64,000 nt of DNA from Parcubacteria bacterium RAAC4_OD1_1. Its GTDB lineage: Bacteria > Patescibacteriota > Minisyncoccia > Phycocordibacterales > UBA9973. This document shows, piece by piece, positions 1 to 64,000 of the stretch. Within the stretch, counting starts at the first letter, position 1. The number at the start of each line of letters is the position of its first letter. The notes beneath the pieces were generated by a model, which worked only from the letters and a program-made list of their open reading frames with translations, made no database searches and was not told the DNA's origin. The position numbers and the translations under genes are program-made. The stretch is taken from NCBI GenBank assembly GCA_000505065.1, contig AWSN01000001.1, positions 132,247-196,246 of the forward strand, in the 5' to 3' direction.

Positions 1-742
1 TAGCCACGGAATGATTCTTGCAGAAGAAGGGGAGAAAATGTCTAAATCTCGTGGTAATGTCATAAATCCAGATGAAATAATAAAATTATATGGAGCAGAC
101 ACACTTCGTCTTTATGAAATGTTTATTGGTCCTTTTGATCAAGCTGTCTCTTGGAGTACTGAGAGTATTATTGGGCCAAGAAGATTTTTGGAAAAAGTTT
201 GGAAAATAGGAGAAAAAATTGGCTCCTCGAGGTCGAACCTCGGGATCACTAGAGGTTCGACCTCTTCCCGCCAATCATATTCTGCTACATTTCAAACCTT
301 ACTTCATAAAACTATCAAAAAAGTAAGTGAAGATATTGAAAATATGAATTTTAATACAGCTGTTTCTTCTATGATGATACTTGTAAATGAAATGGAAAAA
401 CAAGATGTGGCAAAAAAAGATTTTGAAATGTTCTTACAAATATTATCTCCATTTTCTCCACATATAGCAGAAGAATTGTGGTATTTATTAGGGAATAAAA
501 AATCAATACATACTTCTTCTTGGCCTAAATGGGATAAATCTAAAATCAAAGAAGATAAAATAAAGATAGCGGTACAAGTAAATGGTAAGGTTAGGTCTGA
601 GGTAATCATAGATAAGGATTCTGATGAAAATTTGGTTAAAAATCTTGTCTTAAATCTTGTATCATTAAAACCTTGGATAGAAAATAAACAAATAAAAAAG
701 TTTATATATGTCCCAGGTAGGATTGTGAATATTGTGGTCTAG
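1..742 (+). CDS. leuS: Leucyl-tRNA synthetase, C-terminal part (5' end lies outside window; frame starts at nt 2)
   Basis: Class I KMSKS motif ([10 protein letters not shown]) and anticodon-binding/C-terminal region; TAG stop at 740-742. Confidence 0.85.
221..272. repeat. GC-rich in-frame hairpin insertion in leuS; arms gaggtcgaacctc (229-241) and gaggttcgacctc (252-264) are reverse complements
   Basis: ~65% GC block in a ~30% GC gene; encodes [19 protein letters not shown] just upstream of the conserved HKTIKKV motif; spawns spurious antisense ORF 86..274. Confidence 0.6.
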
Positions 743-807
743 TATTATTAAATTTAATTAGGTATAATGTATTTGTTGAGTTTTATTATTCATTAATAAA
801 AAATAAA

Positions 808-3171
808 ATGGAATCAAAAAAATTAAAATTCTTTAATAATCTTTCTTTTGGAATATTATTGTTTACAATATTTGCATCTTTTATCTTTTTTATGCCGTAT
901 TTGCCTGTTACACTAGAGGCAAGTAAAGGCTTTCTTGTTTCAATAGGGGCAACTTTATCTATCTTCTTTTGGTTTGTAGTTAGACTAGGTGAAGGTAAAT
1001 TTGTTATTCCTAAAGATAGGCTTATTATTTTAGGAGCAGTTATTCCATTTATATTTCTAATTTCTTCTTTCTTTTCTTCTTCTTTATATGTATCTTTGTT
1101 TGGTAATGGTTTTGAAGTTGGAACATTTGGTTCAATGTTGATTCTATATATAATCTTTTTTTTATCAGCAGTCCATTTCCAAACAGAAAATAAATTAAAA
1201 ACATTTTTTAAGTTTCTAATGATTACAGCTTTTGTTATAACAATCTTTCAATTAATTAATTTTACTATTGGGTTCGGAAGATTTTTACCAGGCTTGTTAC
1301 AAGGTGTATCATCTGGAAATCTTTTAGGTAGCTGGAATGATTTTGCTTTAATGTTTGGTTTATTTGTATTACTTTCAATTTTTTCTATTGATTTATTAAA
1401 ATCTAAATTAATATATCGTATAATTCAATATTTTGTTTTAGTTTTAGGTATTTTATTTTTAATTATAATAAATATGCCTTTAGTTTGGCTTTTGGTTGGT
1501 CTTTTTGGTGTCATACTTTTTGTATATAACATTTCAGCTGGGCATTCTCATTCTTCTTCAGAGCAAGAATCTAATGAAAAACCTCACGCGAATGGTTTTC
1601 CGGTGGCCTCTCTTGTTTTAGTTATTATTTCTTTTATTTTTATTATTGGTAGCAATTCTATTGGTAATCTTATATCAAATTACATAAGTCTTTCTAGTCC
1701 AGATGTAAGACCTTCTTTTATAACAACATCACAGATTGCATATAAAGCAATAAAGCATAATCCATTTTTGGGTACAGGTCCTAATACTTTTGTTATCGAT
1801 TGGACAATGTGGAAACCTGCTCAAATATCCAATACCTTATTTTGGGATATTGATTTTAACAGTGGTTTTAGTATGTTTACAACATTATTTGCTACTGTTG
1901 GAGTCTTGGGAGCACTTTCTATTTTAGCTTTTCTTTTTGTATTTATTATTAGAATAATTCAATCTTTAAAAATTGCATTTAAGGATGGTGTTCTCAATTA
2001 TTTTATAATGACAACTCTTATGGTTTCATTATATTCATGGATTATTTTTATAATTTATAATCCAAATATTTTGATGCTCATACTTGCTTTTTCTTCAAGT
2101 GGTATTTTAATAGGAATACTTATATATAAAAGGGTAATTCCTACAAATGAAGCATCATTTTTGAATGACCCAAGAAATAGCTTCTTCTCAATTCTTTTCT
2201 TGGTTGTACTTATGATGTCATCTATCTCTCTAACTTATGTTTATGTAGAAAAATTTGTTTCTCTTATATATTATTCTAAAGGTGTTGTAGCAAATGTTAA
2301 TGATATAGATTCTCTTTCTAAATCTGAAGTAATGATCTCAAACGCAATAACTTTAGATAAAAATGATAGTTACTATAGGTCATTATCACAAGTTTATGTA
2401 AATGAGATATCTTTGGTGGCAAATAACAAAAATTTATCAGAAGATACCTTGAAATCTTCTTTACAACAGCTAGTAAATCTTTCTCAAGAGTCAGCTACTT
2501 TAGCTGTTAGTAGGAATCCAAAAAATTATTTAAATTATATAAATTTAGGAGATGTATATACTTCACTTGTTGTTTTTGGTGTTGAAAATAGTTACGAAAA
2601 TGCATTGTCTTCATACAATAAAGCCTTAGAACTTGCCCCAAATAACCCAAGTATAATTCTTTCTATGGCTAATCTTGAATTTATAAATAAAAATAATGAT
2701 AAGGCAAAAGAATATATTAAAAATGCTTTAACTTTAAAATCAAATTATATAGATGCTATATTTTTGATGGCTCAAATCGAAACAGCAGAAGGAAATTTGG
2801 GTGAGGCTATTAAACAAGCTGAATATGCTTCTCAGATTAACCCAAATGATTCTACTATATTCTTTAGATTAGGTTTACTTAGATATAATAATTCTGATTA
2901 TTCAGGAGCTGTTAGTGCTTTTGAAAGAGCTGTAATCTTGAATAATAATTATCTTAATGCTAGATATTTCCTTGGTTTATCTTATCAAAAAGTTGGACGA
3001 AAAAGTGATGCCCTAACTCAGTTTGAGATATTAAATAAATTAGTACCAGAAAATGAAGAAATTAAAAATGCTTTAAATTCTGTAAACAATAATACTATTA
3101 CAGAAACAGAAGAAAACGAAGATACTAATAAAAATACTGAAAATAAGCCCCCATTAAAAGAAAATCAATAA
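808..3171 (+). CDS. Polytopic membrane protein (O-antigen ligase/Wzy-like N-terminal ~440 aa) fused to C-terminal TPR repeats
   Basis: About 10 predicted TM helices then TPR-like repeats (YENALSSYNKALELAPNN, AKEYIKNALTLKSNY, AIKQAEYASQINPND, AVSAFERAVILNNNY). Confidence 0.5.
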   Translation: MESKKLKFFNNLSFGILLFTIFASFIFFMPYLPVTLEASKGFLVSIGATLSIFFWFVVRLGEGKFVIPKDRLIILGAVIPFIFLISSFFSSSLYVSLFGNGFEVGTFGSMLILYIIFFLSAVHFQTENKLKTFFKFLMITAFVITIFQLINFTIGFGRFLPGLLQGVSSGNLLGSWNDFALMFGLFVLLSIFSIDLLKSKLIYRIIQYFVLVLGILFLIIINMPLVWLLVGLFGVILFVYNISAGHSHSSSEQESNEKPHANGFPVASLVLVIISFIFIIGSNSIGNLISNYISLSSPDVRPSFITTSQIAYKAIKHNPFLGTGPNTFVIDWTMWKPAQISNTLFWDIDFNSGFSMFTTLFATVGVLGALSILAFLFVFIIRIIQSLKIAFKDGVLNYFIMTTLMVSLYSWIIFIIYNPNILMLILAFSSSGILIGILIYKRVIPTNEASFLNDPRNSFFSILFLVVLMMSSISLTYVYVEKFVSLIYYSKGVVANVNDIDSLSKSEVMISNAITLDKNDSYYRSLSQVYVNEISLVANNKNLSEDTLKSSLQQLVNLSQESATLAVSRNPKNYLNYINLGDVYTSLVVFGVENSYENALSSYNKALELAPNNPSIILSMANLEFINKNNDKAKEYIKNALTLKSNYIDAIFLMAQIETAEGNLGEAIKQAEYASQINPNDSTIFFRLGLLRYNNSDYSGAVSAFERAVILNNNYLNARYFLGLSYQKVGRKSDALTQFEILNKLVPENEEIKNALNSVNNNTITETEENEDTNKNTENKPPLKENQ

Positions 3172-3182
3172 TTAATTTATAG

Positions 3183-4871
3183 ATGACGAATCGTGTTTTA
3201 AAATTTCTCAATAGAGAATTTAAGGGAATTAACGAAGCCGCCTTATTACTTGGCGGTTTCGCTTTTCTCTCTCAAATATTAGGTTTGATAAGAGATAGAA
3301 TGCTTGCACAAATTGTTGGAGTTGGGGAGACTCTTGATGTTTATTATGCTGCCTTTAGAATTCCAGATTTCCTTTACATATCAATAGCATCTTTAGCTTC
3401 TGTTACTGTCCTTATGCCGTTTTTAATAGAGAAAATTGGTTATGGTGGTAATAATATTGAAGCAAAAAAATTTTTAAATAATATTTTTACAGCTTATGTT
3501 GTTTTTATGGTTGGAATAAGTCTAATTATATTTTTATTAATGCCATATTTAGCTAATATTATAGCTCCAGGATTTAATGATGTTCAAATTAAAATGCTTA
3601 TAAATATAAGTAGAATAATGCTTCTTTCTCCAATTTTTATTGGTTTATCAAATCTTATAGGTACTGTTACTCAAATTTTTAAAAATTTTTTAGTTTTTTC
3701 ACTTTCCCCAGTCTTTTATAATTTAGGAATAATTTTAGGAATAATTTTTCTTTATAGATTTTTAGGAATTTATGGATTAGGGATTGGTGTTATTGTTGGA
3801 GCTTTTCTTCATTTTATTATTCAAGTTCCTGTTGTTCTTAAACATGGATTTTTCCCTAGATTTATTTCAAACATAGATTGGAAAGAGGTTTTGAAGGTGG
3901 TAAAGACATCTTTACCAAGGACTCTTACTTTATCTTCAAATAGCTTAGCTTTTTTGGTTCTTATTGCTATTGCATCATCTTTTGAAAAAGGAGCAATATC
4001 CCTTTTTACTTTTTCTTATAATTTACAATCTGTTCCTGTTGGGATAATAGGTATTTCTTATTCTGTAGCAGCTTTCCCAATTCTTGTAAAATCATTTTCA
4101 ATAAAAGATATGGATAATTTTATTAAACATATTATTATTGCATCAAAACAAATTATCTTTTGGTCTTTACCTGTTATGTTTTTGTTTATTGTATTACGTG
4201 CACAAATTGTTCGTGTTGTTTTAGGGACCAATTCTTTTTCTTGGGCTGATACTAGACTTACATCAGCATCTGTAGCAATTTTTGTAATATCTCTTATTAC
4301 TCAGAGTTTGGTACTTTTATTTGTAAGAGGTTATTATGCGACAGGAAATACTAAAAAACCACTTTTCATAAATATGTTTTCGTCTCTAATTATTATAATA
4401 TTTGCTTATTTTTTAATGTGGTTATTTAGTTCAAATCCTTATTTGCTTGAAGTTTTAGAGAATTTACTTAGAGTAGAAAATGTTTCAGGAACAATAATGT
4501 TCATACTTCCTATTTCTTATGTATTAGGATCAATAATAAATTTAATTTTAATCTGGATTTCATTTAAAAAAGATTTTCTAAAAGATTATAATTTTAAAGT
4601 TATATCAAAAACTTTTTTTGATAGCTTACTCGGATCTATTGTTATTGGTGTTGTTTCTTATCTGTCCCTTGGTATTTTTGATGATATTTTTGATGTTACT
4701 ACTGGCTATGGAATATTTTTGCAAGGTTTTGTTTCTGGTAGTATAGGAATACTTTATGGAATTTTTGTTCTTTATTTGATAAAGAACAGAGAAATTAGAG
4801 ATCTGTTTGTAGCTATAAAGAATAAATTTTGGAAAAATCGAATTGTTGCTCCAGAACAGATTGATTTGTAA
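3183..4871 (+). CDS. murJ: Lipid II flippase MurJ/MviN
   Basis: N-terminal LLGGFAFLSQILGLIRDRMLAQIVGVGETLDVYYAAFRIPDFLY matches the MurJ signature region; 14-TM architecture. Confidence 0.8.
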   Translation: MTNRVLKFLNREFKGINEAALLLGGFAFLSQILGLIRDRMLAQIVGVGETLDVYYAAFRIPDFLYISIASLASVTVLMPFLIEKIGYGGNNIEAKKFLNNIFTAYVVFMVGISLIIFLLMPYLANIIAPGFNDVQIKMLINISRIMLLSPIFIGLSNLIGTVTQIFKNFLVFSLSPVFYNLGIILGIIFLYRFLGIYGLGIGVIVGAFLHFIIQVPVVLKHGFFPRFISNIDWKEVLKVVKTSLPRTLTLSSNSLAFLVLIAIASSFEKGAISLFTFSYNLQSVPVGIIGISYSVAAFPILVKSFSIKDMDNFIKHIIIASKQIIFWSLPVMFLFIVLRAQIVRVVLGTNSFSWADTRLTSASVAIFVISLITQSLVLLFVRGYYATGNTKKPLFINMFSSLIIIIFAYFLMWLFSSNPYLLEVLENLLRVENVSGTIMFILPISYVLGSIINLILIWISFKKDFLKDYNFKVISKTFFDSLLGSIVIGVVSYLSLGIFDDIFDVTTGYGIFLQGFVSGSIGILYGIFVLYLIKNREIRDLFVAIKNKFWKNRIVAPEQIDL

Positions 4872-4910
4872 AACCTTTGATTTTTAAGGATTTTTTGCTA
4901 ATATAAAGAT

Positions 4911-6722
4911 ATGAAATCTAATAACATTAGAAATTTTTCTATCATTGCCCACATAGATCATGGTAAGAGTACTTTGGCTGATAGAATGATAGAAATAACT
5001 AATACAATAGAAAAAAGAAAAATGAAAGATCAGGTCCTTGATTCAATGGAACTTGAACGGGAAAGAGGAATAACTATAAAGATGCAACCTGTAAGAATGG
5101 GGTATGAGGTTGATGGAAATGATTATATTTTAAATCTTATTGATACTCCAGGACATATAGATTTTTCTTATGAAGTTTCTCGAGCTCTTAAGGCTGTTGA
5201 GGGGTCTATACTTTTGGTTGATGCAACTCAAGGGGTACAAGCTCAAACTCTAACCACTCTTCAAATGGCTCGTGATTTGGGGCTTGTTATTATTCCAGTG
5301 TTGTCAAAAGTAGATTCACCATTAGCAAGAGTAGATGAAATAAAAATGGAAGTCGCGATCCTTTTAAATATAGATCCCGATACAGTTATGATTGTTTCAG
5401 GTAAAACTGGTTATGGTGTGTCAGAATTACTTAATGAAATAGTAAAAAAAATTCCTCCACCCAAAATGAATACAATAGATTCTTCTGGGCGTGCTCTTGT
5501 TTTTGATTTTAAATATGATAATCATCGAGGGGTGATAGTTTATGTAAGAGTAGTAGAAGGAGAGTTTAAAAAAGGTGAATCACTTATGTTTGCTGTCTCT
5601 TTAGAAAAGTTTATCTGTCTTGAGGTTGGGATATTTTCTCCTTGGGAAGAATCAAAAGATTCTATAAAAGAAGGTGAGATTGGATATATTATTACAGGGA
5701 TTAAAAAGCCTGGTATAGCTTCTGTGGGTGACACAATAACTTCTACTAAGAGACCAATGCAGGCTCTTTCTGGTTATATGAACCCTAGGCCTGTGGTTTG
5801 GGCTTCTGTCTATCCTGAGAGTCAAGATGATTTTCCTAATCTTAAACTAGCACTAGGAAGACTTAAATTATCCGACTCCTCTTTCTCTTATGAGGAAGAA
5901 TCATCAGGTACTTTGGGGCGAGGCTTTCGTTGTGGTTTCTTGGGAATGCTTCATTTAGAAATTATTACCGAAAGATTAAATAGAGAATTTAATTTAGAGC
6001 TTATTGTTACAATGCCTTCTATTACTTACAAAGTAATTACTAAAAATGGGAAAGAAGAAATAATTTATTCACCCCATCTTTTCCCAGACGATGGATCTAT
6101 AACTAAAGTGTATGAACCTTGGGTAAATGTTAAAATAATTGCTCCATCTATATATCTTAGTTATTTGATGCCATTTTTGTTTGACCATGAAGCTATTGTG
6201 GGGGCAACAGAAAATTTTGGAGACAATAGATCTTCTGTCGATCTTGAAATGCCACTTCGAGAACTTATGAGGAATTTTTTTGATGATTTAAAGAGTTTAA
6301 CTTCTGGCTATGCTTCTATTTCTTACGAAATAGGAGATTATAGAGAAGCAGATGTTGTAAGGATGGATATTTTAGTCGGAGGTGATCCTATTCCTGCTTT
6401 TTGTAGGGTTATATCAAGAAGAAGGGTAGAAGAAGAAGCTAAGTCTCAAGTAGAAAAATTACAAAAAATAATACCAAGACAGCAATTCGCTTTTAAGATT
6501 CAAGCTAAAGCATTAGGTAGAATAATTTCATCCGAGTCAGTTTCAGCATTTAGGAAAGATGTTCTTATGCATGGAAGTAAAGTAGTAGGGGGTGGTGATG
6601 TGAGTAGAAAAAAGAAATTACTTGAAAAACAGAAAAAGGGTAAAAAGAGAATGCAATCAAGTGCAAAAATAAACATCTCTCATGACGTTTTTTTAAAGAT
6701 GATGCGGGGTAAAGATAAATAG
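4911..6722 (+). CDS. lepA: Elongation factor 4 (LepA)
   Basis: G-domain motifs IIAHIDHGKSTL, DTPGH, SKVD; LepA-specific C-terminal domain. Confidence 0.9.
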   Translation: MKSNNIRNFSIIAHIDHGKSTLADRMIEITNTIEKRKMKDQVLDSMELERERGITIKMQPVRMGYEVDGNDYILNLIDTPGHIDFSYEVSRALKAVEGSILLVDATQGVQAQTLTTLQMARDLGLVIIPVLSKVDSPLARVDEIKMEVAILLNIDPDTVMIVSGKTGYGVSELLNEIVKKIPPPKMNTIDSSGRALVFDFKYDNHRGVIVYVRVVEGEFKKGESLMFAVSLEKFICLEVGIFSPWEESKDSIKEGEIGYIITGIKKPGIASVGDTITSTKRPMQALSGYMNPRPVVWASVYPESQDDFPNLKLALGRLKLSDSSFSYEEESSGTLGRGFRCGFLGMLHLEIITERLNREFNLELIVTMPSITYKVITKNGKEEIIYSPHLFPDDGSITKVYEPWVNVKIIAPSIYLSYLMPFLFDHEAIVGATENFGDNRSSVDLEMPLRELMRNFFDDLKSLTSGYASISYEIGDYREADVVRMDILVGGDPIPAFCRVISRRRVEEEAKSQVEKLQKIIPRQQFAFKIQAKALGRIISSESVSAFRKDVLMHGSKVVGGGDVSRKKKLLEKQKKGKKRMQSSAKINISHDVFLKMMRGKDK

Positions 6723-6855
6723 ATTAGCTAAATAAAACTGGTATATAAAGCAATATCATACTTATAATTACAAGTATTGAAATTACCCCAAAAAGCCTCG
6801 ATATTCTTTTTTTATTTTTTGGGTCGAAAAACATGCTATAATACTATCATTATTT

Positions 6856-7236
6856 ATGAAAGAATTCAAGAAAGGAAATAATATATTTTATCACAACCCA
6901 ATATTTTTATTTGTATTGTTTTTGTTTTTATTATTACTCTTTTATAAAGTTTTTGGTTTGATTCAAAAAGAAAAAGAGAGTAGTAAGAATAAAGAATTGT
7001 TGTTGTCTCAGGTAGAAGATTTAAAAAAAAGAGAAAATAATCTTTCTTTAGAAATTTCTAGTTTAGAGACAGAAGAGGGGGTTGAAAAACTTATTAGGGA
7101 TAAATATCAAGTTGCCAAAGAGGGGGAAAAAATGGTAATAATAGTAGGGGAAGATAATATAGAAAAAGAGAGTAAAAATAAAAACAATAATGGTTTTTTA
7201 TTTTGGGTTAGAAATATTTTTGATTTTAATAAATAA
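6856..7236 (+). CDS. FtsB/DivIC-like septum formation initiator (single TM + coiled coil)
   Basis: N-terminal TM followed by LLLSQVEDLKKRENNLSLEISSLETEEGVEKLIRDKYQVAKEGEKMVIIV, typical of FtsB/DivIC. Confidence 0.5.
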   Translation: MKEFKKGNNIFYHNPIFLFVLFLFLLLLFYKVFGLIQKEKESSKNKELLLSQVEDLKKRENNLSLEISSLETEEGVEKLIRDKYQVAKEGEKMVIIVGEDNIEKESKNKNNNGFLFWVRNIFDFNK

Positions 7237-7243
7237 TATATTT

Positions 7244-7314
7244 GCGGGATTAGTTTAGTGGTATGATGCGTCCTTCCCAAGGATGAGACACGGGTTCGAT
7301 TCCCGTATCCCGCA
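7244..7314 (+). tRNA. tRNA-Gly (anticodon CCC)
   Basis: Hand-folded cloverleaf: acceptor gcgggat/atcccgc, anticodon stem cgtcc/ggatg, loop ttCCCaa, T-arm acggg-ttcgatt-cccgt; weak D-stem; no encoded CCA. Confidence 0.8.
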
Positions 7315-7430
7315 CACTTGACATAATTTATTTTTTATGTTTTTTAATTTAATTTGTCAATATTTTCTTATTTTATAACTATGCTATACTGTAGCAGTGA
7401 GTTAATTATTAATTAATTTTTTAAAATTTT

Positions 7431-7670
7431 ATGAGTAAAGTAACAGTATATAGTACACCTACATGTCATTTTTGCCACATGGCTAAAGATTTTTTTAAGG
7501 AAAAAGGGGTTGAGTTTGAAGATTTTAATGTTGCTACAGATCTTGAAAAAAGAAAAGAAATGTTTGACAAAAGTGGTCAGATGGGTGTGCCTGTGATAAT
7601 TATTGAAAATAATCTTATTGTTGGTTTCAATAAACCAAAAATAGTAGAATTATTGGGTATAAAAGAGTAG
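7431..7670 (+). CDS. Glutaredoxin-like protein (NrdH/YruB family)
   Basis: CxxC active site (TPTCHFCHMAK) in thioredoxin fold; 79 aa. Confidence 0.7.
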   Translation: MSKVTVYSTPTCHFCHMAKDFFKEKGVEFEDFNVATDLEKRKEMFDKSGQMGVPVIIIENNLIVGFNKPKIVELLGIKE

Positions 7671-7699
7671 TATTTTTTTTAAAAATATCGTATTATAAA

Positions 7700-7727
7700 A
7701 GCATCCTAATGTAAAAAGGATGTTTTT
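7700..7727 (+). terminator. Hairpin gcatcct-...-aggatgt + T-run after glutaredoxin gene
   Basis: 7 bp stem, then ttttt; TATAAT box 7726-7731 follows. Confidence 0.4.
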
Positions 7728-7735
7728 ATAATTTT

Positions 7736-7996
7736 GCCCTCGTAGTTCAATGGACCCCATCATAATGCTTCTGTAGTTCAATGGATAGAACAGTCCCGTC
7801 CTAAGGGATAGATGTCAGTTCGATTCTGGCCAGAAGCACAAATAAGCATTATGAGGGGCATGTGCCATAGTTCCGTCCTGAGGTGAGAAATGGGTAGGGA
7901 CCCATTTCGCAAGACCTTGAGCGTTTTGTAATCAAAATGCGAAAGGTATACCGCTTTTGTAAGAAGTAGATGCACGTTCGATTCGTACCGAGGGCA
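7736..7996 (+). ncRNA. Composite tRNA-like locus: outer 5' acceptor/D-arm (7736-7754) and T-arm/3' acceptor (7972-7996) enclosing a helix-clamped tRNA-Arg and about 113 nt of hairpin-rich RNA
   Basis: gccctcg (7736-7742) is the perfect complement of cgagggc (7989-7995); T-arm gcacg-ttcgatt-cgtac precedes the latter; see findings. Confidence 0.4.
7767..7838 (+). tRNA. tRNA-Arg (anticodon CCT), canonical 72 nt
   Basis: Acceptor gcttctg/cagaagc, D-arm gttc-aatggata-gaac, anticodon stem gtccc/gggat, loop gtCCTaa, T-arm gtcag-ttcgatt-ctggc, discriminator A. Confidence 0.8.
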
Positions 7997-8032
7997 CTTT
8001 TATTTTTAACCTATTTATGCTATAATATACTT

Positions 8033-8320
8033 ATGGATCAAGAGATTAAGAATCTTTTAGAAGAAAATTTGAGATTATCTAAAGAGAATAATGAATTACT
8101 TATAAAGGTAAGAAATTTTCAACGTTGGTCCCAAATAAGTAAAGCTTTATATTGGCTTGTAATAATAGGTGTAGCTTTGGGTGCATTTTATTTTATAAAG
8201 CCGTATTTTGATAATGTTTTAAATATTTATACAGGTGGAGTTTCTGATATAAATATGATAAAAGATTTAGGTGGAAAGGTTGATATAAATTCTATAAATG
8301 AATTATTAAAACAGTATTAA
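8033..8320 (+). CDS. Small coiled-coil/TM protein; start moved from 7970 to internal ATG 8033 (upstream part overlaps tRNA-like T-arm)
   Basis: TATAAT at 8021-8026 lies 7 nt before ATG (possible leaderless mRNA); one central TM helix. Confidence 0.4.
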   Translation: MDQEIKNLLEENLRLSKENNELLIKVRNFQRWSQISKALYWLVIIGVALGAFYFIKPYFDNVLNIYTGGVSDINMIKDLGGKVDINSINELLKQY

Positions 8321-8332
8321 TAGTTTACATAT

Positions 8333-8405
8333 GCCGAGATAGCTCAGTTGGTAGAGCGCTCCCCTGAAGAGGGATAGGTCCCCAGTTCGAGCCTGGGTCT
8401 CGGCA
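8333..8405 (+). tRNA. tRNA-Phe (anticodon GAA)
   Basis: Acceptor gccgaga/tctcggc, D-arm gctc-agttggta-gagc, anticodon loop ctGAAga, T-arm cccag-ttcgagc-ctggg. Confidence 0.85.
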
Positions 8406-8502
8406 CACAACATATGAACTACTTCATATGTGTCCAGGCGAGAAAGATTTTTCGTTATTTAATGTAATCATTAAATCGAAAAATACCTGGCTATGTAATA
8501 GC

Positions 8503-8522
8503 CGAGCCTGGGTCTCGGCACA
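8503..8522 (+). repeat. Exact 20 nt direct repeat of the tRNA-Phe 3' end (cgagcctgggtctcggcaca; first copy 8388-8407)
   Basis: Identical string 115 nt downstream; second copy preceded by gccgag, forming an acceptor/T-arm-like minihelix. Confidence 0.6.
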
Positions 8523-8527
8523 AAACA

Positions 8528-8556
8528 AAAAAATACCCTAACGGGTATTTTTTTTG
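8528..8556. terminator. Rho-independent terminator (taccc-taac-gggta + T9), probably bidirectional (also ends hsp20 on minus strand)
   Basis: Stem-loop 8534-8547 flanked by A-run and T-run. Confidence 0.6.
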
Positions 8557-9087
8557 TTATATTGATTTAATTTTTAATTTTGTTTCTCGGTGTTTATCTA
8601 TTTTTGGAAGTCTTATAATTAAAAGACCATGTTTTTCTATAGCCTCTGCTTCTTCTGGGTTTATTTCTTCTGGTAAAGATATTGTTCTTGAAAATGATCC
8701 CCAATATAATTCTTGCACAAAATAATCATCTTTATTAACAGATTGATTTTCTTCTCTTTTCCCTTTGATTGTTATTAAATCACGAGTGATTATAATGTTT
8801 AGATTGTCAGGTTGTACTCCAGCTACCATGGTTTGGACTATAATATCAGATGGAGTTTGATATAAATCAATAGTAAGTTCTGCTTCCACTTCTTCTTCCC
8901 ATCTAGATTCTTTTTCTATTTCTATTTTTTCTTCATTTTCTTCATTATTAATTTTTAACCTACGATTGTCTTTTTCTTCTAAAAAATCCCCTTCGTTTTC
9001 CTCGAAACGAATTCCACCTGTAAGGCGTTCCAAAAATGATTTCTTTTTAAACATATATTTATTGTATAGAAGGTGATAACCTTCCAA
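8557..9087 (-). CDS. Small heat-shock protein, Hsp20/alpha-crystallin family
   Basis: Alpha-crystallin domain (DLYQTPSDIIVQTMVAGVQPDNLNIIITRDLITIKGKRE...SFSRTISLP...LLIIRLPK). Confidence 0.75.
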   Translation of the reverse strand: MEGYHLLYNKYMFKKKSFLERLTGGIRFEENEGDFLEEKDNRRLKINNEENEEKIEIEKESRWEEEVEAELTIDLYQTPSDIIVQTMVAGVQPDNLNIIITRDLITIKGKREENQSVNKDDYFVQELYWGSFSRTISLPEEINPEEAEAIEKHGLLIIRLPKIDKHRETKLKIKSI

Positions 9088-9763
9088 TACGTTTTAATTT
9101 CTCAAAAATAAGAATATTAATAATCGTGACGACCCAAAGAAAACCAAAAACAGAAAGGAAATTATCGCCACTTCCTTTCATTATAAAAAAATTAAAGACA
9201 CTATGCAATAGTATTGCGAGTAAAATTCCAACAATAAGATAAAATCCTCTAAATTGTTTTATATAAAAAGATAAACCAAGAGCACTTCCAATTATTGCGC
9301 TTGATATTGCATGAAGAAGGGTTGATCCAAGAAAACGAAGATTTCCAGTTATCATACCGACTATTGCCCCATCTACTTTAATTGGGTTCATTAAATACAT
9401 TACGTTTTCCATAGCTGCAAAACCAAGAGCGACGGCTATAAAATACATAGGATAGTCTATTGGTTCATCGACATGTTTATTTCCAATTATTATTATAGCT
9501 ACTCCTAAAAGTTTTATTAACTCTTCTATGCTTGCCCAAATTATTATTTTAGTTCTTTCGTTAGATATAAAATTGAGAGAATATCTTTCAAGCCATATTG
9601 CAATAAAAACAAGAAAACTTCCAATAAAAAAAGAAAGGATTATAAGTCCTACTGGTTCTGGTTTTTCATCATCTTCTTGTTTAAGCCAAAACCAAAGCCA
9701 AAAAATAGCAGGGATTGCTCCACTTAATATTGCTATGAGTAATGTTTTTGGGTCTGACATCAT
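9059..9763 (-). CDS. PrsW-like intramembrane protease family protein
   Basis: Multi-TM protein with EExxK (ASIEELIKL) and FxxxE (GFAAMENVMY) motifs and a conserved His region. Confidence 0.5.
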   Translation of the reverse strand: MMSDPKTLLIAILSGAIPAIFWLWFWLKQEDDEKPEPVGLIILSFFIGSFLVFIAIWLERYSLNFISNERTKIIIWASIEELIKLLGVAIIIIGNKHVDEPIDYPMYFIAVALGFAAMENVMYLMNPIKVDGAIVGMITGNLRFLGSTLLHAISSAIIGSALGLSFYIKQFRGFYLIVGILLAILLHSVFNFFIMKGSGDNFLSVFGFLWVVTIINILIFEKLKRIGRLSPSIQ

Positions 9764-9770
9764 TATTTAA

Positions 9771-11981
9771 TTAAACTGGCTCGCCTTGGCTCGTATCAGG
9801 TGAGACAGGCCATTTTTCTATCATTAATAATTTTTTATTTTCCTTAAGAAACATACCCCATAATTCTTCTGTGACGAAAGGCATAAATGGATGGAGGATT
9901 TTTAATATTTTTTCTAGTGTGTATAGAAGAAAATGTTTTCTAGATAATATTTCTTTTTCTGCACCATTCTCGAAAATATTTTTACTTTCTTCAAGTATTA
10001 TATCAGCAAAACGTGCCCATGTATATTGATATATTTTTTCTCCAACCAAATAGAACTTATATTCATCCATTTCTTTTGTGATTTCTATTATTAATTTATC
10101 AATTTCATCTATTAATTTTTTATCTACATCTACATAATTATTAAAATTTTCATTTTTTATATTTTCAGTATTTGAAAGTACAAAACGAGTTATATTCCAG
10201 AGTTTATTTGCATAGTTTTTATATGCTCTTATTTTATCTTCTGACATTTTGCTGTCATTTCCGGGTCCTGTCCCTATGATGAGTGACATACGGACAGCAT
10301 CTGCTCCATATTTTGCTGTAAGCTCTAGTGGGTCAAGTGAATTTCCTAGAGACTTACTCATTTTTCTTCCTTGCGCATCTCTTACTATTCCATGTAAATA
10401 AACATTTTTAAAAGGAACTTCTCCAAGTAGATATGTACTCATAAGTATCATTCGAGCAATCCAAAAGAAAAGAATATCATACCCAGTTTCAAGCATATTG
10501 GTAGGGTGGTAAGTTTTAAAGTCAGATGCATTTAAATCTGGCCAGCCTAGGGTCGAGAATGTCCAAAGTCCTGAAGAGAACCAAGTGTCTAGAGTGTCCG
10601 AGTCTTGTTCCCACCCATTACCATTTGGTGTTTCTACTCCACAATATATTTCTTCACCCTTATACCAGACAGGGATACGATGTCCGTACCATATCTGGCG
10701 GGAAATACACCAATCACGTAGATTTTCTATCCAATTATAATAAACTTTTTCAAAACGATTTGGAATGATATTTACCTCTTTACTCCTTACAGCTTCAAGC
10801 ATTAATTCTTTTAAGCTTTTATTATCTCTCTCTTTTATTGGTTTGTTTACATCTATAAACCATTGAAGTTTTGGTAATGGTTCTATTATTCCACCAGTTC
10901 TTTCTGCAGTAGAAATATTTTGTGTTACTTCCTCTTCTTTTTCTAAAAGATTATTTTCTCTCAAAAAATTTACGATTACCTCTCTTGCTTCAATTGTTTT
11001 TTTGTTAAGAATCCTTTCATCTCCTACTGTCATTTTCGCAAATTCATTTATAACTTGTTTTGTATCTAATTTATGTCTTGTTGCAATATCAGCATCTATT
11101 TGTGAGTGAGCGGGGGTGACTCCGAGTGCCCCTGTTCCAAATTCTTTTTCCACAGATTCATCTGCTACTATTTTAATATTTAAAGATACTCCACAAAAAT
11201 CTTTAATTTCATAAGTTTTACCAATATATTTTTTATATCTTTCATCATTAGGGTGTACAGCAACAGCTGTATCTCCAACTTTTGTTTCTGGTCTGGTTGT
11301 AGAAATATAGATAGGGAAGTCATTACTATATTTAAATGTATATAGTTTTGCTTTTCTTTCTTCGTAAACTATTTCATCATCAGAAATTACGGTTTGACCT
11401 TTTGGATCCCAGTTTACGATTCTGTGCCCTCTATAAATAAGTCCATCATCATACATTTTCTTAAATGCAGTTCGGACTGCTAAATTTCTTTTTTCATCCA
11501 AAGTAAAAGCTTCACGAGACCAATCAAGGGATGCTCCCATTTTTTTAGATTGATTTATGATTGTATCATGACTTTCTTGTGCAAATTGATTTACTCTTTT
11601 TAGAAATTCTTCACGACCCAAATCTCCTTTTCTTTTACCTTCTTCTTTCTCTAATATTTTTTCAACTTTTGATTGAGTAGCAATTGCTGCATGATCTGTA
11701 CCTGGAAGCCAAAGCGTCTTATATCCTTTCATACGAGCAAATCTTGTCATAATATCTTCTATTGTAAGAGTCGCAGCGTGACCCAAATGCAGTGTCCCTG
11801 TCACATTTGGAGGAGGGAGAACCATAGAAAAAGTTTCTGCATCTTTATCCGTCATTCCTTTTTCTATACAAACATCTGGATTAAAAAATCCTGATTCTTC
11901 CCACATTTTATAAATACGATCCTCTGTCTCTTTAGGGTCGTATGGCTTCAATAATTTAGGATCTATATTTGACTCATTCAT
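9771..11981 (-). CDS. valS: Valyl-tRNA synthetase (start taken at MNESNID; lacks long C-terminal coiled-coil)
   Basis: HIGH-type motif PPPNVTGTLHLGHA, KMSKSLGN, editing and anticodon-binding domains. Confidence 0.85.
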   Translation of the reverse strand: MNESNIDPKLLKPYDPKETEDRIYKMWEESGFFNPDVCIEKGMTDKDAETFSMVLPPPNVTGTLHLGHAATLTIEDIMTRFARMKGYKTLWLPGTDHAAIATQSKVEKILEKEEGKRKGDLGREEFLKRVNQFAQESHDTIINQSKKMGASLDWSREAFTLDEKRNLAVRTAFKKMYDDGLIYRGHRIVNWDPKGQTVISDDEIVYEERKAKLYTFKYSNDFPIYISTTRPETKVGDTAVAVHPNDERYKKYIGKTYEIKDFCGVSLNIKIVADESVEKEFGTGALGVTPAHSQIDADIATRHKLDTKQVINEFAKMTVGDERILNKKTIEAREVIVNFLRENNLLEKEEEVTQNISTAERTGGIIEPLPKLQWFIDVNKPIKERDNKSLKELMLEAVRSKEVNIIPNRFEKVYYNWIENLRDWCISRQIWYGHRIPVWYKGEEIYCGVETPNGNGWEQDSDTLDTWFSSGLWTFSTLGWPDLNASDFKTYHPTNMLETGYDILFFWIARMILMSTYLLGEVPFKNVYLHGIVRDAQGRKMSKSLGNSLDPLELTAKYGADAVRMSLIIGTGPGNDSKMSEDKIRAYKNYANKLWNITRFVLSNTENIKNENFNNYVDVDKKLIDEIDKLIIEITKEMDEYKFYLVGEKIYQYTWARFADIILEESKNIFENGAEKEILSRKHFLLYTLEKILKILHPFMPFVTEELWGMFLKENKKLLMIEKWPVSPDTSQGEPV

Positions 11982-12003
11982 AAGTAAAATATAGCATATT
12001 TTA

Positions 12004-13188
12004 CTATAAAGATAAATTCCCATTGGCTTTGATGGAGCCCAGTTTTGTTGTATATTTTTTATTTTTATATTGGTAGTATCCTGCGATGGCGATCATAAGA
12101 GCATTGTCTCCTGTGTGGCCACGGCCCGGGAAGTGGGCTTTGATCTTTAGGAAGTCCGACTTCCTAACTTTTTTAATTTCATTAGTTATAACTTTTTTAA
12201 GTTGAGGAGAAGCAGAGACTCCACCTCCCACTATTAGGGTTTTGATTTTATATTCCCTTATTGCTTTCATTGTTTTATAAGAAAGCACTTCAAATGCTGC
12301 ATCTTCAAATTCTTTGGCAATTTTTCTTTTTATATCATCTGTAAGTTCTCCGATATCTCGTATCATATAAAGCACAGCAGTTTTAAGTCCTGAAAAAGAA
12401 AAATCATAATCTTTTGAATACATCATCGGACGGGGGAGTTTTATTTCTAGTATTTCACTCGAAATGTTATTCCCGTCAGCACGCAATAAATTTCTGCTGA
12501 AATTTTTGCTCGTGCTCGGCCCGTCGGCCTGCGCAAGGCTTTCTGGAACAACATTCTCTCGTTCCATACTAGCTAATTTTCCAATCTCTGGTCCGCCCGG
12601 GTAAGGGAGCCCCATCATACGAGCGACTTTGTCGAAAGCTTCTCCAACGGCATCATCGCGAGTTTGCCCAATTTTTTTGTATTTCATCCAATTTTTTATA
12701 AAAACAAGTTCCGTGTGTCCACCAGAAACAAGAAGTGTAAGCATTGGGAACAGTTCTTTGGTGTTTTTAATTGTGAAATTTTTTCCTTTTTTAGGAAATA
12801 TAGAAAATATATGTCCCTCCATATGGTTTACGGGTACTATTGGTAATTTATATTTTGAGGATAATTCTTTTGCAAAGACTATTCCAGTCCAAAGTGCAGG
12901 CTCAAGCCCTGGTCCAGTAGTGACAGCGATTGCATTTATTTTTTTATTAATATCTTTTTCTCTAATTTTTGCTTTTCTTAAAACTTTTTCAAATACAAGT
13001 GGCAGATTTTTTATATGCTCTCTTTTAGCAAGAGCAGGATAGACACCACCATATTCTTTATGGATATCTATCTGTGAAGAAACTTCATTTCCAAGTATTT
13101 TAAATTTTGTAGTTTTACCCTGTTGTTTAATCTCCACTATTGCTATGGCAGTCTCATCACAAGATGTTTCTATGGCTAATATTTTCAT
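12004..13188 (-). CDS. tsaD: tRNA N6-adenosine threonylcarbamoyltransferase TsaD (Kae1/Gcp), with ~30 aa GC-rich insertion
   Basis: MKILAIETSCDETAIAIV start, HMEGH metal site, C-terminal GDNALMIAIAG; insertion PESLAQADGPSTSKNFSRNLLRADGNNISSEI encoded by GC-rich DNA 12463-12560. Confidence 0.85.
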   Translation of the reverse strand: MKILAIETSCDETAIAIVEIKQQGKTTKFKILGNEVSSQIDIHKEYGGVYPALAKREHIKNLPLVFEKVLRKAKIREKDINKKINAIAVTTGPGLEPALWTGIVFAKELSSKYKLPIVPVNHMEGHIFSIFPKKGKNFTIKNTKELFPMLTLLVSGGHTELVFIKNWMKYKKIGQTRDDAVGEAFDKVARMMGLPYPGGPEIGKLASMERENVVPESLAQADGPSTSKNFSRNLLRADGNNISSEILEIKLPRPMMYSKDYDFSFSGLKTAVLYMIRDIGELTDDIKRKIAKEFEDAAFEVLSYKTMKAIREYKIKTLIVGGGVSASPQLKKVITNEIKKVRKSDFLKIKAHFPGRGHTGDNALMIAIAGYYQYKNKKYTTKLGSIKANGNLSL

Positions 13189-13245
13189 GAAAATACTATA
13201 ACATAAGGGTTTTTATTTGGCTATTATTTGTGGTAGAATTGAAAT

Positions 13246-13824
13246 ATGGAAAAGAAACATATTATAACTATCGCAGGTAAGCTTGGAAGTGGTAAATCTT
13301 CTACTGCTAAAAAGGTTGCAGAGATTTTGGGATATGAACATAAATCCACAGGAGATTTTATGAGAGAGATAGCAATAAATAGGGGTGTTTCTTTAGGAGA
13401 TTTAAGTGTAATAGCTGAAAATGATCCTTCTATTGATAAAGAGCTTGATGATCATAATTTAAATATTGGGACAAAAGATAATGTTGTTTTAGATTCAAGA
13501 CTTGGTTTTCATTTTATTCCCAATTCCTTTAAAGTTTTTTTAGAATTAGATGAAGCTACTTCAGCAGAAAGAATTTTAAAAGATAAACTCAGTAATCCAA
13601 ATAGAAATACAGAAGCTACTGGAGGTTTTGATACAATTAAAAATATTAAAGAAAAAATAAAACTAAGATTAGAAAGTGAAAAGAAGAGATATAAAGATTT
13701 ATATAATATAAAAGATCATACCATTCATTCTAATTTTGATTTAGTTATAAATACAAAAGAGGTTTCACTTGAAGAAGTTTCAAAAAGAGTCATAGAAGAA
13801 TATAATAATTGGCTTAATAAATAA
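13246..13824 (+). CDS. Cytidylate kinase-like P-loop nucleotide kinase
   Basis: Walker A IAGKLGSGKSSTAK, then STGDFMREIA (CMP-kinase-like). Confidence 0.5.
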   Translation: MEKKHIITIAGKLGSGKSSTAKKVAEILGYEHKSTGDFMREIAINRGVSLGDLSVIAENDPSIDKELDDHNLNIGTKDNVVLDSRLGFHFIPNSFKVFLELDEATSAERILKDKLSNPNRNTEATGGFDTIKNIKEKIKLRLESEKKRYKDLYNIKDHTIHSNFDLVINTKEVSLEEVSKRVIEEYNNWLNK

Positions 13825-13830
13825 AACGAG

Positions 13831-15285
13831 ATGAAAATACTAAATGAAATTTTAAAAGATATCATAATTTTAGAGTCAAAGGGAAACGTTGATACCCCTG
13901 TTTCTTCTGTGTCTTTAGATTCGAGAGATATAGAGCCCCATTCTTTGTTTGTTGCACTTATTGGTAATGTTTTAGACGGGCATTCTTTTATAGATGAAGT
14001 TGTTGAAAAAGGGGCCAAAGTTATAGTTCATGAGAAGGATTTAAGTGAATATAAATCTGGCGTGACTTATATTAAAGTAAAAGATACTCATGAAGCAGTT
14101 GGTATTATTGCAAGTAATTTTTATGGCAATCCGTCCAAGCATTTAAAGCTTGTTGGTGTGACAGGGACAAATGGTAAAACGACAACTGCAACACTTCTTC
14201 ATCAATTATTTAGAAATCTTGGTTATAAAGCTGGGATGATCGGCACAATAGTAAATAAAGTAAATGATGAATCTTATGAAGCTAAACGTACGACCCCAGA
14301 TCCTATTTCTCTAAATAAAATTCTTGCTGAAATGGTGGATAAAGGTTGCGAATATGTATTTATGGAAGTATCTTCTCATTCTATTTCAGAAAAAAGAGTT
14401 TCGGGTCTTTCTTTTGTAGGTGGAATATTTACAAACCTTACCCTTGATCATTTGGATTATCACAAGACTATAGAAAGTTATGCTGAAGCGAAAAAAGGTT
14501 TCTTTGATATGATTCCTAGTTCTGGTTTTGCAATTGCAAATATAGATGATGATATGGGGGAATATATGCTTTCTACTACTAAAGCAAAAAAATATGTATT
14601 TGGGTTAAAAAATGCAGAGGTCAGACCTATGCAAATTTTGCAGAGGTCAGACCTCTGCGGATCAGACCTCTGCGGATATTTTAATGAAAGATTAGAAACA
14701 AAATTAATTGGTGAATTTAATGCTTACAATATTTTAGGAATTTATGCTGTAGCGGTTTTGCTTGGACAAGATAAAGAAAAAATAAAAGAAATTATTAAAG
14801 ACTTAGATGGAGCTCCTGGCAGATTTCAAGCGATAAAAAATAACGATGGAATTATTGGAATTGTAGATTATGCTCATACTCCAGATGCATTAGAGAATGT
14901 TTTAAAAACTGCTAATGGTATAAAAAAAGATGGCAGGCTTATTGCTTTGGTTGGTTGTGGTGGAGATAGAGATAGAAGTAAAAGGCCGATAATGGCTCGT
15001 ATCGGATATGATTTAGCAGATATACTTATCCTTACATCTGATAATCCTCGCACCGAGAAGCCAGAAGATATTCTTATGGAAATGCAGAAAGGTTTACCTC
15101 TTGAAGCATTAGACAAAGTGGAAATAATTGTAGATAGGCATATGGCAATAGAAAAAGCATGCTCCATAGCAAAATCTGGAGATATCATTTTGGTTGCAGG
15201 AAAAGGTCACGAGAATTATCAAGAGGTCAATGGAGTTAAACACCATTTTGATGATTTGGAAGAGTTAGAAAAATATTTAAAATAA
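13831..15285 (+). CDS. murE: UDP-MurNAc-L-Ala-D-Glu:meso-DAP ligase MurE
   Basis: VGVTGTNGKTTT P-loop, DNPRTE MurE signature, Mur ligase C-terminal domain. Confidence 0.85.
   Translation: MKILNEILKDIIILESKGNVDTPVSSVSLDSRDIEPHSLFVALIGNVLDGHSFIDEVVEKGAKVIVHEKDLSEYKSGVTYIKVKDTHEAVGIIASNFYGNPSKHLKLVGVTGTNGKTTTATLLHQLFRNLGYKAGMIGTIVNKVNDESYEAKRTTPDPISLNKILAEMVDKGCEYVFMEVSSHSISEKRVSGLSFVGGIFTNLTLDHLDYHKTIESYAEAKKGFFDMIPSSGFAIANIDDDMGEYMLSTTKAKKYVFGLKNAEVRPMQILQRSDLCGSDLCGYFNERLETKLIGEFNAYNILGIYAVAVLLGQDKEKIKEIIKDLDGAPGRFQAIKNNDGIIGIVDYAHTPDALENVLKTANGIKKDGRLIALVGCGGDRDRSKRPIMARIGYDLADILILTSDNPRTEKPEDILMEMQKGLPLEALDKVEIIVDRHMAIEKACSIAKSGDIILVAGKGHENYQEVNGVKHHFDDLEELEKYLK
14613..14675. repeat. In-frame tandem GC-rich palindromic units (cagaggtcagacctctgcgg x about 2.5) inside murE
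   Basis: Unit is self-complementary (cagaggt-c-agacctctg); encodes AEVRPMQILQRSDLCGSDLCG in a variable loop of MurE. Confidence 0.6.
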
Positions 15286-16680
15286 ATGCAAAATTATAAA
15301 CAATTTTTTAAAGGGAAGAAGATTACAGTCATGGGGCTTGGGATACTTGGGCGTGGGGTAGGGTATACTAAGTTCTTGGCAGAGTGTGGTGCGGATTTAA
15401 TAGTGACAGACCTAAAGACTAAAGAACAACTCGCTATTTCAATTAAAGCTTTAGAAAAATTCTCCAGTCCTAAGCAAGGCTTGGGACCGATAAAATTTAT
15501 ATTAGGGGAACATAGGTTAGAAGATTTCAAGGGTAGGGATATGATTATAAAAGCTGCTGGGGTACCGTTTGATTCTATTTACATAAAAGAAGCTAAGAAA
15601 AATAATATTCCTATCGAGATGGATGTCTCACTGTTTGCTAAACTTGCGAGAGATGTAAAGATAGTAGGTGTGACAGGGACTCGTGGAAAAAGTATGACAA
15701 CAACTTTGATATATGAAATTCTATCAAAGAATATTAAAGATCAAAAAGTTTATATTGGTGGCAATCTTCGAGGAGTTGCCACATTGCCATTACTCAAAAA
15801 AGTAAAAGATGGAGATATTTTAATTTGTGAGCTAGATTCTTGGCAACTTCAAGGGTTTGGAGATAGTAAAATATCTCCAAACATTTCCGTCTTTACTTCT
15901 TTTATGCCTGATCATATGAATTATTATAAAAATAGTATGGAAAAGTATTTTGATGATAAGGCAAATATTTTTAAATATCAAAAAAAAGATGATGTTCTAA
16001 TAATTCGTCCAGGGATGAAAAGTTTTATAAAGAAATCTAATGTTAAAGGAAAATTAATTGTAATTAATCCAAACGATGTTATAGCTTGGAAATTTAATGT
16101 ATTAGGAGCTCACCATAGAGAGAATTTAGCATGTGCGGTAGAAGTAGCGAAGCAATTTGATATACCAATTTCTAAAATCAAAAAAACTGTAGCAGATTTT
16201 AAAGACTTAGAAGGTAGAATGCAATTACTTAGAGTTTATAAGGGGATAAAGATTTATAATGACAACAATGCCACAACCCCCGAAGCAACGATTGCAGGGC
16301 TTGAAGCCTTAAGTGATCAGCCAAAGGCCTTGCCTATGGCTAGCCATAGGCAAGGCCTTTGGCAAAAAAACATTATTCTTATTTGTGGTGGTGCTGATAA
16401 AAATTTACCACTTGAGAATCTTGTAAAAGTTGTAAATAAGAATTGTAAATTTATTTCTTTGATTCCTGGAGGCGGAACTGATAGGTTGTTGTCTAATAAA
16501 AATTTAAAAGTAAAAAGTTATAAAGGAACTGATTTTAAAGATATAATAATTACAGCAATTAATAATGCAAAAAGGGGAGATATCGTGATTCTTTCTCCAT
16601 CATTTGCTTCGTTTGGGATGTTTAATAATGAGTATGAAAGAAATGATTTATTTATGAAAATAGTCAAAAATTTAAAATGA
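15286..16680 (+). CDS. murD: UDP-MurNAc-L-Ala:D-Glu ligase MurD
   Basis: N-terminal GLGxxGRG Rossmann motif, VGVTGTRGKSMTTT P-loop, Mur ligase C-terminal domain. Confidence 0.85.
   Translation: MQNYKQFFKGKKITVMGLGILGRGVGYTKFLAECGADLIVTDLKTKEQLAISIKALEKFSSPKQGLGPIKFILGEHRLEDFKGRDMIIKAAGVPFDSIYIKEAKKNNIPIEMDVSLFAKLARDVKIVGVTGTRGKSMTTTLIYEILSKNIKDQKVYIGGNLRGVATLPLLKKVKDGDILICELDSWQLQGFGDSKISPNISVFTSFMPDHMNYYKNSMEKYFDDKANIFKYQKKDDVLIIRPGMKSFIKKSNVKGKLIVINPNDVIAWKFNVLGAHHRENLACAVEVAKQFDIPISKIKKTVADFKDLEGRMQLLRVYKGIKIYNDNNATTPEATIAGLEALSDQPKALPMASHRQGLWQKNIILICGGADKNLPLENLVKVVNKNCKFISLIPGGGTDRLLSNKNLKVKSYKGTDFKDIIITAINNAKRGDIVILSPSFASFGMFNNEYERNDLFMKIVKNLK
16320..16363. repeat. Perfect 44 nt palindrome (gccaaaggccttgcctatggc|tagccataggcaaggcctttggc) inserted in-frame in murD
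   Basis: Self-complementary over its full length; encodes QPKALPMASHRQGLW, absent from the conserved MurD core alignment. Confidence 0.65.
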
Positions 16681-16681
16681 T

Positions 16682-17257
16682 ATGGATGAAATTAAGATTT
16701 TAAATTCTAAAATATTTATATATAAAAATTATGAAAATGATTTTAAAGATGTTGTTACTCCTAATTTAATCCATTCTGATAATATTTTGGAAGTAAAAGA
16801 TGGAAAAGAAAAAATGGATAATTTAGATGGTATTTTTACTTCAAACAAAGAAATAAAAATAGGAATTAAAACAGCAGATTGTGCGCCTGTATGTTATTTC
16901 GATGGAGAGAAAATAGGAATTGCTCATATAGGGTGGCCAGGTTTATGTACTGAACTTAATAAAAAAATGCTTTCAAATTTTAATACAAAAAACCTTAAAA
17001 TATTTATTGGCCCATTTATACATAGATTTGAAATAAAAAAAGATTTTTGTTTTGATAAACTAAAAGGTGATTTTAGTATGTTTATGGATTATGAAGGTGA
17101 TAAAATATTTTTTAATTTTAAAGATGCATTATTGTCTCAATTTAAAAGTCTTAATGTTATAATAGATGGAAGAGATACATTTATGGATTTATCTTTGCCA
17201 AGTTATCGTAGAGATAAAACAAAAGATAGATTATTAACAGTTATAAGTTTTAATTAA
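16682..17257 (+). CDS. YfiH/PgeF (DUF152, LACC1-like) family protein, short form
   Basis: Conserved TADCAPVCYF...IAHIGWPGL motif block. Confidence 0.5.
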   Translation: MDEIKILNSKIFIYKNYENDFKDVVTPNLIHSDNILEVKDGKEKMDNLDGIFTSNKEIKIGIKTADCAPVCYFDGEKIGIAHIGWPGLCTELNKKMLSNFNTKNLKIFIGPFIHRFEIKKDFCFDKLKGDFSMFMDYEGDKIFFNFKDALLSQFKSLNVIIDGRDTFMDLSLPSYRRDKTKDRLLTVISFN

Positions 17258-17258
17258 T

Positions 17259-17498
17259 ATGAAAAAATTAGAAATTGGGGAGATATATAAACATTATAAG
17301 GGGACGAAGGTGAAGGTCCTCGGGGAGTGTCTACATAGTGAGACTCTGGAGTGTATGGTTATTTATATACACTTAGAAGATGGGGCGACTTGGGTAAGAC
17401 CAAAGAAAATGTTTCTAGAAAATATAAAGGTTGGGAATAAAAAGGTTGAAAGATTTAAAAAGATTAAATCAAGAATTTTAATTAAGCCCGGGAAATAA
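17259..17498 (+). CDS. DUF1653-like small protein
   Basis: Pattern YKHYKG...HSETLE..VIY..L.DG..WVRP..MF matches DUF1653 consensus. Confidence 0.5.
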   Translation: MKKLEIGEIYKHYKGTKVKVLGECLHSETLECMVIYIHLEDGATWVRPKKMFLENIKVGNKKVERFKKIKSRILIKPGK

Positions 17499-17501
17499 AA
17501 T

Positions 17502-18182
17502 ATGCATAAAATTTCTGTAATTATACCTGCTCATAATGAAGAGGGGTATATAGGAAAAACTATTGAAGTATTAAATAAAAATAATGTTTCTTTTGAGCTG
17601 ATTGTTGTATGTGATTCTTGTAAAGACAATACAGGAGAAATTGCTAAGCAATATACCGATATGGTTTTTAATGTGGATTTTCAGACTGTTTCAAAAAATA
17701 GAAACTTTGGAGTCAGTAAATCCTCGGGAGATGTTTTGGTATTTTTAGATGCAGATACTATTGTTTCAGATAATTATTTGAGTGAGATTTCTAAAATGAT
17801 TGAAACTTACGATATGGGTTGTGCAAAATGGAAAAGTGAGAGCAATACAATATTAGGTAATTATATAGTGTGGCTTACAAATAGATATAATAGAAAAAAT
17901 ATTGGTGGTAATTTTTTTATAAAGAAAGATTTATTTAATAAACTTGGGGGATTTAATGAGAGTATGAAAAGAGGTGAGGACACAGACCTTGGGGAGAGGG
18001 CAAGAAAGATAGGAACTCATTATGTATTTATGGAGAATTGTTTTATAATTCCAAGTGAGAGGAGATATAGGGAGAATGGGTATTTAAAGATGATCATTAA
18101 ATCAGGGGTTTGGGGTTTCTTTTATAAAAATTTTAGAAATTATTATAATAAAAAGATAGGGAGTAAATTTTATGAGCAATAA
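17502..18182 (+). CDS. Family 2 glycosyltransferase
   Basis: ISVIIPAHNEE start, DxD-type motif (FLDADT), GT-A fold length. Confidence 0.7.
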   Translation: MHKISVIIPAHNEEGYIGKTIEVLNKNNVSFELIVVCDSCKDNTGEIAKQYTDMVFNVDFQTVSKNRNFGVSKSSGDVLVFLDADTIVSDNYLSEISKMIETYDMGCAKWKSESNTILGNYIVWLTNRYNRKNIGGNFFIKKDLFNKLGGFNESMKRGEDTDLGERARKIGTHYVFMENCFIIPSERRYRENGYLKMIIKSGVWGFFYKNFRNYYNKKIGSKFYEQ

Positions 18183-18789
18183 AAAACAAATTATATATGT
18201 TGGTGGGGGAAATGCTTTTGAAAAAAAAGAAGATTTTTATGAATATCTTAAAGAATATGAATTAGACCCTTATGATAAAAATAAAAGATGGACCAGAGAA
18301 TTGCCTGTTATTTTGGAAGATAAATTTGATTATTTTAAAATTGAAATGCCCTCAAAAGATGAGGCTGATTATATAGCTTGGAAAATTTGGTTTGAAAAAT
18401 ATTTGAAATTTTTAAATGACAAAGAAACAATTTTGATGGGATATTCGCAAGGTGGTACTTTTTTGTTAAAATACTTATCAGAAAATTTATTTCCAAAAAG
18501 AGTTAAGCAAATTCATTTAATTGCACCATTTGTTAAAGAAAACAATTTTGAAAAATATAAGTTAATGAATTTTAAATTTGATTTATCTAAAATTAATAGA
18601 ATTAATGAAATTTGTGATGATGTTCATATATGGTATTCATCGGATGATTTTCTTGTTTTACCAGATAATTCTGAAATTGTTATAAAAAACATACCAAAAA
18701 TCGTTATTCATAAATTTGATGACAGAAATCATTTTTTTCAAGAAGCTTTCCCAGAATTATTAGAAGTAATAAATAAGTCAATTTTATGA
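18172..18789 (+). CDS. Alpha/beta hydrolase fold protein (YdeN/RBBP9-like serine hydrolase)
   Basis: GYSQGG nucleophile elbow, D and H downstream; 4 nt overlaps both neighbours; TGA stop. Confidence 0.45.
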   Translation: MSNKKQIIYVGGGNAFEKKEDFYEYLKEYELDPYDKNKRWTRELPVILEDKFDYFKIEMPSKDEADYIAWKIWFEKYLKFLNDKETILMGYSQGGTFLLKYLSENLFPKRVKQIHLIAPFVKENNFEKYKLMNFKFDLSKINRINEICDDVHIWYSSDDFLVLPDNSEIVIKNIPKIVIHKFDDRNHFFQEAFPELLEVINKSIL

Positions 18790-19739
18790 TTAAGCCCATT
18801 TTAGTAACTGGTTATGTAAATCCTGACTTAGATGCTGTGGCTGGGTCTATGGCTTATTCGGAGTTTTTAATAAAAAAAGGTATTGAGTGCATTGTTGGTT
18901 TTTTGGGTGAACCTCATGAAGAAGCAAAATATATTTTAAATAGATTTAATATTAAATATCCAGAGCAAATCGAGAATGATGCTAATTTTGAAAAAGTAAT
19001 ATTAGTTGACGCAAGTGATTTAACTGGGTTGGAGAATAGAATTAATCCAGATAAGGTAATTGAGATAATAGACCATAGAAAGGTAAATGAAGCTGATAAA
19101 TTTACTAATGCAAAGGTTCAGATTGAATTAGTTGGCTCTGCTTGCACACTCGTTGCAGAAAAATTTATAGAAAATAAGGTAAATATTTCAAAAGATAGTG
19201 CTATTCTTTTATGTGGAGCTATAATATCTAATACCTTGAATTTTAAAAATAAAGGTGTTACTACGGAAAGAGATATAAAAGCTTTTAAATATTTAAATGA
19301 GATAGCTCTATTGCCTATAGATTTTAAAAAAGACCTTTTTGAATCAAAGTCCGACTTATCTGGAGATAAATTAAAAGAAAGAATTATGGGTGATTTAGCT
19401 TGGTTTAATTTAAGTGGTAAAAGAGTAAGTATTGCTCAATTAGAAATAGTAAATTCCAATAAGATAATTAGTAATAGAGTAGATGAAATTATTGATATAT
19501 TTAATGAAATAAAGAAAGATTTAAAACTTGATTATATATTTTTAAATTTAATAGAGTTAGAAGATGAAAAAAATTTCATCATAACAGATGATATTGAACT
19601 ACAGTCAATTTTGGAAAAAATTTTAAATATAAAATTTGAGTCTAATCTGGCTATAAGAAATGAATTAATAATGAGAAAGCAAATAGTCCCTTTATTTAAA
19701 GATGAATTAGAGAAAATTATAAATAAAGACATAAAATAA
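18786..19739 (+). CDS. DHH/DHHA2 phosphoesterase, family II inorganic pyrophosphatase (PpaC)-like paralog with altered metal ligands
   Basis: Collinear with PpaC: GYVNPDLDAVAGSMAY (vs GHQNPDTD), VILVDASD, IIDHRK (vs DHH), AIISNTLNFK (vs SDSLLF), C-terminal RKQIVPLF. Confidence 0.6.
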   Translation: MIKPILVTGYVNPDLDAVAGSMAYSEFLIKKGIECIVGFLGEPHEEAKYILNRFNIKYPEQIENDANFEKVILVDASDLTGLENRINPDKVIEIIDHRKVNEADKFTNAKVQIELVGSACTLVAEKFIENKVNISKDSAILLCGAIISNTLNFKNKGVTTERDIKAFKYLNEIALLPIDFKKDLFESKSDLSGDKLKERIMGDLAWFNLSGKRVSIAQLEIVNSNKIISNRVDEIIDIFNEIKKDLKLDYIFLNLIELEDEKNFIITDDIELQSILEKILNIKFESNLAIRNELIMRKQIVPLFKDELEKIINKDIK

Positions 19740-19743
19740 ACTT

Positions 19744-20190
19744 ATGAATACACATACTGATAGTTTAAAAACAATAAAATGTAGAGGAATTATTTTTAAT
19801 AATGATAAAATTCTTGTAGTGAAGCATAGTATAAATCATGATTTTTATGCTTTACCAGGTGGACATTTAGAGGGTCAAGAAGATGCAAAAGAATGTGTAG
19901 AAAGAGAAATTTTTGAGGAGTTTGGTATTAAACCAGAGGTTGGAAAGCTTTTGTATATAAATCAATATAAATATTTTGAGAATGATAATTTTCTAGAATT
20001 CTTTTTTGAAATAAAAAATAGTCAGGATTATTTAGATATAGGTAAATTAAAAGGTAGTCATTCTTATGAATTAGTAGATGTATTATGGGTTTCAAAAGAA
20101 GATGATATTAATATCTTGCCTAAAAAATTAAATGAAGATTTTAAAAATGGTTCGGTTTTACACGATGAAGTGATTTTTATAAAGGTTTAA
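19744..20190 (+). CDS. Nudix hydrolase
   Basis: Nudix box GGHLEGQEDAKECVEREIFEEFGI. Confidence 0.75.
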   Translation: MNTHTDSLKTIKCRGIIFNNDKILVVKHSINHDFYALPGGHLEGQEDAKECVEREIFEEFGIKPEVGKLLYINQYKYFENDNFLEFFFEIKNSQDYLDIGKLKGSHSYELVDVLWVSKEDDINILPKKLNEDFKNGSVLHDEVIFIKV

Positions 20191-20206
20191 TTAATAAAAA
20201 TATAAT

Positions 20207-20725
20207 ATGTCAATAAATAAAATTTGTGGGGGAGATAATTATACGTTTAATGATAAATCAATGACTATATCAATGCCAATTTCTGTCCCTCGATTTCCAG
20301 AAAAAATAATTTTCAATGATTATGATTTATCTTTAAAAATGACTTTCCATGTAACTCTCGTTCCCATTGGTGAATTAATAAAGAAACATAAGATTGAAAT
20401 TCCTAATTTTAATGATTTAATCTTAGAAGATTTTTGTAGTTTTGTTAATTCAAATAAAATTGAATTAATTAAATACAGAAATGAGTTTCGTTTTGTTGAA
20501 GAGAATGATCTAAGATCAGTAGTCATTATGTGTGATGTAACTAATTTAGATATTTTTTTCAAATTAATAAATGAAAAATATAATTTAAATTTAGAAACTT
20601 CACCAACTCACGTCACTTTATATATACTACCTGATAAGGGTGGAATATTTATACTTGATTCAGAAGATTTAAAAAATAAAACAGAATTAATAGAAATACC
20701 AGAATTAAGTAATTATTTAAAATAA
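20207..20725 (+). CDS. 2H phosphoesterase superfamily protein (LigT/ThpR-like)
   Basis: Two H-x-T-x motifs (FHVTLV and THVTLY) about 90 residues apart. Confidence 0.55.
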   Translation: MSINKICGGDNYTFNDKSMTISMPISVPRFPEKIIFNDYDLSLKMTFHVTLVPIGELIKKHKIEIPNFNDLILEDFCSFVNSNKIELIKYRNEFRFVEENDLRSVVIMCDVTNLDIFFKLINEKYNLNLETSPTHVTLYILPDKGGIFILDSEDLKNKTELIEIPELSNYLK

Positions 20726-20726
20726 T

Positions 20727-21509
20727 ATGGAAAAATTTGAGATAAAAAACAGAAAAGGATTGAAGATTGTTGGAAATATTTTAAAACCCAATAATCCAAT
20801 TGGATTATCTTTTGTAATGCATGGATTAGGTGGATACAAAGAAGAACATCACATAGATTTAATGGCTAATACTTTATTTGAAAACAATTATACTGTTATA
20901 AATTTTGATGCAACAAATTCTAGGGGGGAAAGTGAGGGGAAATACGAAGATGCAACAATGCAAATACATTATGAAGATTTAGTTGATGTTATAAATTGGG
21001 TAAAGACACAAACTTGGTATAAAGAACCGTTTATTTTAGCTGGTCATAGTATGGGTGGATATGCTGTCGCAAGATATGCAGAAGAATTCCCTCTAGAAGT
21101 AAAGGGCGTATTCCCGTTTGGTGCAGTTTTTTCTGGTAAAGATTGTTTTGAAACATATAAAAAACTAAGAACAGAAGAACTTAATGATTGGAAAGAAACG
21201 GGTTGGACTTATAGAACTAGTAAATCAAAACCAGAATTTGAGATGAAGCTTCCTTGGTCTCATATGGAAGAAAGATTAAAACATGATTTAAAACCAATGG
21301 TAGATAAAATCATTATGCCTATATTATTTGTTGCAGGAGAAAATGATACAAGTTGTCCCCCTGAAGATCAAAAAAAGTTTTATGATTTATTATCAGAAAA
21401 AACAAAAAAAGAATTTCATATTGTAAAAGGGGTTGGGCATGTATTTCGTGAATCAGAGCATTTAAATCAATTAAAAGAAATATTTAATAATTGGTTAAAT
21501 AGTTTATAA
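20727..21509 (+). CDS. Alpha/beta hydrolase
   Basis: GHSMGG nucleophile motif, HG oxyanion region, C-terminal GVGH. Confidence 0.6.
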   Translation: MEKFEIKNRKGLKIVGNILKPNNPIGLSFVMHGLGGYKEEHHIDLMANTLFENNYTVINFDATNSRGESEGKYEDATMQIHYEDLVDVINWVKTQTWYKEPFILAGHSMGGYAVARYAEEFPLEVKGVFPFGAVFSGKDCFETYKKLRTEELNDWKETGWTYRTSKSKPEFEMKLPWSHMEERLKHDLKPMVDKIIMPILFVAGENDTSCPPEDQKKFYDLLSEKTKKEFHIVKGVGHVFRESEHLNQLKEIFNNWLNSL

Positions 21510-21516
21510 TAAATTT

Positions 21517-22848
21517 ATGAATTTAGAATTATCAAAAATAAATAACGTTCACTTTATTGGTATTGGGGGTATCGGTATTTCGGCTGTGGCGAGAATGATG
21601 AAAGTAATGGGAAAGAATGTCACAGGGCAAGATATGCAAGATGGGGAGATTGTTAAGGAGTTAAAAAAGTTGAATATTGAAATAAACATCGGCCATCAAT
21701 CATATGAGAATATATCGGATGATACAGAGCTTGTTATTTATACTGTGGCAATTGAGACTTATGATAAAGAACTTTTTGAGAAATTAAAATCGCAAGATAA
21801 GTTTATTATTAAATCATATCCAGAAATGCTCGGAGTTATAAGTGAAGATAAATATACCATTGCTGTTTGTGGGACTCACGGCAAGACGACGACGACAGGA
21901 ATGCTCAAAGAGATATTTGTAGATAATGGGAGTGATCCAACAGTTATAGTGGGGAGTTTACTTAAAGATAAAGATGGATCTCGGACCAATTTTATTCATG
22001 GTACGGGCTCTCATTTTATAGTGGAAGCTTGCGAATATAGAAGGTCATTTTTAAATATCAATCCAGACATTGTAGTTATTACAAACATAGACAATGATCA
22101 TTTGGATTATTATAAAGATATAGAAGATATAAAAAGTGCTTTTCGTGCCTTTGTAGAAAAATTACCTGAAGATGGATATGTAGTTTGTAATATAGATGAT
22201 GAAAATATAAAGGATGTAGTAAATGGAATAAAAGCAAAGGTAATAAACTGGGGTGAGTATTTTGATGGAGAATTAAAACTTAAAATTCCAGGGATACATA
22301 ATAAGAAAAATGCGGCCGCTGCCACGGCTGTCGCCCTCACTTGTGGTATCTCAAAAGAAAAATCCCAGGAATATGTAAAAAATTTCCCTGGTACATGGAA
22401 GCGTTTTGAATTTAAGGGCAAGCTTCCAAATGGAGTGTTGGTCTATGATGACTATGCTCATCATCCTACAGAAATTACTTCAACCTTAGAGGGTTTTAGA
22501 GAAATTTATCCTAAAAGTAAAGGTTGGAATATCACAGTAATATTCCAACCACATCTTTTCTCTCGGACCAAGCTACTTCTTAATGATTTTGCACAGAGCT
22601 TTTATGATGCTGATCAAGTAATAATATTGCCTATATATTATGCTCGTGAAGTTGATGATGGTAGTATCTCATCTTTAATTTTATCAGACGAAATAAACAA
22701 ATTTACCCATAATTCTAAAGTCTTCCTTGATTTTAAATCATCCGAAAATTACTTGGGAGCTGAGCTCCCAAGTATGGGGGAGAAAAATATTATAGTTACA
22801 ATGGGGGCTGGGGAAGCCTCTAAAATAGGAGATATTATACTTAAATAG
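21517..22848 (+). CDS. murC: UDP-N-acetylmuramate:L-alanine ligase MurC
   Basis: HFIGIGGIGISAVA N-terminus, VCGTHGKTTTT P-loop, HNKKNAAAATAVAL region. Confidence 0.85.
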   Translation: MNLELSKINNVHFIGIGGIGISAVARMMKVMGKNVTGQDMQDGEIVKELKKLNIEINIGHQSYENISDDTELVIYTVAIETYDKELFEKLKSQDKFIIKSYPEMLGVISEDKYTIAVCGTHGKTTTTGMLKEIFVDNGSDPTVIVGSLLKDKDGSRTNFIHGTGSHFIVEACEYRRSFLNINPDIVVITNIDNDHLDYYKDIEDIKSAFRAFVEKLPEDGYVVCNIDDENIKDVVNGIKAKVINWGEYFDGELKLKIPGIHNKKNAAAATAVALTCGISKEKSQEYVKNFPGTWKRFEFKGKLPNGVLVYDDYAHHPTEITSTLEGFREIYPKSKGWNITVIFQPHLFSRTKLLLNDFAQSFYDADQVIILPIYYAREVDDGSISSLILSDEINKFTHNSKVFLDFKSSENYLGAELPSMGEKNIIVTMGAGEASKIGDIILK

Positions 22849-22870
22849 TTTATGGTATAATAAAAATAGT

Positions 22871-23665
22871 ATGAAGAATTTTTTTATTTATTTTATAATT
22901 ATCTCATCAATTTTTACTTCCAATTTAGCATTTGGAGCTGTTAATGAAAGTACAGGTCTTATTACAAAATCAGTTTGGTTTTCGAATGAATCTTTTAAAG
23001 ATGGAGATGATATAAAGATTTATACAGCTATATGGAATGGTGAAAGCTCAAAAATATTTGTTAAAGTAGAATTCTATGATAAGAGTGTAGTTTTAGGTAA
23101 TAGAGAAATAGAAGTACTTCCAGAGGAAATAAAAGAAGTTTCTATTCCTTTTAATGTTAAAAATGGGGATCATAGTATATATGCTAAAATTGTTTCATCT
23201 CAAATATTAAATTCAAAAGGAATTAAAGAAAAAATATCTTTGCCAATATCTAAAACAGAATGGAATAATATTACTGTCTCTTTTGGAGTGGAAGATGAAG
23301 CCACGGGGGAGGTAAAAACAAGTCAAGATTTTATTAAAGATGAATTATACAAAGCAAATAAAAGTTTTATTAATATTATTCCTGAGTCTATTCGTACTCC
23401 TATTTCAAATTCATTAAATAATATAGAGAATATTAGAAAAGAAAAATTAGAAGAAGTTTCTATTTCGAAGGAAAAAGCCAAAGAGAATGTTTTAAAATTG
23501 GAAAATAGTGAAATAGGTGAGGGAACAGAGAAACCCATAGCATTACTTCGTCACATTTTTCTATCCGCATTAGAGTTTATTTTAAATAATAAAATTATAT
23601 TTTATGGACTCATAATCTTTATAGTTTTTTATCTAATAAGGTTAATTTTTAAGAAAATATTGTAA
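22871..23665 (+). CDS. Hypothetical secreted protein with C-terminal TM anchor
   Basis: Signal peptide-like N-terminus, hydrophobic C-terminus. Confidence 0.35.
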   Translation: MKNFFIYFIIISSIFTSNLAFGAVNESTGLITKSVWFSNESFKDGDDIKIYTAIWNGESSKIFVKVEFYDKSVVLGNREIEVLPEEIKEVSIPFNVKNGDHSIYAKIVSSQILNSKGIKEKISLPISKTEWNNITVSFGVEDEATGEVKTSQDFIKDELYKANKSFINIIPESIRTPISNSLNNIENIRKEKLEEVSISKEKAKENVLKLENSEIGEGTEKPIALLRHIFLSALEFILNNKIIFYGLIIFIVFYLIRLIFKKIL

Positions 23666-23713
23666 TAAAATAAATATTTGTCAAATAAAGACTTTATAAG
23701 ATATAATTAATTT

Positions 23714-23980
23714 ATGGTTAATAGAGTAGTTTTTGATATGGTTTTTTTTATATCGATTTTCATTTTACCTTGGTGGATTACTTTACCTATTGCTATTTTA
23801 GGTTTATTTATATTTAATAACTTTTATGAGTTTGTAATATATGGGATGATAACATTTAGTATATATTCTTATGAAGGTGATAGGATGATTACTTCTAAAA
23901 TTTTGTTTCCGATTATTATTTTATTGTGTTATTTTATTATTCAAACCCTAAAACATTATATTATTTTATATAGAAAATAA
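23714..23980 (+). CDS. Small multi-TM protein just upstream of PBP2 (MreD-like position)
   Basis: Three hydrophobic segments; position only. Confidence 0.3.
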   Translation: MVNRVVFDMVFFISIFILPWWITLPIAILGLFIFNNFYEFVIYGMITFSIYSYEGDRMITSKILFPIIILLCYFIIQTLKHYIILYRK

Positions 23981-23982
23981 TT

Positions 23983-25680
23983 ATGATATTTAAAAGAAAA
24001 AAAAGAAGAATTAAAAGTGAGATTGATCCAGATGAGATTTTTCTTGATTCAAAAAATTTACCGAATTTCAATACTCAGCAATTTGAAGGTAGATTAGAAA
24101 AGCCAATACCCAAGAGAACTATATCTATTTTAAGTATTATTTTTATATTTTTCTTTTTGATTTTCGTGGGTAAATTAGGATATTTACAGATAGTTAAAGG
24201 TGAGGCATATCTTTCAAAAAGCGAAAACAATACCTTAAGAAATGAGCCGATTATTGCATCACGTGGACTTTTATATGATAGGAATAATGTACTTCTTGCT
24301 TGGAATTCTTGGCATGAAGAAGATGTAGAAAAACTTTCTATTCCAGAAAGAATTTATACAGATAAAGGAGGTTTTAGTTTGCTTTTGGGTTATACTAGTG
24401 GTCCAGCAAAAGATAAAGATGGGCATTTTTGGCAAGATACTTTTATTGGTAAGGATGGGATAGAAGAATATTACGATGATGTTTTAAAGGGTGAAAATGG
24501 AGTTCGAATTACAGAAACAAATGTGAAAGGAGAAATTCAATCAGAAAATATTATTAATCCACCGAAAGATGGTAAAGATTTGAGATTATCCATCGATTCA
24601 AGAATTCAAGAAAAACTTTATCAATCTATTTCTTTAATGGCAGAAAATGCTCATTTTATAGGTGGGGCAGGAGTAATAATGGATATTAAAACTGGTGAAG
24701 TGATAGCGATGACAAGCTATCCAGAATATGATAGTACTATTATATCAGATGGTAATGATGTAAAAATTATTAGTAATTATTTTGTGGACAAAAGAAAAGT
24801 TTTTTTGAATAGAGCTATTTCTGGACTTTATGCACCAGGGTCTATTGTAAAGCCATTTTTTGCATATGGCGCATTGAGTGAAAATATAATAAATCCACTC
24901 AAACTTATTCTTTCTAATGGTTCTATTTCTATTCCAAATCCATATTTCCCCGGACAATTTTCAGTATTTAAAGATCATGATTCATTTGGTTATGTAGATA
25001 TGAGAAAGGCTATTGCTGTCTCATCCGATGTTTATTTTTATGTCATTGGTGGAGGTTTTCAAGATCAAAAAGGTATGGGAATTGTAAATATTGATAAGTA
25101 TGCCCAACTTTTTGGTATTTCTAGTAAGACTGGAGTAGATCTTTTGGGTGAAAAAGGTGGAACTATACCAACTCCGGAATGGAAATCCAAAACTTTTAAA
25201 GGTGAAATGTGGCGAGTGGGAGATACTTACAATACTTCGATTGGTCAGTATGGATTTCAAGTCACTCCACTTTCTATGGCGAGAGCTGTTGCTGGTATCG
25301 CAAATTATGGAGAAATACCCACCCCACATCTTTTATTAAATGATAATAAATTTAATAATCAAAAAACTATTTTAGATATTGATAAAGATAAAATGAAGGT
25401 TGTTCACGAAGGTATGAGAATGGCAGTCACTGAAGGGACTGCGACAGCTCTTAATATTCCCACTTTGGAAGTTGCAGCAAAAACAGGAACAGCCCAGGTA
25501 GGCTTGGGTAATACAAATACTAATTCGTGGGTTGTTGGATTTTTCCCTTACGATAATCCAAGATACTCTTTTGCTGTGATGATGGAGCGTGGACCCAAAG
25601 AAGCTTCTGGAAATGCAACTCGTGTTATGAGAGAAGTTGTTGAATATATAAGTATTTATCTAAAGGAATACATAGACTGA
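23983..25680 (+). CDS. Penicillin-binding protein 2-type peptidoglycan transpeptidase
   Basis: N-terminal TM, SxxK (GSIVKP), SxN (SSDVYF), KTGT motifs. Confidence 0.75.
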   Translation: MIFKRKKRRIKSEIDPDEIFLDSKNLPNFNTQQFEGRLEKPIPKRTISILSIIFIFFFLIFVGKLGYLQIVKGEAYLSKSENNTLRNEPIIASRGLLYDRNNVLLAWNSWHEEDVEKLSIPERIYTDKGGFSLLLGYTSGPAKDKDGHFWQDTFIGKDGIEEYYDDVLKGENGVRITETNVKGEIQSENIINPPKDGKDLRLSIDSRIQEKLYQSISLMAENAHFIGGAGVIMDIKTGEVIAMTSYPEYDSTIISDGNDVKIISNYFVDKRKVFLNRAISGLYAPGSIVKPFFAYGALSENIINPLKLILSNGSISIPNPYFPGQFSVFKDHDSFGYVDMRKAIAVSSDVYFYVIGGGFQDQKGMGIVNIDKYAQLFGISSKTGVDLLGEKGGTIPTPEWKSKTFKGEMWRVGDTYNTSIGQYGFQVTPLSMARAVAGIANYGEIPTPHLLLNDNKFNNQKTILDIDKDKMKVVHEGMRMAVTEGTATALNIPTLEVAAKTGTAQVGLGNTNTNSWVVGFFPYDNPRYSFAVMMERGPKEASGNATRVMREVVEYISIYLKEYID

Positions 25681-25721
25681 GCATTGACTTTTAAGCTTAA
25701 ATAAGTTAAAATTGTAAAATT

Positions 25722-26186
25722 ATGGATGAAAAAAATTACATAACAGAAGAGAAAAAACAAGATTTAATAAAAGAATTAGATTATCTAAAGAATACTAAAA
25801 GAAAGGAAATTCAGGAGGCTTTACAAGCGGCTAAGGCACTTGGAGATCTTTCTGAAAATGCTGAATATCATCAAGCAAGAGAAGATCAAGGAAAAACAGA
25901 AGATCGTATAAATCAAATCGATCATATGCTTAAATCTGCTATTGTGGTTAAGAAGCATTCAAGTAATAAGGTTGAAATTGGGACAACTGTGCACATAAAA
26001 AAGGAAAGTTCAAAAGATGTCATTGTTTATAGTATAGTTGGAGCTGAAGAAGCAGATATGGCAAGTAATAAAATTTCAAACAAATCACCACTTGGAGAAG
26101 CATTGTTTGGAAAATCAAAAGGGGATACTTTTTCTATCTCCACACCTAAAGGACTAGTCAAATACACCCTAATTGATATACAATAG
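25722..26186 (+). CDS. greA: Transcription elongation factor GreA
   Basis: GDLSENAEYHQARE acidic finger tip, FKBP-like C-terminal domain. Confidence 0.85.
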   Translation: MDEKNYITEEKKQDLIKELDYLKNTKRKEIQEALQAAKALGDLSENAEYHQAREDQGKTEDRINQIDHMLKSAIVVKKHSSNKVEIGTTVHIKKESSKDVIVYSIVGAEEADMASNKISNKSPLGEALFGKSKGDTFSISTPKGLVKYTLIDIQ

Positions 26187-27672
26187 GGCTATGGCATCTA
26201 TTATAGAATTACGCGATACGCGTTTACAAAAAATTAATAAACTTAAAGAGGTAGGGATGGATCCGTATCCTACATCTATTTCTCGTGATTACTCTTTTAA
26301 GGAATTAAAAAATTCATTTGAAGAATTATCAAAATCAGAAAAGAATATTTCTATTGCAGGTAGAGTAATGATAATTCGTGGACAAGGGGCTATCCTTTTT
26401 GTCGTCTTACAAGATGAAGGGGAAAGATTCCAGGCTGTACTTAAAAAAGATGAACTTAAAGAAGAGATTTTTAATCTATTTGTTAATACAGTTGATAATG
26501 GAGATTTTTTATCTATCTCAGGTACACTTTTTGTTACACAAAGAGGAGAACAGAGTATCCTTATAAAAGATTGGCAGATGGCTTCTAAAGCACTTCTTCC
26601 TCTTCCTGATAAATGGCATGGACTTCAAGATGTTGAAGAGACTTATAGGAAAAGATATTTAGATATGATAATGGATAAGGAAGTTTATGATAGATTTATA
26701 ATCCGCAACAGGATAGTTAAATATATTCGTGAATTTTTTGACAAGAAAGATTTTATCGAAGTTGAAACTCCAATACTTCAAACACAAGCAGGGGGTGCAA
26801 TGGCTAGGACTTTTGATACACACCATAATGATTATGATATGGATATGGTCCTTCGTATTTCTCTTGAAATTGAGCACAAAATGATAATGGCTGGTGGGTA
26901 TAATAAAGTTTACGAAATAGGTAAAACTTTTAGAAATGAAGGTTCTGATCCTACTCATATGCAAGAATTTAGTTTACTAGAGTGGTATGCAGCTTATGAG
27001 ACACTAGAAACAAATATGTCTTGGACTGAAGAACTCATTAAATCTATTGCTAAAGATATAATGAATAAAAATAATTTTATTGTTTATGATAATTTTGGTA
27101 ATGGAGTAGAAGTAGATATTGTTTCTCCTTGGGTTCGTGTTTCATTTAGAGAACTTTTAAAAAAAGATGCAAATATTGATATACAAAGTATTACTCTAGA
27201 AGAAGCAAGAGTTCAGGCTCTTAAATGGGGAGTAAAAGAAGAAGAAGTTAAAAAACTTGGCCTTGGTAATCTTTTAGATAAGATTTATAAAAAATCTTCT
27301 AGGGATAAAATCATTAATCCAACTTTTGTGATTGATTTTCCGGGAGATTTAAAACCTCTTGCTCAACAAAACGAAGATGGTACTGCAAAGGTTGCCCAGC
27401 TCATAATTGCTGGTGCAGAGATTACAAATCAATATGCAGAGCTAGTAGATCCAGTAAAGCAGAGAATACTTCTCGAAGATCAATCAAAAGCAAAAACAGC
27501 TGGTGACGATGAGGCTATGGATGTTGATGAGAGATTTCTAACTTCTATGGAGCATGGCATGCCACCAATGACAGGATTTGGAATGGGGATAGACAGATTA
27601 GTGGCAATTTTTACAGAACAAAAAAATCTTCGAGATACAATCTTTTTCCCACTAATGAAGCCGAGAGAATAA
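26173..27672 (+). CDS. lysS: Lysyl-tRNA synthetase, class II
   Basis: OB anticodon-binding N-domain, class II motifs (FRNEG; GFGMGIDRL). Confidence 0.85.
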   Translation: MIYNRAMASIIELRDTRLQKINKLKEVGMDPYPTSISRDYSFKELKNSFEELSKSEKNISIAGRVMIIRGQGAILFVVLQDEGERFQAVLKKDELKEEIFNLFVNTVDNGDFLSISGTLFVTQRGEQSILIKDWQMASKALLPLPDKWHGLQDVEETYRKRYLDMIMDKEVYDRFIIRNRIVKYIREFFDKKDFIEVETPILQTQAGGAMARTFDTHHNDYDMDMVLRISLEIEHKMIMAGGYNKVYEIGKTFRNEGSDPTHMQEFSLLEWYAAYETLETNMSWTEELIKSIAKDIMNKNNFIVYDNFGNGVEVDIVSPWVRVSFRELLKKDANIDIQSITLEEARVQALKWGVKEEEVKKLGLGNLLDKIYKKSSRDKIINPTFVIDFPGDLKPLAQQNEDGTAKVAQLIIAGAEITNQYAELVDPVKQRILLEDQSKAKTAGDDEAMDVDERFLTSMEHGMPPMTGFGMGIDRLVAIFTEQKNLRDTIFFPLMKPRE

Positions 27673-27701
27673 GTAGAAAGTAGAAAGGGAATACAAAAAA
27701 G

Positions 27702-27745
27702 AAACGGGCGAATCACTAAGGTGATCCGTCCGTTTTTTTGTTTTC
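27702..27745. terminator. Rho-independent terminator after lysS (aacgggcgaatcac-taag-gtgatccgtccgtt + T7)
   Basis: Near-perfect 13-14 bp stem followed by T-run. Confidence 0.55.
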
Positions 27746-28004
27746 CAAAACAAAATTTTTTGACACAATTCCTGTGTCCGAAAATACTTCCCCAGAAATA
27801 AATTCTTCTGGTACAGGAAATGATTTCCAAAGAAGGTATATTTTACCTTCTGAAATACCATAAAATCCAGCAGGGGGTGGCGGAAAGTTTGTTTCTTTTT
27901 TCATTTGATTTAAATTATTTGTTCATGTTCAATTTTGTGTATATTATATCACAAAAATAACTAGATGTCTATTAATAGATTTTTATACTTATCCACAGTT
28001 TTAG

Positions 28005-28070
28005 GTGGGGTATTGTGTTTGTTTTGTGGGATAAAGTGGTGTATAATATAAGAAGGTGGGATAAAGTGGG
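28005..28070 (+). promoter_or_regulatory. mraZ promoter with iterated GTGGG boxes (candidate MraZ autoregulatory operator)
   Basis: GTGGG at 28005, 28026, 28056, 28066 (+ gtggt 28037); 14 bp direct repeat gtgggataaagtgg x2; TATAAT 28042-28047; about 100 nt upstream of mraZ. Confidence 0.5.
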
Positions 28071-28169
28071 ACTAAAACATTTTTGCTATAAAAAAATGTT
28101 CGTCCGAACAAATTTTATTAAAATTTGTTTTAGGGAATATTAAAAATAACCTTATTTCACAATATTATT

Positions 28170-28604
28170 ATGCTTATCGGAGAATACACACATACACTTG
28201 ATGAAAAAAATAGAATGTCTCTACCTGTAAAGTTCCGTAAAGAAATGGGGAAGAGCGTTGTTGTGGCACCTGGGCTTGATAATTGTCTTGCTATTTATAC
28301 TGCAAAAGAATGGCAAAAGATTTCTAGTAAATTATCTGACTCTTCAATGCTAGCAAGTGATAATAGAAGTTTCTCGAGATTTATGTTTGGTCAAGCTGTT
28401 GTGGTAGATGTAGATACCAATGGCCGAATACTAATCCCGGAAAATTTAAAAAATCGTTCAGGCCTTACTTCAAAAGTTGTGGTGATTGGAGTACAAAATC
28501 GTGCTGAAATCTGGAATGAAAAAGCTTGGTCAGATTATAAAGGAGTGGTTGAAAAACAAGCTGATACATTAGCGGACAAGCTTGGGCAAATAGGAGTTCT
28601 TTAA
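28170..28604 (+). CDS. mraZ: Division/cell wall cluster transcriptional regulator MraZ
   Basis: Tandem MraZ domains (LDEKNRMSLP ... TNGRILIP). Confidence 0.85.
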   Translation: MLIGEYTHTLDEKNRMSLPVKFRKEMGKSVVVAPGLDNCLAIYTAKEWQKISSKLSDSSMLASDNRSFSRFMFGQAVVVDVDTNGRILIPENLKNRSGLTSKVVVIGVQNRAEIWNEKAWSDYKGVVEKQADTLADKLGQIGVL

Positions 28605-28605
28605 T

Positions 28606-29499
28606 ATGACACATATACCTGTTCTAAAAGATGAATTAATACAAAGTCTAAACATAAAAGAAGGCGATATCATTGTTGATGGTACATTGGGTGGCGGAGG
28701 TCACACCAGTGAAATCATAAAAATCTTTAAAGATAAAGTTAAAATTATTGGACTCGATCTTGATTTTGATGCAAAAGCAAGAACTCTTAAATCTATCGGT
28801 AATTTAAAAAATAATTTTACTTTTGTTAATCGAGGATTTCAAGAAATATCTGAGATTTTGAGAGAGATGGATATAAATGAAGTAAATAGTGTAATGCTTG
28901 ATCTTGGGATAAGTTCTTTCCAACTTGAAGTTTCAGAAAGGGGATTTAGTTTTAAAAAAGATGAACCACTACTGATGACAATGAAGAAAGACCCAAATGA
29001 AAATGATATTACGGCTTATGACATTGTGAATACTTGGGGGGAAAAAACTTTAGCAGATATTATTTACGGATTTGGTGAAGAACAATTTTCAAGGAGAATT
29101 GCTAAGGCGATAGTTCTAAGAAGGAAAGAAAAAGAAATTAAAACTACTTTTGATTTAGTGGAAATTATCGAAAATGCCGTTCCGTTATTTTACAAGAAAG
29201 GTAAAATACATCCCGCCACAAAGACTTTCCAAGCACTTAGGATAGCCGTAAACAGTGAACTTACAAATTTAGAACAAGTTATAGAAAAAGGTTTTAAAAG
29301 TTTGAAGAATAAAGGGAGAATGTCCATCATAACTTTCCATAGCTTAGAAGACAGGATAGTGAAAAGAGCATTTATAAATTTAAAAGATAAAGGAGTCGCA
29401 AATATTATTAACAAAAAGCCGATTTCGCCAAGTGAAATTGAATTAAAAGAAAACCCAAGATCACGAAGTGCAAAATTAAGGATAATAGAAAAAATATGA
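28606..29499 (+). CDS. rsmH: 16S rRNA m4C1402 methyltransferase RsmH
   Basis: HIPVL start, DGTLGGGGH SAM-binding motif. Confidence 0.85.
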   Translation: MTHIPVLKDELIQSLNIKEGDIIVDGTLGGGGHTSEIIKIFKDKVKIIGLDLDFDAKARTLKSIGNLKNNFTFVNRGFQEISEILREMDINEVNSVMLDLGISSFQLEVSERGFSFKKDEPLLMTMKKDPNENDITAYDIVNTWGEKTLADIIYGFGEEQFSRRIAKAIVLRRKEKEIKTTFDLVEIIENAVPLFYKKGKIHPATKTFQALRIAVNSELTNLEQVIEKGFKSLKNKGRMSIITFHSLEDRIVKRAFINLKDKGVANIINKKPISPSEIELKENPRSRSAKLRIIEKI

Positions 29500-29819
29500 C
29501 AAAAACAAAAATAGTAGCACAAACAATTACAAATGATATATATGTTCAAAAAATAATTTTTAAGTCATTGATTTTTTCTGTTGTTCTTATGTTTGTGGTG
29601 TATCTTTATCTTGTTGGGTCTATAACCTTTAATGTTCTTGCTCGTAAATCTTTAGAAAATACAGTAAAAATTTTAAATAATAATATAAGTCAGCTAGAAA
29701 TAGATTATTTTAATAAATCAAATGAAATAAATAAAGAATTTGCTACATCGCGTGGATTTGTTGATGTCTCAAATAGTATTTTTGCTTCTAGAAATATTAA
29801 TCAAGTTGCTGTTAGATAA
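29496..29819 (+). CDS. FtsL-like cell division protein (single TM + coiled coil)
   Basis: Position between rsmH and ftsI; 4 nt overlap with rsmH. Confidence 0.45.
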   Translation: MTKTKIVAQTITNDIYVQKIIFKSLIFSVVLMFVVYLYLVGSITFNVLARKSLENTVKILNNNISQLEIDYFNKSNEINKEFATSRGFVDVSNSIFASRNINQVAVR

Positions 29820-29827
29820 AAAAGTTT

Positions 29828-31543
29828 ATGGCAAAGACTTCACCTTTTATAATTCGAATAAGGATAGTCTCTGTCTTTGTACTTTTTGTTGCTTTTGTGC
29901 TTGTCACAAGGTTATTTTTTGTTCAAGTTATACATAAAAATTATTATGAAGAAAAAGCTGATAGGCAATTTGCTACACCTTCAGGAAATATTTTTGATAG
30001 AGGTAATATATTTTTTACAAAGAAAGATGGCTCACTTATTACTGCGGCTACTGTGTCTACTGGATTTAAAATTGCATTAAATACAAATAAACTTGAAGAT
30101 AAAGAAAATGCTTATACAAAACTATCACCATATTTAGAAATAGAAGAGAGTGTGTTTATGGAAAGAGCCAGCAAGATAAATGATCCATATGAAGAAGTTG
30201 CTATAAATCTAACTAAAGAACAAGCCGATGAGATAGAGAAAATGAAAATTCCTGGGGTTTCTATATTTAAAGATAATTGGAGATTTTATCCTGGAGAGAA
30301 TTTAGCTTCGCATACTCTTGGATTTATAGCTTATAAAGGAAATGATCGTGTGGGTCAATATGGACTTGAAAGATATTATAATGATGTTCTTTCCAAATCC
30401 AAAGATGAAATGTATGTAAATTTTTTTGCTGAGATTTTTTCAAACATAGAGGATTCTTTTAGTAGAGAAGAAAAAATAGAAGGTGATATAGTGACCACCA
30501 TTGAACCTCAAGTTGAATACATGCTTGAGTCAGAGCTCCGTTCTTCTTTAGATAAATGGGACGCAGAACTTGCAGGGGGGATAATTATGGACCCTATTAC
30601 AGGTGAGATATATGCGATGGCTGGAATGCCAGATTTTGATTTGAATAATTTTAAAGAAGTAAATAATATATCTATATACAGAAATCCTTTAGTTGAGAAT
30701 GTTTTTGAATTTGGTTCTGTTATTAAGCCTTTAGTTGTGGCCACAGGACTTGATCTTGGTGTTATAACTCCAGAGACTAATTATTATGATAGTGGGAGTG
30801 TGATAGTAAATAAAAAAGAAATAAAAAATTTTGATGATAAAGGTAGAGGAAATGTCACTGTTCAAGATATTCTTGATCAGTCTTTAAATACTGGGATGGT
30901 CTACATCGAATCTAAAATCGGCCACAGTAATTTTAGAAATTATATGAAATCATATGGTATCGGGGAACGTACGGGAATAGATTTACCAAATGAAACATAT
31001 GGTCTTATAAAAAATTTAGAAAGTCCTAGGGATATAGAATATGCTAATGCTGCTTTTGGGCAAGGTATTGCTCTCACTCCAATTGGGGCAGTACGAGCAT
31101 TCTCGTCTTTGGCAAACGGTGGTAACCTCGTCACTCCTCATATTATTAAAGAAATAAAATATGAAAATGGGGCTTCAGAGATTTTAGAATATCCTTACGT
31201 GAAAGAAAATTTAATAAAGAAAGAATCTGCTGATACCATTACTCGAATGCTTGTTCATGTTTTTGAATCATATAATAATGGGTCTTATAAAATAAATAGC
31301 CATAGTATCGCCACAAAAACAGGAACCGCACAAGTTGCAATGGAAGGAGGTGGAGGGTATTATCCTGATAAGCATATGCATTCATTTTTTGGATATTTTC
31401 CAGCTTACAATCCTAGATTTATAGTTTTTTTATTCTTAAAAGATCCAAAAGGAATTAGATATGCTTCAGAAACTCTTATTCCTCCATTTTTAAATATTAC
31501 AAAATTTTTACTTAATTATTATAATGTTCCGCCAGATAGATAA
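29828..31543 (+). CDS. ftsI: Peptidoglycan D,D-transpeptidase FtsI (PBP3-type)
   Basis: SxxK (GSVIKP), SxN (SLNTG), KTGTA motifs; dcw cluster position. Confidence 0.8.
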   Translation: MAKTSPFIIRIRIVSVFVLFVAFVLVTRLFFVQVIHKNYYEEKADRQFATPSGNIFDRGNIFFTKKDGSLITAATVSTGFKIALNTNKLEDKENAYTKLSPYLEIEESVFMERASKINDPYEEVAINLTKEQADEIEKMKIPGVSIFKDNWRFYPGENLASHTLGFIAYKGNDRVGQYGLERYYNDVLSKSKDEMYVNFFAEIFSNIEDSFSREEKIEGDIVTTIEPQVEYMLESELRSSLDKWDAELAGGIIMDPITGEIYAMAGMPDFDLNNFKEVNNISIYRNPLVENVFEFGSVIKPLVVATGLDLGVITPETNYYDSGSVIVNKKEIKNFDDKGRGNVTVQDILDQSLNTGMVYIESKIGHSNFRNYMKSYGIGERTGIDLPNETYGLIKNLESPRDIEYANAAFGQGIALTPIGAVRAFSSLANGGNLVTPHIIKEIKYENGASEILEYPYVKENLIKKESADTITRMLVHVFESYNNGSYKINSHSIATKTGTAQVAMEGGGGYYPDKHMHSFFGYFPAYNPRFIVFLFLKDPKGIRYASETLIPPFLNITKFLLNYYNVPPDR

Positions 31544-32849
31544 AAATATGAAGAAAATATTAAAAAAAATTATAGTTTATATTATTACACTTGAAGCTAA
31601 ACTGGTTATTAAAAGATATAAGCCTAAAATTATTGCCATTACAGGTTCAGTAGGGAAGACTTCTACTAAAGATGCCGTTTTTACTGTTTTGTCTAAATTT
31701 AAATTTGTAAGGAAAAGTGAAAAGAGTTTCAATAGTGAAATTGGCCTTCCCCTTACTATACTTGGTCTTCCAAATGGTTGGGATGATGTTTTTACTTGGA
31801 TTGAAAATATTTTTCGTGGCTTATTAATTATAATATTAAAAAGACCATATCCAGAATATCTTGTCCTTGAAGTAGGAGTAGGTAAGCCGGGCGATATAAA
31901 GAAAAATGTTGCTCCTTGGCTTTCCCCTGATATCGTTATTATTACTCGTTTTCCAGACAAGCCAGTACACGTAGAATTCTTTGGTTCAGTTGAAAAGGTA
32001 ATAGAAGAAAAAAGCGCTCTTGCTTATTGTTTAAAAAAAGATGGACTTTTAATACTTAATCATGATGATGAAAAGGTTTATTCTTTACACGAAAAGGCGA
32101 ATAGACGAACTGTTTCTTTTGGAGAAAATGAAAAAGCCACTTATCGTGCCACTTATCCTATTTATACTTATAAAAATGTAGGGAATACAAGTATACCCAA
32201 TGGGATAAATTTTAAATTAGAATATAATGGTAATACTTTTCCAGTTTATATGCCAGAAGTTTTGGGTATGCATTATATAGGGCAAGCTCTATCAGCTATT
32301 ATTTGTGCGAATGAGCTTGGTTGTGATTTGCTAAAATCAATATCTTTTATAGGGGAGTATCGTACTCCACCAGGGAGATTGTCTCTTATAGATGGGATAA
32401 ATGATTCTTATATTATTGATGACACTTATAATTCTTCTCCAGTAGCCGTAGGTGTGGCTCTTGGTTTACTTAAAGAAGTAAAAACAAAAAGGAAGATTGC
32501 TATCCTTGGAGATATGCTTGAGCTTGGTAAGTGGACAGAGGAAGAACATAGAGAGGTAGGATATAAAGTAAAAGATATTGCTGATATTATCATTACCGTC
32601 GGAATAAGATCAAAATTTATAAAAGACGGAGCAATAGAAAAAGGATTTAAAGAAAATAGTATTTATAGTTTTGACGATGCTTTATCTTGTGCTTCTTTTG
32701 TTAAAGATTTTGTAAAAAGTGGTGATGTCATTTTGGTGAAGGGATCACAAGGAGTTAGACTTGAGAGAGTGGTAGAAATCCTTATGAAAGATAAAGATAA
32801 TAAAAAGAAACTATTATGTAGACAAGATAGAGAATGGAAGAATAGATAA
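31524..32849 (+). CDS. murF: UDP-MurNAc-tripeptide:D-Ala-D-Ala ligase MurF
   Basis: ITGSVGKTSTKD P-loop, Mur ligase central and C domains. Confidence 0.8.
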   Translation: MFRQIDKNMKKILKKIIVYIITLEAKLVIKRYKPKIIAITGSVGKTSTKDAVFTVLSKFKFVRKSEKSFNSEIGLPLTILGLPNGWDDVFTWIENIFRGLLIIILKRPYPEYLVLEVGVGKPGDIKKNVAPWLSPDIVIITRFPDKPVHVEFFGSVEKVIEEKSALAYCLKKDGLLILNHDDEKVYSLHEKANRRTVSFGENEKATYRATYPIYTYKNVGNTSIPNGINFKLEYNGNTFPVYMPEVLGMHYIGQALSAIICANELGCDLLKSISFIGEYRTPPGRLSLIDGINDSYIIDDTYNSSPVAVGVALGLLKEVKTKRKIAILGDMLELGKWTEEEHREVGYKVKDIADIIITVGIRSKFIKDGAIEKGFKENSIYSFDDALSCASFVKDFVKSGDVILVKGSQGVRLERVVEILMKDKDNKKKLLCRQDREWKNR

Positions 32850-32977
32850 ATCCCCACACCTATATTTTTATTAATTTCATTATTTTTCTTTAAAATGAAG
32901 ATAATATTTAAATGATTGAATTTTGTAAAAGTAATACTGTCCGTTTTTTAAAACAATAAAAATATAGGTGTGGGGAT
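32849..32977. repeat. Perfect 21 bp inverted repeat (atccccacacctatattttta / taaaaatataggtgtggggat) flanking an 86 nt AT-rich loop, immediately after murF stop
   Basis: Exact reverse-complementary arms at 32849-32869 and 32957-32977. Confidence 0.5.
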
Positions 32978-33229
32978 AAATTTGACTTTATGTACTCAAT
33001 ATAATAATATAAAAATATGGTTAGTATTATCACAAAATCAAATAACAGTTTCTTCTTTTGGGGAAATTTTTATTATACTTTCGTTTGAAAGTTGATTTTT
33101 GATAATAATTAAATTCTCTAATATATTTATTCACAAAAACCAGCTTTCAAACGAAAACTGGTTTTTGTTCTTTTCTGTTGTTCTTTGAGAGTTAATAAAA
33201 TAAATATAAACAATTTAAAAATTTAAGTT

Positions 33230-33547
33230 ATGGGAAATAATGGATATTTTGTTGATGTTGTTGTAGGTTTTGAAGATACCTCAATTAATGATTCAAGTAA
33301 TATTACTTGTCGTGAGTTCTACAGGCAAATTCATGTTGCCGATAGGCCAAAAGGACATTCTGCGAATAGAATCATCATAAATAAATTTGATGAGATTATT
33401 GCAGTAAAATGCAGTTGTAGTTCTACTCACCCCGTACTTAAAAACGGGAAGTATTCTGTACTTTGGGATATGATAATAATTCCCAAATATATTGTGATCT
33501 ATAAAAATATGACACACAATAATTTTTTAAATTGTCTTAATTTATAA
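33230..33547 (+). CDS. Hypothetical protein (orphan, Cys-containing)
   Basis: ORF only; preceded by structured leader, followed by terminator. Confidence 0.35.
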   Translation: MGNNGYFVDVVVGFEDTSINDSSNITCREFYRQIHVADRPKGHSANRIIINKFDEIIAVKCSCSSTHPVLKNGKYSVLWDMIIIPKYIVIYKNMTHNNFLNCLNL

Positions 33548-33552
33548 AAATT

Positions 33553-33596
33553 AAAAAATCCGCTAGAGCTTTTTTGGGCCAGCGGATTTTTTTTAC
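33553..33596. terminator. Bidirectional terminator hairpin (aatccgct...agcggatt, T-run)
   Basis: 8 bp stem flanked by A-run upstream and T-run downstream. Confidence 0.5.
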
Positions 33597-33604
33597 CTCA
33601 AATT

Positions 33605-33970
33605 TTATTCGAGAATTAGTTCTTTCGAGAAAGGGAATTGTGTGACTTGAAAGTCAAACTTTTCTTTTTTCTTGAAATTAAAAAAATGTGATCTGTCAGT
33701 TTTTATCTTAACAAAATCACCATCATCAGTTTCAATAGTTACGAAATAGTTTGTAATTTTTATCACTTCCGGTATGGAAGTCGCAAAGTCTACAGGGGAT
33801 AAATCTCCTGCAAGAGTTTCTGATTGTTCTTGAGTTAGATCAAAAACAATACCACGGATTTCTTTCTTTTCTGGTATAAACATAAGAAAAAAATTCAATA
33901 AATTTTTCCAGAAAAGACTTGTGATAATTACTATCACAAAAGCAACGGATAAAAGAATTTTTGCTTCCAT
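33605..33970 (-). CDS. Hypothetical membrane-anchored protein
   Basis: N-terminal TM helix; no recognisable motif. Confidence 0.35.
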   Translation of the reverse strand: MEAKILLSVAFVIVIITSLFWKNLLNFFLMFIPEKKEIRGIVFDLTQEQSETLAGDLSPVDFATSIPEVIKITNYFVTIETDDGDFVKIKTDRSHFFNFKKKEKFDFQVTQFPFSKELILE

Positions 33971-34256
33971 AATTTTAGTTTTAAAGTTTATTTATTTTTT
34001 TTATACCATTTTTGTCATAAAAAGTCTAGGTAATGATTTTTTTGTAGCTATAGATAATTTTCTGCTGAGAATTTTCGCGACCTCATCTCGGCTCGTTAGC
34101 CTCCGACTGTCACAAATTAAAAAAGTGCTACTTAAATTTTTTTAATTTGTGAACCCATTGCGTGGCTTTCAGAACTAAGTAGGGACAGAGAATGGATTGA
34201 ATTAGGGATTAAGGAGTTGAGTTTGATACTTAAATAAGGTTCACGAAGTTCACACA

Positions 34257-34760
34257 TTAACCAATTTTATTTAATATCAAATCGGTAATCTCTTCAGGAT
34301 TAAATTTAGTAGTATCAATCTCTGTAAATTCTGAAAAATCTTTAGCTTGTTGCATACCATGTGTGTAATCAAATCTTTCTCTATCAGGCATCCTTTTTCT
34401 TTCTTCGCCTCTTTTTTGTATTCTTTCCCATAAAACTTCTTTTGGAGCAGAAAGATAAAACATATAAATATCTGTATTGTTCTTAATGGCAATATCTTTT
34501 AATTTGTTATCACGCTCTTTTGTAATTCCACTATCAATAACAACGTTCACGTTATTTGAAAGGAAAGAGTTAGTTAATGAAAATATTGCATCAAATGCTA
34601 CTGCGTTAAAATCATCAGTCGCTTTTGATTTAGTGATTAAATTTCTTATCATATCAAGCCCAACAAAAACAGTATTTTCCATTTTTTCTTTTAAGATTGC
34701 ACTAACTGTTGATTTTCCAGCACCCCTTGCCCCATCTAAAATTATAAGTTTTGCTTTCAT
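34257..34760 (-). CDS. P-loop kinase family protein (AAA_33/zeta-toxin-like fold)
   Basis: Walker A LDGARGAGKST; small kinase length. Confidence 0.45.
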   Translation of the reverse strand: MKAKLIILDGARGAGKSTVSAILKEKMENTVFVGLDMIRNLITKSKATDDFNAVAFDAIFSLTNSFLSNNVNVVIDSGITKERDNKLKDIAIKNNTDIYMFYLSAPKEVLWERIQKRGEERKRMPDRERFDYTHGMQQAKDFSEFTEIDTTKFNPEEITDLILNKIG

Positions 34761-35362
34761 ATTTTTATGTTAAATTTTAATAATTCATCATTAAGTTGTT
34801 CAACTGACTTAAATACAATTCCATTTAATCCATACTCTCTAGCTTTAAGAATATTTTTTTTACCATCATCTATAAACACAGTTTCTTCTGGTTTAACTCC
34901 AAGTTTTTGTAATGTAATATCAAATATTTCTTTATTAGGTTTCTTTATCCCTAGTTCCCAAGAGAATGATTTTATTTCAAATAAGTCTCTTATATACCAT
35001 TTATTCAATACATTTGCTTCAAACACTGTAGTATTTGATATAAAACCAAGTTTATAATTTTCCTTAAGTTTTAGTAGTAATTCCTTCATTCCAATAAACA
35101 TTGTTGCTTTTTCAATTCCTTCTCTGAATAAATTTATTATAAATTCTTCGTTTTCATTATTATGTTCAATATTAAATTCCTTAAGAAAATTTATTGCCAT
35201 TTCTTTTTCTGAACTCCAATTATTTAACTGAACAGAAGTCTCATATAGATGCATAAATTCGGATGATTTTTCAATTCCAAATTTGTCTTGCAATGATTTT
35301 GATATACCTACATTCTTAGTTCCAAGAGTTTCCCATAAATCAAAAATAATTGCTTTTATCAT
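34757..35362 (-). CDS. HAD-superfamily hydrolase
   Basis: N-terminal IIFDLWETLG (motif I-like), C-terminal VFIDDGKKN (motif IV-like). Confidence 0.6.
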   Translation of the reverse strand: MIKAIIFDLWETLGTKNVGISKSLQDKFGIEKSSEFMHLYETSVQLNNWSSEKEMAINFLKEFNIEHNNENEEFIINLFREGIEKATMFIGMKELLLKLKENYKLGFISNTTVFEANVLNKWYIRDLFEIKSFSWELGIKKPNKEIFDITLQKLGVKPEETVFIDDGKKNILKAREYGLNGIVFKSVEQLNDELLKFNIKI

Positions 35363-35449
35363 TACATTATTATATCAGATACTTGAAAAAGTTCTAAACT
35401 CTTAAAATGGTGTAAAAAACTACTTTAATAAATAAGGCTAAAAACGTTG

Positions 35450-35521
35450 TGACCTCACGGAGAATCGAACTCCGATTAGCGGATTGAGAACCCGCTGTCC
35501 TAACCGTTAGACGATGAGGCC
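35450..35521 (-). tRNA. tRNA-Glu (anticodon CTC)
   Basis: Reverse complement folds as acceptor ggcctca/tgaggtc, D-arm gtct-aacggtta-ggac, anticodon loop ttCTCaa, T-arm cggag-ttcgatt-ctccg. Confidence 0.8.
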
Positions 35522-35751
35522 AGTTAGATACATATAAAATACCAGAAAAATAGTCTTTTTACAAGAAGATAAAAATTCTTGTTTTTAATTAAAAAAATAG
35601 TTATTATATATAGAAATTTATGTAATTTTTACATATTGACAAATATCCCCAAATATGATACAATATAACAGAAGGTGGTTAGGGATGGTTAAATTGAATA
35701 GTTGATTTAATAAGTCATTTATTCAATTTAACCATTTTAAAATCAACCATT

Positions 35752-35952
35752 ATGAAAACAAAAATTAATTTTAAAAAAATTGCAAATAATTTTGCAATAG
35801 TGTACATTTTACTTTCAATAATTGATGCTGGTATTGGCGGTTTGTTGTCACCCATATTGTTTTGTATTCCAGTTTTAATTACGGGAGTTGTGAGTTCTGC
35901 AATATTGTTTGCGGGGCTTGAAAAAAAATATTTTTCCGGGACAGGATCGTAA
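35752..35952 (+). CDS. Small two-TM membrane protein
   Basis: Hydrophobic 66 aa ORF followed by terminator hairpin about 35975-36015. Confidence 0.3.
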   Translation: MKTKINFKKIANNFAIVYILLSIIDAGIGGLLSPILFCIPVLITGVVSSAILFAGLEKKYFSGTGS

Positions 35953-36042
35953 CCGGAACGAAGAGGGGGGATCTGAAGCGTATGAAGTTTAACTTCTGCG
36001 CTTCTTTTTTATATTCATATTTATTTATGCTATAATTTATTT

Positions 36043-36732
36043 ATGGAAGATTTAGGGAATTTGTATATAGTAGCAACACCAATAGGTAACTTAGAAGATA
36101 TAACTCTTCGGGCTATTCGAATACTCAAAGAAGTGGACTATATACTTTGTGAAGACACTAGGACGACAGAAAATTTACTCAGGCATTATGATATAAAAGC
36201 CAAAACGATGAGCTATCATGCTCATAGTTCAATGGGTAAAGAAAATACAATAATAAACCTTTTAAAAAATGGCAAGAACCTAGCTCTTGTTTCTGACGCC
36301 GGGACACCTTGTATTTCTGACCCAGGAGTAATGCTTGTTTCTTCTATTTATAAAGAATTTGGAAATGATGCAAAGGTAATTCCCATTCCAGGACCGAGTG
36401 CTCTTATTTCTGCACTTTCTTCTTCTGGTGTATCTGTAGCCGAATTCACATTTCTTGGTTTTTTACCACACAAAAAAGGTAGAGAAACTATTTTTAAAGA
36501 AATTTCAAATTCAAAAAGAGTCATTGTTTTTTATGAATCAGTTCATCGTATTTTAAAGACTTTGGCTTCACTTATAAAACATACTCCAAATGGAAAGGTG
36601 ACAATAGGACGTGAACTTACAAAACAATTTGAGCAATTTGTAAAAGGTAATCCAGAAGAGATACTTAAATATTTTGAATTAAATAAAGACAAAATAAAAG
36701 GGGAATTTGTGGTTATTGTAGAGCCAAAGTAA
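36043..36732 (+). CDS. rsmI: 16S rRNA 2'-O-ribose C1402 methyltransferase RsmI (tetrapyrrole-methylase fold)
   Basis: LYIVATPIGNLEDITLRAIRILKEVDYILCEDTR N-terminus. Confidence 0.8.
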   Translation: MEDLGNLYIVATPIGNLEDITLRAIRILKEVDYILCEDTRTTENLLRHYDIKAKTMSYHAHSSMGKENTIINLLKNGKNLALVSDAGTPCISDPGVMLVSSIYKEFGNDAKVIPIPGPSALISALSSSGVSVAEFTFLGFLPHKKGRETIFKEISNSKRVIVFYESVHRILKTLASLIKHTPNGKVTIGRELTKQFEQFVKGNPEEILKYFELNKDKIKGEFVVIVEPK

Positions 36733-36750
36733 ATAGGGTATAATAGAGGG

Positions 36751-36966
36751 ATGAGAAAAGAAAGAACTTTATTTATTATGGGTTTTTGGGTGGCACTCTT
36801 GCCATTCCTTGGTTTTCCAAATAATTGGAGAAAAATATTATTCATTATTACTGGGCTTTTATTAATTTATTTATCTTATCTTTTTTATTTAGAAACAAAA
36901 AGAAGAATCAAAAAAACAAGAGAGGATACAGAGAATTTTGTGGACAATATAGGTAGTAGTGAATAA
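36751..36966 (+). CDS. Small two-TM membrane protein
   Basis: ORF/hydrophobicity only. Confidence 0.3.
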   Translation: MRKERTLFIMGFWVALLPFLGFPNNWRKILFIITGLLLIYLSYLFYLETKRRIKKTREDTENFVDNIGSSE

Positions 36967-36969
36967 TCT

Positions 36970-38178
36970 ATGTCTTTTTTGCAAAATAGAAAAATTAAAA
37001 TAGTCTTTATTGTTATCATTTTTATATTGATTGTTTTTTTTGTTTGGTATCATTTTACAAATAGTGATATAGAATATAATAGAAATTTAGTAGATAATAC
37101 AGAAGAAAAAATCCTTAACGATAACATTAAAAGTGAAAATTTAAATGAGAATGAAATTATCTCTGAAGTTGTATTACCAGCTTCTCATATAGAAACTCCA
37201 AATGAAGTCAAGGCCATATATATGTCTTCTTGGGTCGCAAGTGGTTCAAAATATCGTGACCCACTTGTAAAAATGATAGATGAGACAGAGCTTAATGCAG
37301 TGGTAATAGATATTAAAGATTCAACAGGTAAAATTTCATTCTTAATAAATGATGAGAATATAAAAAATCTAGGCGGAGCAGAAAATAGAATTAGAGATAT
37401 AAGAGAATTTATTGAAGAGCTTCACAGAAAAAATATATATGTAATTGGTAGAATTTCTGTCTTTCAAGATCCATATTTAACAAAAGTAAAGCCGGAGTGG
37501 GCTATTAAGAAAAAGAGTGATGGAACTGTTTGGAAAGATAGAAAGGGTTTATCTTTTCTTGATCCAACAAAAAAAGAAGTTATGGACTACACTTTGTCTA
37601 TTGCTCTTCACTCATATGAAATAGGTTTTGATGAAATAAATTTTGATTATATCAGATATCCTTCAGATGGAAATATGAAAGATATAAATTATAATTTAAA
37701 AGAAGGTGAGACAAGAGCGGACAATATAGAGAAATTTTTTAAATATTTAAATGAAGGTATGAAGAAAGAAACAAACATTCCTATTTCGGGAGATTTGTTT
37801 GGTCTTACAACCGAAGCGATGGATGATATGGGTATTGGGCAAGTTTGGGAAAAGGCTATACCTTATTTCGATTATCTTTGCCCTATGGTCTATCCATCTC
37901 ACTATCCAAGTTTGCATATGGGCTATAAAAACCCTTCTTTGTATCCCTATGAAGTCATAAATCAAGCTTTGACTAAAGGAATAGTAAAAACAGAATCTAT
38001 AGGCCAAAATAGAGCTAAGATAAGGCCATGGCTTCAAGATTTTGACCTAGGGACTACTTATACCAAAGATCTTATACGAGCTCAAATGAAGGCCACTTAT
38101 GACAATAATTTAACTTCTTGGATGCTTTGGGATCCTTCAAATAAATATACAAAAGATGCTCTTTTAATAGAAAATTAA
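36970..38178 (+). CDS. Membrane-anchored putative glycoside-hydrolase-like TIM-barrel protein (DUF4015/GHL-type)
   Basis: N-terminal TM; VKAIYMSSW...LNAVVIDIKDSTGKISF pattern typical of DUF4015-like predicted glycosidases. Confidence 0.4.
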   Translation: MSFLQNRKIKIVFIVIIFILIVFFVWYHFTNSDIEYNRNLVDNTEEKILNDNIKSENLNENEIISEVVLPASHIETPNEVKAIYMSSWVASGSKYRDPLVKMIDETELNAVVIDIKDSTGKISFLINDENIKNLGGAENRIRDIREFIEELHRKNIYVIGRISVFQDPYLTKVKPEWAIKKKSDGTVWKDRKGLSFLDPTKKEVMDYTLSIALHSYEIGFDEINFDYIRYPSDGNMKDINYNLKEGETRADNIEKFFKYLNEGMKKETNIPISGDLFGLTTEAMDDMGIGQVWEKAIPYFDYLCPMVYPSHYPSLHMGYKNPSLYPYEVINQALTKGIVKTESIGQNRAKIRPWLQDFDLGTTYTKDLIRAQMKATYDNNLTSWMLWDPSNKYTKDALLIEN

Positions 38179-38199
38179 ATTTAATTAAAAAATATAAAT

Positions 38200-39417
38200 A
38201 TGAGGAAAAATATTAGAACAATAGTTTACATAATAATTTCCATTATTCTCTTGGGGGGAGTGTTTTTTGTCGGAGTTTATATTGGACAAAGTAGAATTCC
38301 TGAAATAGAAAAAGTTTTTTCTATTACCAATAAAATACCAAAAGTAGAAACTACGGTAGACTTTGATCCATTTTGGAAAGCCTGGAATATTTTAAATGAG
38401 AAATCTATTAATGGTAAAGAAGTGACAGATCAAGAAAAAGTTTGGGGGGCGATTGCTGGACTTGCTTCATCTATGGGGGATCCATACACTACATTTTTCC
38501 CCCCAGAAGAAAATAAAGAATTTACAGAAGAGATTAAGGGAACTTTTACAGGGATAGGAGCAGAAATTGGAAAGAAAGATGATATCCTCACTATTGTCGC
38601 CCCACTCAAAGATACTCCTGCGTGGAATGCTGGACTTAAAGCTGGAGATAAAATATTTAAGATAAACAACGAAAGTGCAATGGATATTTCTGTTGATAAG
38701 GCTATTAGTCTTATAAGAGGTGAAAAGGGTACAGAAGTCACTCTTACCATACTTAGAGAAGGAGAGAAGACAACCAGAGATATAAAAATAATTCGTGACA
38801 ATATAAATATCCCTATCATAGATACAGAGATAAAAGATAATAATATTTTTGTGATAAGTTTGTATAGTTTTTCTGAAAATTCTGCAAATTTGTTTAGAGA
38901 TGCTCTAATAGAATTTTCAAAAGCGAAAACAAATAAATTAATTTTAGATTTAAGAGGTAATCCGGGTGGGTACTTAGACTCAGCTGTCGATATGGCTTCT
39001 TGGTTTGTAGATGAAGGTAAAGTTATAGTTAGTGAAAATAGAGAAGGAACTTCAGGTAAAGAAAAATCTTATAGAAGTCACGGTCCTAGAGTTTTTGCTG
39101 ATAATTTGAAAATGATTATACTTGTAGATGGTGGTTCTGCTTCTGCTTCTGAAATCTTAGCTGGGGCCTTAAATGAATATGGTGTCGCTAAATTGGTGGG
39201 GGAAAAGACTTTTGGTAAAGGTTCTGTTCAGGAACTTGTAAAGATTACAGACGAGACTTCACTCAAAGTTACTGTCGCAAATTGGCTTACCCCAAATGGT
39301 AAATCAATCTCCAAAGAAGGTTTGACCCCAGATTATATAGTACCACTTAAATTATCTGATGTAGAAAAAGATATCGATCCACAGATGAATAAAGCAGTCG
39401 AATTATTAAATAAATAA
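38200..39417 (+). CDS. C-terminal processing peptidase, S41 family
   Basis: N-terminal TM, PDZ domain (GLKAGDKIFKINN), catalytic region LDLRGNPGGYLDSAV ... K. Confidence 0.75.
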   Translation: MRKNIRTIVYIIISIILLGGVFFVGVYIGQSRIPEIEKVFSITNKIPKVETTVDFDPFWKAWNILNEKSINGKEVTDQEKVWGAIAGLASSMGDPYTTFFPPEENKEFTEEIKGTFTGIGAEIGKKDDILTIVAPLKDTPAWNAGLKAGDKIFKINNESAMDISVDKAISLIRGEKGTEVTLTILREGEKTTRDIKIIRDNINIPIIDTEIKDNNIFVISLYSFSENSANLFRDALIEFSKAKTNKLILDLRGNPGGYLDSAVDMASWFVDEGKVIVSENREGTSGKEKSYRSHGPRVFADNLKMIILVDGGSASASEILAGALNEYGVAKLVGEKTFGKGSVQELVKITDETSLKVTVANWLTPNGKSISKEGLTPDYIVPLKLSDVEKDIDPQMNKAVELLNK

Positions 39418-39514
39418 TTAAATTAAAAATATACTTGTCCCGTAGGAAATACGGGATTAAAATTATAAAATTAATAGTTTTTTCAAAAAAAATAATGAAA
39501 GAATTTCGTACGGG

Positions 39515-39952
39515 ATGAAAATAATTTTAATAACAGATGTGCCAAAAGTTGGAAATAGAAATGAAATAAAAGATTTGAAAGATGGATACGCAAATACTCT
39601 TATTCGTAATGGGGTAGCTTTACTTGCGACTCCTAAATCTATAGCAGATCTAAAAGCCAAGCAGGCTCAGAGTGAAAAGAAGAAACAAGAAGAGATGAAG
39701 ATATTTGAGTCTATGATTGCTTCTATAGATAATAAAAAGATTGAGATTAAGGCCAAAGCCAATGAAAAAGGCCACCTTTTCAAATCGATAAATGAGAAAG
39801 ATGTATCTAAGGCCATCAAAGATATTACTGGCATAGAAGTAGATCCAAATACTATTGTAATGAATAATATAAAAGAACTTGGGTCTCATACTGTAAAAAT
39901 CAAAAAAGGGGATAAAGTAGGGAATTGTGAGATAATAATAACAAAAGCATAA
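39515..39952 (+). CDS. rplI: 50S ribosomal protein L9
   Basis: MKIILITDVPKVGNRNEIKDLKDGYANTLIRNGVAL matches bL9 N-domain. Confidence 0.8.
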   Translation: MKIILITDVPKVGNRNEIKDLKDGYANTLIRNGVALLATPKSIADLKAKQAQSEKKKQEEMKIFESMIASIDNKKIEIKAKANEKGHLFKSINEKDVSKAIKDITGIEVDPNTIVMNNIKELGSHTVKIKKGDKVGNCEIIITKA

Positions 39953-39955
39953 TCC

Positions 39956-40000
39956 TCCCCAGATAGTGGTTAAACCACTATCTGGGGGATTGTATTGTTA
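39956..40000 (+). terminator. Rho-independent terminator after rplI (ccccagatagtggtt-a-aaccactatctgggg)
   Basis: 15 bp perfect stem followed by T-rich tract. Confidence 0.6.
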
Positions 40001-40020
40001 TTGTTATATAATGTAATATT

Positions 40021-41754
40021 ATGGATTATCAATCAGAAAACAAGGTGTGTCAGAATTGCAAAAATGACTTTACTGTCGAGCCAGAGGATTTTTTGTTCTA
40101 TAAGAAAATCAAAGTCCCAGCACCGACTTTTTGCCCGGATTGTAGAAGATCCCGAAGATGGTTATGGAGAAATGAAAGAACTTATTATAGAAGAAAATGT
40201 AATGCTCCAGGTCATGAGGAATTTATAATTAGTCTATATTCTCCAGAAGAAAAGAGAAAAATTTATTGTCAGGATTATTGGTGGAGTGATAAATGGGATA
40301 AGATGAATTATGGACAAAAATATGATTTTTCAAAACCCTTTTTTGAGCAGTATAATAATTTATTGCATAATATTCCTATAATTTCTTTATCCAATACACA
40401 ATCAGTAAATAGTGATTATTGTAGCTCTGCGGCTTGGAATAAGGATTGTTATTTATTAAGTGCTGCTGGTTGGAATGAAAATGTATTATATTCTAATCGT
40501 ACTTTTCATAATAAAAATTCTTTTGATTTATATTCAGTAGATAATAGTGAATTTTGTTATGATATTTCTTTTTGTAATAAATGTTATAAAATATTCTTTT
40601 CTTATAATTGTAATGGATGTGTTGAATCATATTTTTTATATAATTGTAGAAATTGTCAAAATTGTTTTGGTTGTGTGAATTTAAGAAATAAACAATATTG
40701 TATTTTAAATGAACAATATACAAAAGAAGAATATGAAAAAAGAATAAAAGAATTAAATTTAAATAATTATTCAAATTTAAAAAATATTAAAGATACTATT
40801 TATAAAAATGTTTATCTTAAAAATATACATAAATTTGCAGAAATAATAAATTGTCAAAATTCGACGGGAGATTATCTACAAAATTCTAATAATTGTAAAG
40901 AATGTTTTGATTTTAGTGGTGATAATAATGAAAACTGTAAATATGTTAATCTGAGTGGTTTTAATGCTAAAGATCTTTATGATACTGGCCCTGGGGCTGG
41001 CTGGGGATCATCTTTACTTTATGAAGGAGTTGATATAAACGATTCGGCAAATATCTTGAGTACTGTAGTTTGTTATAATTCAAATAATTGTTTTTACTGT
41101 TTTAATATTCAAAATTCGAGTAATTTATTTGGTTGTTATGGTTTACATTCCAAACAATACTGCATCCTAAACCACCAATACACCAAAGAACAATACGAAG
41201 AATTAGTCCCTAAAATAATAAAGCATATGAACGATATGCCATATATAGATAGTAAGAGTAGAGTATACAAATACGGAGAATTCTTCCCATCCGAACTCTC
41301 TCCCTTTGCCTATAATGAAACCATAGCTCAAGAATACTATCCTTTAACTAAAGAAGAAGCTTTAGAGCAAGGATATAAATGGAAAGATAAAGAAGAAAGA
41401 AATTACAATATAGATATTAAAAATAACGATATCCCAGATGATATTAATAACACAGATGAATCTATAGTAGGTAAAGTCATAGAATGCTCACATAAAGACT
41501 GTAATCATCAATGCACTGAAGCATTTAAGATAATCCCCGAAGAATACCAATTCTACCGCCGTATAAACCTTCCTCTCCCAAGACTCTGCCCTAACTGTAG
41601 GCACTACGAAAGACTCTCTCAAAGAAACCCTCTTAAACTCTGGCATAGATCCTGTATGAAAGAAGGATGCACCAATACTTTCGAGACATCATATGCACCA
41701 GATAGACCTGAAATAATTTATTGTGAGAAATGCTATCAGCAGGAGGTGTATTAA
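40021..41754 (+). CDS. Cysteine-rich repeat protein with duplicated N- and C-terminal zinc-ribbon modules; function unknown
   Basis: N-module CQNCK..F..EPEDFLFYKKIKVPAPTFCPDCRRSRR and C-module CTEAFKIIPEEYQFYRRINLPLPRLCPNCRHYER are homologous; internal repeats ...KQYCILNxQYTKExYE x2; about 50 Cys. Confidence 0.6.
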   Translation: MDYQSENKVCQNCKNDFTVEPEDFLFYKKIKVPAPTFCPDCRRSRRWLWRNERTYYRRKCNAPGHEEFIISLYSPEEKRKIYCQDYWWSDKWDKMNYGQKYDFSKPFFEQYNNLLHNIPIISLSNTQSVNSDYCSSAAWNKDCYLLSAAGWNENVLYSNRTFHNKNSFDLYSVDNSEFCYDISFCNKCYKIFFSYNCNGCVESYFLYNCRNCQNCFGCVNLRNKQYCILNEQYTKEEYEKRIKELNLNNYSNLKNIKDTIYKNVYLKNIHKFAEIINCQNSTGDYLQNSNNCKECFDFSGDNNENCKYVNLSGFNAKDLYDTGPGAGWGSSLLYEGVDINDSANILSTVVCYNSNNCFYCFNIQNSSNLFGCYGLHSKQYCILNHQYTKEQYEELVPKIIKHMNDMPYIDSKSRVYKYGEFFPSELSPFAYNETIAQEYYPLTKEEALEQGYKWKDKEERNYNIDIKNNDIPDDINNTDESIVGKVIECSHKDCNHQCTEAFKIIPEEYQFYRRINLPLPRLCPNCRHYERLSQRNPLKLWHRSCMKEGCTNTFETSYAPDRPEIIYCEKCYQQEVY

Positions 41755-41794
41755 TAATTACTAATTACAAATTAATAATTTGAAATAAAATTAA

Positions 41795-41823
41795 AAAAAC
41801 CTAGCACAGCTAGGTTTTTTTAA
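41795..41823. terminator. Bidirectional terminator (aaacctagc-aca-gctaggttt + T-run)
   Basis: 9 bp stem, A-run and T-run on either side. Confidence 0.6.
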
Positions 41824-41837
41824 TTAGTAATCATTAA

Positions 41838-42110
41838 TTAGATCACATTAACTACTTTTTTGACTGAAGTGGTTCTGTTAAAGTTTTGTTTTCTTTTTGT
41901 TCCAAATTTAACCTTACCTTCTTTTAAAGCAAAAATTGTGTGGTCTTTACCTATACGAGTATTCTTACCTGCGAGAATTTTGGTTCCACGCTGTCTTATT
42001 ATTATTCCACCTGCTTTTGCAGTTTGTCCATCATAAAGCTTTGTACCTAGATACTTTGGTTGTGAATCTCTTAAATTTTTCGCCGTTCCGCCGGCCTTCC
42101 TATGTGCCAT
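41838..42110 (-). CDS. rpmA: 50S ribosomal protein L27
   Basis: [29 protein letters not shown]...IIRQRGTK matches bL27. Confidence 0.85.
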
Positions 42111-42183
42111 ATTTTATGTTTGAAGGGGTAACTGTTGATAAAAAGCCTTACAAATTAACCCTAAATGATTTATAATAACTTAT

Positions 42184-42567
42184 ATGAGTATAAATCATTT
42201 TTTAAATAAAATCAAGAGTTATCTAGGTATTGACAATTTTCATCTTGTGTTCTTTTTAGTTATTGTTGGTGTGTCTCTCAGTTCTTTTGCTTTAGGGCGA
42301 ATTTCTATTTCAAAAACAGATAACAATAATCAAATTGAAGAAAATAATTTTTATTTAAAAAATGAAAATGAAAAGGGGATAGAAGGGGAAGACTTTTCCA
42401 CAAACAACAAAGAAGAAAAGAAGTATGTTGCTTCAAAAAATGGTAAACTATATTATAGTCTTAATTGTAGTGGAGCAAATAGAATCAAAGAAGAAAATAA
42501 AATTTTCTTTGCTTCAAAAGAAGAAGCAGAGAAATCGGGGTATGGTTTTGCTACTTCTTGCAATTAA
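42184..42567 (+). CDS. Secreted/anchored small protein with C-terminal Ada-like Zn-binding-type domain
   Basis: N-terminal TM; C-terminal KLYYSLNCSGANRIKEENKIFFASKEEAEKSGYGFATSC resembles Ada metal-binding pattern. Confidence 0.35.
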   Translation: MSINHFLNKIKSYLGIDNFHLVFFLVIVGVSLSSFALGRISISKTDNNNQIEENNFYLKNENEKGIEGEDFSTNNKEEKKYVASKNGKLYYSLNCSGANRIKEENKIFFASKEEAEKSGYGFATSCN

Positions 42568-42573
42568 TTAATT

Positions 42574-43509
42574 ATGAGATTATTTTATCAAATTTTTATA
42601 ATAATGTTTGTGGTCATTTCTCTTTTTATTATAAGAGAAGATCTTGTTACTGTATACGGAGAGTTTGTCACATATTTTAAAAATGGTAATAATTTAACTA
42701 CAGATTTAGGTAAAAGTATTGGTATAAAAATAAAAGAAAATACTGAGGATATAAATAAACCTTTAAATAAAATAGACACCCCAGGAGCTCTCGTTGTTAC
42801 AGATAAAATATTTAACCGAGAGAATAGTGTGGGTGGTGATACTCTTTCTTCTGTGGGGGTAATTAAGCTCACCAATGAAATTAGAGTATTTGAACAAGGA
42901 CTTGGTTATCTTAAGGTAAATGATAAATTAAATAAGTCTGCTCAAATAAAGGTGGACGATATGTTTGATCAGGGATATTTTGACCACATCTCTCCATCTG
43001 GTCTTGATGTTAGTGATCTTGGTAGTAAGGCTTCCTATGAATATATTTTGATGGGAGAAAATTTGGCTATGGGGTCTTTTCAAACAAATGAAGAATTGAT
43101 TAAAGCTTGGATGAATAGTGAAGGACATAGAGCTAATATTATTAATAAAAATTATACAGAAATTGGAGTTGCTGTTAAATATGGTAAGTATGATGGGCAT
43201 AATGTCTGGATGGCAGTACAACATTTTGGATTACCAAAGGATGCTTGTCCAGTAGTAGATGAAGTTTTAAAAAATTCAATAAATTTTTTGAATGAAAAGA
43301 TTACTGAAATAGGTCAAGATCTCATAGAAAGAAAAGAAAGGATTGATAATGGGGGATTATATGAGGGAATGACGACAACTGAACAGATAATTAAGTATAA
43401 TTCTATTGTGAATGATTTTAATGATAATTTAAAAGATATTAAAGAAAAAATAGATAAATATAATGAACAAGTTAAATCTTTTAATGAGTGTTTAGCTAAT
43501 ATACAATAG
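42574..43509 (+). CDS. CAP (SCP/PR-1-like) domain secreted protein with C-terminal coiled coil
   Basis: CAP motifs GYFDHISPSG, GENLAMG, AWMNSEGHRANIIN, EIGVAV. Confidence 0.65.
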   Translation: MRLFYQIFIIMFVVISLFIIREDLVTVYGEFVTYFKNGNNLTTDLGKSIGIKIKENTEDINKPLNKIDTPGALVVTDKIFNRENSVGGDTLSSVGVIKLTNEIRVFEQGLGYLKVNDKLNKSAQIKVDDMFDQGYFDHISPSGLDVSDLGSKASYEYILMGENLAMGSFQTNEELIKAWMNSEGHRANIINKNYTEIGVAVKYGKYDGHNVWMAVQHFGLPKDACPVVDEVLKNSINFLNEKITEIGQDLIERKERIDNGGLYEGMTTTEQIIKYNSIVNDFNDNLKDIKEKIDKYNEQVKSFNECLANIQ

Positions 43510-43802
43510 GTCTATTTATATAAAGGGGATTTTAATATCCTTTTATTTGAAAGATATGATAATGTCGCACAATATATCTTTTACGACATTAAATAAGTAA
43601 AATTATGGGGGTTGGCTTTGAGTTTATGTTTATTCTTACCAACCCCAAAACTCTTTAAAAATGGTCACAATTTAATTTTTTAATGACCAACGACCACGAC
43701 CTCTTGGGACCTTCCCCCGAGGATGTTTTTTGTTTTTAATCATAAATAAAGAAATATTAGTTCATATATATTATATATAATAGAAAATTTTTAGCAATAC
43801 CT

Positions 43803-44963
43803 TTATACCTTTTTGGTCTTTAGATACCTCTTATTTTTTAATTTATCGGGCATTAGGTCTTCTTTTGTATACTTTTCATAACCTTTACCATATCCTAGGC
43901 CTTCTAGGAGCTTTGTGGAAGGATTTCTGAGATTGAGTGGTATATTTAGGTTTCCATAGGTTTTTACGTCATTTTGGGCCATTCTAAAGGATTCATAAAT
44001 ACTTCGATCTTTCTTGGCTTGTGCTAGATAAACTGCTCCATTGGCCAAGTTTATCGCACATTCTGGGTATCCTATAGTTTCTACAGCACGAAAAACTTCA
44101 TTAGCGACAACAAGTGCTGTTGGCTGTGCAAGACCTATGTCTTCACTTGCAAAAATCACCATTCTTCTAGCAATAAATTTTGGATCTTCTCCTGCTTCTA
44201 TCATTCTTGACAAATAATATAATGTGGGGTCTGGTTGGGATGCTCTCATACTCTTTATAAATGCACTTATGAGATTATGATGTTCGTCTCCCCTCTTATC
44301 ATATCTTATAAATTTTGACTGAACTGTATTTTTTAAATTTTCGAGTGTTAATTCTTTATAAAGATTTATTGTATTTTCAATAGTTGTGATAGCTTGCCTT
44401 GCATCTCCATTTGAGAATGATGTAAGCCATTTAATGGCATCTTTCTTTATTTTATATCCAGTTCTTTTTATTATTTTTTCTATATTTTCATCTTTGAGTT
44501 CTTCGAGTACAAATACCTTACACCTTGAAAGTAATGCAGGTATTACTTCAAAGCTTGGGTTTTCTGTAGTTGCTCCGATTAAAGTAAGCTTGCCACTTTC
44601 TACATAAGGAAGAAGGAAGTCTTGCTGGGCTTTATTGAATCTATGTATTTCATCTAGAAAAAGAATTTTTGGTCCAAATAAATTTCCTCCAGATTTTTTT
44701 TCGTCAATGATAGCTCTTATATCATCTTTACCAGCAGAGACAGCTGATAATTCAAAGAATTCTGCATTTAAAGATTTGGCATAAATTCTGGCCAGAGTCG
44801 TCTTTCCTGTTCCTGGTGGCCCCCAGAGAATGAAAGAAAAAAGGTGTTTTTTGTTTATAGCAATATAAAGTGGTTTGTTTTTATCTATAAGATGTTCTTG
44901 CCCTACAAATTCATTTAGATTTTGAGGTCTTATTTTTGATGCTAATGGTTCCATAATTAACAT
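43803..44963 (-). CDS. rarA: Replication-associated recombination protein A (AAA+)
   Basis: Walker A GPPGTGKTTLARI, Walker B FLDEIHRFNK, RarA/MgsA C-terminal domain. Confidence 0.8.
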   Translation of the reverse strand: MLIMEPLASKIRPQNLNEFVGQEHLIDKNKPLYIAINKKHLFSFILWGPPGTGKTTLARIYAKSLNAEFFELSAVSAGKDDIRAIIDEKKSGGNLFGPKILFLDEIHRFNKAQQDFLLPYVESGKLTLIGATTENPSFEVIPALLSRCKVFVLEELKDENIEKIIKRTGYKIKKDAIKWLTSFSNGDARQAITTIENTINLYKELTLENLKNTVQSKFIRYDKRGDEHHNLISAFIKSMRASQPDPTLYYLSRMIEAGEDPKFIARRMVIFASEDIGLAQPTALVVANEVFRAVETIGYPECAINLANGAVYLAQAKKDRSIYESFRMAQNDVKTYGNLNIPLNLRNPSTKLLEGLGYGKGYEKYTKEDLMPDKLKNKRYLKTKKV

Positions 44964-44986
44964 TTTACCATTAAAAATAATTATTT

Positions 44987-45031
44987 TAAAACAAACAAAA
45001 CCCCGATTATTTCGGGGTTTTGTTTGTTTTA
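44987..45031. terminator. Perfect palindromic terminator (aaaacaaacaaaaccccg-attatt-cggggttttgtttgtttt)
   Basis: 18 bp stem, symmetric A/T runs. Confidence 0.6.
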
Positions 45032-45035
45032 AAAA

Positions 45036-45287
45036 CTATAGATTATTTAGTTCTTCATCAATTGATTTTAGATCTTCATCTGTTGTATCTGTTATATCAA
45101 TTTGATTTAAATTTTCATTGATAATCTTTGTTGTGTCGTTTTTCATTGCTTCGTTTAATTCTATTTCAGTTTCGTTCGGAATAATTTCTTTATTTTTATT
45201 AGGATTTTTTACAATAATTAAGATTATCAAAACTAAAACTATAACTATTATTCCAATTATTATTGGTGTTGTTTTTTTATTTTCCAT
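45036..45287 (-). CDS. Small membrane protein
   Basis: ORF with one TM; acidic C-terminus. Confidence 0.3.
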   Translation of the reverse strand: MENKKTTPIIIGIIVIVLVLIILIIVKNPNKNKEIIPNETEIELNEAMKNDTTKIINENLNQIDITDTTDEDLKSIDEELNNL

Positions 45288-45292
45288 ACATA

Positions 45293-46204
45293 TTATTGGT
45301 TAGTTGTACTTTTTGTTGCATCTTCGACCTCTTGTTCATCCTCTGTTTCTGTTTCATCTTCTATTTCTATCTCATCAATTTTAGGTATTTGAGCAAGAGC
45401 AACCGCAGCCTTTCTTACTGCATCATGAGTAGCTTTAATTTCTTCATATAAAGATTTAATATCAGCTCTAAATGTATCTCTAACAGCTTGCGTTGTTGTT
45501 TTTAGTGTTGATTCTTCTCCCACTTTTATTTCATATATTTTTTCTGATTGCTTAAGTAATGATTCTCTTGTGGTCGTTATTTTTGTTTTTGCAAGAGAAA
45601 TAGCATCTTCAACAGTTTTTACATCCAATCCTTTTTCTTTTGCCTTAGTTGTTCTTGACTCCACTCCAACAAGTACTGTTTCTATTTGATTTACTCTTTC
45701 TCCTAATTTTTCTACTATTTTAACATTTAATTCATCTAATTTATTATCAATTTTTATAAGTGCTTCTTTTTTCTTTTCATCTTTTATTTTAGCAAGACCT
45801 TCTTCAAATCTATTTTTTATTTCTTCTCTTTTTGCTTCCCATTCTTCTTTTGAAGCTTCAAATCTTGTTTTGAATTCTTCTCTTTTTTGTGTTATTTCTT
45901 TTATGACAGCTTCACGTTTTTCTTTAATATTATTTATTATGTCATCGTCTGTTATGTCATCATCCAAATCCTCTCTTGCTTTTGAAGCTTCTTCTCTAAA
46001 AGTTTCTCTTTCTTTTTCCATTTTTTCTTTTGTTTCTTCTCTTAGATTTTTAGCTTCTTCTCTTCTTTGTTCAAATCTATTTTCAACCTCTTCCATTTCT
46101 TCATTTTCACTAGAATCATCTTCAGCATAAACATAAAAACCCCCTAAGGCCAAAATAAGGCCAAAGAACACAATAAAACCATTTTTTAAATATTTTCTAA
46201 TCAT
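45293..46204 (-). CDS. Secreted/anchored Glu/Lys-rich coiled-coil protein
   Basis: N-terminal hydrophobic segment, then about 250 aa of charged heptad-like sequence. Confidence 0.4.
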   Translation of the reverse strand: MIRKYLKNGFIVFFGLILALGGFYVYAEDDSSENEEMEEVENRFEQRREEAKNLREETKEKMEKERETFREEASKAREDLDDDITDDDIINNIKEKREAVIKEITQKREEFKTRFEASKEEWEAKREEIKNRFEEGLAKIKDEKKKEALIKIDNKLDELNVKIVEKLGERVNQIETVLVGVESRTTKAKEKGLDVKTVEDAISLAKTKITTTRESLLKQSEKIYEIKVGEESTLKTTTQAVRDTFRADIKSLYEEIKATHDAVRKAAVALAQIPKIDEIEIEDETETEDEQEVEDATKSTTNQ

Positions 46205-46326
46205 ATATTATTCAAATTAATAAATTAATAAAATGTAATATTATTTTAATATTACATTTTAATTATAACTCTATGATAAATAAATACAAAGGTAAAATAA
46301 ATTTATTTTACCTTTGTATTATATGA

Positions 46327-47292
46327 TTATTTTATGACACTGTTGATAACTTTTCCTTCTTTTAGTACTGAAACCACATTTTTTACCACTATTTCCGCCA
46401 TCTGGTTTCTTGCCGATGCTCTTGAAGATGCTATGTGGGGTGTGAGTATTACATTTGACAATTTATTTAATCCACTACATAGTTTAGGTTCATACTCAAA
46501 GACATCAAGAGCAGCACCTCTTATTATTTTATTTTTTAATGCATTTACAAGATCTTTTTCGTTGATAACTCCCCCTCTAGATGTGTTTATAAGAAAAGCT
46601 GAACTTTTCATTGTAGATAATGTGTCTTTGTTTATTAGATGTGTAGTAGAAGGTAGTAGTGGAACATGAAGAGAAATAATATCTGCAGTTTTAAATATTT
46701 CATCTATCTCTTTTAATTCTGCTTTTGTTTCTTCTTCTATTTTATTATTTTTTACTATATCATAATATAATATTTTTGAACCAAAACCCTTGTTTAGTAT
46801 TTTAGCGACCTCTGTACCAATTTCACCACATCCAATAAGACCAATTATTTTACCTTTCATATCAGTTCCAACAAGTAATTCTGGATCCCAGCCTTTATAT
46901 TTACCACTCCTTACAAACCTATCCCCTTCTACAAGTCTTGTGGTTAAAGACATCATAAGGGCTACTGTATGTTCTGCGACAGCAATGGATGAAGTTCCTG
47001 GAGTATTTGAAGTCATTATTCCTCTTTTTTTTAACTCTTCTATGTCGAGATTATTAAATCCAACAGAAAAATTAGCTATAATTTTTATATTTGGGCATAC
47101 ATCAAGTATTTCTTTATCTATTGTATCTGTTAGAAAAGTTATAATTCCATCATAATTTTTTTTCTTTAAAGATTTTATTAAATCTTTTTTTGTTGGGGGT
47201 TTTTTAAAATTACCTATATCATAAGAGATGTTATTTTCATCAAGTATCTTAAGTCCGACATCTGGGATTTTTCTTGTTATAAAAATATGCAT
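46327..47292 (-). CDS. D-isomer-specific 2-hydroxyacid dehydrogenase (D-lactate/glycerate dehydrogenase-like)
   Basis: NAD-binding GLIGCGEIG, catalytic region with R, E, H (TPHIAS). Confidence 0.7.
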   Translation of the reverse strand: MHIFITRKIPDVGLKILDENNISYDIGNFKKPPTKKDLIKSLKKKNYDGIITFLTDTIDKEILDVCPNIKIIANFSVGFNNLDIEELKKRGIMTSNTPGTSSIAVAEHTVALMMSLTTRLVEGDRFVRSGKYKGWDPELLVGTDMKGKIIGLIGCGEIGTEVAKILNKGFGSKILYYDIVKNNKIEEETKAELKEIDEIFKTADIISLHVPLLPSTTHLINKDTLSTMKSSAFLINTSRGGVINEKDLVNALKNKIIRGAALDVFEYEPKLCSGLNKLSNVILTPHIASSRASARNQMAEIVVKNVVSVLKEGKVINSVIK

Positions 47293-47298
47293 AAATAA

Positions 47299-48096
47299 TT
47301 ATCCTATTGTTATTTTATTTTTTCTATTTTTCTCTGCGACTAAAGAAATTTTTTCCATCATATAAATAGCTTCTTTGGGGTGTTTACCTATGGCAGATTC
47401 TTCTGAAAGCATAACTCCATCCGCACCATCTAGTATTGCATAGGCAACATCTGAAACTTCAGCTCTAGTAGGAATAGGGTTCTCTACCATAGAAAGCATC
47501 ATTTGAGTAGCGACTATTACCATTTTGCCAACCTCATTGCATTTTTCTATTATATTGTGCTGGATAAAAGGAATTTCTTCTAATGGAAATTCATTACCCA
47601 AATCACCTCTCGCCACCATAATAGCATCTGCTTCTTTGATAATTTCTTCTAAATTATCATAAGCTACTTTTCTTTCTATTTTAGCTATAACCTTTTGATT
47701 ACCACCTCTTTCTTTAATTAATTCTTTTATTTTTTTTACATCTTTAGCATTCCCTACATAAGACATAGCAATGTATTCTATATTTTCTTCTACTCCAAAA
47801 GTTAAGTCAGAAATATCTTTTTCGGTTATTGCACTTTGTTCTTCTTCTCCTCCAAATTTATGACCCTCACCTTCTTTAACCCTGGGCCCTGATAAATCTT
47901 GAATCATAGGAATGTTTTTTCCACATTCACTAGCTGATTCTCTCACATTTTTTATTACCTCTCTGTGCCAATCGTGAGTATTCCAAGAAAAGTTTAAACG
48001 AGCGATATCCATATGATGATTAATCATTTCTTTAATCATTTCTTTATTATTACTTACTGGCCCTATTGTAGCTATTATTTTTGTTGTAGATTCCAT
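47299..48096 (-). CDS. pyk: Pyruvate kinase-like, minimal form (A-domain barrel only; B and C domains absent)
   Basis: [10 protein letters not shown]...ARLNFSW, VIAKIE...[54 protein letters not shown] all align with PK A-domain; only 265 aa. Confidence 0.65.
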
Positions 48097-48100
48097 ATTT

Positions 48101-49324
48101 TTATTTTGCTATATTTATAAGTCTGTTATATTTTATATCTCTTTCTTTTGGTCCCAAGGCTCCCGATTTGAGACCAAAGCATCCAAATGCATAAGATAAG
48201 TCCCCAATAAAATCATCCATTGTTTCTCCACTTCTGTGGCTAATAATGCAATCAATATCATTTTTTCTTGCAAGCTCTATTGTGTTTAATGTTTCTGTTA
48301 ATGTTCCTATTTGATTTGGTTTGATGATTATGCCCTTGATACTTTTTTCTCTTATTGCTCTATCTAATCTATTTATATTTGTAACAGTAAGATCATCCCC
48401 TATAAGTTTTACTTCTGGAATTATTGCTTGAAGAGTTGTAAAGCTTTCAAAATCTTCTTCTTCAAATGGATCTTCTATTGATATAATAGGAAATTCTTCA
48501 CACATTTTTACATAAAGATCTTTCATTTCTTCTTTAGAAAAAGATTTTGACATAAATTTATAAACTTCTTCTCCTTCATCATAAAAAGATGAAGATGCTA
48601 CATCGAGTGCATATTTAATTTTATTCTCATATCCTAATTCATCTACTGCTTGTTTTATGAGTCTAAGGGGGACAAAGACATCTTCTTCTTCGAGAGCTAC
48701 TCCACCCTCATCTCCTTTTACAAGAGGACCTCCATATTTAGAAATTAATATTTCATCTAATTTATTTTGTATTGCTTTACTTATTTCTACACTTTCTGTA
48801 ACTTTATCTACTTGTGGAACAATATGATATTCTTGGAAAGCTAATTTGGTTTTTGCGTGCTTCCCTCCATTTATAAGATTAAAATATAGATATGGTTCTT
48901 TTTTTGATGGATTTATATCTCTTAAATTTTTTAAATATTCATAAACTTCTTTACCTAGAATTGCTCCTGCTGTTTTAGCACAAGCAATACTTACTCCTAT
49001 CATGCTATTCCCCCCTAGTTTTGTTTTTTGTTGGGTTCCATCTAGATTAAGCATTGTTTCGTCTATTATTTTTTGATCTGTTATATTTATACCAAGAAGA
49101 GCTGGTTTTATTATTTCTTCTATTTGTTTAATTGCTGTAAGTACACCACTTTTACCATTCTCTCCATCACGTAATTCACAAGCTTCATACTTACCAGTAC
49201 TAGCTCCTGATGGAACTTCAAAACTTTTAAAAATATCCCCCACATAAACTGAGACTTTAAGTGTAGGATTCCCGCGAGAGTCAAGTATTTGCTCTGCTTT
49301 TATATCTGTTATTTTTTTATCCAT
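48101..49324 (-). CDS. eno: Enolase
   Basis: [18 protein letters not shown]-terminus, enolase catalytic motifs (SHRSGETMD). Confidence 0.9.
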
Positions 49325-49389
49325 ATATGCTTATTATAACATTTTTATTTATTTTAAAAAACATATTAGTGTGGTATAATATATATGTT

Positions 49390-49572
49390 ATGGAAGAAGA
49401 TGATTATTATAATTTAAATGGAGATCAAGAAGAATCTAAGCCAAATGATCCTGTTTGTCCTCGTTGTGGGCTTAGGACTTATGATGATTCTTGCCAGGTA
49501 TGTGGAACTCCCATCATAGATAAAGCTGACGATGAGGAGGAGGAATATGATTGGAGAGAACACAAAAGGTAA
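49390..49572 (+). CDS. Small acidic zinc-ribbon protein (start moved to ATG 49390)
   Basis: CPRCG...CQVCG two CxxC pairs; TATAAT 49374-49379 just upstream. Confidence 0.4.
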   Translation: MEEDDYYNLNGDQEESKPNDPVCPRCGLRTYDDSCQVCGTPIIDKADDEEEEYDWREHKR

Positions 49573-49632
49573 AAGGTAAATTACTAAACACTTACCGGAA
49601 GGTTTTGCTTTCCGAATTAACTTTAGTTATTA

Positions 49633-50379
49633 CTATTTATTCAAATAATAAAGTCTTTTTGTTTCGGGGAGTCTTTCGATAGCATAACGAAGCATAGTGC
49701 GGGGCATTTTGTTTGAATTTTGATCTAAGTATGAAAGTAACTCCTTCTCATCCACCCTTTTACCCACCTCTCGGAGCATCCACCCACAAGCTTTATGAAT
49801 AAGATCATGTTTATCTTTCATAAGCATATCTGTGATTTTGAAAGTCCAATCTGCTTCTTTTTTATAAATAAAAGCGAAAGTAGAAATAATTGCAATACGT
49901 CTTTCCCATAAATTCTTCGATTTAGCTAACCTAGCAAGGACGGTCCTTGCTAGGTTTTTATTTTTATATAAATAGTCACCCAATATATAATGAGCAGATA
50001 AATCTACTAAATCCCAGTTATTTATATATTTGGTATTTTTCAAATAAAATTTTACAATTTTACTTTTTTCCCCTAGGTCCGACCTAGGGGAACTCGCTCC
50101 TAAGCCTTGCTTAGGAGCGGTTAATTTTTGATATTTTTGAACTAAAATCAAAAGGGCAACAAGACGGGCTTCATGATATTTATTATTTAATAATTCTTGT
50201 ATTTCTTTGAAGTCTATATGAGTATATTTCTTTGCGATACTTCTAGATACTGGAACGGTAATACCGAGGAATACATCTCCTTCCCCATATTCTCCTTTTC
50301 CAGTTTTGAAAAATCTAGTTAAGATTTTAGATTTATCTTTATTTTTTAATTTTAATAATTCATTGATAACCTTTGACAT
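49633..50379 (-). CDS. AlkD/AlkC-like HEAT-repeat DNA alkylation repair protein
   Basis: DNA_alkylation motifs (KTGKGEYGEGDVFLGITVP; NWDLVDLSA; HKACGWMLREVGKR); contains GC-rich in-frame palindromic segment. Confidence 0.6.
   Translation of the reverse strand: MSKVINELLKLKNKDKSKILTRFFKTGKGEYGEGDVFLGITVPVSRSIAKKYTHIDFKEIQELLNNKYHEARLVALLILVQKYQKLTAPKQGLGASSPRSDLGEKSKIVKFYLKNTKYINNWDLVDLSAHYILGDYLYKNKNLARTVLARLAKSKNLWERRIAIISTFAFIYKKEADWTFKITDMLMKDKHDLIHKACGWMLREVGKRVDEKELLSYLDQNSNKMPRTMLRYAIERLPETKRLYYLNK
50070..50119. repeat. Two adjacent GC-rich palindromes (cccctaggtc-c-gacctagggg; cgctcctaagc-ctt-gcttaggagcg) in-frame in the alkD-like gene; insertion status unresolved
   Basis: Self-complementary; encode ...KQGLGASSPRSDLGEK... 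Confidence 0.6.
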
Positions 50380-50584
50380 ATATATGATTATATTATAGTA
50401 TTAAAATAAATTTTAAATCCAATAATCATGGAAATAGTAAAGTTTTTTAATGAATTTTCACCAAGCAATTTTTTGGTCTTTTCAATAATTGTTGTAATTT
50501 TGTCTCTCATACTGTATTTAATATTACCTAAAAGAGATAAAAAACCTCCCAGTTCTTCTTGAAAAAGAAGACTGGGAATTTTTG

Positions 50585-52315
50585 TTATATGAACAATCTC
50601 GCTATTCTTATATCTTCAAAACTCAGACTGTGTCCTTCTTTTTCTAATATTAATTTTATTGGATTTAATTTCCCCACTTCTTCCCCTTTCAATTTTTTAT
50701 TTACTTTTTTTACTAAGTCTATATTTTTCTGCGAAGGTTTAATATGAGAAATAATTGTTTCCGGATATTCTTTCATTATTTCTTCTATGTGGTGAGTGAT
50801 AGTACCTTGGGTAAGATTTCTTTCTTTTGCTATTTGTTTTATATTTTTTCCACTTTCCAATAATTCTTTGGTTACTAAAATGGTTGGGATTTTGGTGTCT
50901 ATAATTTTTCTTTTGCTTTTTCGGTGAGTTTTTGATGATGTGTCTAAAGTCCCACCCATTCTTTTTATAAAATCACTTTCCATTTTTTGTTGATCAGATT
51001 TATTTAGTTTACTAAAAACAATTTCATTTTCAGCACTTTCATTTTTTAATTCTTGATCAAATTTTAAAACTTCCGGATCTACTTTTAAAGCATTTTTATT
51101 TAAGCCTATCAATTTTATACCAGAAAGGGTCCGAACTCGAGAAAGAGCAACATACCCCATCCCATAAGCAAAGGTGCTTCTAAGGTCGATTTCTGCGTTA
51201 TCTAGGGACATTCCTTGGCTTTTGTGTATTGTTATGGCCCAGGCGAGGCGAAGTGGAAGCTGTGTTATGGAGGCTTTTATTTTGCCGTCTTCTTCTATAG
51301 CCCAAAGCATTGGGGTTATGGTCACAGTCTTACCGTTATATAGTTTTATTATTGGGTTATGGGTTTCAGGATCAAAATCTACCACTTTGCCTCGAGAGCC
51401 ATTTACATAACCACTTTCCATATTATTTTTAATACACATAATCTCGGCACCAATTTTTAGGCGAAGTTCTTCGTGGGCTAAACAACTTTTTTTCAAAATA
51501 TCAACAATGATATCATTTCCTTTAGAAGTCATATAATATATTTTTTCTTCAGCATCTATTTTTGAAAGTTCGGTGTGATTTTCATTGTCTACATTTACAT
51601 TGTGAGTATATAATTTTGTTGCTTTTTCATTATTATTTAATTTTGCGTCAATTCGTTTTTCTAAATATTTATAATGTTTATCTTCTGTATTATTGTCACG
51701 AATTGTATTTAATATTTCTGTTAAAATATTGTCTTCTTGTCTATGTTGCTCTGTTAAATAGCAAATTGCAGGATTTAATATTTTCCAAGCATCGCTTATA
51801 TAGACCATTTTTGTCCCACCAGTCGGACTGGTGGGATTACCCACTAGTCCGACTGGTGACTCTTCATATATTCGTTTTTCTACTGGTGGAAGCTGAAAGA
51901 AATCTCCAGAGAGTATTACTTGTAATCCACCAAAAGGTTTCTCTACTCTTTTAAATTTTCGGCAAACTTTTTCTATCATATCAAGTTGGTATCCATGAAG
52001 CATCGATATCTCATCTATTATTAGGACTCTGGCTTTCTCGAATCTGTTCCAGAGATATTTTTTCTCTTCGAGTTGATCAAGATCCCTTTCATCCATTTTG
52101 TTTTTAACACCTATCCCAGACCAGCCGTGTATAGTCATACCGTTCATATGAGTAGCGGCAATACCAGTCGAGGCCGTCACTGCGACAGCGATGTCGTGAT
52201 CTTGTAAATATGAAATGTATTGATTGAGTAAATATGTCTTACCAGAGCCTGCACTACCTGTCAGATAAATATTCACCCCAGTTTTCATAATTTTCAAAGC
52301 TTGTTCTTGGGTCAT
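50585..52315 (-). CDS. RecD/Pif1-like SF1 DNA helicase with C-terminal HTH
   Basis: Walker A GSAGSGKTY, Walker B LIIDEISM, SF1 motifs; C-terminal helix-turn-helix region. Confidence 0.7.
   Translation of the reverse strand: MTQEQALKIMKTGVNIYLTGSAGSGKTYLLNQYISYLQDHDIAVAVTASTGIAATHMNGMTIHGWSGIGVKNKMDERDLDQLEEKKYLWNRFEKARVLIIDEISMLHGYQLDMIEKVCRKFKRVEKPFGGLQVILSGDFFQLPPVEKRIYEESPVGLVGNPTSPTGGTKMVYISDAWKILNPAICYLTEQHRQEDNILTEILNTIRDNNTEDKHYKYLEKRIDAKLNNNEKATKLYTHNVNVDNENHTELSKIDAEEKIYYMTSKGNDIIVDILKKSCLAHEELRLKIGAEIMCIKNNMESGYVNGSRGKVVDFDPETHNPIIKLYNGKTVTITPMLWAIEEDGKIKASITQLPLRLAWAITIHKSQGMSLDNAEIDLRSTFAYGMGYVALSRVRTLSGIKLIGLNKNALKVDPEVLKFDQELKNESAENEIVFSKLNKSDQQKMESDFIKRMGGTLDTSSKTHRKSKRKIIDTKIPTILVTKELLESGKNIKQIAKERNLTQGTITHHIEEIMKEYPETIISHIKPSQKNIDLVKKVNKKLKGEEVGKLNPIKLILEKEGHSLSFEDIRIARLFI
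51815..51857. repeat. GC-rich palindrome pair (cccaccagtc-g-gactggtggg; cccactagtc-c-gactggtg) inserted in-frame in helicase
   Basis: Self-complementary; encode PVGLVGNPTSPTGG. Confidence 0.6.
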
Positions 52316-52333
52316 GTTTTTATTATATCAAAA

Positions 52334-53809
52334 TTATTTAGAATCTAAATCAAGAACTTCATCTATTCGAATTTGTTTTACAAATTCAGGAACATGGGAG
52401 ACTAGGATCATCGCTCCTTGATATTCGTCGAGCGCTTTGGCGATCACTGGTAAGTGACGGAAATTTATATGGTTTGTAGGTTCATCTAGAATAAGAAGAC
52501 CTGGCTTTTCAATCACTAGCTTTGCAAAAGAAACCAATCCTTTTTGACCTTCAGATAAACTTTCTATTTTTGTATTTATTATATCTCCGGTTATTAGAAA
52601 TGATGCAGCGATTGCTCTTACTTTTTCCTCTTCTATTTTCCCCGAGACACTCATCATTGCATTTTCGAGAGTTTCTAATACTGTTTCTTTAAAATTAAGA
52701 GTAGAGAAATCTTGCCTGTAATACCCTACTCGGATACCTTTGGCTATTTCACCTCCTATTGCTCTGTTGTTTGCTAAGGATTCAAGTAATGTACTTTTAC
52801 CAATACCATTAGGTCCTGAAAGTAATAAATGTTTATTTTTACGAAGCTTAATTTTAACTTTTTTTATAACTGGTTCGTGATTTTTTAATACAGAAACACT
52901 TGTTAGATTTAAAATATCCCCTATTAGATTTTCTTGAAATGGTATAATAAAATTTTTAATAGTTCTATCTTCTTTTCGAACATCAATTTTTTCTTCCTCT
53001 AATTCACTTGCGAGATCTCGCATTCTTTTAGCGACAGCTCGAAGATTTCCACCTTTCATTGCAAAAGCATTGGCTTGTTCTTTTTTTGCTTTTATTTCTT
53101 TTGAAAGTAATGCATTTTTTCTATTCTCGCGATCCATTCGGGCTGTGATTTGGTCTCTCACATCGGTATAATCCCCTACATATTGTTCTATTTTTTTAGT
53201 ATAAACATCAAGGTATAAGACTGCATCAGTAAAAGCATTCAAGAAATGAGCATCATGAGAAATTACAATAACCGTTTTTTTGTATTTAATTAAAAAGTCT
53301 GTTAGGTGCCTGATCCCCTCTTTGTCTAGATTATTTGTCGGCTCATCAAGCATTAGTATATCTGGCTCTATAATAAGAGCCGAAGCAAGTAATAGTCGTG
53401 CTTGTTGGCCACCAGAAAATGATCTTACAATTCTGTCATGTATTTTTTCGTGACCTTTTAGGTTTACAACTTCTAAAATATTATCAATCTTAGGATCTAT
53501 ATCGTAAACTTTTTCTTTAAAGCATTTCTGAAAAAAATCACGAACAGTTAAATCGAGTTCATTTTTAGGTATTACTTGTCTAGAAAGAGCAATAGTTGTT
53601 TTTTGGGCTAAGTGAATATCCCCTTCTTCTGGTTCTAATGTCCCATTTATAAGATTGAAAATTGTGCTTTTTCCTGCGCCATTTTGACCCATAATGGTGA
53701 CTTTCATACCACGACGAACAGAAAAGCTAACCTCATCTAAGATGGGTTTATTGTGACCATATAAAAACGAAACTTTTTCAAATCGTATTACTACTTCATT
53801 TGAGCTCAT
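52334..53809 (-). CDS. ABC-F family ATPase (tandem ABC domains; EttA/Uup-like translation factor)
   Basis: Two Walker A (GQNGAGKST; GPNGIGKST), two signature LSGGQ-type motifs (FSGGQQ; LSEGQK), charged linker. Confidence 0.8.
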   Translation of the reverse strand: MSSNEVVIRFEKVSFLYGHNKPILDEVSFSVRRGMKVTIMGQNGAGKSTIFNLINGTLEPEEGDIHLAQKTTIALSRQVIPKNELDLTVRDFFQKCFKEKVYDIDPKIDNILEVVNLKGHEKIHDRIVRSFSGGQQARLLLASALIIEPDILMLDEPTNNLDKEGIRHLTDFLIKYKKTVIVISHDAHFLNAFTDAVLYLDVYTKKIEQYVGDYTDVRDQITARMDRENRKNALLSKEIKAKKEQANAFAMKGGNLRAVAKRMRDLASELEEEKIDVRKEDRTIKNFIIPFQENLIGDILNLTSVSVLKNHEPVIKKVKIKLRKNKHLLLSGPNGIGKSTLLESLANNRAIGGEIAKGIRVGYYRQDFSTLNFKETVLETLENAMMSVSGKIEEEKVRAIAASFLITGDIINTKIESLSEGQKGLVSFAKLVIEKPGLLILDEPTNHINFRHLPVIAKALDEYQGAMILVSHVPEFVKQIRIDEVLDLDSK

Positions 53810-54026
53810 ATAGATGTATATACTACCTTAAATAAATTAAAAATCCAAACATTTTGTTTGGATTTTTAATTTATTACTTCTTTGCCTTTTTTGGTTTCTT
53901 TGTTTCTTTTTTGTGAGTTACTCCTTTTGCCATATTTATTATTTATTTCGCCATAATTTTAATGACGATAAATTAATTTATTAATAATTTTTTAATTATA
54001 ACATTCTTAAGATAAAAAATAAATTT

Positions 54027-54407
54027 TTATTCTATGATTGTCCCCTGGAATATTATTGCATCATTTTGATATACTATAGCTTCGTTACCTTTATTCCAAA
54101 ATACGATACTTTCATTATAGTTTGTATATTTCGAACCATTAGTAGATAGAGATAGTGTTAATTTTTCTTCAATTATATTTCCATAATTTAAAGTCAATAT
54201 TTTTCCATCTCTAGAGACTTTTACTGTCAATTCTTTATCTGTTAATTCTTCTTTGAAAGTAAAAATGAATTCTTCTAATAATTGATTTTTTGTATTATTT
54301 AAATTATTTGTTTGAAGATTTTCACCTCTTTTAATAAAATATATAAGTCCTAAAACAAGAAGGACAACAACAAATACTGATATTATAGTTTTTTTATTTA
54401 TATTCAT
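54027..54407 (-). CDS. Hypothetical membrane-anchored protein
   Basis: N-terminal TM; no motif. Confidence 0.3.
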   Translation of the reverse strand: MNINKKTIISVFVVVLLVLGLIYFIKRGENLQTNNLNNTKNQLLEEFIFTFKEELTDKELTVKVSRDGKILTLNYGNIIEEKLTLSLSTNGSKYTNYNESIVFWNKGNEAIVYQNDAIIFQGTIIE

Positions 54408-54497
54408 ATTTATTTTTTTAAATTATTTTTATATTTAAATGATAACTCATATAATTAAATAAAACAAATCCCTGATCAAAGCCAGGGATTTATTTTA

Positions 54498-54944
54498 TTA
54501 TTTTTGATATTTTTTATTCTTCCATTTATCAGCAATTTTTACACGAGTAAGAGATCTTTCTAATTCTGTTTCAAAATGCTCATAGTCAACGACTTCTTTA
54601 TTAAGAGCTTGTTTTCTTAACTCCTCTGCTTTTTGTTTAGCTTTTTCAATCATTTCTTCGGTTATTTCTCCGACATTTTCTGCAAAATCTGCTAAAATAG
54701 CAACTTCTGTTTCTTTGTTTTCGTTATTTTTAACTTCTACGAACCCACCAACCAAAGCTATTGGAATCTCTCCTTCTTTATTTCTAGCAACAATATCTCC
54801 TGAAGCTAATCCTGATACTAGAGGAATGTGATCTGGGAGAATAGTTATCTCCCCTTCTGTGGTCGGAACGGTTACAGAAAAAACATCTTCTTCTAAAATA
54901 AGTTTTTCTGGGGTGACTATTTTTAATTTTAATTGTTTTGACAT
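54498..54944 (-). CDS. atpC: F1 ATP synthase epsilon subunit
   Basis: Beta-sandwich N-domain and C-terminal helical hairpin; operon position. Confidence 0.8.
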   Translation of the reverse strand: MSKQLKLKIVTPEKLILEEDVFSVTVPTTEGEITILPDHIPLVSGLASGDIVARNKEGEIPIALVGGFVEVKNNENKETEVAILADFAENVGEITEEMIEKAKQKAEELRKQALNKEVVDYEHFETELERSLTRVKIADKWKNKKYQK

Positions 54945-54956
54945 AATGTTTGATTT

Positions 54957-56357
<1,401 letters not shown>

Positions 56358-56460
56358 TTATGAAAAAATGTCTGACACCGGTTTCTATTCCCACACGCCC
56401 CTAGACTTTTTTCAGAATATAATTTGTGTAGCCTTTTCTAATAATTTTTTAATAATAATT

Positions 56461-57369
56461 TTATTCGATTGACGTCATCCCCGCACTAATCTCAGATATT
56501 TCCTGAGTGATGCCTGCTTGACGAGCCTTGTTAAACATTAATGTTAACCCCCCTATCATTTCACCTGCTGCTTCACTTGCATTTTTCATTGCCATCATTC
56601 TGCTTGATTGTTCACTAGCACTTGATTCAAGTATCATTTGGTATATTTGCATTTTTGTCAATTTCTCTGCTAATGATTCAATTAATTTACCAGTATCTCC
56701 TTCAAATAAATATGGAATTATTTCTTTTTTATCTTCTAAATTTTTTTGTTTATCTTTATTTTCTCCTACGCTATCTATAAATTCTTTTATTTCTGTTTTT
56801 GAGATTGGTAAAAGTTTTTTTATTTGAGCTTTTTGAGTTAGAGCTGAAACAAAGTCTGTGTAAGCGATATAAATATTTTTGTAATTTTCTTTTTTATATT
56901 CGTCTATTATTAGTTTGGATACTGGATTTATATCAGATAAATTACTATTGTCTGGTAGATCTATGAATGAAGCTATAACATTTTGGCCTATTCTTCTCAT
57001 TGCATTATCTCCTTTTTTTCCAATTGTTATTATGTCTAAATTATTTCCACTTCTTTCTTTTATCATTAAAAGTGTCTTTTTTATAACTTGAGAATTATAT
57101 GCTCCACAAAGTCCACCATTTGAGGTTATAAGTATAAGTAAATCTTTATCTTTATTATTTTCAATAAAAAATGGATGTGTTATTTCTTCTAATCTGCCTG
57201 ATAACGAAACAAGAAGATCCCAAGAATAACCCGCATACAAACGAGAAGAAAGAGCTCTAGAAACGGATCTTTTCATCTTAGAAGCAGCCACAAGCTCCAT
57301 CGCTTTCGTGATTTTCTTTGTGTTTTTCACACTTCTTATTCTTTGTTTTATTTCTTTTGTTCCTGCCAT
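56461..57369 (-). CDS. atpG: F1 ATP synthase gamma subunit
   Basis: MAGTKEIKQRIRSVKNTKKITKAMELVAASK N-terminus. Confidence 0.85.
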   Translation of the reverse strand: MAGTKEIKQRIRSVKNTKKITKAMELVAASKMKRSVSRALSSRLYAGYSWDLLVSLSGRLEEITHPFFIENNKDKDLLILITSNGGLCGAYNSQVIKKTLLMIKERSGNNLDIITIGKKGDNAMRRIGQNVIASFIDLPDNSNLSDINPVSKLIIDEYKKENYKNIYIAYTDFVSALTQKAQIKKLLPISKTEIKEFIDSVGENKDKQKNLEDKKEIIPYLFEGDTGKLIESLAEKLTKMQIYQMILESSASEQSSRMMAMKNASEAAGEMIGGLTLMFNKARQAGITQEISEISAGMTSIE

Positions 57370-57371
57370 AT

Positions 57372-58874
57372 TTATTTATTAAAACTTGCAATATATTCTT
57401 CTATTACTTTTTTAATTTCTGCTTCACCAGCATCGGTCCACATTTTACTTTCAGTAATTTCTTTCATAAACACTTTTGCATTTCTTTCTGCATATTCAAT
57501 AAGTCCACTTTCAAATTCTTTTATTTTATCAAGCGGAATGTTGTCTGTGTAGCCTCTTGTTAAAGCATAAAGAATCACAACTTGTTTTTCTGTGGCAACA
57601 GGAGAATATTGAGGTTGCTTTAAGATTTCTACAGCTCTTTTACCACGCTCGAGTTGCTTTTTTGTTCCTTCGTCTAAATCAGAACCGAATTGGGAGAAGG
57701 CTTCAAGCTCACGGAATGATGCAAGGTCAAGCTTCAAAGTCCCAGCCACTTTTTTCATAGCTTTAATTTGAGCAGAAGACCCCACACGAGAAACTGAAAG
57801 TCCTACGTTTACTGCAGGGCGGATTCCTTTATAAAACAAATCAGTTTCTAAAAATATTTGACCATCAGTAATAGAAATAACATTTGTAGGAATATATGCA
57901 GACACATCACCAGCTTGAGTCTCAATTATTGGAAGAGCTGTGATTGATCCACCACCATATTCTTTATTTCTTCTACAAGCTCTTTCTAGAAGTCTTGAGT
58001 GTAAATAGAAAACATCTCCAGGAAAGGCTTCACGACCTGGTGGACGACGAAGTAGAAGTGATATTTCACGATAAGCAACTGCGTGCTTTGAAAGATCATC
58101 ATAAATTATAAGTACATCTTTACCTTGATCCATAAAATATTCAGCAATAGAAACTCCTGTATAAGGAGCAATGTATGCAAGAGGTGCTGGTTCTCCAGCT
58201 CCAGCTGATACAATAATTGTATAATCCATCGCCCCACCTTCTTCTAAACGAGTTTGCAATTTACGAAGCTTAGAATCTTTTTGACCAATCGATACATAAA
58301 CACATATCATATTCTGCCCTTTTTGATTAAGTATTGTGTCAATTGCGATAGCGGTCTTACCTGTCTGACGGTCACCAATTATAAGCTCACGTTGTCCACG
58401 TCCAATTGGAATAAGAGCATCAATTGCTTTAATACCTGTTTGGACTGGCTGATCCACTGAAAGACGGGTCACAACCCCAGGGGCAACTTTTTCTATAGGA
58501 TTTCTTGTTTCAGTTTTAATATCACCTTTTCCATCTATTGGTTCCCCAAGTGCATTTAATACTCTACCTATTTGTTTATCTGAAACTGGAACAGAAAGAA
58601 TTTGCCCTGTAGCACGAACTTCTTCTCCTTCTTTAATTTTTGAAAATTCACCTAAAATAATAACTCCAACTGAATCTTCTTCTAGGTTTAGAGCCACACC
58701 CATAGCCCCACTTTCAAACGTCACCATTTCTGATGCTTTCAACTCTGAAAGACCAGAAACTTTGGAAATTCCATCAAAAACTTCAATAACGTGACCAATT
58801 TTTTCTGTTTTTGTGTCTGCTTGAAACTTTTCTATTTGTTTTCTTAAATTTTCTACAATGTAATTCTTTGTCAT
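57372..58874 (-). CDS. atpA: F1 ATP synthase alpha subunit
   Basis: GDRQTGKT P-loop, alpha-specific C-terminal domain. Confidence 0.9.
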
Positions 58875-58878
58875 AAAG

Positions 58879-59286
58879 TTAATTTGTTATTAAATAATTT
58901 TGTAATTGATGCAATTTATTTTTTAAAGTTAAGTCTATTATTTCATCACCTATTTCTATTCTAATTCCTCCTAAAATATTCTTTTCCTCTAATTTTTCTA
59001 TTTGTATATCTTTTGCTCTGTATTTTTCTTTAATATATTTTTCTAATTCTTTTTCTTCTTTGTCTCCTAATTTATCTCTTGTATAAACTTTCATTTTGAT
59101 AATTCCTTCTTCTTTATCTTTTATTTCCTCTAATTTTTTTAAGATATCTTCTTTTTTACTGAGCAGATTTTTATTTTTTAAAAATTCTACAATATTTTTG
59201 ATGGCTAAATCTAAATCATTTCCATTTTTATCTTTGATGGATTCATAAATTGCGTTTGATATATTGTTAATGGAAATTTTAGCCAT
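58879..59286 (-). CDS. atpH: F1 ATP synthase delta (OSCP) subunit, short form
   Basis: C-terminal [22 protein letters not shown] matches OSCP C-terminus; operon position. Confidence 0.55.
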
Positions 59287-59291
59287 ATAAT

Positions 59292-59816
59292 TTATATTTT
59301 CTTTATTTGTTCTAATGTTTTTTCGTCAAAATTTTTAGTATTTGTAGATTCTAATAATTTCTCTGTTGAGAGTACTACAAGAGAAACTATTTCTTTTTTG
59401 GCCTCCTCAATCATTTTTGTTTTTTCTGATTCTAATAATTTCTTACCACTTGTGATTATCTGTTCTACTTCTTTACCAGCTTCCTCTAACATTTCCTTCT
59501 TTTTAGTCATTGCTTCTTCTTTTCCTTCCTTAAATATTATATGAGCTTCTTCTTTAGCTTTTGATATTATTGCCTCATATTCTTTTTGAGTATTTTTAAT
59601 TAATTCAGCATTTTTGTTTGCATTTTCTATGCCACCTTCTATTTTTTCTGTTCTTTCTTTCATAACCTTTTTTAAGGGCTTAAGTGCTAAGAAATACAAA
59701 ACAAAAAGTACAACAATAAAGTTAATCGCTTGAGCGATTATAATCTGCCAATCTATGTGAAATGTAGTAATAAATGAATCCATGTTTTTAAGATTACTAA
59801 TTAATAATTTATCCAA
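59292..59816 (-). CDS. atpF: Fo ATP synthase subunit b
   Basis: N-terminal TM + long charged helix; operon position. Confidence 0.7.
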   Translation of the reverse strand: MDKLLISNLKNMDSFITTFHIDWQIIIAQAINFIVVLFVLYFLALKPLKKVMKERTEKIEGGIENANKNAELIKNTQKEYEAIISKAKEEAHIIFKEGKEEAMTKKKEMLEEAGKEVEQIITSGKKLLESEKTKMIEEAKKEIVSLVVLSTEKLLESTNTKNFDEKTLEQIKKI

Positions 59817-59898
59817 TAACTAATTTTATTTTAAAGAAGCTTTTGCTCCTTACTCCTAGTCATTTGTTTTGCAACTGACTAGATGTAAATAGCAAAGA

Positions 59899-60117
<219 letters not shown>

Positions 60118-60150
60118 TTATTTTTTAACTAATAATGTTTGACCTTTAAA

Positions 60151-61113
60151 TTAATGTGCACCTTCTAATTCGTGTTTATTTTCTTGGTGCTTTTCTTGGT
60201 GTTCTTCATGCTCATGATCTTGACTAGCAATAGTATAATAAACCAATGTAAGTATAGCAAATATAAATGCTTGTATTACTCCTACAAAAACTTCAAGTAG
60301 TAAAAATGGTGTAGGTAGTATATAAGCGAGCATTGCTCCCATAGACGCAAGTAGAACTTCTCCTGCAAAAACATTACCAAAAAGACGAAATGAAAGTGAT
60401 GCTATTTTTGCAAACTCTCCAATTAGCTCCAAAAATCCAACAGCAAACATTATGGGAGCTGTCATTAAAATCATTGGATCTTTTTTAATTTTAGTAAAAA
60501 TACTACCAAGTGCATTTAAATTTATAAATTTATTTATAGTTTTCCATAGTCCTATTGAGAGTATACCAAATATATTTGCTCCAAGAACAGAAAGGATTGC
60601 AAGAGGAAGTGTACCATTTATGTCTGCTGTCCCACTTCTTATAATGGGAATAAACATTTTACCGTGTTCTCCATTTTCTATAAGACCAAAACCTCCAAAA
60701 GGAAACATTCCAAGCCAATTGTTTAAAAGAACAAAAAGAAATATTGTAAAAACAATCGGAAAAGCTTTGTTTGTTATTTTTCTATCCCCTGTCACCTGAT
60801 CACAAAGTGATTCTGCTCCTTCTATGACAAATTCAAAGAAATTTTGTATCCCTTTTGGTATTTGTTTAATTTTAATTTTTATTATTATGGAAATAATTAT
60901 TAAAATAGCAACAACTATCCAACTTGTAAAAAGTGCATTTGTAACAGTAAAATTACCTATATGAAATATTGGTTCTGCATAAAGTGTTGCTTCATGACTT
61001 ATTTCTTCATTAGAAGAATTGGTTTCAATTTCTAAATTATACTCATTTGATATAACATCTTTATGAGTTTCAATATTTTTTTCTGTATTTTGTGTTTCGT
61101 ATTCTGTTGTCAT
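60151..61113 (-). CDS. atpB: Fo ATP synthase subunit a, with about 100 aa N-terminal extension and His/Glu-rich C-terminal tail
   Basis: Conserved R in LSFRLFGN, C-terminal helices; tail DHEHEEHQEKHQENKHELEGAH. Confidence 0.8.
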   Translation of the reverse strand: MTTEYETQNTEKNIETHKDVISNEYNLEIETNSSNEEISHEATLYAEPIFHIGNFTVTNALFTSWIVVAILIIISIIIKIKIKQIPKGIQNFFEFVIEGAESLCDQVTGDRKITNKAFPIVFTIFLFVLLNNWLGMFPFGGFGLIENGEHGKMFIPIIRSGTADINGTLPLAILSVLGANIFGILSIGLWKTINKFINLNALGSIFTKIKKDPMILMTAPIMFAVGFLELIGEFAKIASLSFRLFGNVFAGEVLLASMGAMLAYILPTPFLLLEVFVGVIQAFIFAILTLVYYTIASQDHEHEEHQEKHQENKHELEGAH

Positions 61114-61114
61114 T

Positions 61115-61387
61115 TTATTTTTCTTTAAATTTTTCTTCTATTTTTGAAGATATATCCAATTTCTTTTTATAAATTTTCATTTCTTTCCAAATTAAATAAA
61201 TAGTTACAAAGAATGATATTCCTATACAAATAAAAAAGAATAAATTACCAGTGTTTCTTTTTTCATCTAAATATTTACCTAAAAATGAAGCTAAAATAAC
61301 AGGGACTGATATATAGGCAGATACTCTACCAAACACCAAGACCCCATCTCTCCACCAAGGTTTATTGTTTTCTTGTAAAGGATTCAT
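61115..61387 (-). CDS. AtpI/AtpZ-like small membrane protein preceding atpB
   Basis: Two TM helices; operon position only. Confidence 0.4.
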   Translation of the reverse strand: MNPLQENNKPWWRDGVLVFGRVSAYISVPVILASFLGKYLDEKRNTGNLFFFICIGISFFVTIYLIWKEMKIYKKKLDISSKIEEKFKEK

Positions 61388-61488
61388 AAAAAGAAAATGG
61401 CTGAAAGCCAGTTATAATATATCAAATTATTGCGATATTTTCAAGTTTTTGCTATATTTATATTATTCTCAATTTTTTGAGTATATAT

Positions 61489-61560
61489 GCGTGTGTAGTT
61501 CAGTGGTAGAACGCTGTCCTGATAAGACAGAGGTCCTTGGTCCGATTCCAAGCACACGCA
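61489..61560 (+). tRNA. tRNA-Ile (anticodon GAT)
   Basis: Acceptor gcgtgtg/cacacgc, D-arm gttc-agtggta-gaac, anticodon stem ctgtc/gacag loop ctGATaa, T-arm cttgg-tccgatt-ccaag. Confidence 0.85.
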
Positions 61561-61567
61561 CAAAAAT

Positions 61568-61602
61568 AAAACACTCAGTATAACTGAGTGTTTTATTTTT
61601 TA
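61568..61602. terminator. Bidirectional terminator (aaacactcagt-ataa-ctgagtgtttt + T-run)
   Basis: 11 bp stem, flanking A/T runs. Confidence 0.6.
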
Positions 61603-61613
61603 AAGATGTATTA

Positions 61614-61913
61614 TTATCTTCGTGGTTCCATTGGACGAGCTTCGTTGACTGTAAGATTACGTCCTTCGAAGTCTTTACCGTTGAACATAGAGATAGCATT
61701 GTCTGCATCTGTGTCATTGTCGAATTCTACGAATCCGAAACCTTTTGAACGGTTGGTCATCTTATCCATGATAATAGTTGCTGATGAGACCTCACCTGCA
61801 GCACTAAAATGAGCTTTTAACTCATCGTTAGTAGTCTTATAAGGAAGACCACCAACATATAACTTTTTTGCCATATATGACAATGTGCTTCTTGTAAATG
61901 TACATTCATACAA
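61614..61913 (-). CDS. RRM-domain RNA-binding protein
   Basis: RNP2 LYVGGL and RNP1 KGFGFVEF motifs; noticeably higher GC than neighbours. Confidence 0.75.
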   Translation of the reverse strand: MYECTFTRSTLSYMAKKLYVGGLPYKTTNDELKAHFSAAGEVSSATIIMDKMTNRSKGFGFVEFDNDTDADNAISMFNGKDFEGRNLTVNEARPMEPRR

Positions 61914-62093
61914 TTACTCGAAGAAAACTAATTTATAAATGTAATCGTATTATCTCGATTTCATTTACATACCTCAATGTTTTAAATACACGAAGAATGC
62001 AACTAACCAAAACACTTAACAACTACTTAATATATTATATCACACATTCAAATAAAAAACAAACCCCTTAAACAAGTTTAAGGGGTTATATTT

Positions 62094-62324
62094 TTAAGCG
62101 CATATTTTCTCGTTATTTTTCCTTTTTTCTGGAGGAAATAATGAAAAAAGATTTATGAATGTGTAGAACATTGATACCAAAATTCCCATTATGGAAACAA
62201 CCGGAATCCAATCGCTTTCCAGTAATTTGATATCAATAACATTTGTTTCGTTATTAAACATTAAAACAATGAATAATACTAAACAAAATAAACTTAAAAT
62301 AAAAAGTAAAATTTTTTTTATCAT
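62094..62324 (-). CDS. Small membrane protein
   Basis: ORF/hydrophobicity; terminator hairpin 62058-62096 overlaps its 3' end region. Confidence 0.3.
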   Translation of the reverse strand: MIKKILLFILSLFCLVLFIVLMFNNETNVIDIKLLESDWIPVVSIMGILVSMFYTFINLFSLFPPEKRKNNEKICA

Positions 62325-62423
62325 ATCTTTAATTTTTAAATTAATATTTCAAAATTTCATTTATATTATATTATAAAAACAAAAAACAGGGTAGCCTTTC
62401 GACCACCCCAATTTCTTTTTGCT

Positions 62424-62636
62424 CTATATCAATTTATTTTTTGTTAATGATATAGAGATCAGCATGATTCCCAACAGCAAACCTCCAACACTAATTAGCA
62501 TCGGTATGTTATTGGGAAGTTTCTCTACAATTTCAAGGGTTTTTAATACCCCAAAATCTTGGAGTAAAACATATCCCCCACAGATTAAAAACAGGACTCC
62601 AATAACAAACAGGAGCCACAATAGTTTTGTTTTCAT
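62424..62636 (-). CDS. Small two-TM membrane protein
   Basis: ORF/hydrophobicity only. Confidence 0.3.
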   Translation of the reverse strand: MKTKLLWLLFVIGVLFLICGGYVLLQDFGVLKTLEIVEKLPNNIPMLISVGGLLLGIMLISISLTKNKLI

Positions 62637-62692
62637 GATTACTATTTTTAAATTTCAATTTTATATTACCACTAAGAGATTTTATGTCAAGA

Positions 62693-63661
62693 TTATTCTT
62701 CTTCTGAATCCCCTACTTCACCAGAAGCTAGAGCGCTGATTATTTTATCTATGTTTCCATCCATAACCCCCTCTATGTTTGACCAAGATTGCTTAATCCG
62801 ATGATCTGTAATTCTGTCTTGTGGAAAATTATAAGTTCGGATTTTCTCACTTCTATCGGCTGTGCCTATTTGGTTCTTTCTTTCACCTGAGTACTTTTTA
62901 GCTTCTTCTTCATCTTTAAGAAGTTGAAGTTTAGACATTAAAATTTCCATTGCTTTTTCTCTGTTTGCAAGTTGTTTCCTTTCTGTAGTGCATCTCACAT
63001 CTATTCCTGTGGGCTTGTGTATGAGACGAACTGCTGTTTCAACTTTGTTCACATTTTGCCCTCCTGCTCCACCTGATCTTGAATACTCCATTTCAATATC
63101 TCCTGGATTTATTATTACAGTAGTTTTCTTTTTCATTGGAAGAATAGCCACAGATGCTGTTGAAGTGTGTATTCTACCATTTTTTTCTGTAGCTGGGACA
63201 CGTTGCACTCTATGAACTCCAGTTTCAAAGCGGAGTAATTTATAACAATCCTTACCTTTTATTTCAAAAGAAGCTTCTTTATATCCCCCAGCATCGCTTG
63301 ATGATTCATTTAATATTTTCCAACTCCAACCTTTTTCTTCTGTCCATCTTTCGTACATATGAGCTAGTTCCCAAGCAAAAAGAGAAGCTTCATCCCCCCC
63401 TGCTCCAGCACGTACTTCTAATATTAATTCATTTGGGAATTCTTCTTCTTCTTTGTTAGATTTCATTATTTCCTCGATTTGTCTTTCTATTGCTTCTTTT
63501 TGAAAAATAAGATTTTGTAATTCTTCATCAACTAAATCTTTTAAAGATTCATCTTCTTTAAGCATTTCTTTTATTTTATCTTCTTCATTCAAAAGTCGCT
63601 CGTATTCTCCTGCGAAATAACTTGTTTTGTGATCTTTTTTTAGTTCTTCTAGATTTTCCAT
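62693..63661 (-). CDS. prfA: Peptide chain release factor 1 (PxT-type)
   Basis: GGQ motif ([11 protein letters not shown]) and RF1-type tripeptide in [16 protein letters not shown] (PAT rather than RF2 SPF). Confidence 0.7.
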
Positions 63662-63797
63662 AGTATTTACATTATAACAAAAAAATCATAAATAGTCTTA
63701 TCAAAGGGGCTTTAGAACTCGACGGAGCGAGAACCGCGTAAATTTTTTACTAAAAATTTACGCGCCCTTTGAGAAGAGCTATTTATGATTTTAGTAT

Positions 63798-64000
63798 CTA
63801 TTTCTTTGATTTTGTTTTTGCTACAGCTACACGCTTTTTGAAGCGGTCTACACGTCCAGCTGTGTCTATAACCTTTTCATTCCCTGTAAAGAAAGGATGG
63901 CATTTACTACAAATTTCAACATCTATTTTATCCATAGTAGAACCAACATTAAAGACTGCTCCACATGCACATGTGACTTCTGATTTGCTATTATATTTTG
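63798..64000 (-). CDS. rpmE: 50S ribosomal protein L31 (3' part in window; 5' end beyond 64000)
   Basis: Minus-strand translation ...[62 protein letters not shown] with CxxC...CxxC and HPFFTG motif. Confidence 0.75.

Follow-up and report, generated by a model that had tools for sequence, protein, structure and literature searches.

Mitochondrial GC clusters, byps and the elements of Allomyces are sometimes found inside protein-coding genes, and they are polymorphic between close relatives. In translational bypass, known from T4 gene 60 and from the byps, the skipped gap need be neither in frame nor stop-free, the take-off and landing codons match, and a stop follows the take-off codon. In bacteria, in-frame palindromic repeats that are read through in Rickettsia proteins, the RPEs, were reportedly described by Ogata et al. 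in 2000. REPs bear GTAG or CGTC tags and co-occur with the gene of a RAYT transposase, which mobilizes them; for the REP 16-mers of P. fluorescens SBW25, gene overlap was seen in only 14 of about 1,067 (PMC3116915).

We describe here a short GC-rich palindromic element inside leuS of an AT-rich Nomurabacteria genome, found in a stretch of 64,000 nucleotides that is referred to below as the window. Like the RPEs, elements of this kind are palindromic hairpin repeats that lie in frame in housekeeping genes with no relation to one another, in a genome that is small and AT-rich, they appear to be read through as a fold-compatible extra peptide, and their presence or absence is lineage-specific (PMC10969869). 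The RPEs, however, are about 100-150 bp long and occur only in Rickettsia, in ten families with a conserved peptide each, whereas the leuS element measures 48 nt and resides in Patescibacteria, and its family has a freely varying yet compensated stem core, with members that differ in reading frame or sit in spacers. No relationship in sequence to the RPEs is expected. Judged by its 48-nt length and its Nomurabacteria host, the leuS element falls outside the RPE families, while in-frame read-through is seen, at the ORF level, in six genes. With the GC clusters of yeast mtDNA, the byps and the double-hairpin elements of Allomyces it has in common that these are short, GC-rich, modular palindromes in an AT-rich genome; they are organellar and eukaryotic, however, and show no sequence relationship to the leuS element. 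Moreover, byps are skipped by the ribosome and their frame is unconstrained, whereas the leuS-type elements are all in frame and free of stops.

The leuS element and its host gene

The leuS fragment at the start of the window matches the Pfam domains tRNA-synt_1 and Anticodon_1 as well as solved LeuRS structures (E = 1e-41; best match 3ziu). The complete gene, seen in full in L123, encodes 963 aa; its 5' end lies outside the window, on the upstream side. A sequence-only reading of this DNA had noted a GC-rich, translated hairpin block at 221-272, and its main observations hold: the block has 63.5% GC against 29.8% in the remaining leuS fragment, the segments 229-241 (GAGGTCGAACCTC) and 252-264 (GAGGTTCGACCTC) are exact reverse complements that make up a perfect 13-bp inverted repeat, and frame 2 codes for 19 residues across the block without a stop. 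The hairpin block is thus confirmed but the unit is 48 rather than 52 nt long, with boundaries at 223-270 that were set by aligning the L001, L039 and L127 copies with the leuS copy of the window. These 48 nt amount to 16 codons, which is the surplus over the 19-aa baseline LeuRS linker. The 48-nt core contains stops in two of its six frames, and the choice of frame therefore matters. Coordinates of all features are given in Table 1.

Table 1. Positions of the leuS element, its parts and other palindromes in the window.
Feature	Position	Strand	Sequence or remark
leuS 3' part, C-terminal 246 aa of leucyl-tRNA synthetase	2..742	+	frame-2 translation, Pfam, solved structures
Outer stem, 5' half, ATTGGC	218..223	+	pairs with 271-276 (RNA and DNA folds)
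Core palindromic element, 48 nt	223..270	+	CTCCTCGAGGTCGAACCTCGGGATCACTAGAGGTTCGACCTCTTCCCG; four-way alignment of window, L001, L039 and non-orthologous L127
Internal loop (5x5), 5' strand, TCCTC	224..228	+	kept as TCCTC or TCTTT
Patch matching the filled/unfilled allele difference, 54 nt	227..280	+	L001 vs L038; window vs L122
Inner stem, 5' arm, GAGG-TCGAA-CCTC	229..241	+	central N5 box, variable
Hairpin loop, 10 nt	242..251	+	GGGATCACTA
Inner stem, 3' arm, GAGG-TTCGA-CCTC	252..264	+	exact reverse complement of 229-241
Internal loop, 3' strand TTCCC with adjoining G (TTCCCG)	265..270	+	in CCTCTTCCCG, invariant in 4/4 copies
Outer stem, 3' half, GCCAAT	271..276	+	pairs with 218-223 (folds)
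Palindrome, tsaD	12147..12167		TTAGGAAGTCCGACTTCCTAA; absent in closest relative
Palindrome cluster, murE	14614..14676		GAGGTCAGACCTC-type; arms distantly related
Palindrome, MurD-like gene	15467..15487		GTCCTAAGCAAGGCTTGGGAC; 15-mer in common with 50095-50119
Perfect 44-nt palindrome, MurD-like ligase gene (15286..16680)	16320..16363		closest in-window relative, 24.7 bits, E ~4e-4
Intergenic palindrome	41798..41816		AACCTAGCtgtGCTAGGTT; outer arms as 49928-49956; absent in closest relative
Nested palindrome, AlkD-like gene	49928..49956		AACCTAGC[AAGGACgGTCCTT]GCTAGGTT
Two adjoining hairpins, AlkD-like gene	50068..50119		coding TAPKQGLGASSPRSDLGEK
Double palindrome, Pif1-like helicase gene	51814..51858		39-nt segment absent in closest relative

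Beyond the perfect inner stem, a further 6 bp form an outer stem that encloses a 5x5 internal loop. The 69-nt leuS region folds with -33.1 kcal/mol as RNA (z = -7.5) and with -18.8 kcal/mol as DNA (z = -6.6), and none of 200 shuffles was as stable in either case. Four occurrences of the 13-mer and its near matches were found against 0.26 expected, and the window holds 15 perfect hairpins (stem of at least 10 bp, at least 40% GC) compared to 0.4 in shuffles. The 69 nt are the same in two assemblies of SRR944699 (ENA, Logan) and in the Logan assembly of SRR6486333, which overlap by 6.7-13.2 kb around the element with no mismatches. Because three assemblies, made from two sequencing runs, agree on the element base for base, and homologous copies come from unrelated studies, an assembly or amplification artefact is ruled out.

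The element occupies a variable linker, as had been proposed: the distance from RRFxxxxW to (H)KTIKK is 35 aa here and 18-23 aa in LeuRS that lack a hairpin. It does not lie immediately before HKTIKK, since eight codons (YSATFQTL) intervene. A metagenome scan with a LeuRS alignment, in which relatives had at most 50% identity among the matches listed, was used for the baseline linker length only. In E. coli LeuRS the linker is of comparable length, about 31 aa, but unrelated in sequence; E. coli therefore has no segment of equivalent length and similar sequence, which the sequence-only reading had named as the observation that would speak against a lineage-specific insertion. In an AlphaFold2 model, residues 76-94 form a coil that links helix 53-75 to helix 95-113, and pLDDT stays below 50 for residues 78-92. 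Going by this model, the encoded segment is most likely a floppy surface loop, in agreement with the surface exposure that the sequence-only reading had raised as a question.

Presence and absence at the leuS site

The lineage specificity expected of an insertion is borne out in the closest relative found (GCA_964618365, about 80% nucleotide identity), which has an AT-rich linker of 23 aa and no hairpin; the window has 69 nt at this site where the closest relative, L122, has 33 AT-rich nt. In L001 a 54-nt element stands against 24 unrelated nt in L038, between flanks whose identity is 97-98% over the 120 nt on the upstream side and 93% directly downstream. Two other genomes (L001 and L039) have copies of the 48-nt unit at this leuS site, and unrelated hairpins are found at this position in L002, L004, L006 and L007. 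These comparisons show gain or loss of the element in one piece, in place of about 24-33 nt of AT-rich native linker.

No direct target-site duplication was found around the leuS element in the comparisons of filled and unfilled sites. The flanks of the element are instead complementary to each other and lengthen the hairpin; the outer stem of the L127 copy (AAAATTTTTC/GAAAAATTTT) differs from that of leuS (ATTGGC/GCCAAT) and is still complementary. Given that a target-site duplication is lacking and that the element takes the place of native sequence, recombination or templated repair fits better than classical transposition. With flanks that are inverted complements and native sequence that is replaced, the element does not show the direct target-site duplication that flanks the terminal inverted repeats of MITEs. 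MITEs also occur as several near-identical copies at non-orthologous sites, filled and empty. Filled and unfilled sites are clear at leuS, and the limited genome sequence covered gave one non-orthologous copy, in another genome. The patchy distribution at the leuS site could reflect homologous recombination between lineages rather than mobility of the element: P0003 resembles a P0001/P0028 recombinant, and the identity of L001 and L038 drops from 97% to 72% along leuS.

A probable dispersed family with covarying stems

The 48-nt unit has the conserved frame CTCYTYGAGG-N5-CCTCGGG-N7-GAGG-N5'-CCTCTTCCCG, in which CCTCTTCCCG and the loop-proximal GGG are near-invariant. GAGG and CCTC are the feet of the stem and are also near-invariant, being unchanged in three of the four copies. 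The N5 box varies freely and is mirrored in the opposite arm. With the three leuS copies as input, a covariance model identified a full-length, non-orthologous copy on the minus strand of L127 (676-744; 56.2 bits, E = 2.7e-15), located in the atpD-atpC spacer of a fourth genome and antisense to the operon. In the alignment of the four copies 30 of 61 columns are invariant and pairing is retained in 97.4% of cells, with both sides changed in 9 of 19 pairs; none of 500 shuffles matched the observed pairing, and slid controls gave 31-53%. The leuS stems of the window and L001 differ at four positions, all four compensated and two of them double transversions. The pairs in L039 that depart from Watson-Crick geometry are three U.G (on the sense strand) and one G.A mismatch.

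The element had been taken for one member of a family recurring in the window. Dispersal is upheld, most strongly by the intergenic L127 copy, but the one recognizable relative inside the window is the 16320-16363 palindrome. The other GC-rich palindromes there have in common an architecture and short cores rather than their whole sequence. Three pairs of window elements share a 9-mer or longer, against 0.7 expected and a shuffle maximum of 3, and with such modest sharing the in-window "family" is therefore heterogeneous. As sequence evidence for a family, the covariance-model result is firmer than this k-mer sharing. The copies amount to one full and one related in the 64-kb window and one more, non-orthologous, in about 1 Mb of related loci; numbers this low, in the sequence covered, do not demonstrate a mobile element of the burst-like type. 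No match to the element frame was found in viral contigs.

In its organization the unit recalls REPINs, in which a doublet is the conserved unit and conserved single-stranded motifs lie beside the hairpin, as described in two reports (PMC3116915, PMC3733652). Each of its two arms, GAGGTcgaACCTC and GAGGTtcgACCTC, is complementary to itself; their centers are inverted and 10 nt separate them, so that, as in a REPIN, a pair of inverted palindromes combines into a single long hairpin. REPINs are overwhelmingly extragenic, however, and number tens to hundreds per genome, whereas in the sequence covered copies of the leuS element are few and mostly intragenic. Neither GTAG nor CGTC is found at the ends of 218-276, where the conserved flanks are CTCYTY and TTCCCG. 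Pfam searches of 62 ORFs of the window revealed no transposase, RAYT or other HUH enzyme; their matches are to housekeeping functions only (the dcw cluster, ATP synthase, glycolysis and aaRS genes).

Other palindromes in the window

The palindrome at 16320-16363 has the same 13+10+13 layout as the leuS element, and the leuS copy of L001 has exactly the arms, AGGCCTTGCCT, that this palindrome has at 16327 and 16350. The murE cluster includes a 15-nt tandem duplication at 14647-14676 and shows no net change in length relative to solved MurE. The nested palindrome of the AlkD-like gene differs from the closest relative by 12 nt inserted and 14 nt overwritten. Among the AlkD orthologs we find a mosaic of palindrome-encoded peptides at two loops, together with baseline orthologs that have none, and in L120 an extra A-T pair is present symmetrically in both arms of the AlkD hairpin. 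The hairpins of Pif1, TsaD, AlkD site 2 and the intergenic sites 41798 and 54467 are absent in the relative (about 80-83% nucleotide identity).

In TsaD, MurE, the MurD-like ligase, AlkD and Pif1 the GC-rich palindromes fall in loops of the protein. The ORF is open and in frame through all of the intragenic elements (leuS, tsaD, murE, murD-like, alkD and pif1), and the net length differences of those examined (+36, +36, +12, +9 and +24 nt) all preserve the frame. The peptides RSDL, KSDF and PKQGLG were considered as a protein motif and rejected, because identical DNA cores turn up in more than one reading frame and in spacers as well. In imperfect stems G.U outnumbers A.C pairs by 4 to 1, counts that are too small to tell RNA-level from DNA-level constraint.

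Origin of the element

We think it probable that 223-270 is a copy of a small, selfish, GC-rich palindromic element of 48 nt that is dispersed among Nomurabacteria/Paceibacteria and translated as a tolerated loop. No host function of the element is implied. Local formation would require no mobile family at all: the hairpin would have been made and kept perfect in place by template switching, and its resemblances to other hairpins would be convergent. Template switching at quasi-palindromes is established in E. coli and yeast and explains symmetric changes in the two arms, outward complementarity, overwriting of native sequence and nested palindromes (PMC7202029, PMC3820800). Such features are present here. 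In the leuS hairpin of L002, the 5' arm corresponds to the reverse complement of the adjoining native downstream sequence, which is present in L038, and local palindrome formation therefore also operates at the leuS site; the flanks are inverted complements rather than direct repeats in both leuS and L127, AlkD site 2 shows overwriting of native codons, and the extra A-T pair of the L120 hairpin is placed symmetrically. Template switching is, however, a mutational process and not an element, and it leaves unexplained the conserved, GC-rich, non-orthologous 48-nt copies. The sequence recurs at the intergenic L127 site (E = 3e-15), cores of 11-15 GC-rich nt are common to unrelated genes and genomes, and an element of about 60% GC in a gene of 30% GC cannot have been copied from the adjoining native DNA. 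We regard a purely local origin as unlikely. A selected structure, that is, a functional RNA or DNA hairpin acting in ribosome pausing, in mRNA processing or stability, or as a protein-bound cruciform and maintained by compensatory evolution, might account for the strong covariation, the near-invariant single-stranded parts, the unrelated hairpins at the same leuS position in four other genomes, the sense-strand U.G pairs and the G.A mismatch of L039 and the placement of the site between two structural domains. Against this, the hairpin is dispensable, being absent from the closest relative and from many LeuRS among the matches listed, and in L127 the copy lies between genes, in antisense orientation to its operon. 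For the two double transversions among the four compensated pairs no wobble intermediate exists, and the changes fall together within 5 nt, so that the stem changes look templated rather than stepwise. No T-run follows the leuS stem, and the best Rfam match, RmaA, scores 18.5 bits where 57 is the gathering score (E = 0.69, in a search with E up to 1), on which a known RNA family was rejected. We consider that selection for a hairpin function is a doubtful explanation of the element.

Two further readings concern the protein. The element might be left untranslated through ribosome bypass or removal from the mRNA, giving a LeuRS without the 16-19 residues. A GC-rich hairpin in an AT-rich genome recalls the byp elements of Magnusiomyces mitochondria, and TCC codons stand on both sides of the stem (224-226 and 266-268), but all of the intragenic elements examined are in frame and stop-free, as a skipped element would not need to be, no stop follows the candidate take-off codon, and the core would encounter stops in two of six frames; we judge bypass very improbable. 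That the segment is an ordinary variable loop, with its palindromy incidental or resulting from selection for a flexible G/S/R-rich linker, would agree with the variation of linker length in all LeuRS, E. coli included, and with a peptide that is hydrophilic and predicted to be disordered. It does not agree with the perfect 13-bp stem and its stability (z = -7.5), with the same element in the non-coding DNA of L127, or with family members that are read in different frames in different genes, and this highly implausible reading is effectively refuted by the copy found with the covariance model and by the compensated pairing across copies.

Other identities were considered for the leuS hairpin. 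It is not an intrinsic terminator because no T-run comes after the stem, which lies inside an ORF and is followed by TTCCCGCCAATCA rather than by a U-run. A tRNA-derived fragment was suggested by the T-loop-like GGTTCGA and rejected, as the stem-loop geometry does not fit; ARAGORN and Rfam gave only five ordinary tRNAs, all elsewhere in the window.

A model for spread and persistence

If the leuS sequence is a copy of a dispersed selfish element, it would act at the DNA level, as a hairpin; the L127 copy is antisense to its operon and thus argues for a DNA-level element rather than a motif of the sense RNA. Spread would proceed by copying or recombination and not by cut-and-paste. Complementarity of the arms may be kept by intra-strand template switching or by arm-to-arm conversion; alternatively, folding may be required for propagation. 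At leuS the element would have landed in the variable linker between the last catalytic/stem-contact helix and the first helix of the anticodon-binding domain, and it presumably persists because it landed there in frame and free of stops. It would then be read through as a disordered loop of 16-19 residues rich in G, S, R and T.

More tentatively, it is possible that Patescibacteria harbor a class of undescribed hairpin replicators of about 48 nt. These would be recognized by their near-invariant stem feet and single-stranded flanks (GAGG/CCTC, CCTCTTCCCG), whereas self-templating would leave the core at liberty to change. Such replicators would colonize hairpin-prone sites in essential genes and spacers, pass from one lineage to another by recombination or by a putative HUH-like, structure-specific enzyme, and be an ongoing source of new surface loops in proteins encoded by these reduced genomes, as a bacterial counterpart of the mitochondrial GC clusters.

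Implications for Patescibacteria

The genomes of Patescibacteria (CPR) are small, gene-dense and poor in recognizable mobile DNA. No report of in-frame palindromic elements in CPR/Patescibacteria was found in the literature searched, which was open-access only, so that reports elsewhere are possible. The comparisons made here suggest that tiny palindromic elements come and go inside essential genes of these bacteria, a behavior undescribed for the phylum in that literature. Filled and unfilled leuS alleles are on hand in flanks that are 97% identical, and the combination of near-invariant feet and single strands with a covarying core would provide a natural experiment on how hairpin elements are recognized and how their fold is kept up. 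The pattern would be of relevance to systems of the REPIN/RAYT type, and to template-switch mutagenesis where an organism's repair is reduced. Such hairpins may also account for contig breaks and mis-assemblies in CPR metagenome bins. If our reading is correct, many of the short, lineage-specific insertions that CPR proteins carry would represent parasitic or mutational DNA and not adaptations, with consequences for annotation, phylogenomic alignments and structure prediction, and Patescibacteria would provide a second, independent bacterial system, beside the RPEs of Rickettsia, in which selfish DNA gives rise to new protein segments.

The leuS hairpin and its host gene

The arms at 229-241 (GAGGTCGAACCTC) and 252-264 (GAGGTTCGACCTC) within leuS are perfect reverse complements separated by 10 nt. 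A 6-bp outer stem, in which ATTGGC (218-223) pairs with GCCAAT (271-276), encloses them around a 5x5 internal loop. The block at 221-272 is 63.5% GC, compared to 29.8% in the remainder of the leuS fragment, and is translated in frame 2 of an ORF that stays open to 742. The GC-rich, in-frame 13-bp hairpin described in the sequence-only reading is thus borne out. The ORF encodes the C-terminal 246 amino acids of leucyl-tRNA synthetase (LeuRS; Pfam tRNA-synt_1 and Anticodon_1), and the top solved-structure relatives of the fragment are LeuRS (3ziu, 4aq7, 1h3n). The 69-nt region has a predicted folding energy of -33.1 kcal/mol for RNA (z = -7.5) and -18.8 kcal/mol for DNA (z = -6.6). The window has 15 perfect GC-containing hairpins with a stem of 10 bp or more; shuffles had 0.4. 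All 3 independent assemblies of 2 runs (SRR944699, SRR6486333) contain the identical hairpin, with 0 mismatches to the window across 6.7-13.2 kb of overlap, ruling out an assembly artefact.

In the source genome, full-length LeuRS (963 aa; 7044-9935 of the assembly around leuS, L123, where window nt 1 is 9194) carries an insertion of ~150 aa after the editing domain. This insertion includes a Nudix box (GGVEEGETFEEAVFKEIKEEASI; match to Pfam NUDIX) and is missing from the 811-aa LeuRS of the closest relative. An AbiEi/AbiEii toxin-antitoxin pair ~2.3 kb upstream of leuS (L123 3349-4703) is also absent there in that relative.

A 48-nt unit with co-varying arms

The leuS copy of GWE2_36_115 (L001) has the same flanks as the window (TTGGCTCCTCGAGG...CCTCTTCCCGCCAA) and differs from it in the stem core (GAGGCCTTGCCTC with GAGGCAAGGCCTC); all 4 of the changed stem positions are compensated, 2 of them as double transversions. 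L039, the third of the orthologous copies, has partly decayed and includes U.G pairs. When these three leuS copies were built into a covariance model, it matched a fourth, non-orthologous copy (56.2 bits, E = 2.7e-15) on the minus strand, in the spacer between atpD and atpC in a different Paceibacterota genome (L127, 676-744). Its N5 boxes, CTTGA/TCAAG, are different again yet complementary, and its outer stem is formed by other flanks (AAAATTTTTC/GAAAAATTTT). With the 4 copies aligned, 97.4% of cells pair and both sides change in 9 of 19 pairs; no shuffle among 500 paired as highly, and pairing was 31-53% when the partner was slid. The alignment defines a unit of 48 nt (window 223-270), CTCYTYGAGG-N5-CCTCGGG-N7-GAGG-N5'-CCTCTTCCCG, whose 16 codons equal the excess of the window linker over the baseline linker. 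The leuS hairpin therefore belongs to an element found at orthologous and non-orthologous sites of different genomes. Directly adjoining the intergenic copy is a second GC-rich hairpin-like stretch (L127 745-800, CCCCCTCGCCCTACGGGCACTCCCCCTTAGCAGGGGGAG), so that GC-rich palindromes cluster in this spacer.

Sites with and without the element

The spacing from the RRFxxxxW helix to (H)KTIKK is 35 residues in the window LeuRS and 18-23 in hairpin-free LeuRS. In the closest relative found, GCA_964618365 (~80-83% nucleotide identity across 30 kb of syntenic DNA), LeuRS aligns closely with that of the window except at indels, and the element site reads KISQKINKNPKIKTDENVES, from 33 AT-rich nt, as opposed to 69 nt in the window. 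The E. coli linker is similar in length and unrelated in sequence; the similar segment in unrelated bacteria that would speak against lineage specificity was therefore not found there. Hence the hairpin is a real, lineage-specific insertion into a variable LeuRS linker, as had been proposed, and replaces the sequence otherwise present there. In an AlphaFold2 model (mean pLDDT 80), helices 53-75 and 95-113 are joined by a coil of residues 76-94, with pLDDT <50 at residues 78-92, a predicted position that agrees with the encoded insertion (residues 74-92).

The leuS flanks of L001 and of the element-free L038 (GCA_003487725) are 97-98% identical over 120 nt upstream and 93% over the next 60 nt downstream, and between them lie a 54-nt element segment in L001 and 24 unrelated AT-rich nt in L038. 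The element is thus gained or lost as a discrete block. Across the first 900 nt of these leuS 3' regions, identity drops from 97-98% upstream of the site to 72-83% ~200 nt downstream, and the protein P0003 resembles a P0001/P0028 chimera; these sequence comparisons suggest between-lineage recombination, with a possible breakpoint near the element. Assembled independently from related genomes, L001 (1-769) and L038 (1-663) each stop within leuS, at points ~100 nt apart or less and just upstream of the KMSKS region, where assembly seems to be interrupted by a repeat or by the region of variable insertions.

Unrelated long hairpins occupy the leuS linker of other Patescibacteria (L002 10178-10336; same site in L004, L006 and L007). 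That of L006 has a 22-bp perfect stem, largely AT-rich, enclosing a GC-rich inner hairpin, and the 5' arm of that in L002 is a reverse-complement copy of neighbouring native sequence. Palindrome formation has a hotspot at this leuS linker.

Other palindromes and indels

GC-rich palindromes and non-palindromic insertions in the window
Gene	Feature	Position
tsaD	GC-rich perfect palindrome	12147
murE	GC-rich perfect palindromes	14614-14676
MurD-like ligase gene	GC-rich perfect palindromes	15467 and 16320-16363
murC	GC-rich perfect palindrome	22750
AlkD-like gene	GC-rich perfect palindromes	49928 and 50068-50119
Pif1-like helicase gene	GC-rich perfect palindromes	51814-51858
ATP synthase beta gene	24 nt GC-rich insertion, non-palindromic	56206-56229
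TPR protein gene	15 nt GC-rich insertion, non-palindromic	1582-1596
class-I aaRS gene, 3' end	25 nt GC-rich insertion, non-palindromic	9778-9802

Among these palindromes only that at 16320-16363 is recognisably of the leuS type (13+10+13 layout, 24.7 bits), and its arms are those of the L001 leuS copy. The earlier suggestion of a recurring family in the window holds for this site; the remaining palindromes have short cores in common (RGTCNGACY, 7 occurrences with 1 expected; TCCTAAGCAAGGCTT, in two genes; AAGGACSGTCCTT, in the window and twice in L004). Only the window genome, and not the close relative, has the 39-nt Pif1 element, the palindrome in TsaD, the 5' arm of AlkD site 2 and two intergenic hairpins. 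In AlkD orthologs of many Nomurabacteria/Paceibacteria, the same two loops bear a mosaic of peptides encoded by palindromes (including SPRSDLGEK, ARQGLAEK and RTVLKRASPRTVL), none of which appears in baseline orthologs. One AlkD hairpin, loop base aside, is unchanged in 3 genomes whose AlkD is 67-71% identical to that of the window, and the adjacent hairpin shows compensated differences. Some window palindromes overwrite native codons without changing net length, and several are nested, such as 49928, which is the 41798 hairpin with a further palindrome in its loop. Palindromes of this sort turn over rapidly in this lineage. A Pfam search of ORFs detected no transposase or HUH enzyme encoded within the 64-kb window.

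The murE cluster includes a 15-nt tandem duplication (14647-14676, TCAGACCTCTGCGGA x2) encoding SDLCG SDLCG. A 12-bp-stem palindrome, CAGGCCAAA(T/A)TTTT...AAAAAATTTGGCCTG, is kept in 3 genomes (L123 6079-6109; L122, of the closest relative, 5498-5528; L005 7423-7453) and, unlike other palindromes, is not polymorphic; in L123 and L122 it lies within a Sua5/YciO-like gene upstream of leuS.

The non-palindromic insertions are present in the window genome and missing from the close relative, which has one GC-rich insertion of its own (30 nt, L122 19982); GC-rich indels of this lineage are thus not all hairpins. Beside tRNA-Arg, 158 nt (7835-7992; 46% GC) containing the hairpin GAAATGGGTAGGGACCCATTTC (7887-7908) are missing from L001 and matched nothing in Rfam at E up to 0.1; they may represent a small RNA that is not annotated, or a further inserted element. 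The pyruvate kinase gene (47299-48096; 265 aa) matches part of the PK barrel domain only and is equally short in the close relative (L120 13562-14359); the short form is therefore conserved and not a one-genome pseudogene.

Origin of the element and relation to known repeats

We favour, with moderate confidence, a dispersed element as the explanation of the leuS hairpin. Such an element would be selfish or neutral DNA that acts as a DNA-level hairpin and spreads by copying or recombination, its fold maintained by intra-strand templating or by a need for folding in propagation; the leuS copy would be translated as a tolerated loop. The N5-box changes, block-wise and partly transversional, point to templated events, as do a symmetric indel in an AlkD hairpin, flanks that are inverted complements and the copied arm in L002. 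Quasi-palindrome template switching is an established cause of mutation in E. coli and yeast (PMC7202029, PMC3820800). A purely local origin is nevertheless unlikely, because local templating alone leaves unexplained why a sequence of 60% GC is conserved at unrelated sites of different genomes; a dispersed element is therefore preferred.

The hairpin could also be a selected RNA or DNA structure, which we judge about as improbable as local origin; the box changes point away from stepwise RNA-style compensation. That ribosomes bypass the region, or that it is excised from RNA, is very improbable: the element preserves the reading frame and has no stops in it, which separates it from byps. The modelled coil would suit palindromy arising incidentally within an ordinary protein loop, an equally remote prospect; the arms pair in the intergenic copy as well. 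Overall, what the sequence-only reading found is confirmed, and the interpretation it offered is supported.

The leuS element is intragenic palindromic repeat DNA, a kind already known. Closest in way of working are the Rickettsia palindromic elements, palindromic repeats that sit in frame in housekeeping genes and are read through (PMC10969869); its shortness and its host exclude the leuS element from these. Closest in architecture are REPINs, two inverted palindromic units forming one hairpin (PMC3116915). It is not a REP, being intragenic, present in few copies and lacking the GTAG or CGTC tag, nor, without a target-site duplication, a MITE. Mitochondrial GC clusters, to which it does not belong either, have a similar genomic setting. 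The literature searched yielded no CPR/Patescibacteria reports of such in-frame palindromic elements, which does not prove novelty. With its unusually clear co-variation and its filled and unfilled alleles, this element is well suited as a starting point for work on how elements of this kind are propagated.

Follow-up and report, generated by a model that had tools for sequence, protein, structure and literature searches.

A duplicated tRNA-Phe 3' end and a structured trailer in a Parcubacteria genome: a possible decayed member of a family of very small tRNA-gene insertions

How did a second copy of its own 3' end come to lie behind an intact tRNA-Phe gene of Parcubacteria bacterium RAAC4_OD1_1 (Ca. 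Nomurabacteria), and what is the DNA that separates the two copies? The gene is located within the 64-kb stretch of DNA that was analysed here (the window), and its neighbourhood encodes LepA, DivIC, Grx, Hsp20, PrsW and LeuRS. A preliminary description of the window had reported an exact 20-nt copy of the tRNA-Phe tail, which our analysis confirmed: the 20-mer CGAGCCTGGGTCTCGGCACA has two exact occurrences in the 64 kb, and a match was obtained in 0 of 100 shuffles even when 2 mismatches were permitted (Table 1). Copy 1 of the repeat corresponds to tRNA positions 56-73, and the repeat can be extended to 24/25 nt. CCA is absent from the gene sequence, and the tRNA matches those of three related loci (L053, L029 and L113) at 73/73 positions. 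Since an exact repeat of 20 nt is not expected by chance, a chance origin is refuted, and so is local tandem duplication through replication slippage. Slippage can produce short direct repeats, and one relative, L090, has a simple 64-nt tandem array; however, a tandem duplication would have doubled the spacer too, whereas the spacer is unique in the window, and homologous elements are found in other genomes.

The terminator previously placed after copy 2 is indeed present. It is common to tRNA-Phe on the forward strand and Hsp20 on the reverse strand, and it is similar to the native post-tRNA-Phe terminators in L113, L089, L106, L108, L142, L076 and L144. Because copy 2 runs into an A-rich trailer and a terminator typical of the clade, we infer that it is the original 3' end of tRNA-Phe, displaced.

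Table 1. Coordinates of the features at the tRNA-Phe locus of the window.
Feature	Position	Strand	Remarks
Intact tRNA-Phe(GAA)	8333-8405 (or 8406)	+	ARAGORN; Rfam tRNA, 65.9 bits
Direct repeat, copy 1	8388-8407	+	T-loop C56 to discriminator plus CA (2 nt beyond)
Hairpin hpB, ACATATGAA-CTAC-TTCATATGT	8410-8431 (arms 8410-8418/8423-8431)	+	Homologous to hpB of other members, loop CTNC
Antisense guide remnant, GTCCAGGCGAGAAA	8432-8445	+	Complementary to tRNA-Phe T-loop and T-stem 3' strand
Stem S1	8446-8486	+	8446-8454 with 8477-8484 and 8486; A8485 bulged
Inner hairpin enclosed by S1	8457-8464/8469-8476	+	
Hairpin S2, GGCTA-TGTAA-TAGCC	8489-8503 (arms 8489-8493/8499-8503)	+	Abuts 3' junction
Direct repeat, copy 2	8503-8522	+	
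Native bidirectional intrinsic terminator	8527-8554	+	12-bp stem, T-run on both strands
Hsp20 gene	8557-9054	-	Pfam HSP20

The unit that would have displaced this end measures 115 nt, namely the 95-nt spacer and one copy of the repeat. Two hairpins had been described in the spacer and both are real: the 9-bp palindrome (hpB), the coordinates of which were one base off, and the long imperfect hairpin formed by S1 and its inner hairpin. The 120-nt trailer as a whole folds with -37.3 kcal/mol (z = -6.3). A third hairpin, S2, shares its last C with the first base of copy 2 and belongs to a conserved element 3' end, ACCTGGCTATGTArTAGC, an 18-mer that is identical in the Phe elements of L105 and L113 and in the Gly elements of L126, L085 and L114. 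Neither the 64-kb window nor the first set of loci contained a further copy of the spacer. A T-arm/acceptor minihelix (gccgag...ctcggc) had also been proposed for copy 2. It can be drawn, but in the minimum free energy fold the guide core at 8433-8439 pairs with copy 2 at 8506-8512 instead, and the minihelix fails as a conserved feature, as evidenced by L113, which is without copy 2, and by Gly elements with the same 3' end that cannot form it. That Phe can form it follows incidentally from the CGAG in its T-loop.

Comparison with relatives established that the trailer is not a fixed part of this gene. In L053 and L029 the identical tRNA-Phe leads straight into a terminator and the reverse-strand Hsp20 gene with no element between them, and the sites in L017, L033, L043 and L007 are likewise unoccupied. 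Orthologous sites are occupied in L113 and in L105, the latter carrying a 225-nt version at the same junction. A co-occurring strain (L161) is 100% identical to the window over 7950-8390, that is up to tRNA position 58, and diverges completely beyond that point. The 115-nt unit is hence an insertion, whose presence varies among close relatives and also from strain to strain. The occupied sites have decayed differently: L113 has kept the terminator hairpin hpA and the acceptor guide antiAcc (tgtgccgag) while its copy 2 is reduced to CGAGC, whereas the window keeps copy 2 and has lost both hpA and antiAcc. A scan of species-representative genome contigs, among which the source genome evidently is not included, gave no locus with two copies of the 18-mer tRNA 3' end.

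The same kind of element recurs at tRNA-Gly, tRNA-Arg and tRNA-Phe genes among approximately 95 syntenic Parcubacteria loci, in which about 45 exact duplications of a tRNA end, 13-31 nt in length, were observed. Elements range from about 58 to 250 nt and share one order of parts: a tRNA 3' copy, hpA, an antisense guide to the acceptor and T-arm, hpB, S1, S2 with its UGUAA loop, and the second tRNA 3' copy. The insertion point lies between T55 and C56 of the T-loop and the orientation is always that of the tRNA. The complete form brings a replacement tRNA 3' end together with a terminator hairpin (copy 1 and hpA), so the gene stays whole, and the tRNA is intact at every tRNA-adjacent match that was checked. 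The same element core sits in one tRNA or another depending on the genome; tandem arrays occur in L085, L126, L130 and L090; and one member bears an 883-nt ORF-containing insert within a hairpin loop.

A covariance model (R1) comprising hpB, the guide, S1 and S2 gave 28 matches in 520 kb. All 13 matches that were checked against a tRNA in their own locus lay on the strand of that tRNA, either overlapping its 3' end or at most 154 nt past it, and three further matches begin at contig ends. The window (8406-8510) scores 100.4 bits, partly by construction, as it is a seed sequence; non-seed members score 31-73 bits. In alignment A5, 92.9% of cells are paired, a value somewhat inflated by the fitting of A5 to the structure of the model, and both partners have changed in 27 of 30 pairs; this pairing was reached by 0/500 shuffles, and slid controls gave 39-46%. 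Helix 1 (hpB) is 97-100% paired in alignments A4 and A5, with 6-8 of its 9 pairs changed on both sides. Between the window and L113, hpB has three compensatory pair changes. Within the S1 region of A5, 14 of the 15 pairs of helix 3 and the single pair of helix 2 are changed on both sides, and in S2 four of five stem pairs covary while the loop (Y)TGTAA is kept in the aligned rows.

Strong structure of this kind (z = -6.3 to -7.6) together with covariation would also be expected of a tRNA-linked small RNA that benefits the host. According to that explanation, the trailer (guide, hpB, S1, S2 and copy 2) matures through RNase P, RNase Z and the CCA-adding enzyme into a stable, tRNA-like molecule whose acceptor/T helix mimics tRNA-Phe, with a regulatory or decoy role. 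Complete members offer it a possible scaffold, since antiAcc, hpB, the guide and copy 2 can form an acceptor/T-like coaxial helix with hpB at the place of the D and anticodon arms, and copy 2 is still identical to copy 1 in many diverged elements. We nevertheless consider a host-beneficial RNA improbable. The element is patchy, being present or absent in close relatives, and parts that look essential were lost independently: antiAcc and hpA in the window, copy 2 in L113, and everything but S1-S2 in L114. Moreover, copy 2 is degenerate in about a third of the elements, and the Phe minihelix is not conserved.

The most distinctive property of the family is the relationship between its antisense segments and the host tRNA. 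Of 205 tRNAs, 17 have an antisense match to their own 3' end that is 11 nt or longer, as compared with 3 of 1025 controls, and these matches co-occur with the direct repeats. Among Gly, Arg and Phe elements the guide sequence changes along with the T-arm of the tRNA that hosts it, and by our count of the sequences G-U pairing on the sense strand is kept in 8 of 9 transition differences in the guides. The window guide is degraded, with tandem mismatches in addition to the loss of antiAcc, yet its duplex with its own tRNA is predicted at -16.0 kcal/mol against a cross-element mean of -11.9 kcal/mol, and none of the 11 others was better. The antisense segments, one directed at the acceptor 3' strand and the other at the T-loop and T-stem, together span the insertion point of the uninterrupted tRNA; T54-T55 (or T54-58), to which the guide extends, are not part of copy 2, so that the uninterrupted target is what the guide matches.

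The preliminary description had likened the locus to the attachment-site duplication left by an integrative element, and the occupied and empty sites of the relatives agree with a duplication around inserted DNA. According to this explanation, a tyrosine-integrase element (a prophage, an ICE or a cis-mobilisable mini-element) integrated at the tRNA-Phe T-loop and brought its own 3' end and terminator; internal deletion or a satellite origin then left about 100-250 bp between attL and attR, with the structured core as cargo or arm region. Integrative elements typically leave partial tRNA copies as their footprint (PMC9897764). Tyrosine-integrase sites, including those of integrase-less cis-mobilisable elements, resemble ours in having a full tRNA and a downstream 3' copy around foreign DNA, an element-supplied tRNA 3' end and terminator, empty sites, tandem accretion and a repeat that starts in the T-loop. 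In the complete members L113, L105, L087 and L126 a terminator hairpin directly follows copy 1, which is always present; the strain breakpoint in L161 falls at the T-loop; and degenerate tRNA-Phe copies reaching from the anticodon arm to the 3' end in L090, L098 and L099 resemble ordinary att scars.

However, no machinery for such an event was encountered. None of the elements contains or adjoins an integrase or recombinase gene, and the enlarged tRNA-marker gaps have none either (approximately +/-4 kb per locus); Pfam searches with eight ORFs from those gaps revealed no recombinase domain. The integrase-bearing island that the att comparison calls for is absent between the repeats at all of the approximately 95 syntenic loci, where no island larger than 1.1 kb was seen within about +/-4 kb. 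Viral contigs scanned with the element 3' end, the type-i core, the L161 tail and the tRNA-Phe 3' end yielded two chance matches inside coding regions. The largest insert is 1035 nt long and contains a 236-aa ORF of unknown fold. The 236-aa ORF in the L086 element was considered as a mobility enzyme and rejected, having no Pfam domain and no PDB fold at E<0.1; its structural model is confident (pLDDT 84), and the family is confined to Patescibacteria, with homologs elsewhere in ordinary gene contexts. Further differences from tyrosine-integrase sites are the size of our elements (58-250 nt), their conserved, covarying, RNA-like fold, and the inverted copies of the target, in the form of the antisense guide, that vary with the target tRNA. 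A double-stranded circle of 115-260 bp is implausible as a recombination substrate, and integration of this type leaves the target-tracking guide, the wobble-tolerant pairing and the strong covariation unexplained. The covarying structured family and its antisense segments, neither of which figured in the preliminary description, are not explained by a plain prophage scar. We thus regard the classical att duplication as rather unlikely. Among the three origins first suggested for the locus (an island scar, a miniature non-autonomous element or a tRNA-linked small RNA), a miniature non-autonomous element, now decayed, comes closest to our findings.

Some of the same observations could be accommodated by recombination without any dedicated element, in which the tRNA gene serves as a homology anchor for DNA from related strains; with one crossover in the tRNA and the other illegitimate, such events leave behind tRNA ends in duplicate, terminators of foreign origin and pseudo-tRNAs of mixed make-up. 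L161 shares the sequence of the window up to tRNA position 58 and is unrelated to it after the tRNA; the L105 hpA and the window's native terminator have about 90% identity; for L085 and L092, copy 2 derives from a tRNA-Arg allele other than that of copy 1; and the tRNA-Arg locus next door combines older and newer tRNA pieces in a mosaic. Unrelated events do not account for the recurrence of a single ordered and covarying architecture, for an 18-nt 3' end shared by Gly and Phe genes of different genomes, or for the target-matched antisense segments; also, at the type-ii 3' junction the insertions are already largely identical whatever the donor. A scar of this origin is, in our judgment, quite unlikely.

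Our preferred, though tentative, reading is that the window unit is a decayed member of a very small, protein-less, RNA-structured and intron-like family of insertions in the tRNA 3' halves of Parcubacteria. No description of such elements was found in the literature, and the family is apparently undescribed. Group I introns are known from the anticodon loops of bacterial tRNAs (e.g. Arg.5Ug) and from the T-loop of tmRNA (bioRxiv 10.1101/2020.01.27.920355). Our elements share with them the co-oriented insertion into a T-loop or anticodon loop, the existence of ORF-less and ORF-bearing variants, and perhaps a P1/P10-like arrangement, in that their guide-like antisense segment may pair with the tRNA on either side of the insertion point. 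The pseudo-tRNA-Arg adjoining the window locus is interrupted exactly after CCT, and in a subset of elements (L087, L089, L125, L126-Arg, L083 and L091) a U precedes copy 1 and a G precedes copy 2, this flanking pair being found in 7/7 cases of that subtype, which belongs to other relatives. Unlike these, the window type is without an omega-G, T8387 preceding copy 1 and C8502 preceding copy 2. It also differs from group I introns in that the elements have no Intron_gpI match and are too small for a group I core, that they open with a 3' exon copy and a terminator so that the gene is never interrupted, and that they form tandem arrays. To our knowledge, no self-splicing intron is as small as these elements (58-250 nt).

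Rfam searches of the window and 11 relatives, at the gathering threshold and at E<=10, returned tRNAs and noise only, with no match to a group I or group II intron, self-cleaving ribozyme, tmRNA or T-box, and ARAGORN with introns or lowered thresholds added nothing credible. The intron reading is weakened by this lack of a match to known intron and ribozyme models and by the missing omega-G. It is weakened further by the presence of copy 1 in every T-loop member seen, with no tRNA truly interrupted, as recombination or duplication predicts; by the tandem arrays, as at att sites; and by the repeat boundaries (T-loop to 3' end and anticodon loop to 3' end), which we take to be classical tyrosine-integrase sublocations (Williams 2002).

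Other mobile elements offered partial likenesses. MITEs and Rickettsia palindromic elements in or beside tRNA and tmRNA genes are similarly small, non-coding, hairpin-rich, multi-copy and tolerated. The present family, in contrast, has neither terminal inverted repeats nor a fixed short target-site duplication; its repeats are variable (13-31 nt) and always reach the gene end, and it is strictly co-oriented with, and matched in sequence to, the target tRNA. A transposon or MITE was rejected on these grounds, including the location of 13/13 R1 matches on the tRNA strand. Elements of the CTX-phi type integrate through the host XerCD at dif, are kilobases long and carry genes. They share with ours a direct-inverted-direct attachment sequence when integrated and a single strand that can fold into a target-mimicking duplex; they differ from our case in its three tRNA targets, the tiny size of its elements and a wobble pattern pointing to RNA. 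A likeness to retroviral primer-binding sites was rejected, the antisense matching the gene-encoded trailer and not CCA. Likenesses to the hammerhead core, to loop B of the hairpin ribozyme (through a shared UACCUGG), to IS200/IS605 or REP elements (GTAC and a hairpin) and to archaeal bulge-helix-bulge introns were dropped as unsupported.

How might an intron-like element of this kind operate? The antisense segments would guide the element as RNA, base-pairing with the T-arm and acceptor of the tRNA in the manner of the exon-binding sequences of introns; with such a guide, the element would behave as an intron-like selfish RNA rather than as a prophage stump. By carrying its own '3' exon' and terminator, it would allow the host to make the tRNA without splicing. 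In the window, the trailer would be transcribed behind tRNA-Phe up to the native terminator, what remains of the guide would pair with copy 2, and the trailer would be cut off in the normal course of tRNA 3' processing. Without hpA and the acceptor guide, the window copy is most likely an inert passenger by now. Insertion by such base-pair-guided, intron-like targeting is a possibility that we favour, with due caution, over integrase-type att recombination. A broader proposition, to which we give less credence and which must be called doubtful, is that the family represents a new class of mobile elements in Patescibacteria, very small, RNA-guided and intron-like, which home into the T-loop or anticodon loop of tRNAs through an antisense guide of about 20-30 nt spanning the insertion site, the cost being offset by the duplicate '3' exon' and terminator. 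Such elements may be miniaturised descendants of group I introns, or may belong to another ribozyme or RNA-guided recombination system.

Taken alone, the window carries a modest message: the tRNA-Phe gene is intact and its trailer is most likely a decaying passenger. Should the proposed reading be true, an element that encodes no protein would have colonised the tRNA genes of these minimal-genome bacteria, finding its target through base pairing and sparing the host gene by supplying a second copy of the end that it displaces, a strategy between those of introns and integrative elements. The family would then offer a setting in which programmable, RNA-directed insertion into tRNA genes could be tested. 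It would also explain many of the 'ghost' tRNA fragments and pseudo-tRNAs in metagenome assemblies of the Candidate Phyla Radiation (CPR), and would advise annotators to treat partial tRNA calls with caution.

Parcubacteria bacterium RAAC4_OD1_1 (Ca. Nomurabacteria) is from the Rifle aquifer and has a closed genome of 693,530 bp. Its tRNA-Phe(GAA) gene (65.9 bits in Rfam), in which CCA is not encoded, is followed by a 20-mer, CGAGCCTGGGTCTCGGCACA, that repeats the 3' end of the gene from T-loop C56 to two bases beyond the discriminator. The exact repeat proposed in the preliminary description was borne out: it has no third site within the window, 0 of 100 shuffles yielded a match, and the similarity reaches 24 of 25 nt. 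A tandem duplication was rejected, as the spacer occurs once in the window. Folding of the 95-nt spacer with copy 2, the downstream repeat, gave three hairpins and one long-range helix (z = -6.3). The T-arm/acceptor minihelix suggested for copy 2 turned out to be a side effect, in that the T-loop of tRNA-Phe holds CGAG and the GC base pair preceding copy 2 belongs to S2, a helix of the element described below.

Features of the tRNA-Phe locus and the neighboring tRNA-Arg region, in window coordinates
Feature	Position	Strand	Basis or remark
tRNA-Phe(GAA)	8333-8405	+	ARAGORN, Rfam
Copy 1 / copy 2	8388-8407 / 8503-8522		exact repeat
hpB	8410-8431		
Guide	8432-8445		degraded
S1	8446-8486		
S2	8489-8503		
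Terminator	8527-8554		12-bp, bidirectional; common to tRNA-Phe and reverse-strand Hsp20 gene
Older tRNA-Arg(CCT), broken	7736-7997	+	5' piece 7736-7754, 3' piece 7960-7996
Interruption 1, D-loop	7767-7839		complete, different tRNA-Arg(CCT)
15-bp inverted repeat	7756-7770 / 7844-7858		encloses inserted tRNA-Arg(CCT)
Interruption 2, after anticodon CCT	7879-7959		80-nt structured insert

The tRNA 3' end was searched in one genome per species, and the matches were then inspected. Empty sites were found in relatives: in two comparison loci (L053 and L029), an identical 73-nt tRNA-Phe runs straight into a terminator within the same gene order as in the window (Gly, glutaredoxin, Arg, 95-aa membrane protein, Phe and Hsp20 on the reverse strand), and further empty sites occur in L017, L033, L043 and L007. 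Look-ups by exact protein match returned the population of the window itself (L001-L003), which is identical to the window throughout the region, together with L161, a 511-nt contig that came from a sister sample; its positions 1-511 were compared with window 7950-8460. Identity was 100% over 7950-8390, which comprises the 95-aa gene and tRNA-Phe positions 1-58; position 59 is C in L161 vs G in the window, and after GGCACA the contig continues into unrelated, hairpin-containing sequence and stops 55 nt past the tRNA. A co-occurring strain hence differs exactly from the T-loop on. Judged from these sequence comparisons, the tRNA-Phe site of the window is an insertion that is polymorphic among relatives and strains.

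With the gene for the 95-aa protein as a marker of synteny (alignment A1), we fetched 80 metagenomic loci; the survey set comprised 95 loci with 225 tRNAs. It contained about 45 duplications of tRNA ends in two patterns: in one, 13-31 nt from the 3' end of the tRNA itself recur without a mismatch 60-250 nt downstream; in the other, its 5' end is copied without a mismatch 40-130 nt upstream. The 3'-side architecture reads, in order, copy 1; hpA, a terminator-like hairpin; antiAcc, antisense to the acceptor 3' strand and trailer; hpB, with loop CTNC; the guide, antisense to the T-loop and the T-stem 3' strand; S1, enclosing a variable hairpin; (GT)AC; S2, with loop YTGTAA; and copy 2. Downstream of 17 of 205 tRNAs there was an antisense match to the tRNA's own 3' region spanning 11 nt or more, vs 3 of 1025 mismatched controls. 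Direct repeats of 12 nt or longer accompanied 22 tRNAs, and 15 of these had an antisense match spanning 9 nt or more as well. The window element possesses hpB, a degraded guide, S1, S2 and copy 2; hpA and antiAcc are lost.

Other arrangements were observed in the survey. Tandem element arrays, in which every unit ends in a further tRNA 3'-end copy, are present at L085 1-160, L126 2034-2100 and L130 1103-1250. Degenerate partial tRNA-Phe copies beginning in the anticodon arm lie directly 3' of the intact gene at L090 4385-4560 (three tandem 64-nt units), L098 4400-4490 and in L099; lacking the structured element, they are a second, simpler kind of scar at tRNA-Phe. In the mirror-image 5' phenomenon, positions -5 to +12 of tRNA-Phe recur without a mismatch about 50-130 nt upstream, and a degenerate D-arm-like hairpin (GTTTTGGTGGAAAAAGCACCAA) comes next; this arrangement was seen at L029 1279-1350 (-), L034 893-975, and in L082, L083, L097, L124, L134, L137 and L147, and the fragment always matches the local tRNA despite the variation of acceptor stems among lineages.

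A plain MAFFT alignment of seven window-type elements (A4) had 92.5% of cells paired, with 17 of 31 pairs changed on both sides; 0 of 500 shuffles were as high, and slid controls gave 36-46%. A4 was the source of a covariance model, R1, and the 16 best R1 matches were aligned as A5, for which the values (92.9% of cells paired, 27/30 pairs changed on both sides, 0/500 shuffles as high, slid controls 39-46%) are somewhat optimistic since A5 was fitted to the model. On 520 kb of syntenic loci R1 gave 28 matches at E<=1, among them sequence-divergent "type i" members; within the window it gave one. Thirteen of the 16 best matches overlap a same-strand tRNA or follow it by up to 154 nt, and the remaining three begin at contig ends.

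The segment between hpB and S1 varies with the T-arm of the upstream tRNA, as evidenced by the guide/T-arm pairs GGGAGGGAATCGAA with TTCGATTCCCTCC, GCAGGAATCGAA with TTCGATTCCTGC, and CCAGGAGGCGAA with TTCGACTCCTGG; the pair in the window is CCAGGCGAGAA with TTCGAGCCTGG. By duplex energy, the own tRNA was the best or near-best partner (for the window guide, -16.0 vs a cross mean of -11.9 kcal/mol, with 0 of 11 others better). By our reading of the sequences, eight of nine transition differences from perfect complementarity retain a G-U pair on the sense strand, a pattern suggestive of selection for RNA pairing. T54-T55 (or T54-58), which lie outside copy 2, are covered by the guide as well, and its match is therefore to a tRNA without interruption at the insertion point.

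Orthologous elements have decayed differently. L113 shares with the window an identical tRNA-Phe, terminator and Hsp20 flank; its element retains hpA and antiAcc (tgtgccgag), and copy 2 is reduced to CGAGC. The differing losses in L113 and the window indicate that one ancestral insertion type decayed differently between lineages, which argues against host essentiality of the whole unit; that the element is a host small RNA is very improbable. The 225-nt element of L105 has the same 20-nt repeat position and 3' end, ACCTGGCTATGTAGTAGC, as the window, and its hpA shares ~90% identity with the terminator native to the window; copy 1 plus hpA hence corresponds to the tRNA-Phe 3' end with its usual terminator. 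We regard the window feature as, with high probability, a decayed copy from a tRNA-adjacent insertion family.

Inserted DNA flanked by a tRNA and a duplicate of its 3' fragment is already well known, and partial tRNA copies are classically attributed to att recombination (PMC9897764). Integrase-type recombination of miniature satellites or scars would account for four features: the duplication is obligatory, a terminator comes after copy 1, tandem arrays occur, and the boundary falls in the T-loop. It leaves unexplained the guide, the RNA-type covariation, and how circles of 115-260 bp would recombine. Nor does it explain the absence of any recombinase or island: the integrase-bearing island envisaged between the repeat copies was not encountered in about 95 syntenic loci, each covered over roughly ±4 kb, no integrase or other recombinase was found near any element, and no viral contigs sharing element ends were found. 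We consider this origin possible but doubtful, and scars of anchor-mediated recombination improbable.

An intron-like, base-pair-guided element is a serious possibility, if somewhat short of an even chance. A guide matched to the target tRNA and spanning the insertion site would provide base-pair targeting, and copies 1 and 2 would both be usable 3' ends, which would account for the lasting identity of the two in diverged elements. The intron-like reading would explain the guide spanning the site, the covarying fold that stops at the 3' junction, the strictly shared orientation of element and tRNA and the choice of T-loop and anticodon-loop sites; it fits an ORF-bearing variant and a subtype with U before copy 1 and G before copy 2 (7/7 cases). 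Group I introns are known from the anticodon loops of tRNAs and the T-loop of tmRNA (bioRxiv 10.1101/2020.01.27.920355); the window subtype is without omega-G. Left unexplained by the intron-like reading are the constant presence of copy 1, the occurrence of tandem arrays, the tiny element size and the zero model matches; no Rfam family matched the element, including group I or II introns and self-cleaving ribozymes.

A larger subtype of about 170-180 nt, with the conserved core GGTGCCCAGA-[hairpin]-TCGAGGGAGAT, was observed at L125 1854-2029, L126 2606-2810 and 4382-4556, L114 3806-3978, L130 935-1102 and L155 3140-3385. Its Arg members read ATGG or GTGG just upstream of copy 2, with U before copy 1 (group-I-like -1U/omega-G); Rfam Intron_gpI gave no match in L114, L125, L126 or L130. 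One tRNA-Arg element occurs with an 883-nt hairpin-loop insert (L086 1264-2298) and without it (L087 1795-1946). The 236-aa protein of this ORF-bearing variant was considered as a mobility enzyme and set aside: it has no Pfam domain or PDB fold match, and its homologs are not element-bound. In L155 a homolog lies 500 nt upstream of a large-type element. At L086 568-1200 (+) and L087 about 1100-1722 (+), a 210-aa ORF terminates inside the tRNA-Arg 5' end; it encodes an HTH at the N-terminus plus a LAGLIDADG-like LLIGIYWGEGTK motif and may be a free-standing homing endonuclease beside a tRNA hotspot.

The window also contains the twice-interrupted older tRNA-Arg listed in the table. Its 3' flank, CTTTTATTTTTAA, is orthologous to that of the clean tRNA-Arg of L029 and L053, and the 80-nt insert carries the family motif GACCTTGAGC...GCGAAAGGTATAC and a TGTAA hairpin. 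The nested architecture is the same in L105, with a variant in L034.

Because the window element no longer has hpA, tRNA-Phe transcripts should extend across the remnant as far as 8527-8554. In the full 228-nt fold the acceptor 5' strand is predicted to be able to mispair with copy 2; in the trailer-only fold copy 2 is predicted to be sequestered by the guide. tRNA-Phe would be released by the usual 3' processing after A8405 together with CCA addition. None of the five tRNA genes of the window (7244-7314, 7767-7838, 8333-8405, 35450-35521 and 61489-61560) encodes CCA, and in the three read at sequence level (Gly, Arg and Phe), CA(C/A) comes next 3', so 3' maturation must use endonucleolytic trimming and CCA addition. 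A widespread, protein-less, covarying and guide-bearing element family of ~60-250 nt was absent from Rfam 15 and the literature searched, and we tentatively raise the possibility that it constitutes a new class of RNA-guided or intron-like element.

Follow-up and report, generated by a model that had tools for sequence, protein, structure and literature searches.

Small GC-rich palindromes occur in the tiny genome of a member of Candidatus Paceibacterota (CPR) and in DNA of its relatives, many of them in frame within essential housekeeping genes, where they add small loops to the proteins, and they are probably families of small palindromic non-coding repeats of the REP/REPIN type that are moved by a RAYT-type transposase. 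The palindromes themselves, which an initial annotation had picked out from the letters alone, are real and lie far above chance. With hairpins defined by a perfect stem of at least 9, an arm GC of at least 50% and a loop of at most 12, the window (the whole 64-kb stretch of DNA analysed, from a genome of 30.6% GC) contains 9 of these perfect GC-rich hairpins; Markov-1 shuffles yield 0.13 on average and never more than 1. Nor are they confined to the window, as 1.18 Mb of related Paceibacteria DNA contains 180 such hairpins, with recurrent cores common to them. The density is about 0.14-0.15 hairpins per kb, which extrapolates to roughly 100 hairpins per genome of 0.6-1 Mb. In the related DNA, 137 of the 180 (76%) lie within ORFs of at least 80 aa, and per base the density outside ORFs is 3.3 times that inside. 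Single hairpins measure 18-29 nt and doublets 37-53 nt, with a GC content of about 48-65%; the stems are palindromic right through the centre, with loops of 0-1 nt, and conservation is confined to the tip of the hairpin, where a core of about 11 nt is kept, the outer stem being variable. An Rfam search returned no family matching any hairpin.

Six loci in the window had been listed in the initial annotation, and all six exist; five further sites, four genic and one intergenic, were also found, and those overlooked before include one in murD (15467-15487), one in murC (22750-22774), one in the alkD-like gene (49928-49956) and the intergenic one (39957-39987). The elements are as follows.

218..272, plus strand: leuS element, two 13-nt quasi-palindromic units forming a 13-bp stem
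12463..12560, minus strand: tsaD element, an imperfect long hairpin of about 100 nt
14614..14676, plus strand: murE cluster, two 19-nt palindrome copies and a 15-nt tandem duplication
15467..15487, plus strand: murD N-terminal element, GTCCTAAGCAAGGCTTGGGAC, with core A (AAGCAAGGCTT) and one G·T mismatch
16320..16363, plus strand: murD C-terminal element, a perfect 44-nt palindrome with 22-bp arms and no loop
22750..22774, plus strand: murC element, TACTTGGGAGCTGAGCTCCCAAGTA, with a 12-bp stem
39957..39987, no strand assigned: intergenic hairpin, CCCCAGATAGTGGTTAAACCACTATCTGGGG, with a 15-bp stem, between rplI and the next gene
49928..49956, minus strand: alkD-like site 2, AACCTAGCAAGGACGGTCCTTGCTAGGTT, with a 14-bp stem
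50068..50119, minus strand: alkD-like site 1, the tandem pair TTCCCCTAGGTCCGACCTAGGGGAA and CGCTCCTAAGCCTTGCTTAGGAGCG
51814..51858, minus strand: Pif1-helicase element, the doublet TCCCACCAGTCGGACTGGTGGGA and CCCACTAGTCCGACTGGTG, with core B2 (AGTCnGACT)

Alignment of the host proteins to orthologs revealed variable in-frame extra sequence at all six of the loci first listed, and orthologs without the segment were found for murE, murD, tsaD, alkD-like, leuS and Pif1, so that the encoded peptides are not ancestral. The proposal that element lengths are mostly multiples of three fails for the palindromes as such, which measure 19, 23, 25, 29 and 44 nt, and is correct for the inserted lengths relative to orthologs, where 195 of 219 length differences (89%) are multiples of three (p = 4e-66). 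This excess implies that the elements are translated.

The murE cluster combines a first palindrome copy with one mismatch (GCAGAGGTCAGACCTaTGC, 14614-14632) and a perfect second copy (GCAGAGGTCAGACCTCTGC, 14640-14658) with a tandem duplication of TCAGACCTCTGCGGA at 14647-14661 and 14662-14676; its core is core B, GGTCnGACC. The sequence at 14613-14676 agrees with the initial annotation, and so does the translation, NAEVRPMQILQRSDLCGSDLCGY; the unit boundaries given there are off by 1-2 nt. The hairpin-encoded MurE segment includes QRSDLCGSDLCG, and the two palindrome copies are read in different frames, as AEVRP and QRSDLC. Relative to six orthologs in which SLKKEAD is followed directly by FNER, the insert amounts to 57 nt (19 codons), and a different 6-aa insert occupies the same point in two related loci, L015 and L003 (L-numbers denote the related loci compared with the window). 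Folded as single-stranded DNA, the region has a z of -6.4, with none of 200 shuffles as good.

Similar variability is found at leuS, where the two units (229-241, GAGGTCGAACCTC; 252-264, GAGGTTCGACCTC) and an outer stem TTGGC/GCCAA that encloses the 13-bp stem give a DNA fold z of -6.7. The 19 encoded residues fall, by Pfam domains, in the linker ahead of the anticodon-binding domain; the segment is missing in minimal orthologs, and many lineages have different inserts of 10-35 aa at this site. The Pif1 doublet can alternatively fold as a single 19-bp hairpin and encodes ESPVGLVGNPTSPTGG, and it is exactly at this element that the protein has 15 extra residues (12 + 3) relative to the solved yeast PIF1. 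At tsaD the initial annotation had envisaged a short, crisp palindrome, a description that was rejected in favour of the long imperfect hairpin listed above. Its outer stem pairs GAATGTTGTTCC with GGAATAACATTTC, it encodes about 33 extra residues, and its fold (z = -4.9) was equalled by none of 200 shuffles. The tsaD insert is common to the window, L006, L004 and L007, short in L001 and L005, and missing from the closest relative, L015; it is either an older, degenerate, RPE-sized member of the system or an element of a different class.

The alkD-like gene, for which insertion had first been left unresolved, possesses two insertion hot spots by ortholog comparison. At site 1, TTCCCCTAGGTCCGACCTAGGGGAA (50068-50092) carries core B and CGCTCCTAAGCCTTGCTTAGGAGCG (50095-50119) carries core A in the sense of the gene; the pair encodes APKQGLGASSPRSDLGE, and the hairpin-encoded AlkD segment includes PKQGLGASSPRSDLGE. 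The pair is missing in minimal orthologs of 233 aa, and other lineages possess single or double SPRSDLGE, SPRQGLGG or SARQGLAE inserts. In the structure model the peptide lies mostly in coil (residues 88-97) and overlaps the only low-confidence block of the model, residues 91-100, with a mean pLDDT of 63. Site 2, encoding NLARTVLARL, lies in a modelled helix (141-152; block-mean pLDDT 91-93), and the orthologs range from a minimal NN-RKILIKLA to ARTVLA, SPRTVL and longer variants, the window being only about 3 residues above the minimal form. The murC element encodes YLGAELPSM close to the C-terminus. At the orthologous site, at equal length, L005 has a core-B hairpin (TTGGAAGTCCGACTTCCAA) and L035 a non-palindromic sequence, which indicates sequence turnover without length change; L001 has a further 9-aa insert there. 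Poly-Ala palindromes in MurC (GCCGCGGCGGCCATGGCCGCCGCGGC and variants) were excluded as a conserved Ala-rich stretch of constant length, hence not insertions. The centre of the intergenic hairpin, GGTTAAACC, recurs in hairpins that bracket the RAYT-like genes of L089, and this shared centre suggests that the intergenic copy may belong to the same system.

In murD there are two sites. The N-terminal element is a 21-nt segment encoding SPKQGLG; more than 12 orthologous loci show a gap of 0 here, L062 and L018 have related copies at this site, and the protein alignment agrees. The residues encoded by the C-terminal element, QPKALPMASHRQGLWQ, lie between the NDNNATT and GGxDK motifs, and the arms of the element contain core A2, AGGCAAGGCCT / AGGCCTTGCCT. 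Across 75 loci the C-terminal loop is empty in some lineages, holds a 9-13-bp hairpin in others and in others again a perfect palindrome of 37-53 nt, and the arms of these composite palindromes are themselves quasi-palindromes. The 44-nt palindromes differ from one another at 8-11 of 22 arm positions (9-11 for the window versus L001 and L026), and every difference is mirrored in the other arm. Compensatory double changes affect 9 of 12 stem pairs, a number reached in none of 500 shuffles, and the peptide can change with the stem kept, as in SSARQGLAE versus VSPRHGLGE. Thus it is the structure, not the peptide, that is conserved. The L015 assembly has a run of Ns exactly at the murD site.

The GTCnGAC core proposed in the initial annotation as a shared feature does recur, yet it is merely one of several recurrent cores, and the elements form several core families rather than one. 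Over the pooled loci, 1.25 Mb in all, the cores occur 5 to more than 50 times as often as in shuffles, and each has 2-4 copies in the window: AGGCAAGGCCT was observed 18 times against 0.2 in shuffles, and GTGTTGGACAC, CCTGCGCAGG and TGTCAAAG-N5-CTTTGACA were observed 11, 5 and 13 times, respectively, against 0. Hairpin sequences beside AAGCAAGGCTT and TGTCAAAG-N5-CTTTGACA also include GGTGTTGGACACC and GGTCNGACC. Inverted doublets that form a larger hairpin are found at leuS, Pif1 and murE in the window and in the composites of the murD site. Among hairpin-context copies, core A is in the sense orientation about 10 times and in the antisense orientation 1-2 times, which is suggestive of an orientation bias, with the sense strand reading CAAGG in most single genic copies. 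Orientation and phase counts based on motifs alone were discarded, because they are contaminated by ordinary codons, such as GGCAAGACC, which encodes the G-K-T of P-loops.

Candidates for a mobilising enzyme, not foreseen in the initial annotation, are RAYT-like transposases bracketed by cognate hairpins. Y1_Tnp ORFs in the related loci match PF01797 at 43 and 46.5 bits (cutoff 23), and the sole NCBIfam match of the RAYT-like proteins is to the REP-associated tyrosine transposase, at 61.8 bits, below the equivalog cutoff of 80. Homologs of the RAYT-like protein at E <= 1e-10 number 4,390, and the best 120 of these are mostly 208 aa long, several of which carry the name RayT or a Paceibacterota assignment in their sources. 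The main gene has a conserved syntenic position in several genomes and seems to be single-copy, and the gene types of L055, L087, L089 and L098b occur in varying places and could be IS-like. Hairpins of the TGTCAAAG...CTTTGACA type bracket RAYT-like genes in L040 and L098; such a hairpin was seen on one side in L043 and L097, and L099 has a partial match upstream. The L055 gene has core A flanks, AGAAGTAAGC-CTT-GCTTCCTTCT, and an inverted perfect copy within the ORF; a second RAYT-like gene in L098 has core C flanks, TAGGTGT-CCA/TGG-ACACCTA; and those of L087 and L089 are flanked by ACTTGGCGG...CCGCCAAGT. Flank orientation is mixed among these loci. Cores A and C both flank RAYT-like genes and occur in frame inside other genes. 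No RAYT-like ORF was found in the 64-kb window, and in the DNA examined neither core B (GGTCnGACC / AGTCnGACT, the murE core) nor core D has a RAYT partner.

In the REP/REPIN reading, a RAYT-family HUH/Y1 tyrosine transposase would recognise a folded hairpin in single-stranded DNA, excise it and insert it elsewhere without target-site duplication. Since the genomes are about 91% coding, most landing sites fall within genes, and the surviving copies would be those that are in frame, free of stop codons and in tolerant protein loops. The predicted outcome is in-frame inserts in the housekeeping genes leuS, tsaD, murE, murD, murC, alkD-like and Pif1, translated into short peptides rich in Ser, Pro, Gly, Arg, Gln and Leu, and permissive loops would turn into hot spots, occupied in different lineages by different family members, as singles or doublets. 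It follows from this reading that RAYT-like enzymes would actually move the hairpins, that the genome of the window may have such an enzyme, and that the murE core may be served by one.

Comparison with known systems places the elements closest to REP/REPIN and RAYT, which include intragenic REPs in Opitutus terrae and Rickettsia conorii; in a few species REPs are found within genes, where they code for 20-30 residues (Di Nocera et al. 2013, PMC3733652). The shared features are short (20-40 bp) GC-rich stem-loops, often as oppositely oriented dimers from which a larger hairpin can form, and apparently dispersed, with more than one family in a genome; in related genomes, a Y1/HUH transposase gene that is bracketed by cognate hairpins, seemingly single-copy and syntenic; and, at the clean insertions examined here, no consistent target-site duplication. 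REPs differ in that a GTAG/CGTC tag is typical, whereas the present elements are without one (3 of 86 distinct hairpins have it at most 6 nt from the end or in the outermost 4 stem nucleotides), in that their stems are imperfect whereas those here are perfect through the centre, and in that they are mainly extragenic whereas three quarters of these are in ORFs. The conserved hairpin tip with its variable outer stem, the AT-rich, roughly 91% coding CPR host and RAYT-like proteins below the equivalog cutoff are further differences. The IS200/IS605 family likewise combines a Y1 HUH transposase (PF01797) and subterminal hairpins with single-strand transposition that produces no target duplication, and a hairpin-flanked gene is also the anatomy of an IS200/IS605 element. 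In the present case, however, only the RAYT model matches, the main gene is syntenic rather than multi-copy and mobile, and the dispersed units are bare 18-29-nt hairpins without a gene. MITEs (70-300 bp, with terminal inverted repeats on either side of a non-palindromic centre and with target-site duplication) were rejected, as the units are far shorter, have a palindromic centre and show no consistent duplication.

The Rickettsia palindromic elements, RPE-1 to RPE-8, reportedly described by Ogata and colleagues in 2000 and 2002, are the parallel drawn in the initial annotation, and as a matter of behaviour it holds: both are in-frame, selfish-looking palindromes in housekeeping genes of a reduced AT-rich genome, in surface loops, varying between close relatives, and presumably selfish DNA that makes new peptide segments. 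The classic RPE-1 measures about 100-150 bp, and each RPE family can be recognised by a consensus, whereas the elements here are mostly 18-29 nt with only the core conserved; they are much shorter than RPE-1 and structurally closer to REP/REPIN, only the tsaD element being RPE-sized, and a candidate mobilising enzyme is identifiable. Fungal mitochondria possess mobile GC clusters, or double-hairpin elements, that are GC-rich palindromes in AT-rich genomes and sometimes lie in frame in protein genes; being organellar, of unrelated sequence and with no known dedicated transposase, they are an analogy only. Coding palindromes with both arms translated are also found in Nematomorpha mitochondrial genes, where protein function and a stringent secondary structure are kept together in perfect inverted repeats (Mikhailov et al. 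2019, PMC6649704). Those repeats reach 284 bp, occupy conserved protein parts and include no transposase-tied dispersed families; unlike them, the present elements are short, mostly in variable loops, and apparently members of multi-copy core families.

The strongest rival, nonetheless an unlikely one, holds that the palindromes arise where they stand, without a transposase, by intra-strand template switching during replication (quasi-palindrome correction or snap-back synthesis) and slippage in loops that tolerate mutation, GC-rich seeds being favoured for their stable folds and shared cores reflecting how few GC-rich palindromes are both benign and free of stop codons. Template switching is known to generate perfect hairpins and is the subject of a preprint (10.1101/2023.04.19.537475), and such a process would explain why the palindromes are perfect to the centre, why arm changes are always mirrored, why large palindromes resemble inverted duplications of small ones, how the 15-nt tandem duplication at murE arose, and why the common cores are stop-free in only one reading frame. 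It also suits the palindromes at sites whose length changes little or not at all (window murC, alkD-like site 2 and L001:17527), which simple insertion leaves unexplained: non-palindromic sequence of equal length is replaced at L001:17527 and at 22750 in the window, and one palindrome lies in a confident helix. Against it stand identical 18-mers that are found at unrelated places, exactly bounded, where the orthologous sites are empty. Thus CCTGCCTGCGCAGGCAGG forms exact 18-nt insertions where more than 40 orthologous loci show a gap of 0, L010 contains three identical 18-mers within 17 kb, and L005 has one 17-mer at two genes of one genome. The same cores, moreover, recur far above shuffles across different genes and genomes of different environments and bracket RAYT-like genes, and the GC content of the inserts, 55-65%, is far above the 30% of the genome, which argues that they were not copied from local flanks. 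In-place synthesis is plausible as upkeep of inserted elements, and as sole origin it does not fit.

A bolder extension of the transposase reading, quite unlikely on present evidence, is that vertically inherited RAYT-like enzymes repeatedly exchange, duplicate and re-perfect hairpins at fixed hot spots in essential genes (site-directed hairpin swapping). If true, the palindromes would stay perfect through the turnover of their sequence, and short surface loops of housekeeping proteins would be continually rewritten in bacteria attached to host cells; this would be a new transposase-driven form of loop diversification and a new kind of concerted evolution, acting on very short palindromes.

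It is very doubtful that the elements are selected by the host, whether for mRNA stability, RNase III sites or translation pausing, or as DNA gyrase or nucleoid binding, uptake or methylation signals. Host roles have been reported for E. coli REPs (PMC3733652), strong covariation keeps the stems, and some copies are better conserved than their flanks (23 of 23 and 51 of 51 identical nucleotides, with flanks at about 90%). The mismatches nevertheless give no sign of transcript selection, as G·U on the sense strand is not in excess (19 versus 27 A·C, p = 0.30), so that the constraint acts on DNA, and a role as terminators was rejected since, on a reading of the sequence, no T-run follows the stem at genic copies. 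Presence and absence also vary between close relatives, the 86%-identical L015 sharing almost none of the copies of the window; the positions are scattered over unrelated proteins; and the higher density outside genes is expected if genic copies are merely tolerated.

Selection of the recurring peptides SPKQGLG, RSDLGE, LPAQAG and GVGH, for example as an interaction or modification motif with palindromy as a by-product, is highly improbable. The same peptides do appear in MurD, AlkD-like and other proteins across lineages, and the suggested orientation bias of core A fits; but compensatory changes alter two codons and the peptide while keeping the stem, the murE element is read in two frames, copies exist outside genes too, and the fixed frame of the peptides is due to stop codons in the other two frames. 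The chance that these are chimeric inverted repeats from metagenome assembly or MDA is negligible: palindromes do disturb assemblies, as the N-run in L015 illustrates, but independent NCBI, JGI and ENA assemblies have palindromes at the same sites, the copies are in frame within intact conserved genes, and arm covariation tracks lineage relatedness.

The genomes of CPR/Patescibacteria are considered streamlined, with little mobile DNA. A literature search, limited and thus not proof that the phenomenon is unpublished, found no in-frame palindromes or RAYT/REPIN in CPR, Patescibacteria or Parcubacteria. The genomes considered here carry a sizeable population of tiny palindromes in coding sequence for cell-wall, translation and repair functions, which would extend REP/RAYT-type systems to a major uncultivated lineage and give the RPE phenomenon a candidate enzyme. 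The murD loop provides a natural series of empty site, single hairpin and perfect doublet over dozens of lineages, usable to study insertion, duplication and palindrome upkeep. On a practical level, the palindromes break assemblies and inflate apparent protein divergence, and the lineage-specific peptides could lead alignment-based phylogenies and the annotation of CPR genomes astray.

The murE element of the window (14613-14676, in DNA of 30.6% GC) lies inside the Mur ligase ORF at 13831-15285, which carries the Pfam Mur_ligase N, M and C domains, and its sequence agrees with the initial annotation except for unit boundaries that were 1-2 nt off. As single-stranded DNA the region folds with a z of -6.4, a value matched by 0 of 200 shuffles. 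Such palindromes are non-random: perfect hairpins with a stem of at least 9, arm GC of at least 50% and a loop of at most 12 number nine in the window, against a Markov-1 shuffle mean of 0.13 and maximum of 1.

Palindromes in the window
229-264, leuS, perfect hairpin
14614-14632, murE, 19-nt palindrome GCAGAGGTCAGACCTaTGC with one mismatch
14640-14658, murE, perfect hairpin, a perfect copy of the 19-nt palindrome
14647-14661 and 14662-14676, murE, 15-nt tandem duplication
15467-15487, N-terminal part of murD, imperfect core-A copy
16320-16363, murD, perfect 44-nt palindrome
22750-22774, murC-like ligase, perfect hairpin
39957-39987, intergenic after rplI, perfect hairpin
49928-49956, 50068-50092 and 50095-50119, AlkD-like gene, three perfect hairpins
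51814-51836, Pif1 helicase, perfect hairpin, with a second, imperfect copy up to 51858

The tsaD region, initially grouped with the short palindromes, does hold an element, of another kind: an imperfect long hairpin of ~100 nt (z = -4.9). Directly downstream of the intergenic hairpin, a 577-aa ORF (40021-41754) matches no Pfam family at E <= 0.001.

Scanning genome contigs with the MurE protein recovered Candidatus Paceibacterota, Paceibacteria and Nomurabacteria MAGs (CPR bacteria), the closest with 86% MurE identity, and a metagenome scan with a MurD alignment added 80 loci, each with 10-kb flanks; pooled, these gave ~1.18 Mb of related DNA, whose loci and contigs are given L numbers here. 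Each of the loci compared below is a variable insertion site. In murE the window has 19 additional codons (57 nt) at the junction between SLKKEAD and FNER of six orthologs, and the closest relative, L015, and L003 have a different insert of 6 residues at the same point. The murD C-terminal loop (YNDNNATT to GGxDK, 75 loci compared) measures 99-111 nt in ~40 loci, with self-complementarity at chance level and stems mostly of 3-6 bp; 114-126 nt in 24 loci, 11 of which have a 9-13-bp GC-rich hairpin; and 138-171 nt in 14 loci, where ten, the window among them, have a perfect palindrome of 37-53 nt. At the murD N-terminal site the window's 21 nt have no counterpart (gap of 0) in more than 12 loci, and a tsaD insert of ~33 residues is common to the window, L006, L004 and L007 and missing in L015. 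The AlkD-like copy, whose status the initial annotation had left undecided, is an insertion: minimal orthologs have a length of 233 aa; at a first site, single or paired peptides encoded by hairpins (SPRSDLGE, SPRQGLGG, SARQGLAE and others) occur in many lineages, the window having a tandem pair, and a second hot spot includes ARTVLA, encoded by GCAAGGACnGTCCTTGC. The leuS segment is missing in minimal orthologs and replaced by other inserts of 10-35 residues in many lineages, and Pif1 of the window, set against solved PIF1 structures, has 15 extra residues at precisely the position of the doublet. Because these segments are missing or different in orthologs, the encoded peptides are not ancestral. 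Some inserted units are exact: one hairpin type (core D) is an 18-nt insertion at two L010 sites, where more than 40 orthologous loci show a gap of 0, an identical 17-mer is present in murD and murC of L005, and clean pairs of filled and empty sites have no consistent target-site duplication.

Nor are the elements confined to the window. A census of the 1.18 Mb of related DNA (perfect, GC-rich, stem of at least 8 bp) found 180 hairpins, 137 of them (76%) within ORFs of at least 80 aa. Since 91% of this DNA is coding, the density per base is nevertheless higher outside ORFs (0.417 per kb versus 0.127 within). Sorting hairpins on their inner stems revealed cores that recur across genes and genomes, with counts of 18, 11 and 5 against shuffle expectations of 0.2, 0 and 0; A and B are present in the window.

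Hairpin cores and their reading
Core A, AAGCAAGGCTT / AGGCAAGGCCT, read S-P-K/R-Q-G-L-G
Core B, RGTCNGACY, read R-S-D-L or S-P-T-S
Core C, GTGTTGGACAC / ACGTTGGACGT, read G-V-G-H or D-V-G-R
Core D, CCTGCCTGCGCAGGCAGG, read L-P-A-Q-A-G
Further types, one centred on GGTTAAACC, and others

Two of the three frames of the common cores are closed by stop codons (stem CTAG, TTAG or CTAA), which accounts for the fixed phase and recurring peptides of these cores. Length differences at orthologous sites are multiples of three in 195 of 219 cases (p = 4e-66), the others falling inside the error of flank projection. In the confident AlphaFold model of the AlkD-like protein (mean pLDDT 91.8), the peptide of the tandem pair (aa 87-104) is predicted to lie mostly in a coil (88-97) between two helices, overlapping the sole low-confidence block (mean 63 over residues 91-100); the second-site palindrome is modelled inside a confident helix.

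Two classes of hairpin were observed beside these. Stems CCCCTCTCC...GGAGAGGGG occur at L098 14117-14145, 14203-14232 and 14875-14902, clustered round a small DUF559 / MTES_1575 gene, at L055 4211-4233 and at L079 10898, and are read in-frame as NPSPERRGG in a 436-aa ORF of L055, L056 and L063. Long perfect palindromes with A/T-run ends outside ORFs (L043 11717-11758, L030 1242, L053 15024; for example AAAAAAATCCCCCTCTGCTCGCGAGCAGAGGGGGATTTTTTT, 42 nt) resemble bidirectional intrinsic terminators; they probably form a class of their own, apart from the in-frame elements.

What is preserved within genes is the palindrome. In eight murD-loop sequences (48 nt, register set by flanking codons and not by structure), double-sided changes affect nine of 12 stem pairs and pairing holds in 87.5% of cells, a result matched by 0 of 500 shuffles and lost in register-slid controls. 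Between the 44-nt palindromes of the window, L001 and L026, 8-11 of the 22 positions of an arm have changed, each time with the mirror change in the other arm. Across 94 distinct genic hairpins of 10 or more matched pairs, isolated mismatches include 19 sense-strand G·U and 27 A·C (p = 0.30), and thus give no sign of selection on an mRNA fold. Arm symmetry points instead to DNA, whether as a single-strand hairpin, a cruciform or a copying process. Separately, an Ala-rich conserved stretch of MurC (AAAAMAAAA / AAAAIAAAA) is a perfect GC palindrome of 22-26 nt, unchanged in length, in several lineages (L001 17479-17504, L074 14839-14864, L034 8554-8575, L020 2668-2689), the window version being non-palindromic; either poly-Ala codon symmetry or palindrome-perfecting mutations on a conserved segment would produce it.

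REP-associated tyrosine transposase (RAYT)-like genes with cognate flanking hairpins exist in relatives. A motif search followed by tblastn identified Y1/HUH transposase-like ORFs in L040, L043, L055/L056, L087 and L089, and none in the window. With the Pfam Y1_Tnp model (cutoff 23), L040 reaches 43 and L043 46.5 bits; in NCBIfam they match the REP-associated tyrosine transposase model alone, with 61.8 bits where the equivalog cutoff is 80. A search with the L040 protein gave 4,390 homologs at E <= 1e-10. Among the best 120, identity is 68-100% and most are of 208 aa; several bear the name 'REP element-mobilizing transposase RayT' or are placed by their source in Candidatus Paceibacterota. In four contexts the gene is flanked by a methyltransferase on one side and by gyrA on the other (next to it, or one small gene away), a few kb from murC-murD-murE, and this fixed place indicates vertical, single-copy inheritance.

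Hairpins at RAYT-like genes
L040 type, TGTCAAAG-N5-CTTTGACA, flanking the gene on either side in L040 and L098, with a single flank seen in L043 and L097 and a partial upstream match in L099
L055, AGAAGTAAGC-CTT/ATT-GCTTCCTTCT on both sides, with a perfect inverted copy CAGAAGGAAGCAAGGCTTCCTTCTG inside the gene, core A
L098, second gene, bracketed by TATAGGTGTCCAACACCTAAAT and TATAGGTGTTGGACACCTAAAT, core C
L087 and L089, ACTTGGCGG...CCGCCAAGT flanking the genes and also within them

Cores A and C occur both at RAYT-like genes and in-frame within other genes; no RAYT-like partner for cores B and D was found in the DNA examined. Some 5-8 kb upstream of the RAYT-like gene in L097-L099 are four to five tandem small T4SS_pilin (PF18895) / TrbC genes, adjoining a solute-binding protein gene in a synteny conserved across Paceibacteria relatives.

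The best reading is a REP/RAYT-like repeat system in Paceibacteria, with copies that are mostly in-frame inserts in housekeeping genes. The hairpins would be moved, as single-stranded DNA, by RAYT-like enzymes; purifying selection would spare only stop-free, frame-preserving copies in tolerant loops, and doublets would originate from adjacent insertion or duplication. Simple insertion leaves unexplained the palindromes at sites with little or no length change (murC of the window; L001:17527; the second AlkD-like site, where the window is ~3 residues above minimal orthologs) and the different cores borne by one loop in different lineages; replacement at pre-existing hairpins and template-switch correction may both contribute. 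Template switching alone could make perfect palindromes and equal-length replacements, but it is an unlikely source of the whole, as it explains neither identical units at multiple sites, cores common across genomes and GC-rich content in a 30% GC genome, nor the hairpins flanking RAYT-like genes. A host-selected RNA or DNA function is more doubtful still, given the missing wobble signature, the speed with which close relatives gain and lose copies, and a hairpin density that is higher outside genes. Selection on the peptides is very improbable: each arm compensation alters two codons together, so the peptide is not what is preserved, and the murE element is read in two frames. Assembly artefact can be set aside almost entirely, given independent assemblies and in-frame conservation.

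REPs are palindromes of 20-40 bp, often inverted dimers, associated with RAYTs, and intragenic copies encoding 20-30 residues are described for a small number of species, among them O. terrae and, with RPE-4 and RPE-6, R. conorii (Di Nocera et al. 2013, PMC3733652). The Paceibacteria elements share the behaviour and anatomy of REPs but lack GTAG and CGTC tags, are perfect where REPs are imperfect, conserve the hairpin tip instead of an end tag, and lie in the majority within genes. The initial comparison with Rickettsia palindromic elements (RPEs) is upheld in this refined form; behaviour is alike, although the present elements are much shorter than RPE-1. The 'coding palindromes' of Nematomorpha mitochondria (PMC6649704) are a conceptual parallel, being perfect palindromes in functional genes. 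Our literature search found no description of such elements for CPR, Patescibacteria or Parcubacteria.

An N-run in the public assembly of L015 (14101-14223) falls exactly at the murD hot spot, beside GC-rich sequence, and palindromic inserts probably break or scaffold-gap short-read CPR assemblies. Elsewhere in the window, the last 25 nt of tRNA-Phe (8333-8406) with a few following bases (8388-8412) are repeated at 8503-8527, 115 nt downstream, with 96% identity; when an element carrying an integrase enters or leaves a tRNA gene, it usually leaves behind a second copy of the tRNA 3' end, although here the copies are only ~90 nt apart. A T-arm-like fragment, AAGAAGTAGATGCACGTTCGATTC (7961-7984), ~120 nt past tRNA-Arg and overlapping the start of ORF 7970-8320, is similar to the T-arm regions of tRNA-Arg and tRNA-Gly (7803-7826, 7279-7302) and may be a tRNA remnant; a GC-rich hairpin (7887-7908) lies between it and the tRNA-Arg T-arm. 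Genes are on the plus strand up to 43509 and on the minus strand from 43803, and the cumulative GC skew has its maximum in the 42-44 kb bin; convergent genes and this maximum together suggest a replication terminus in the ~290-nt AT-rich spacer at ~43510-43800.
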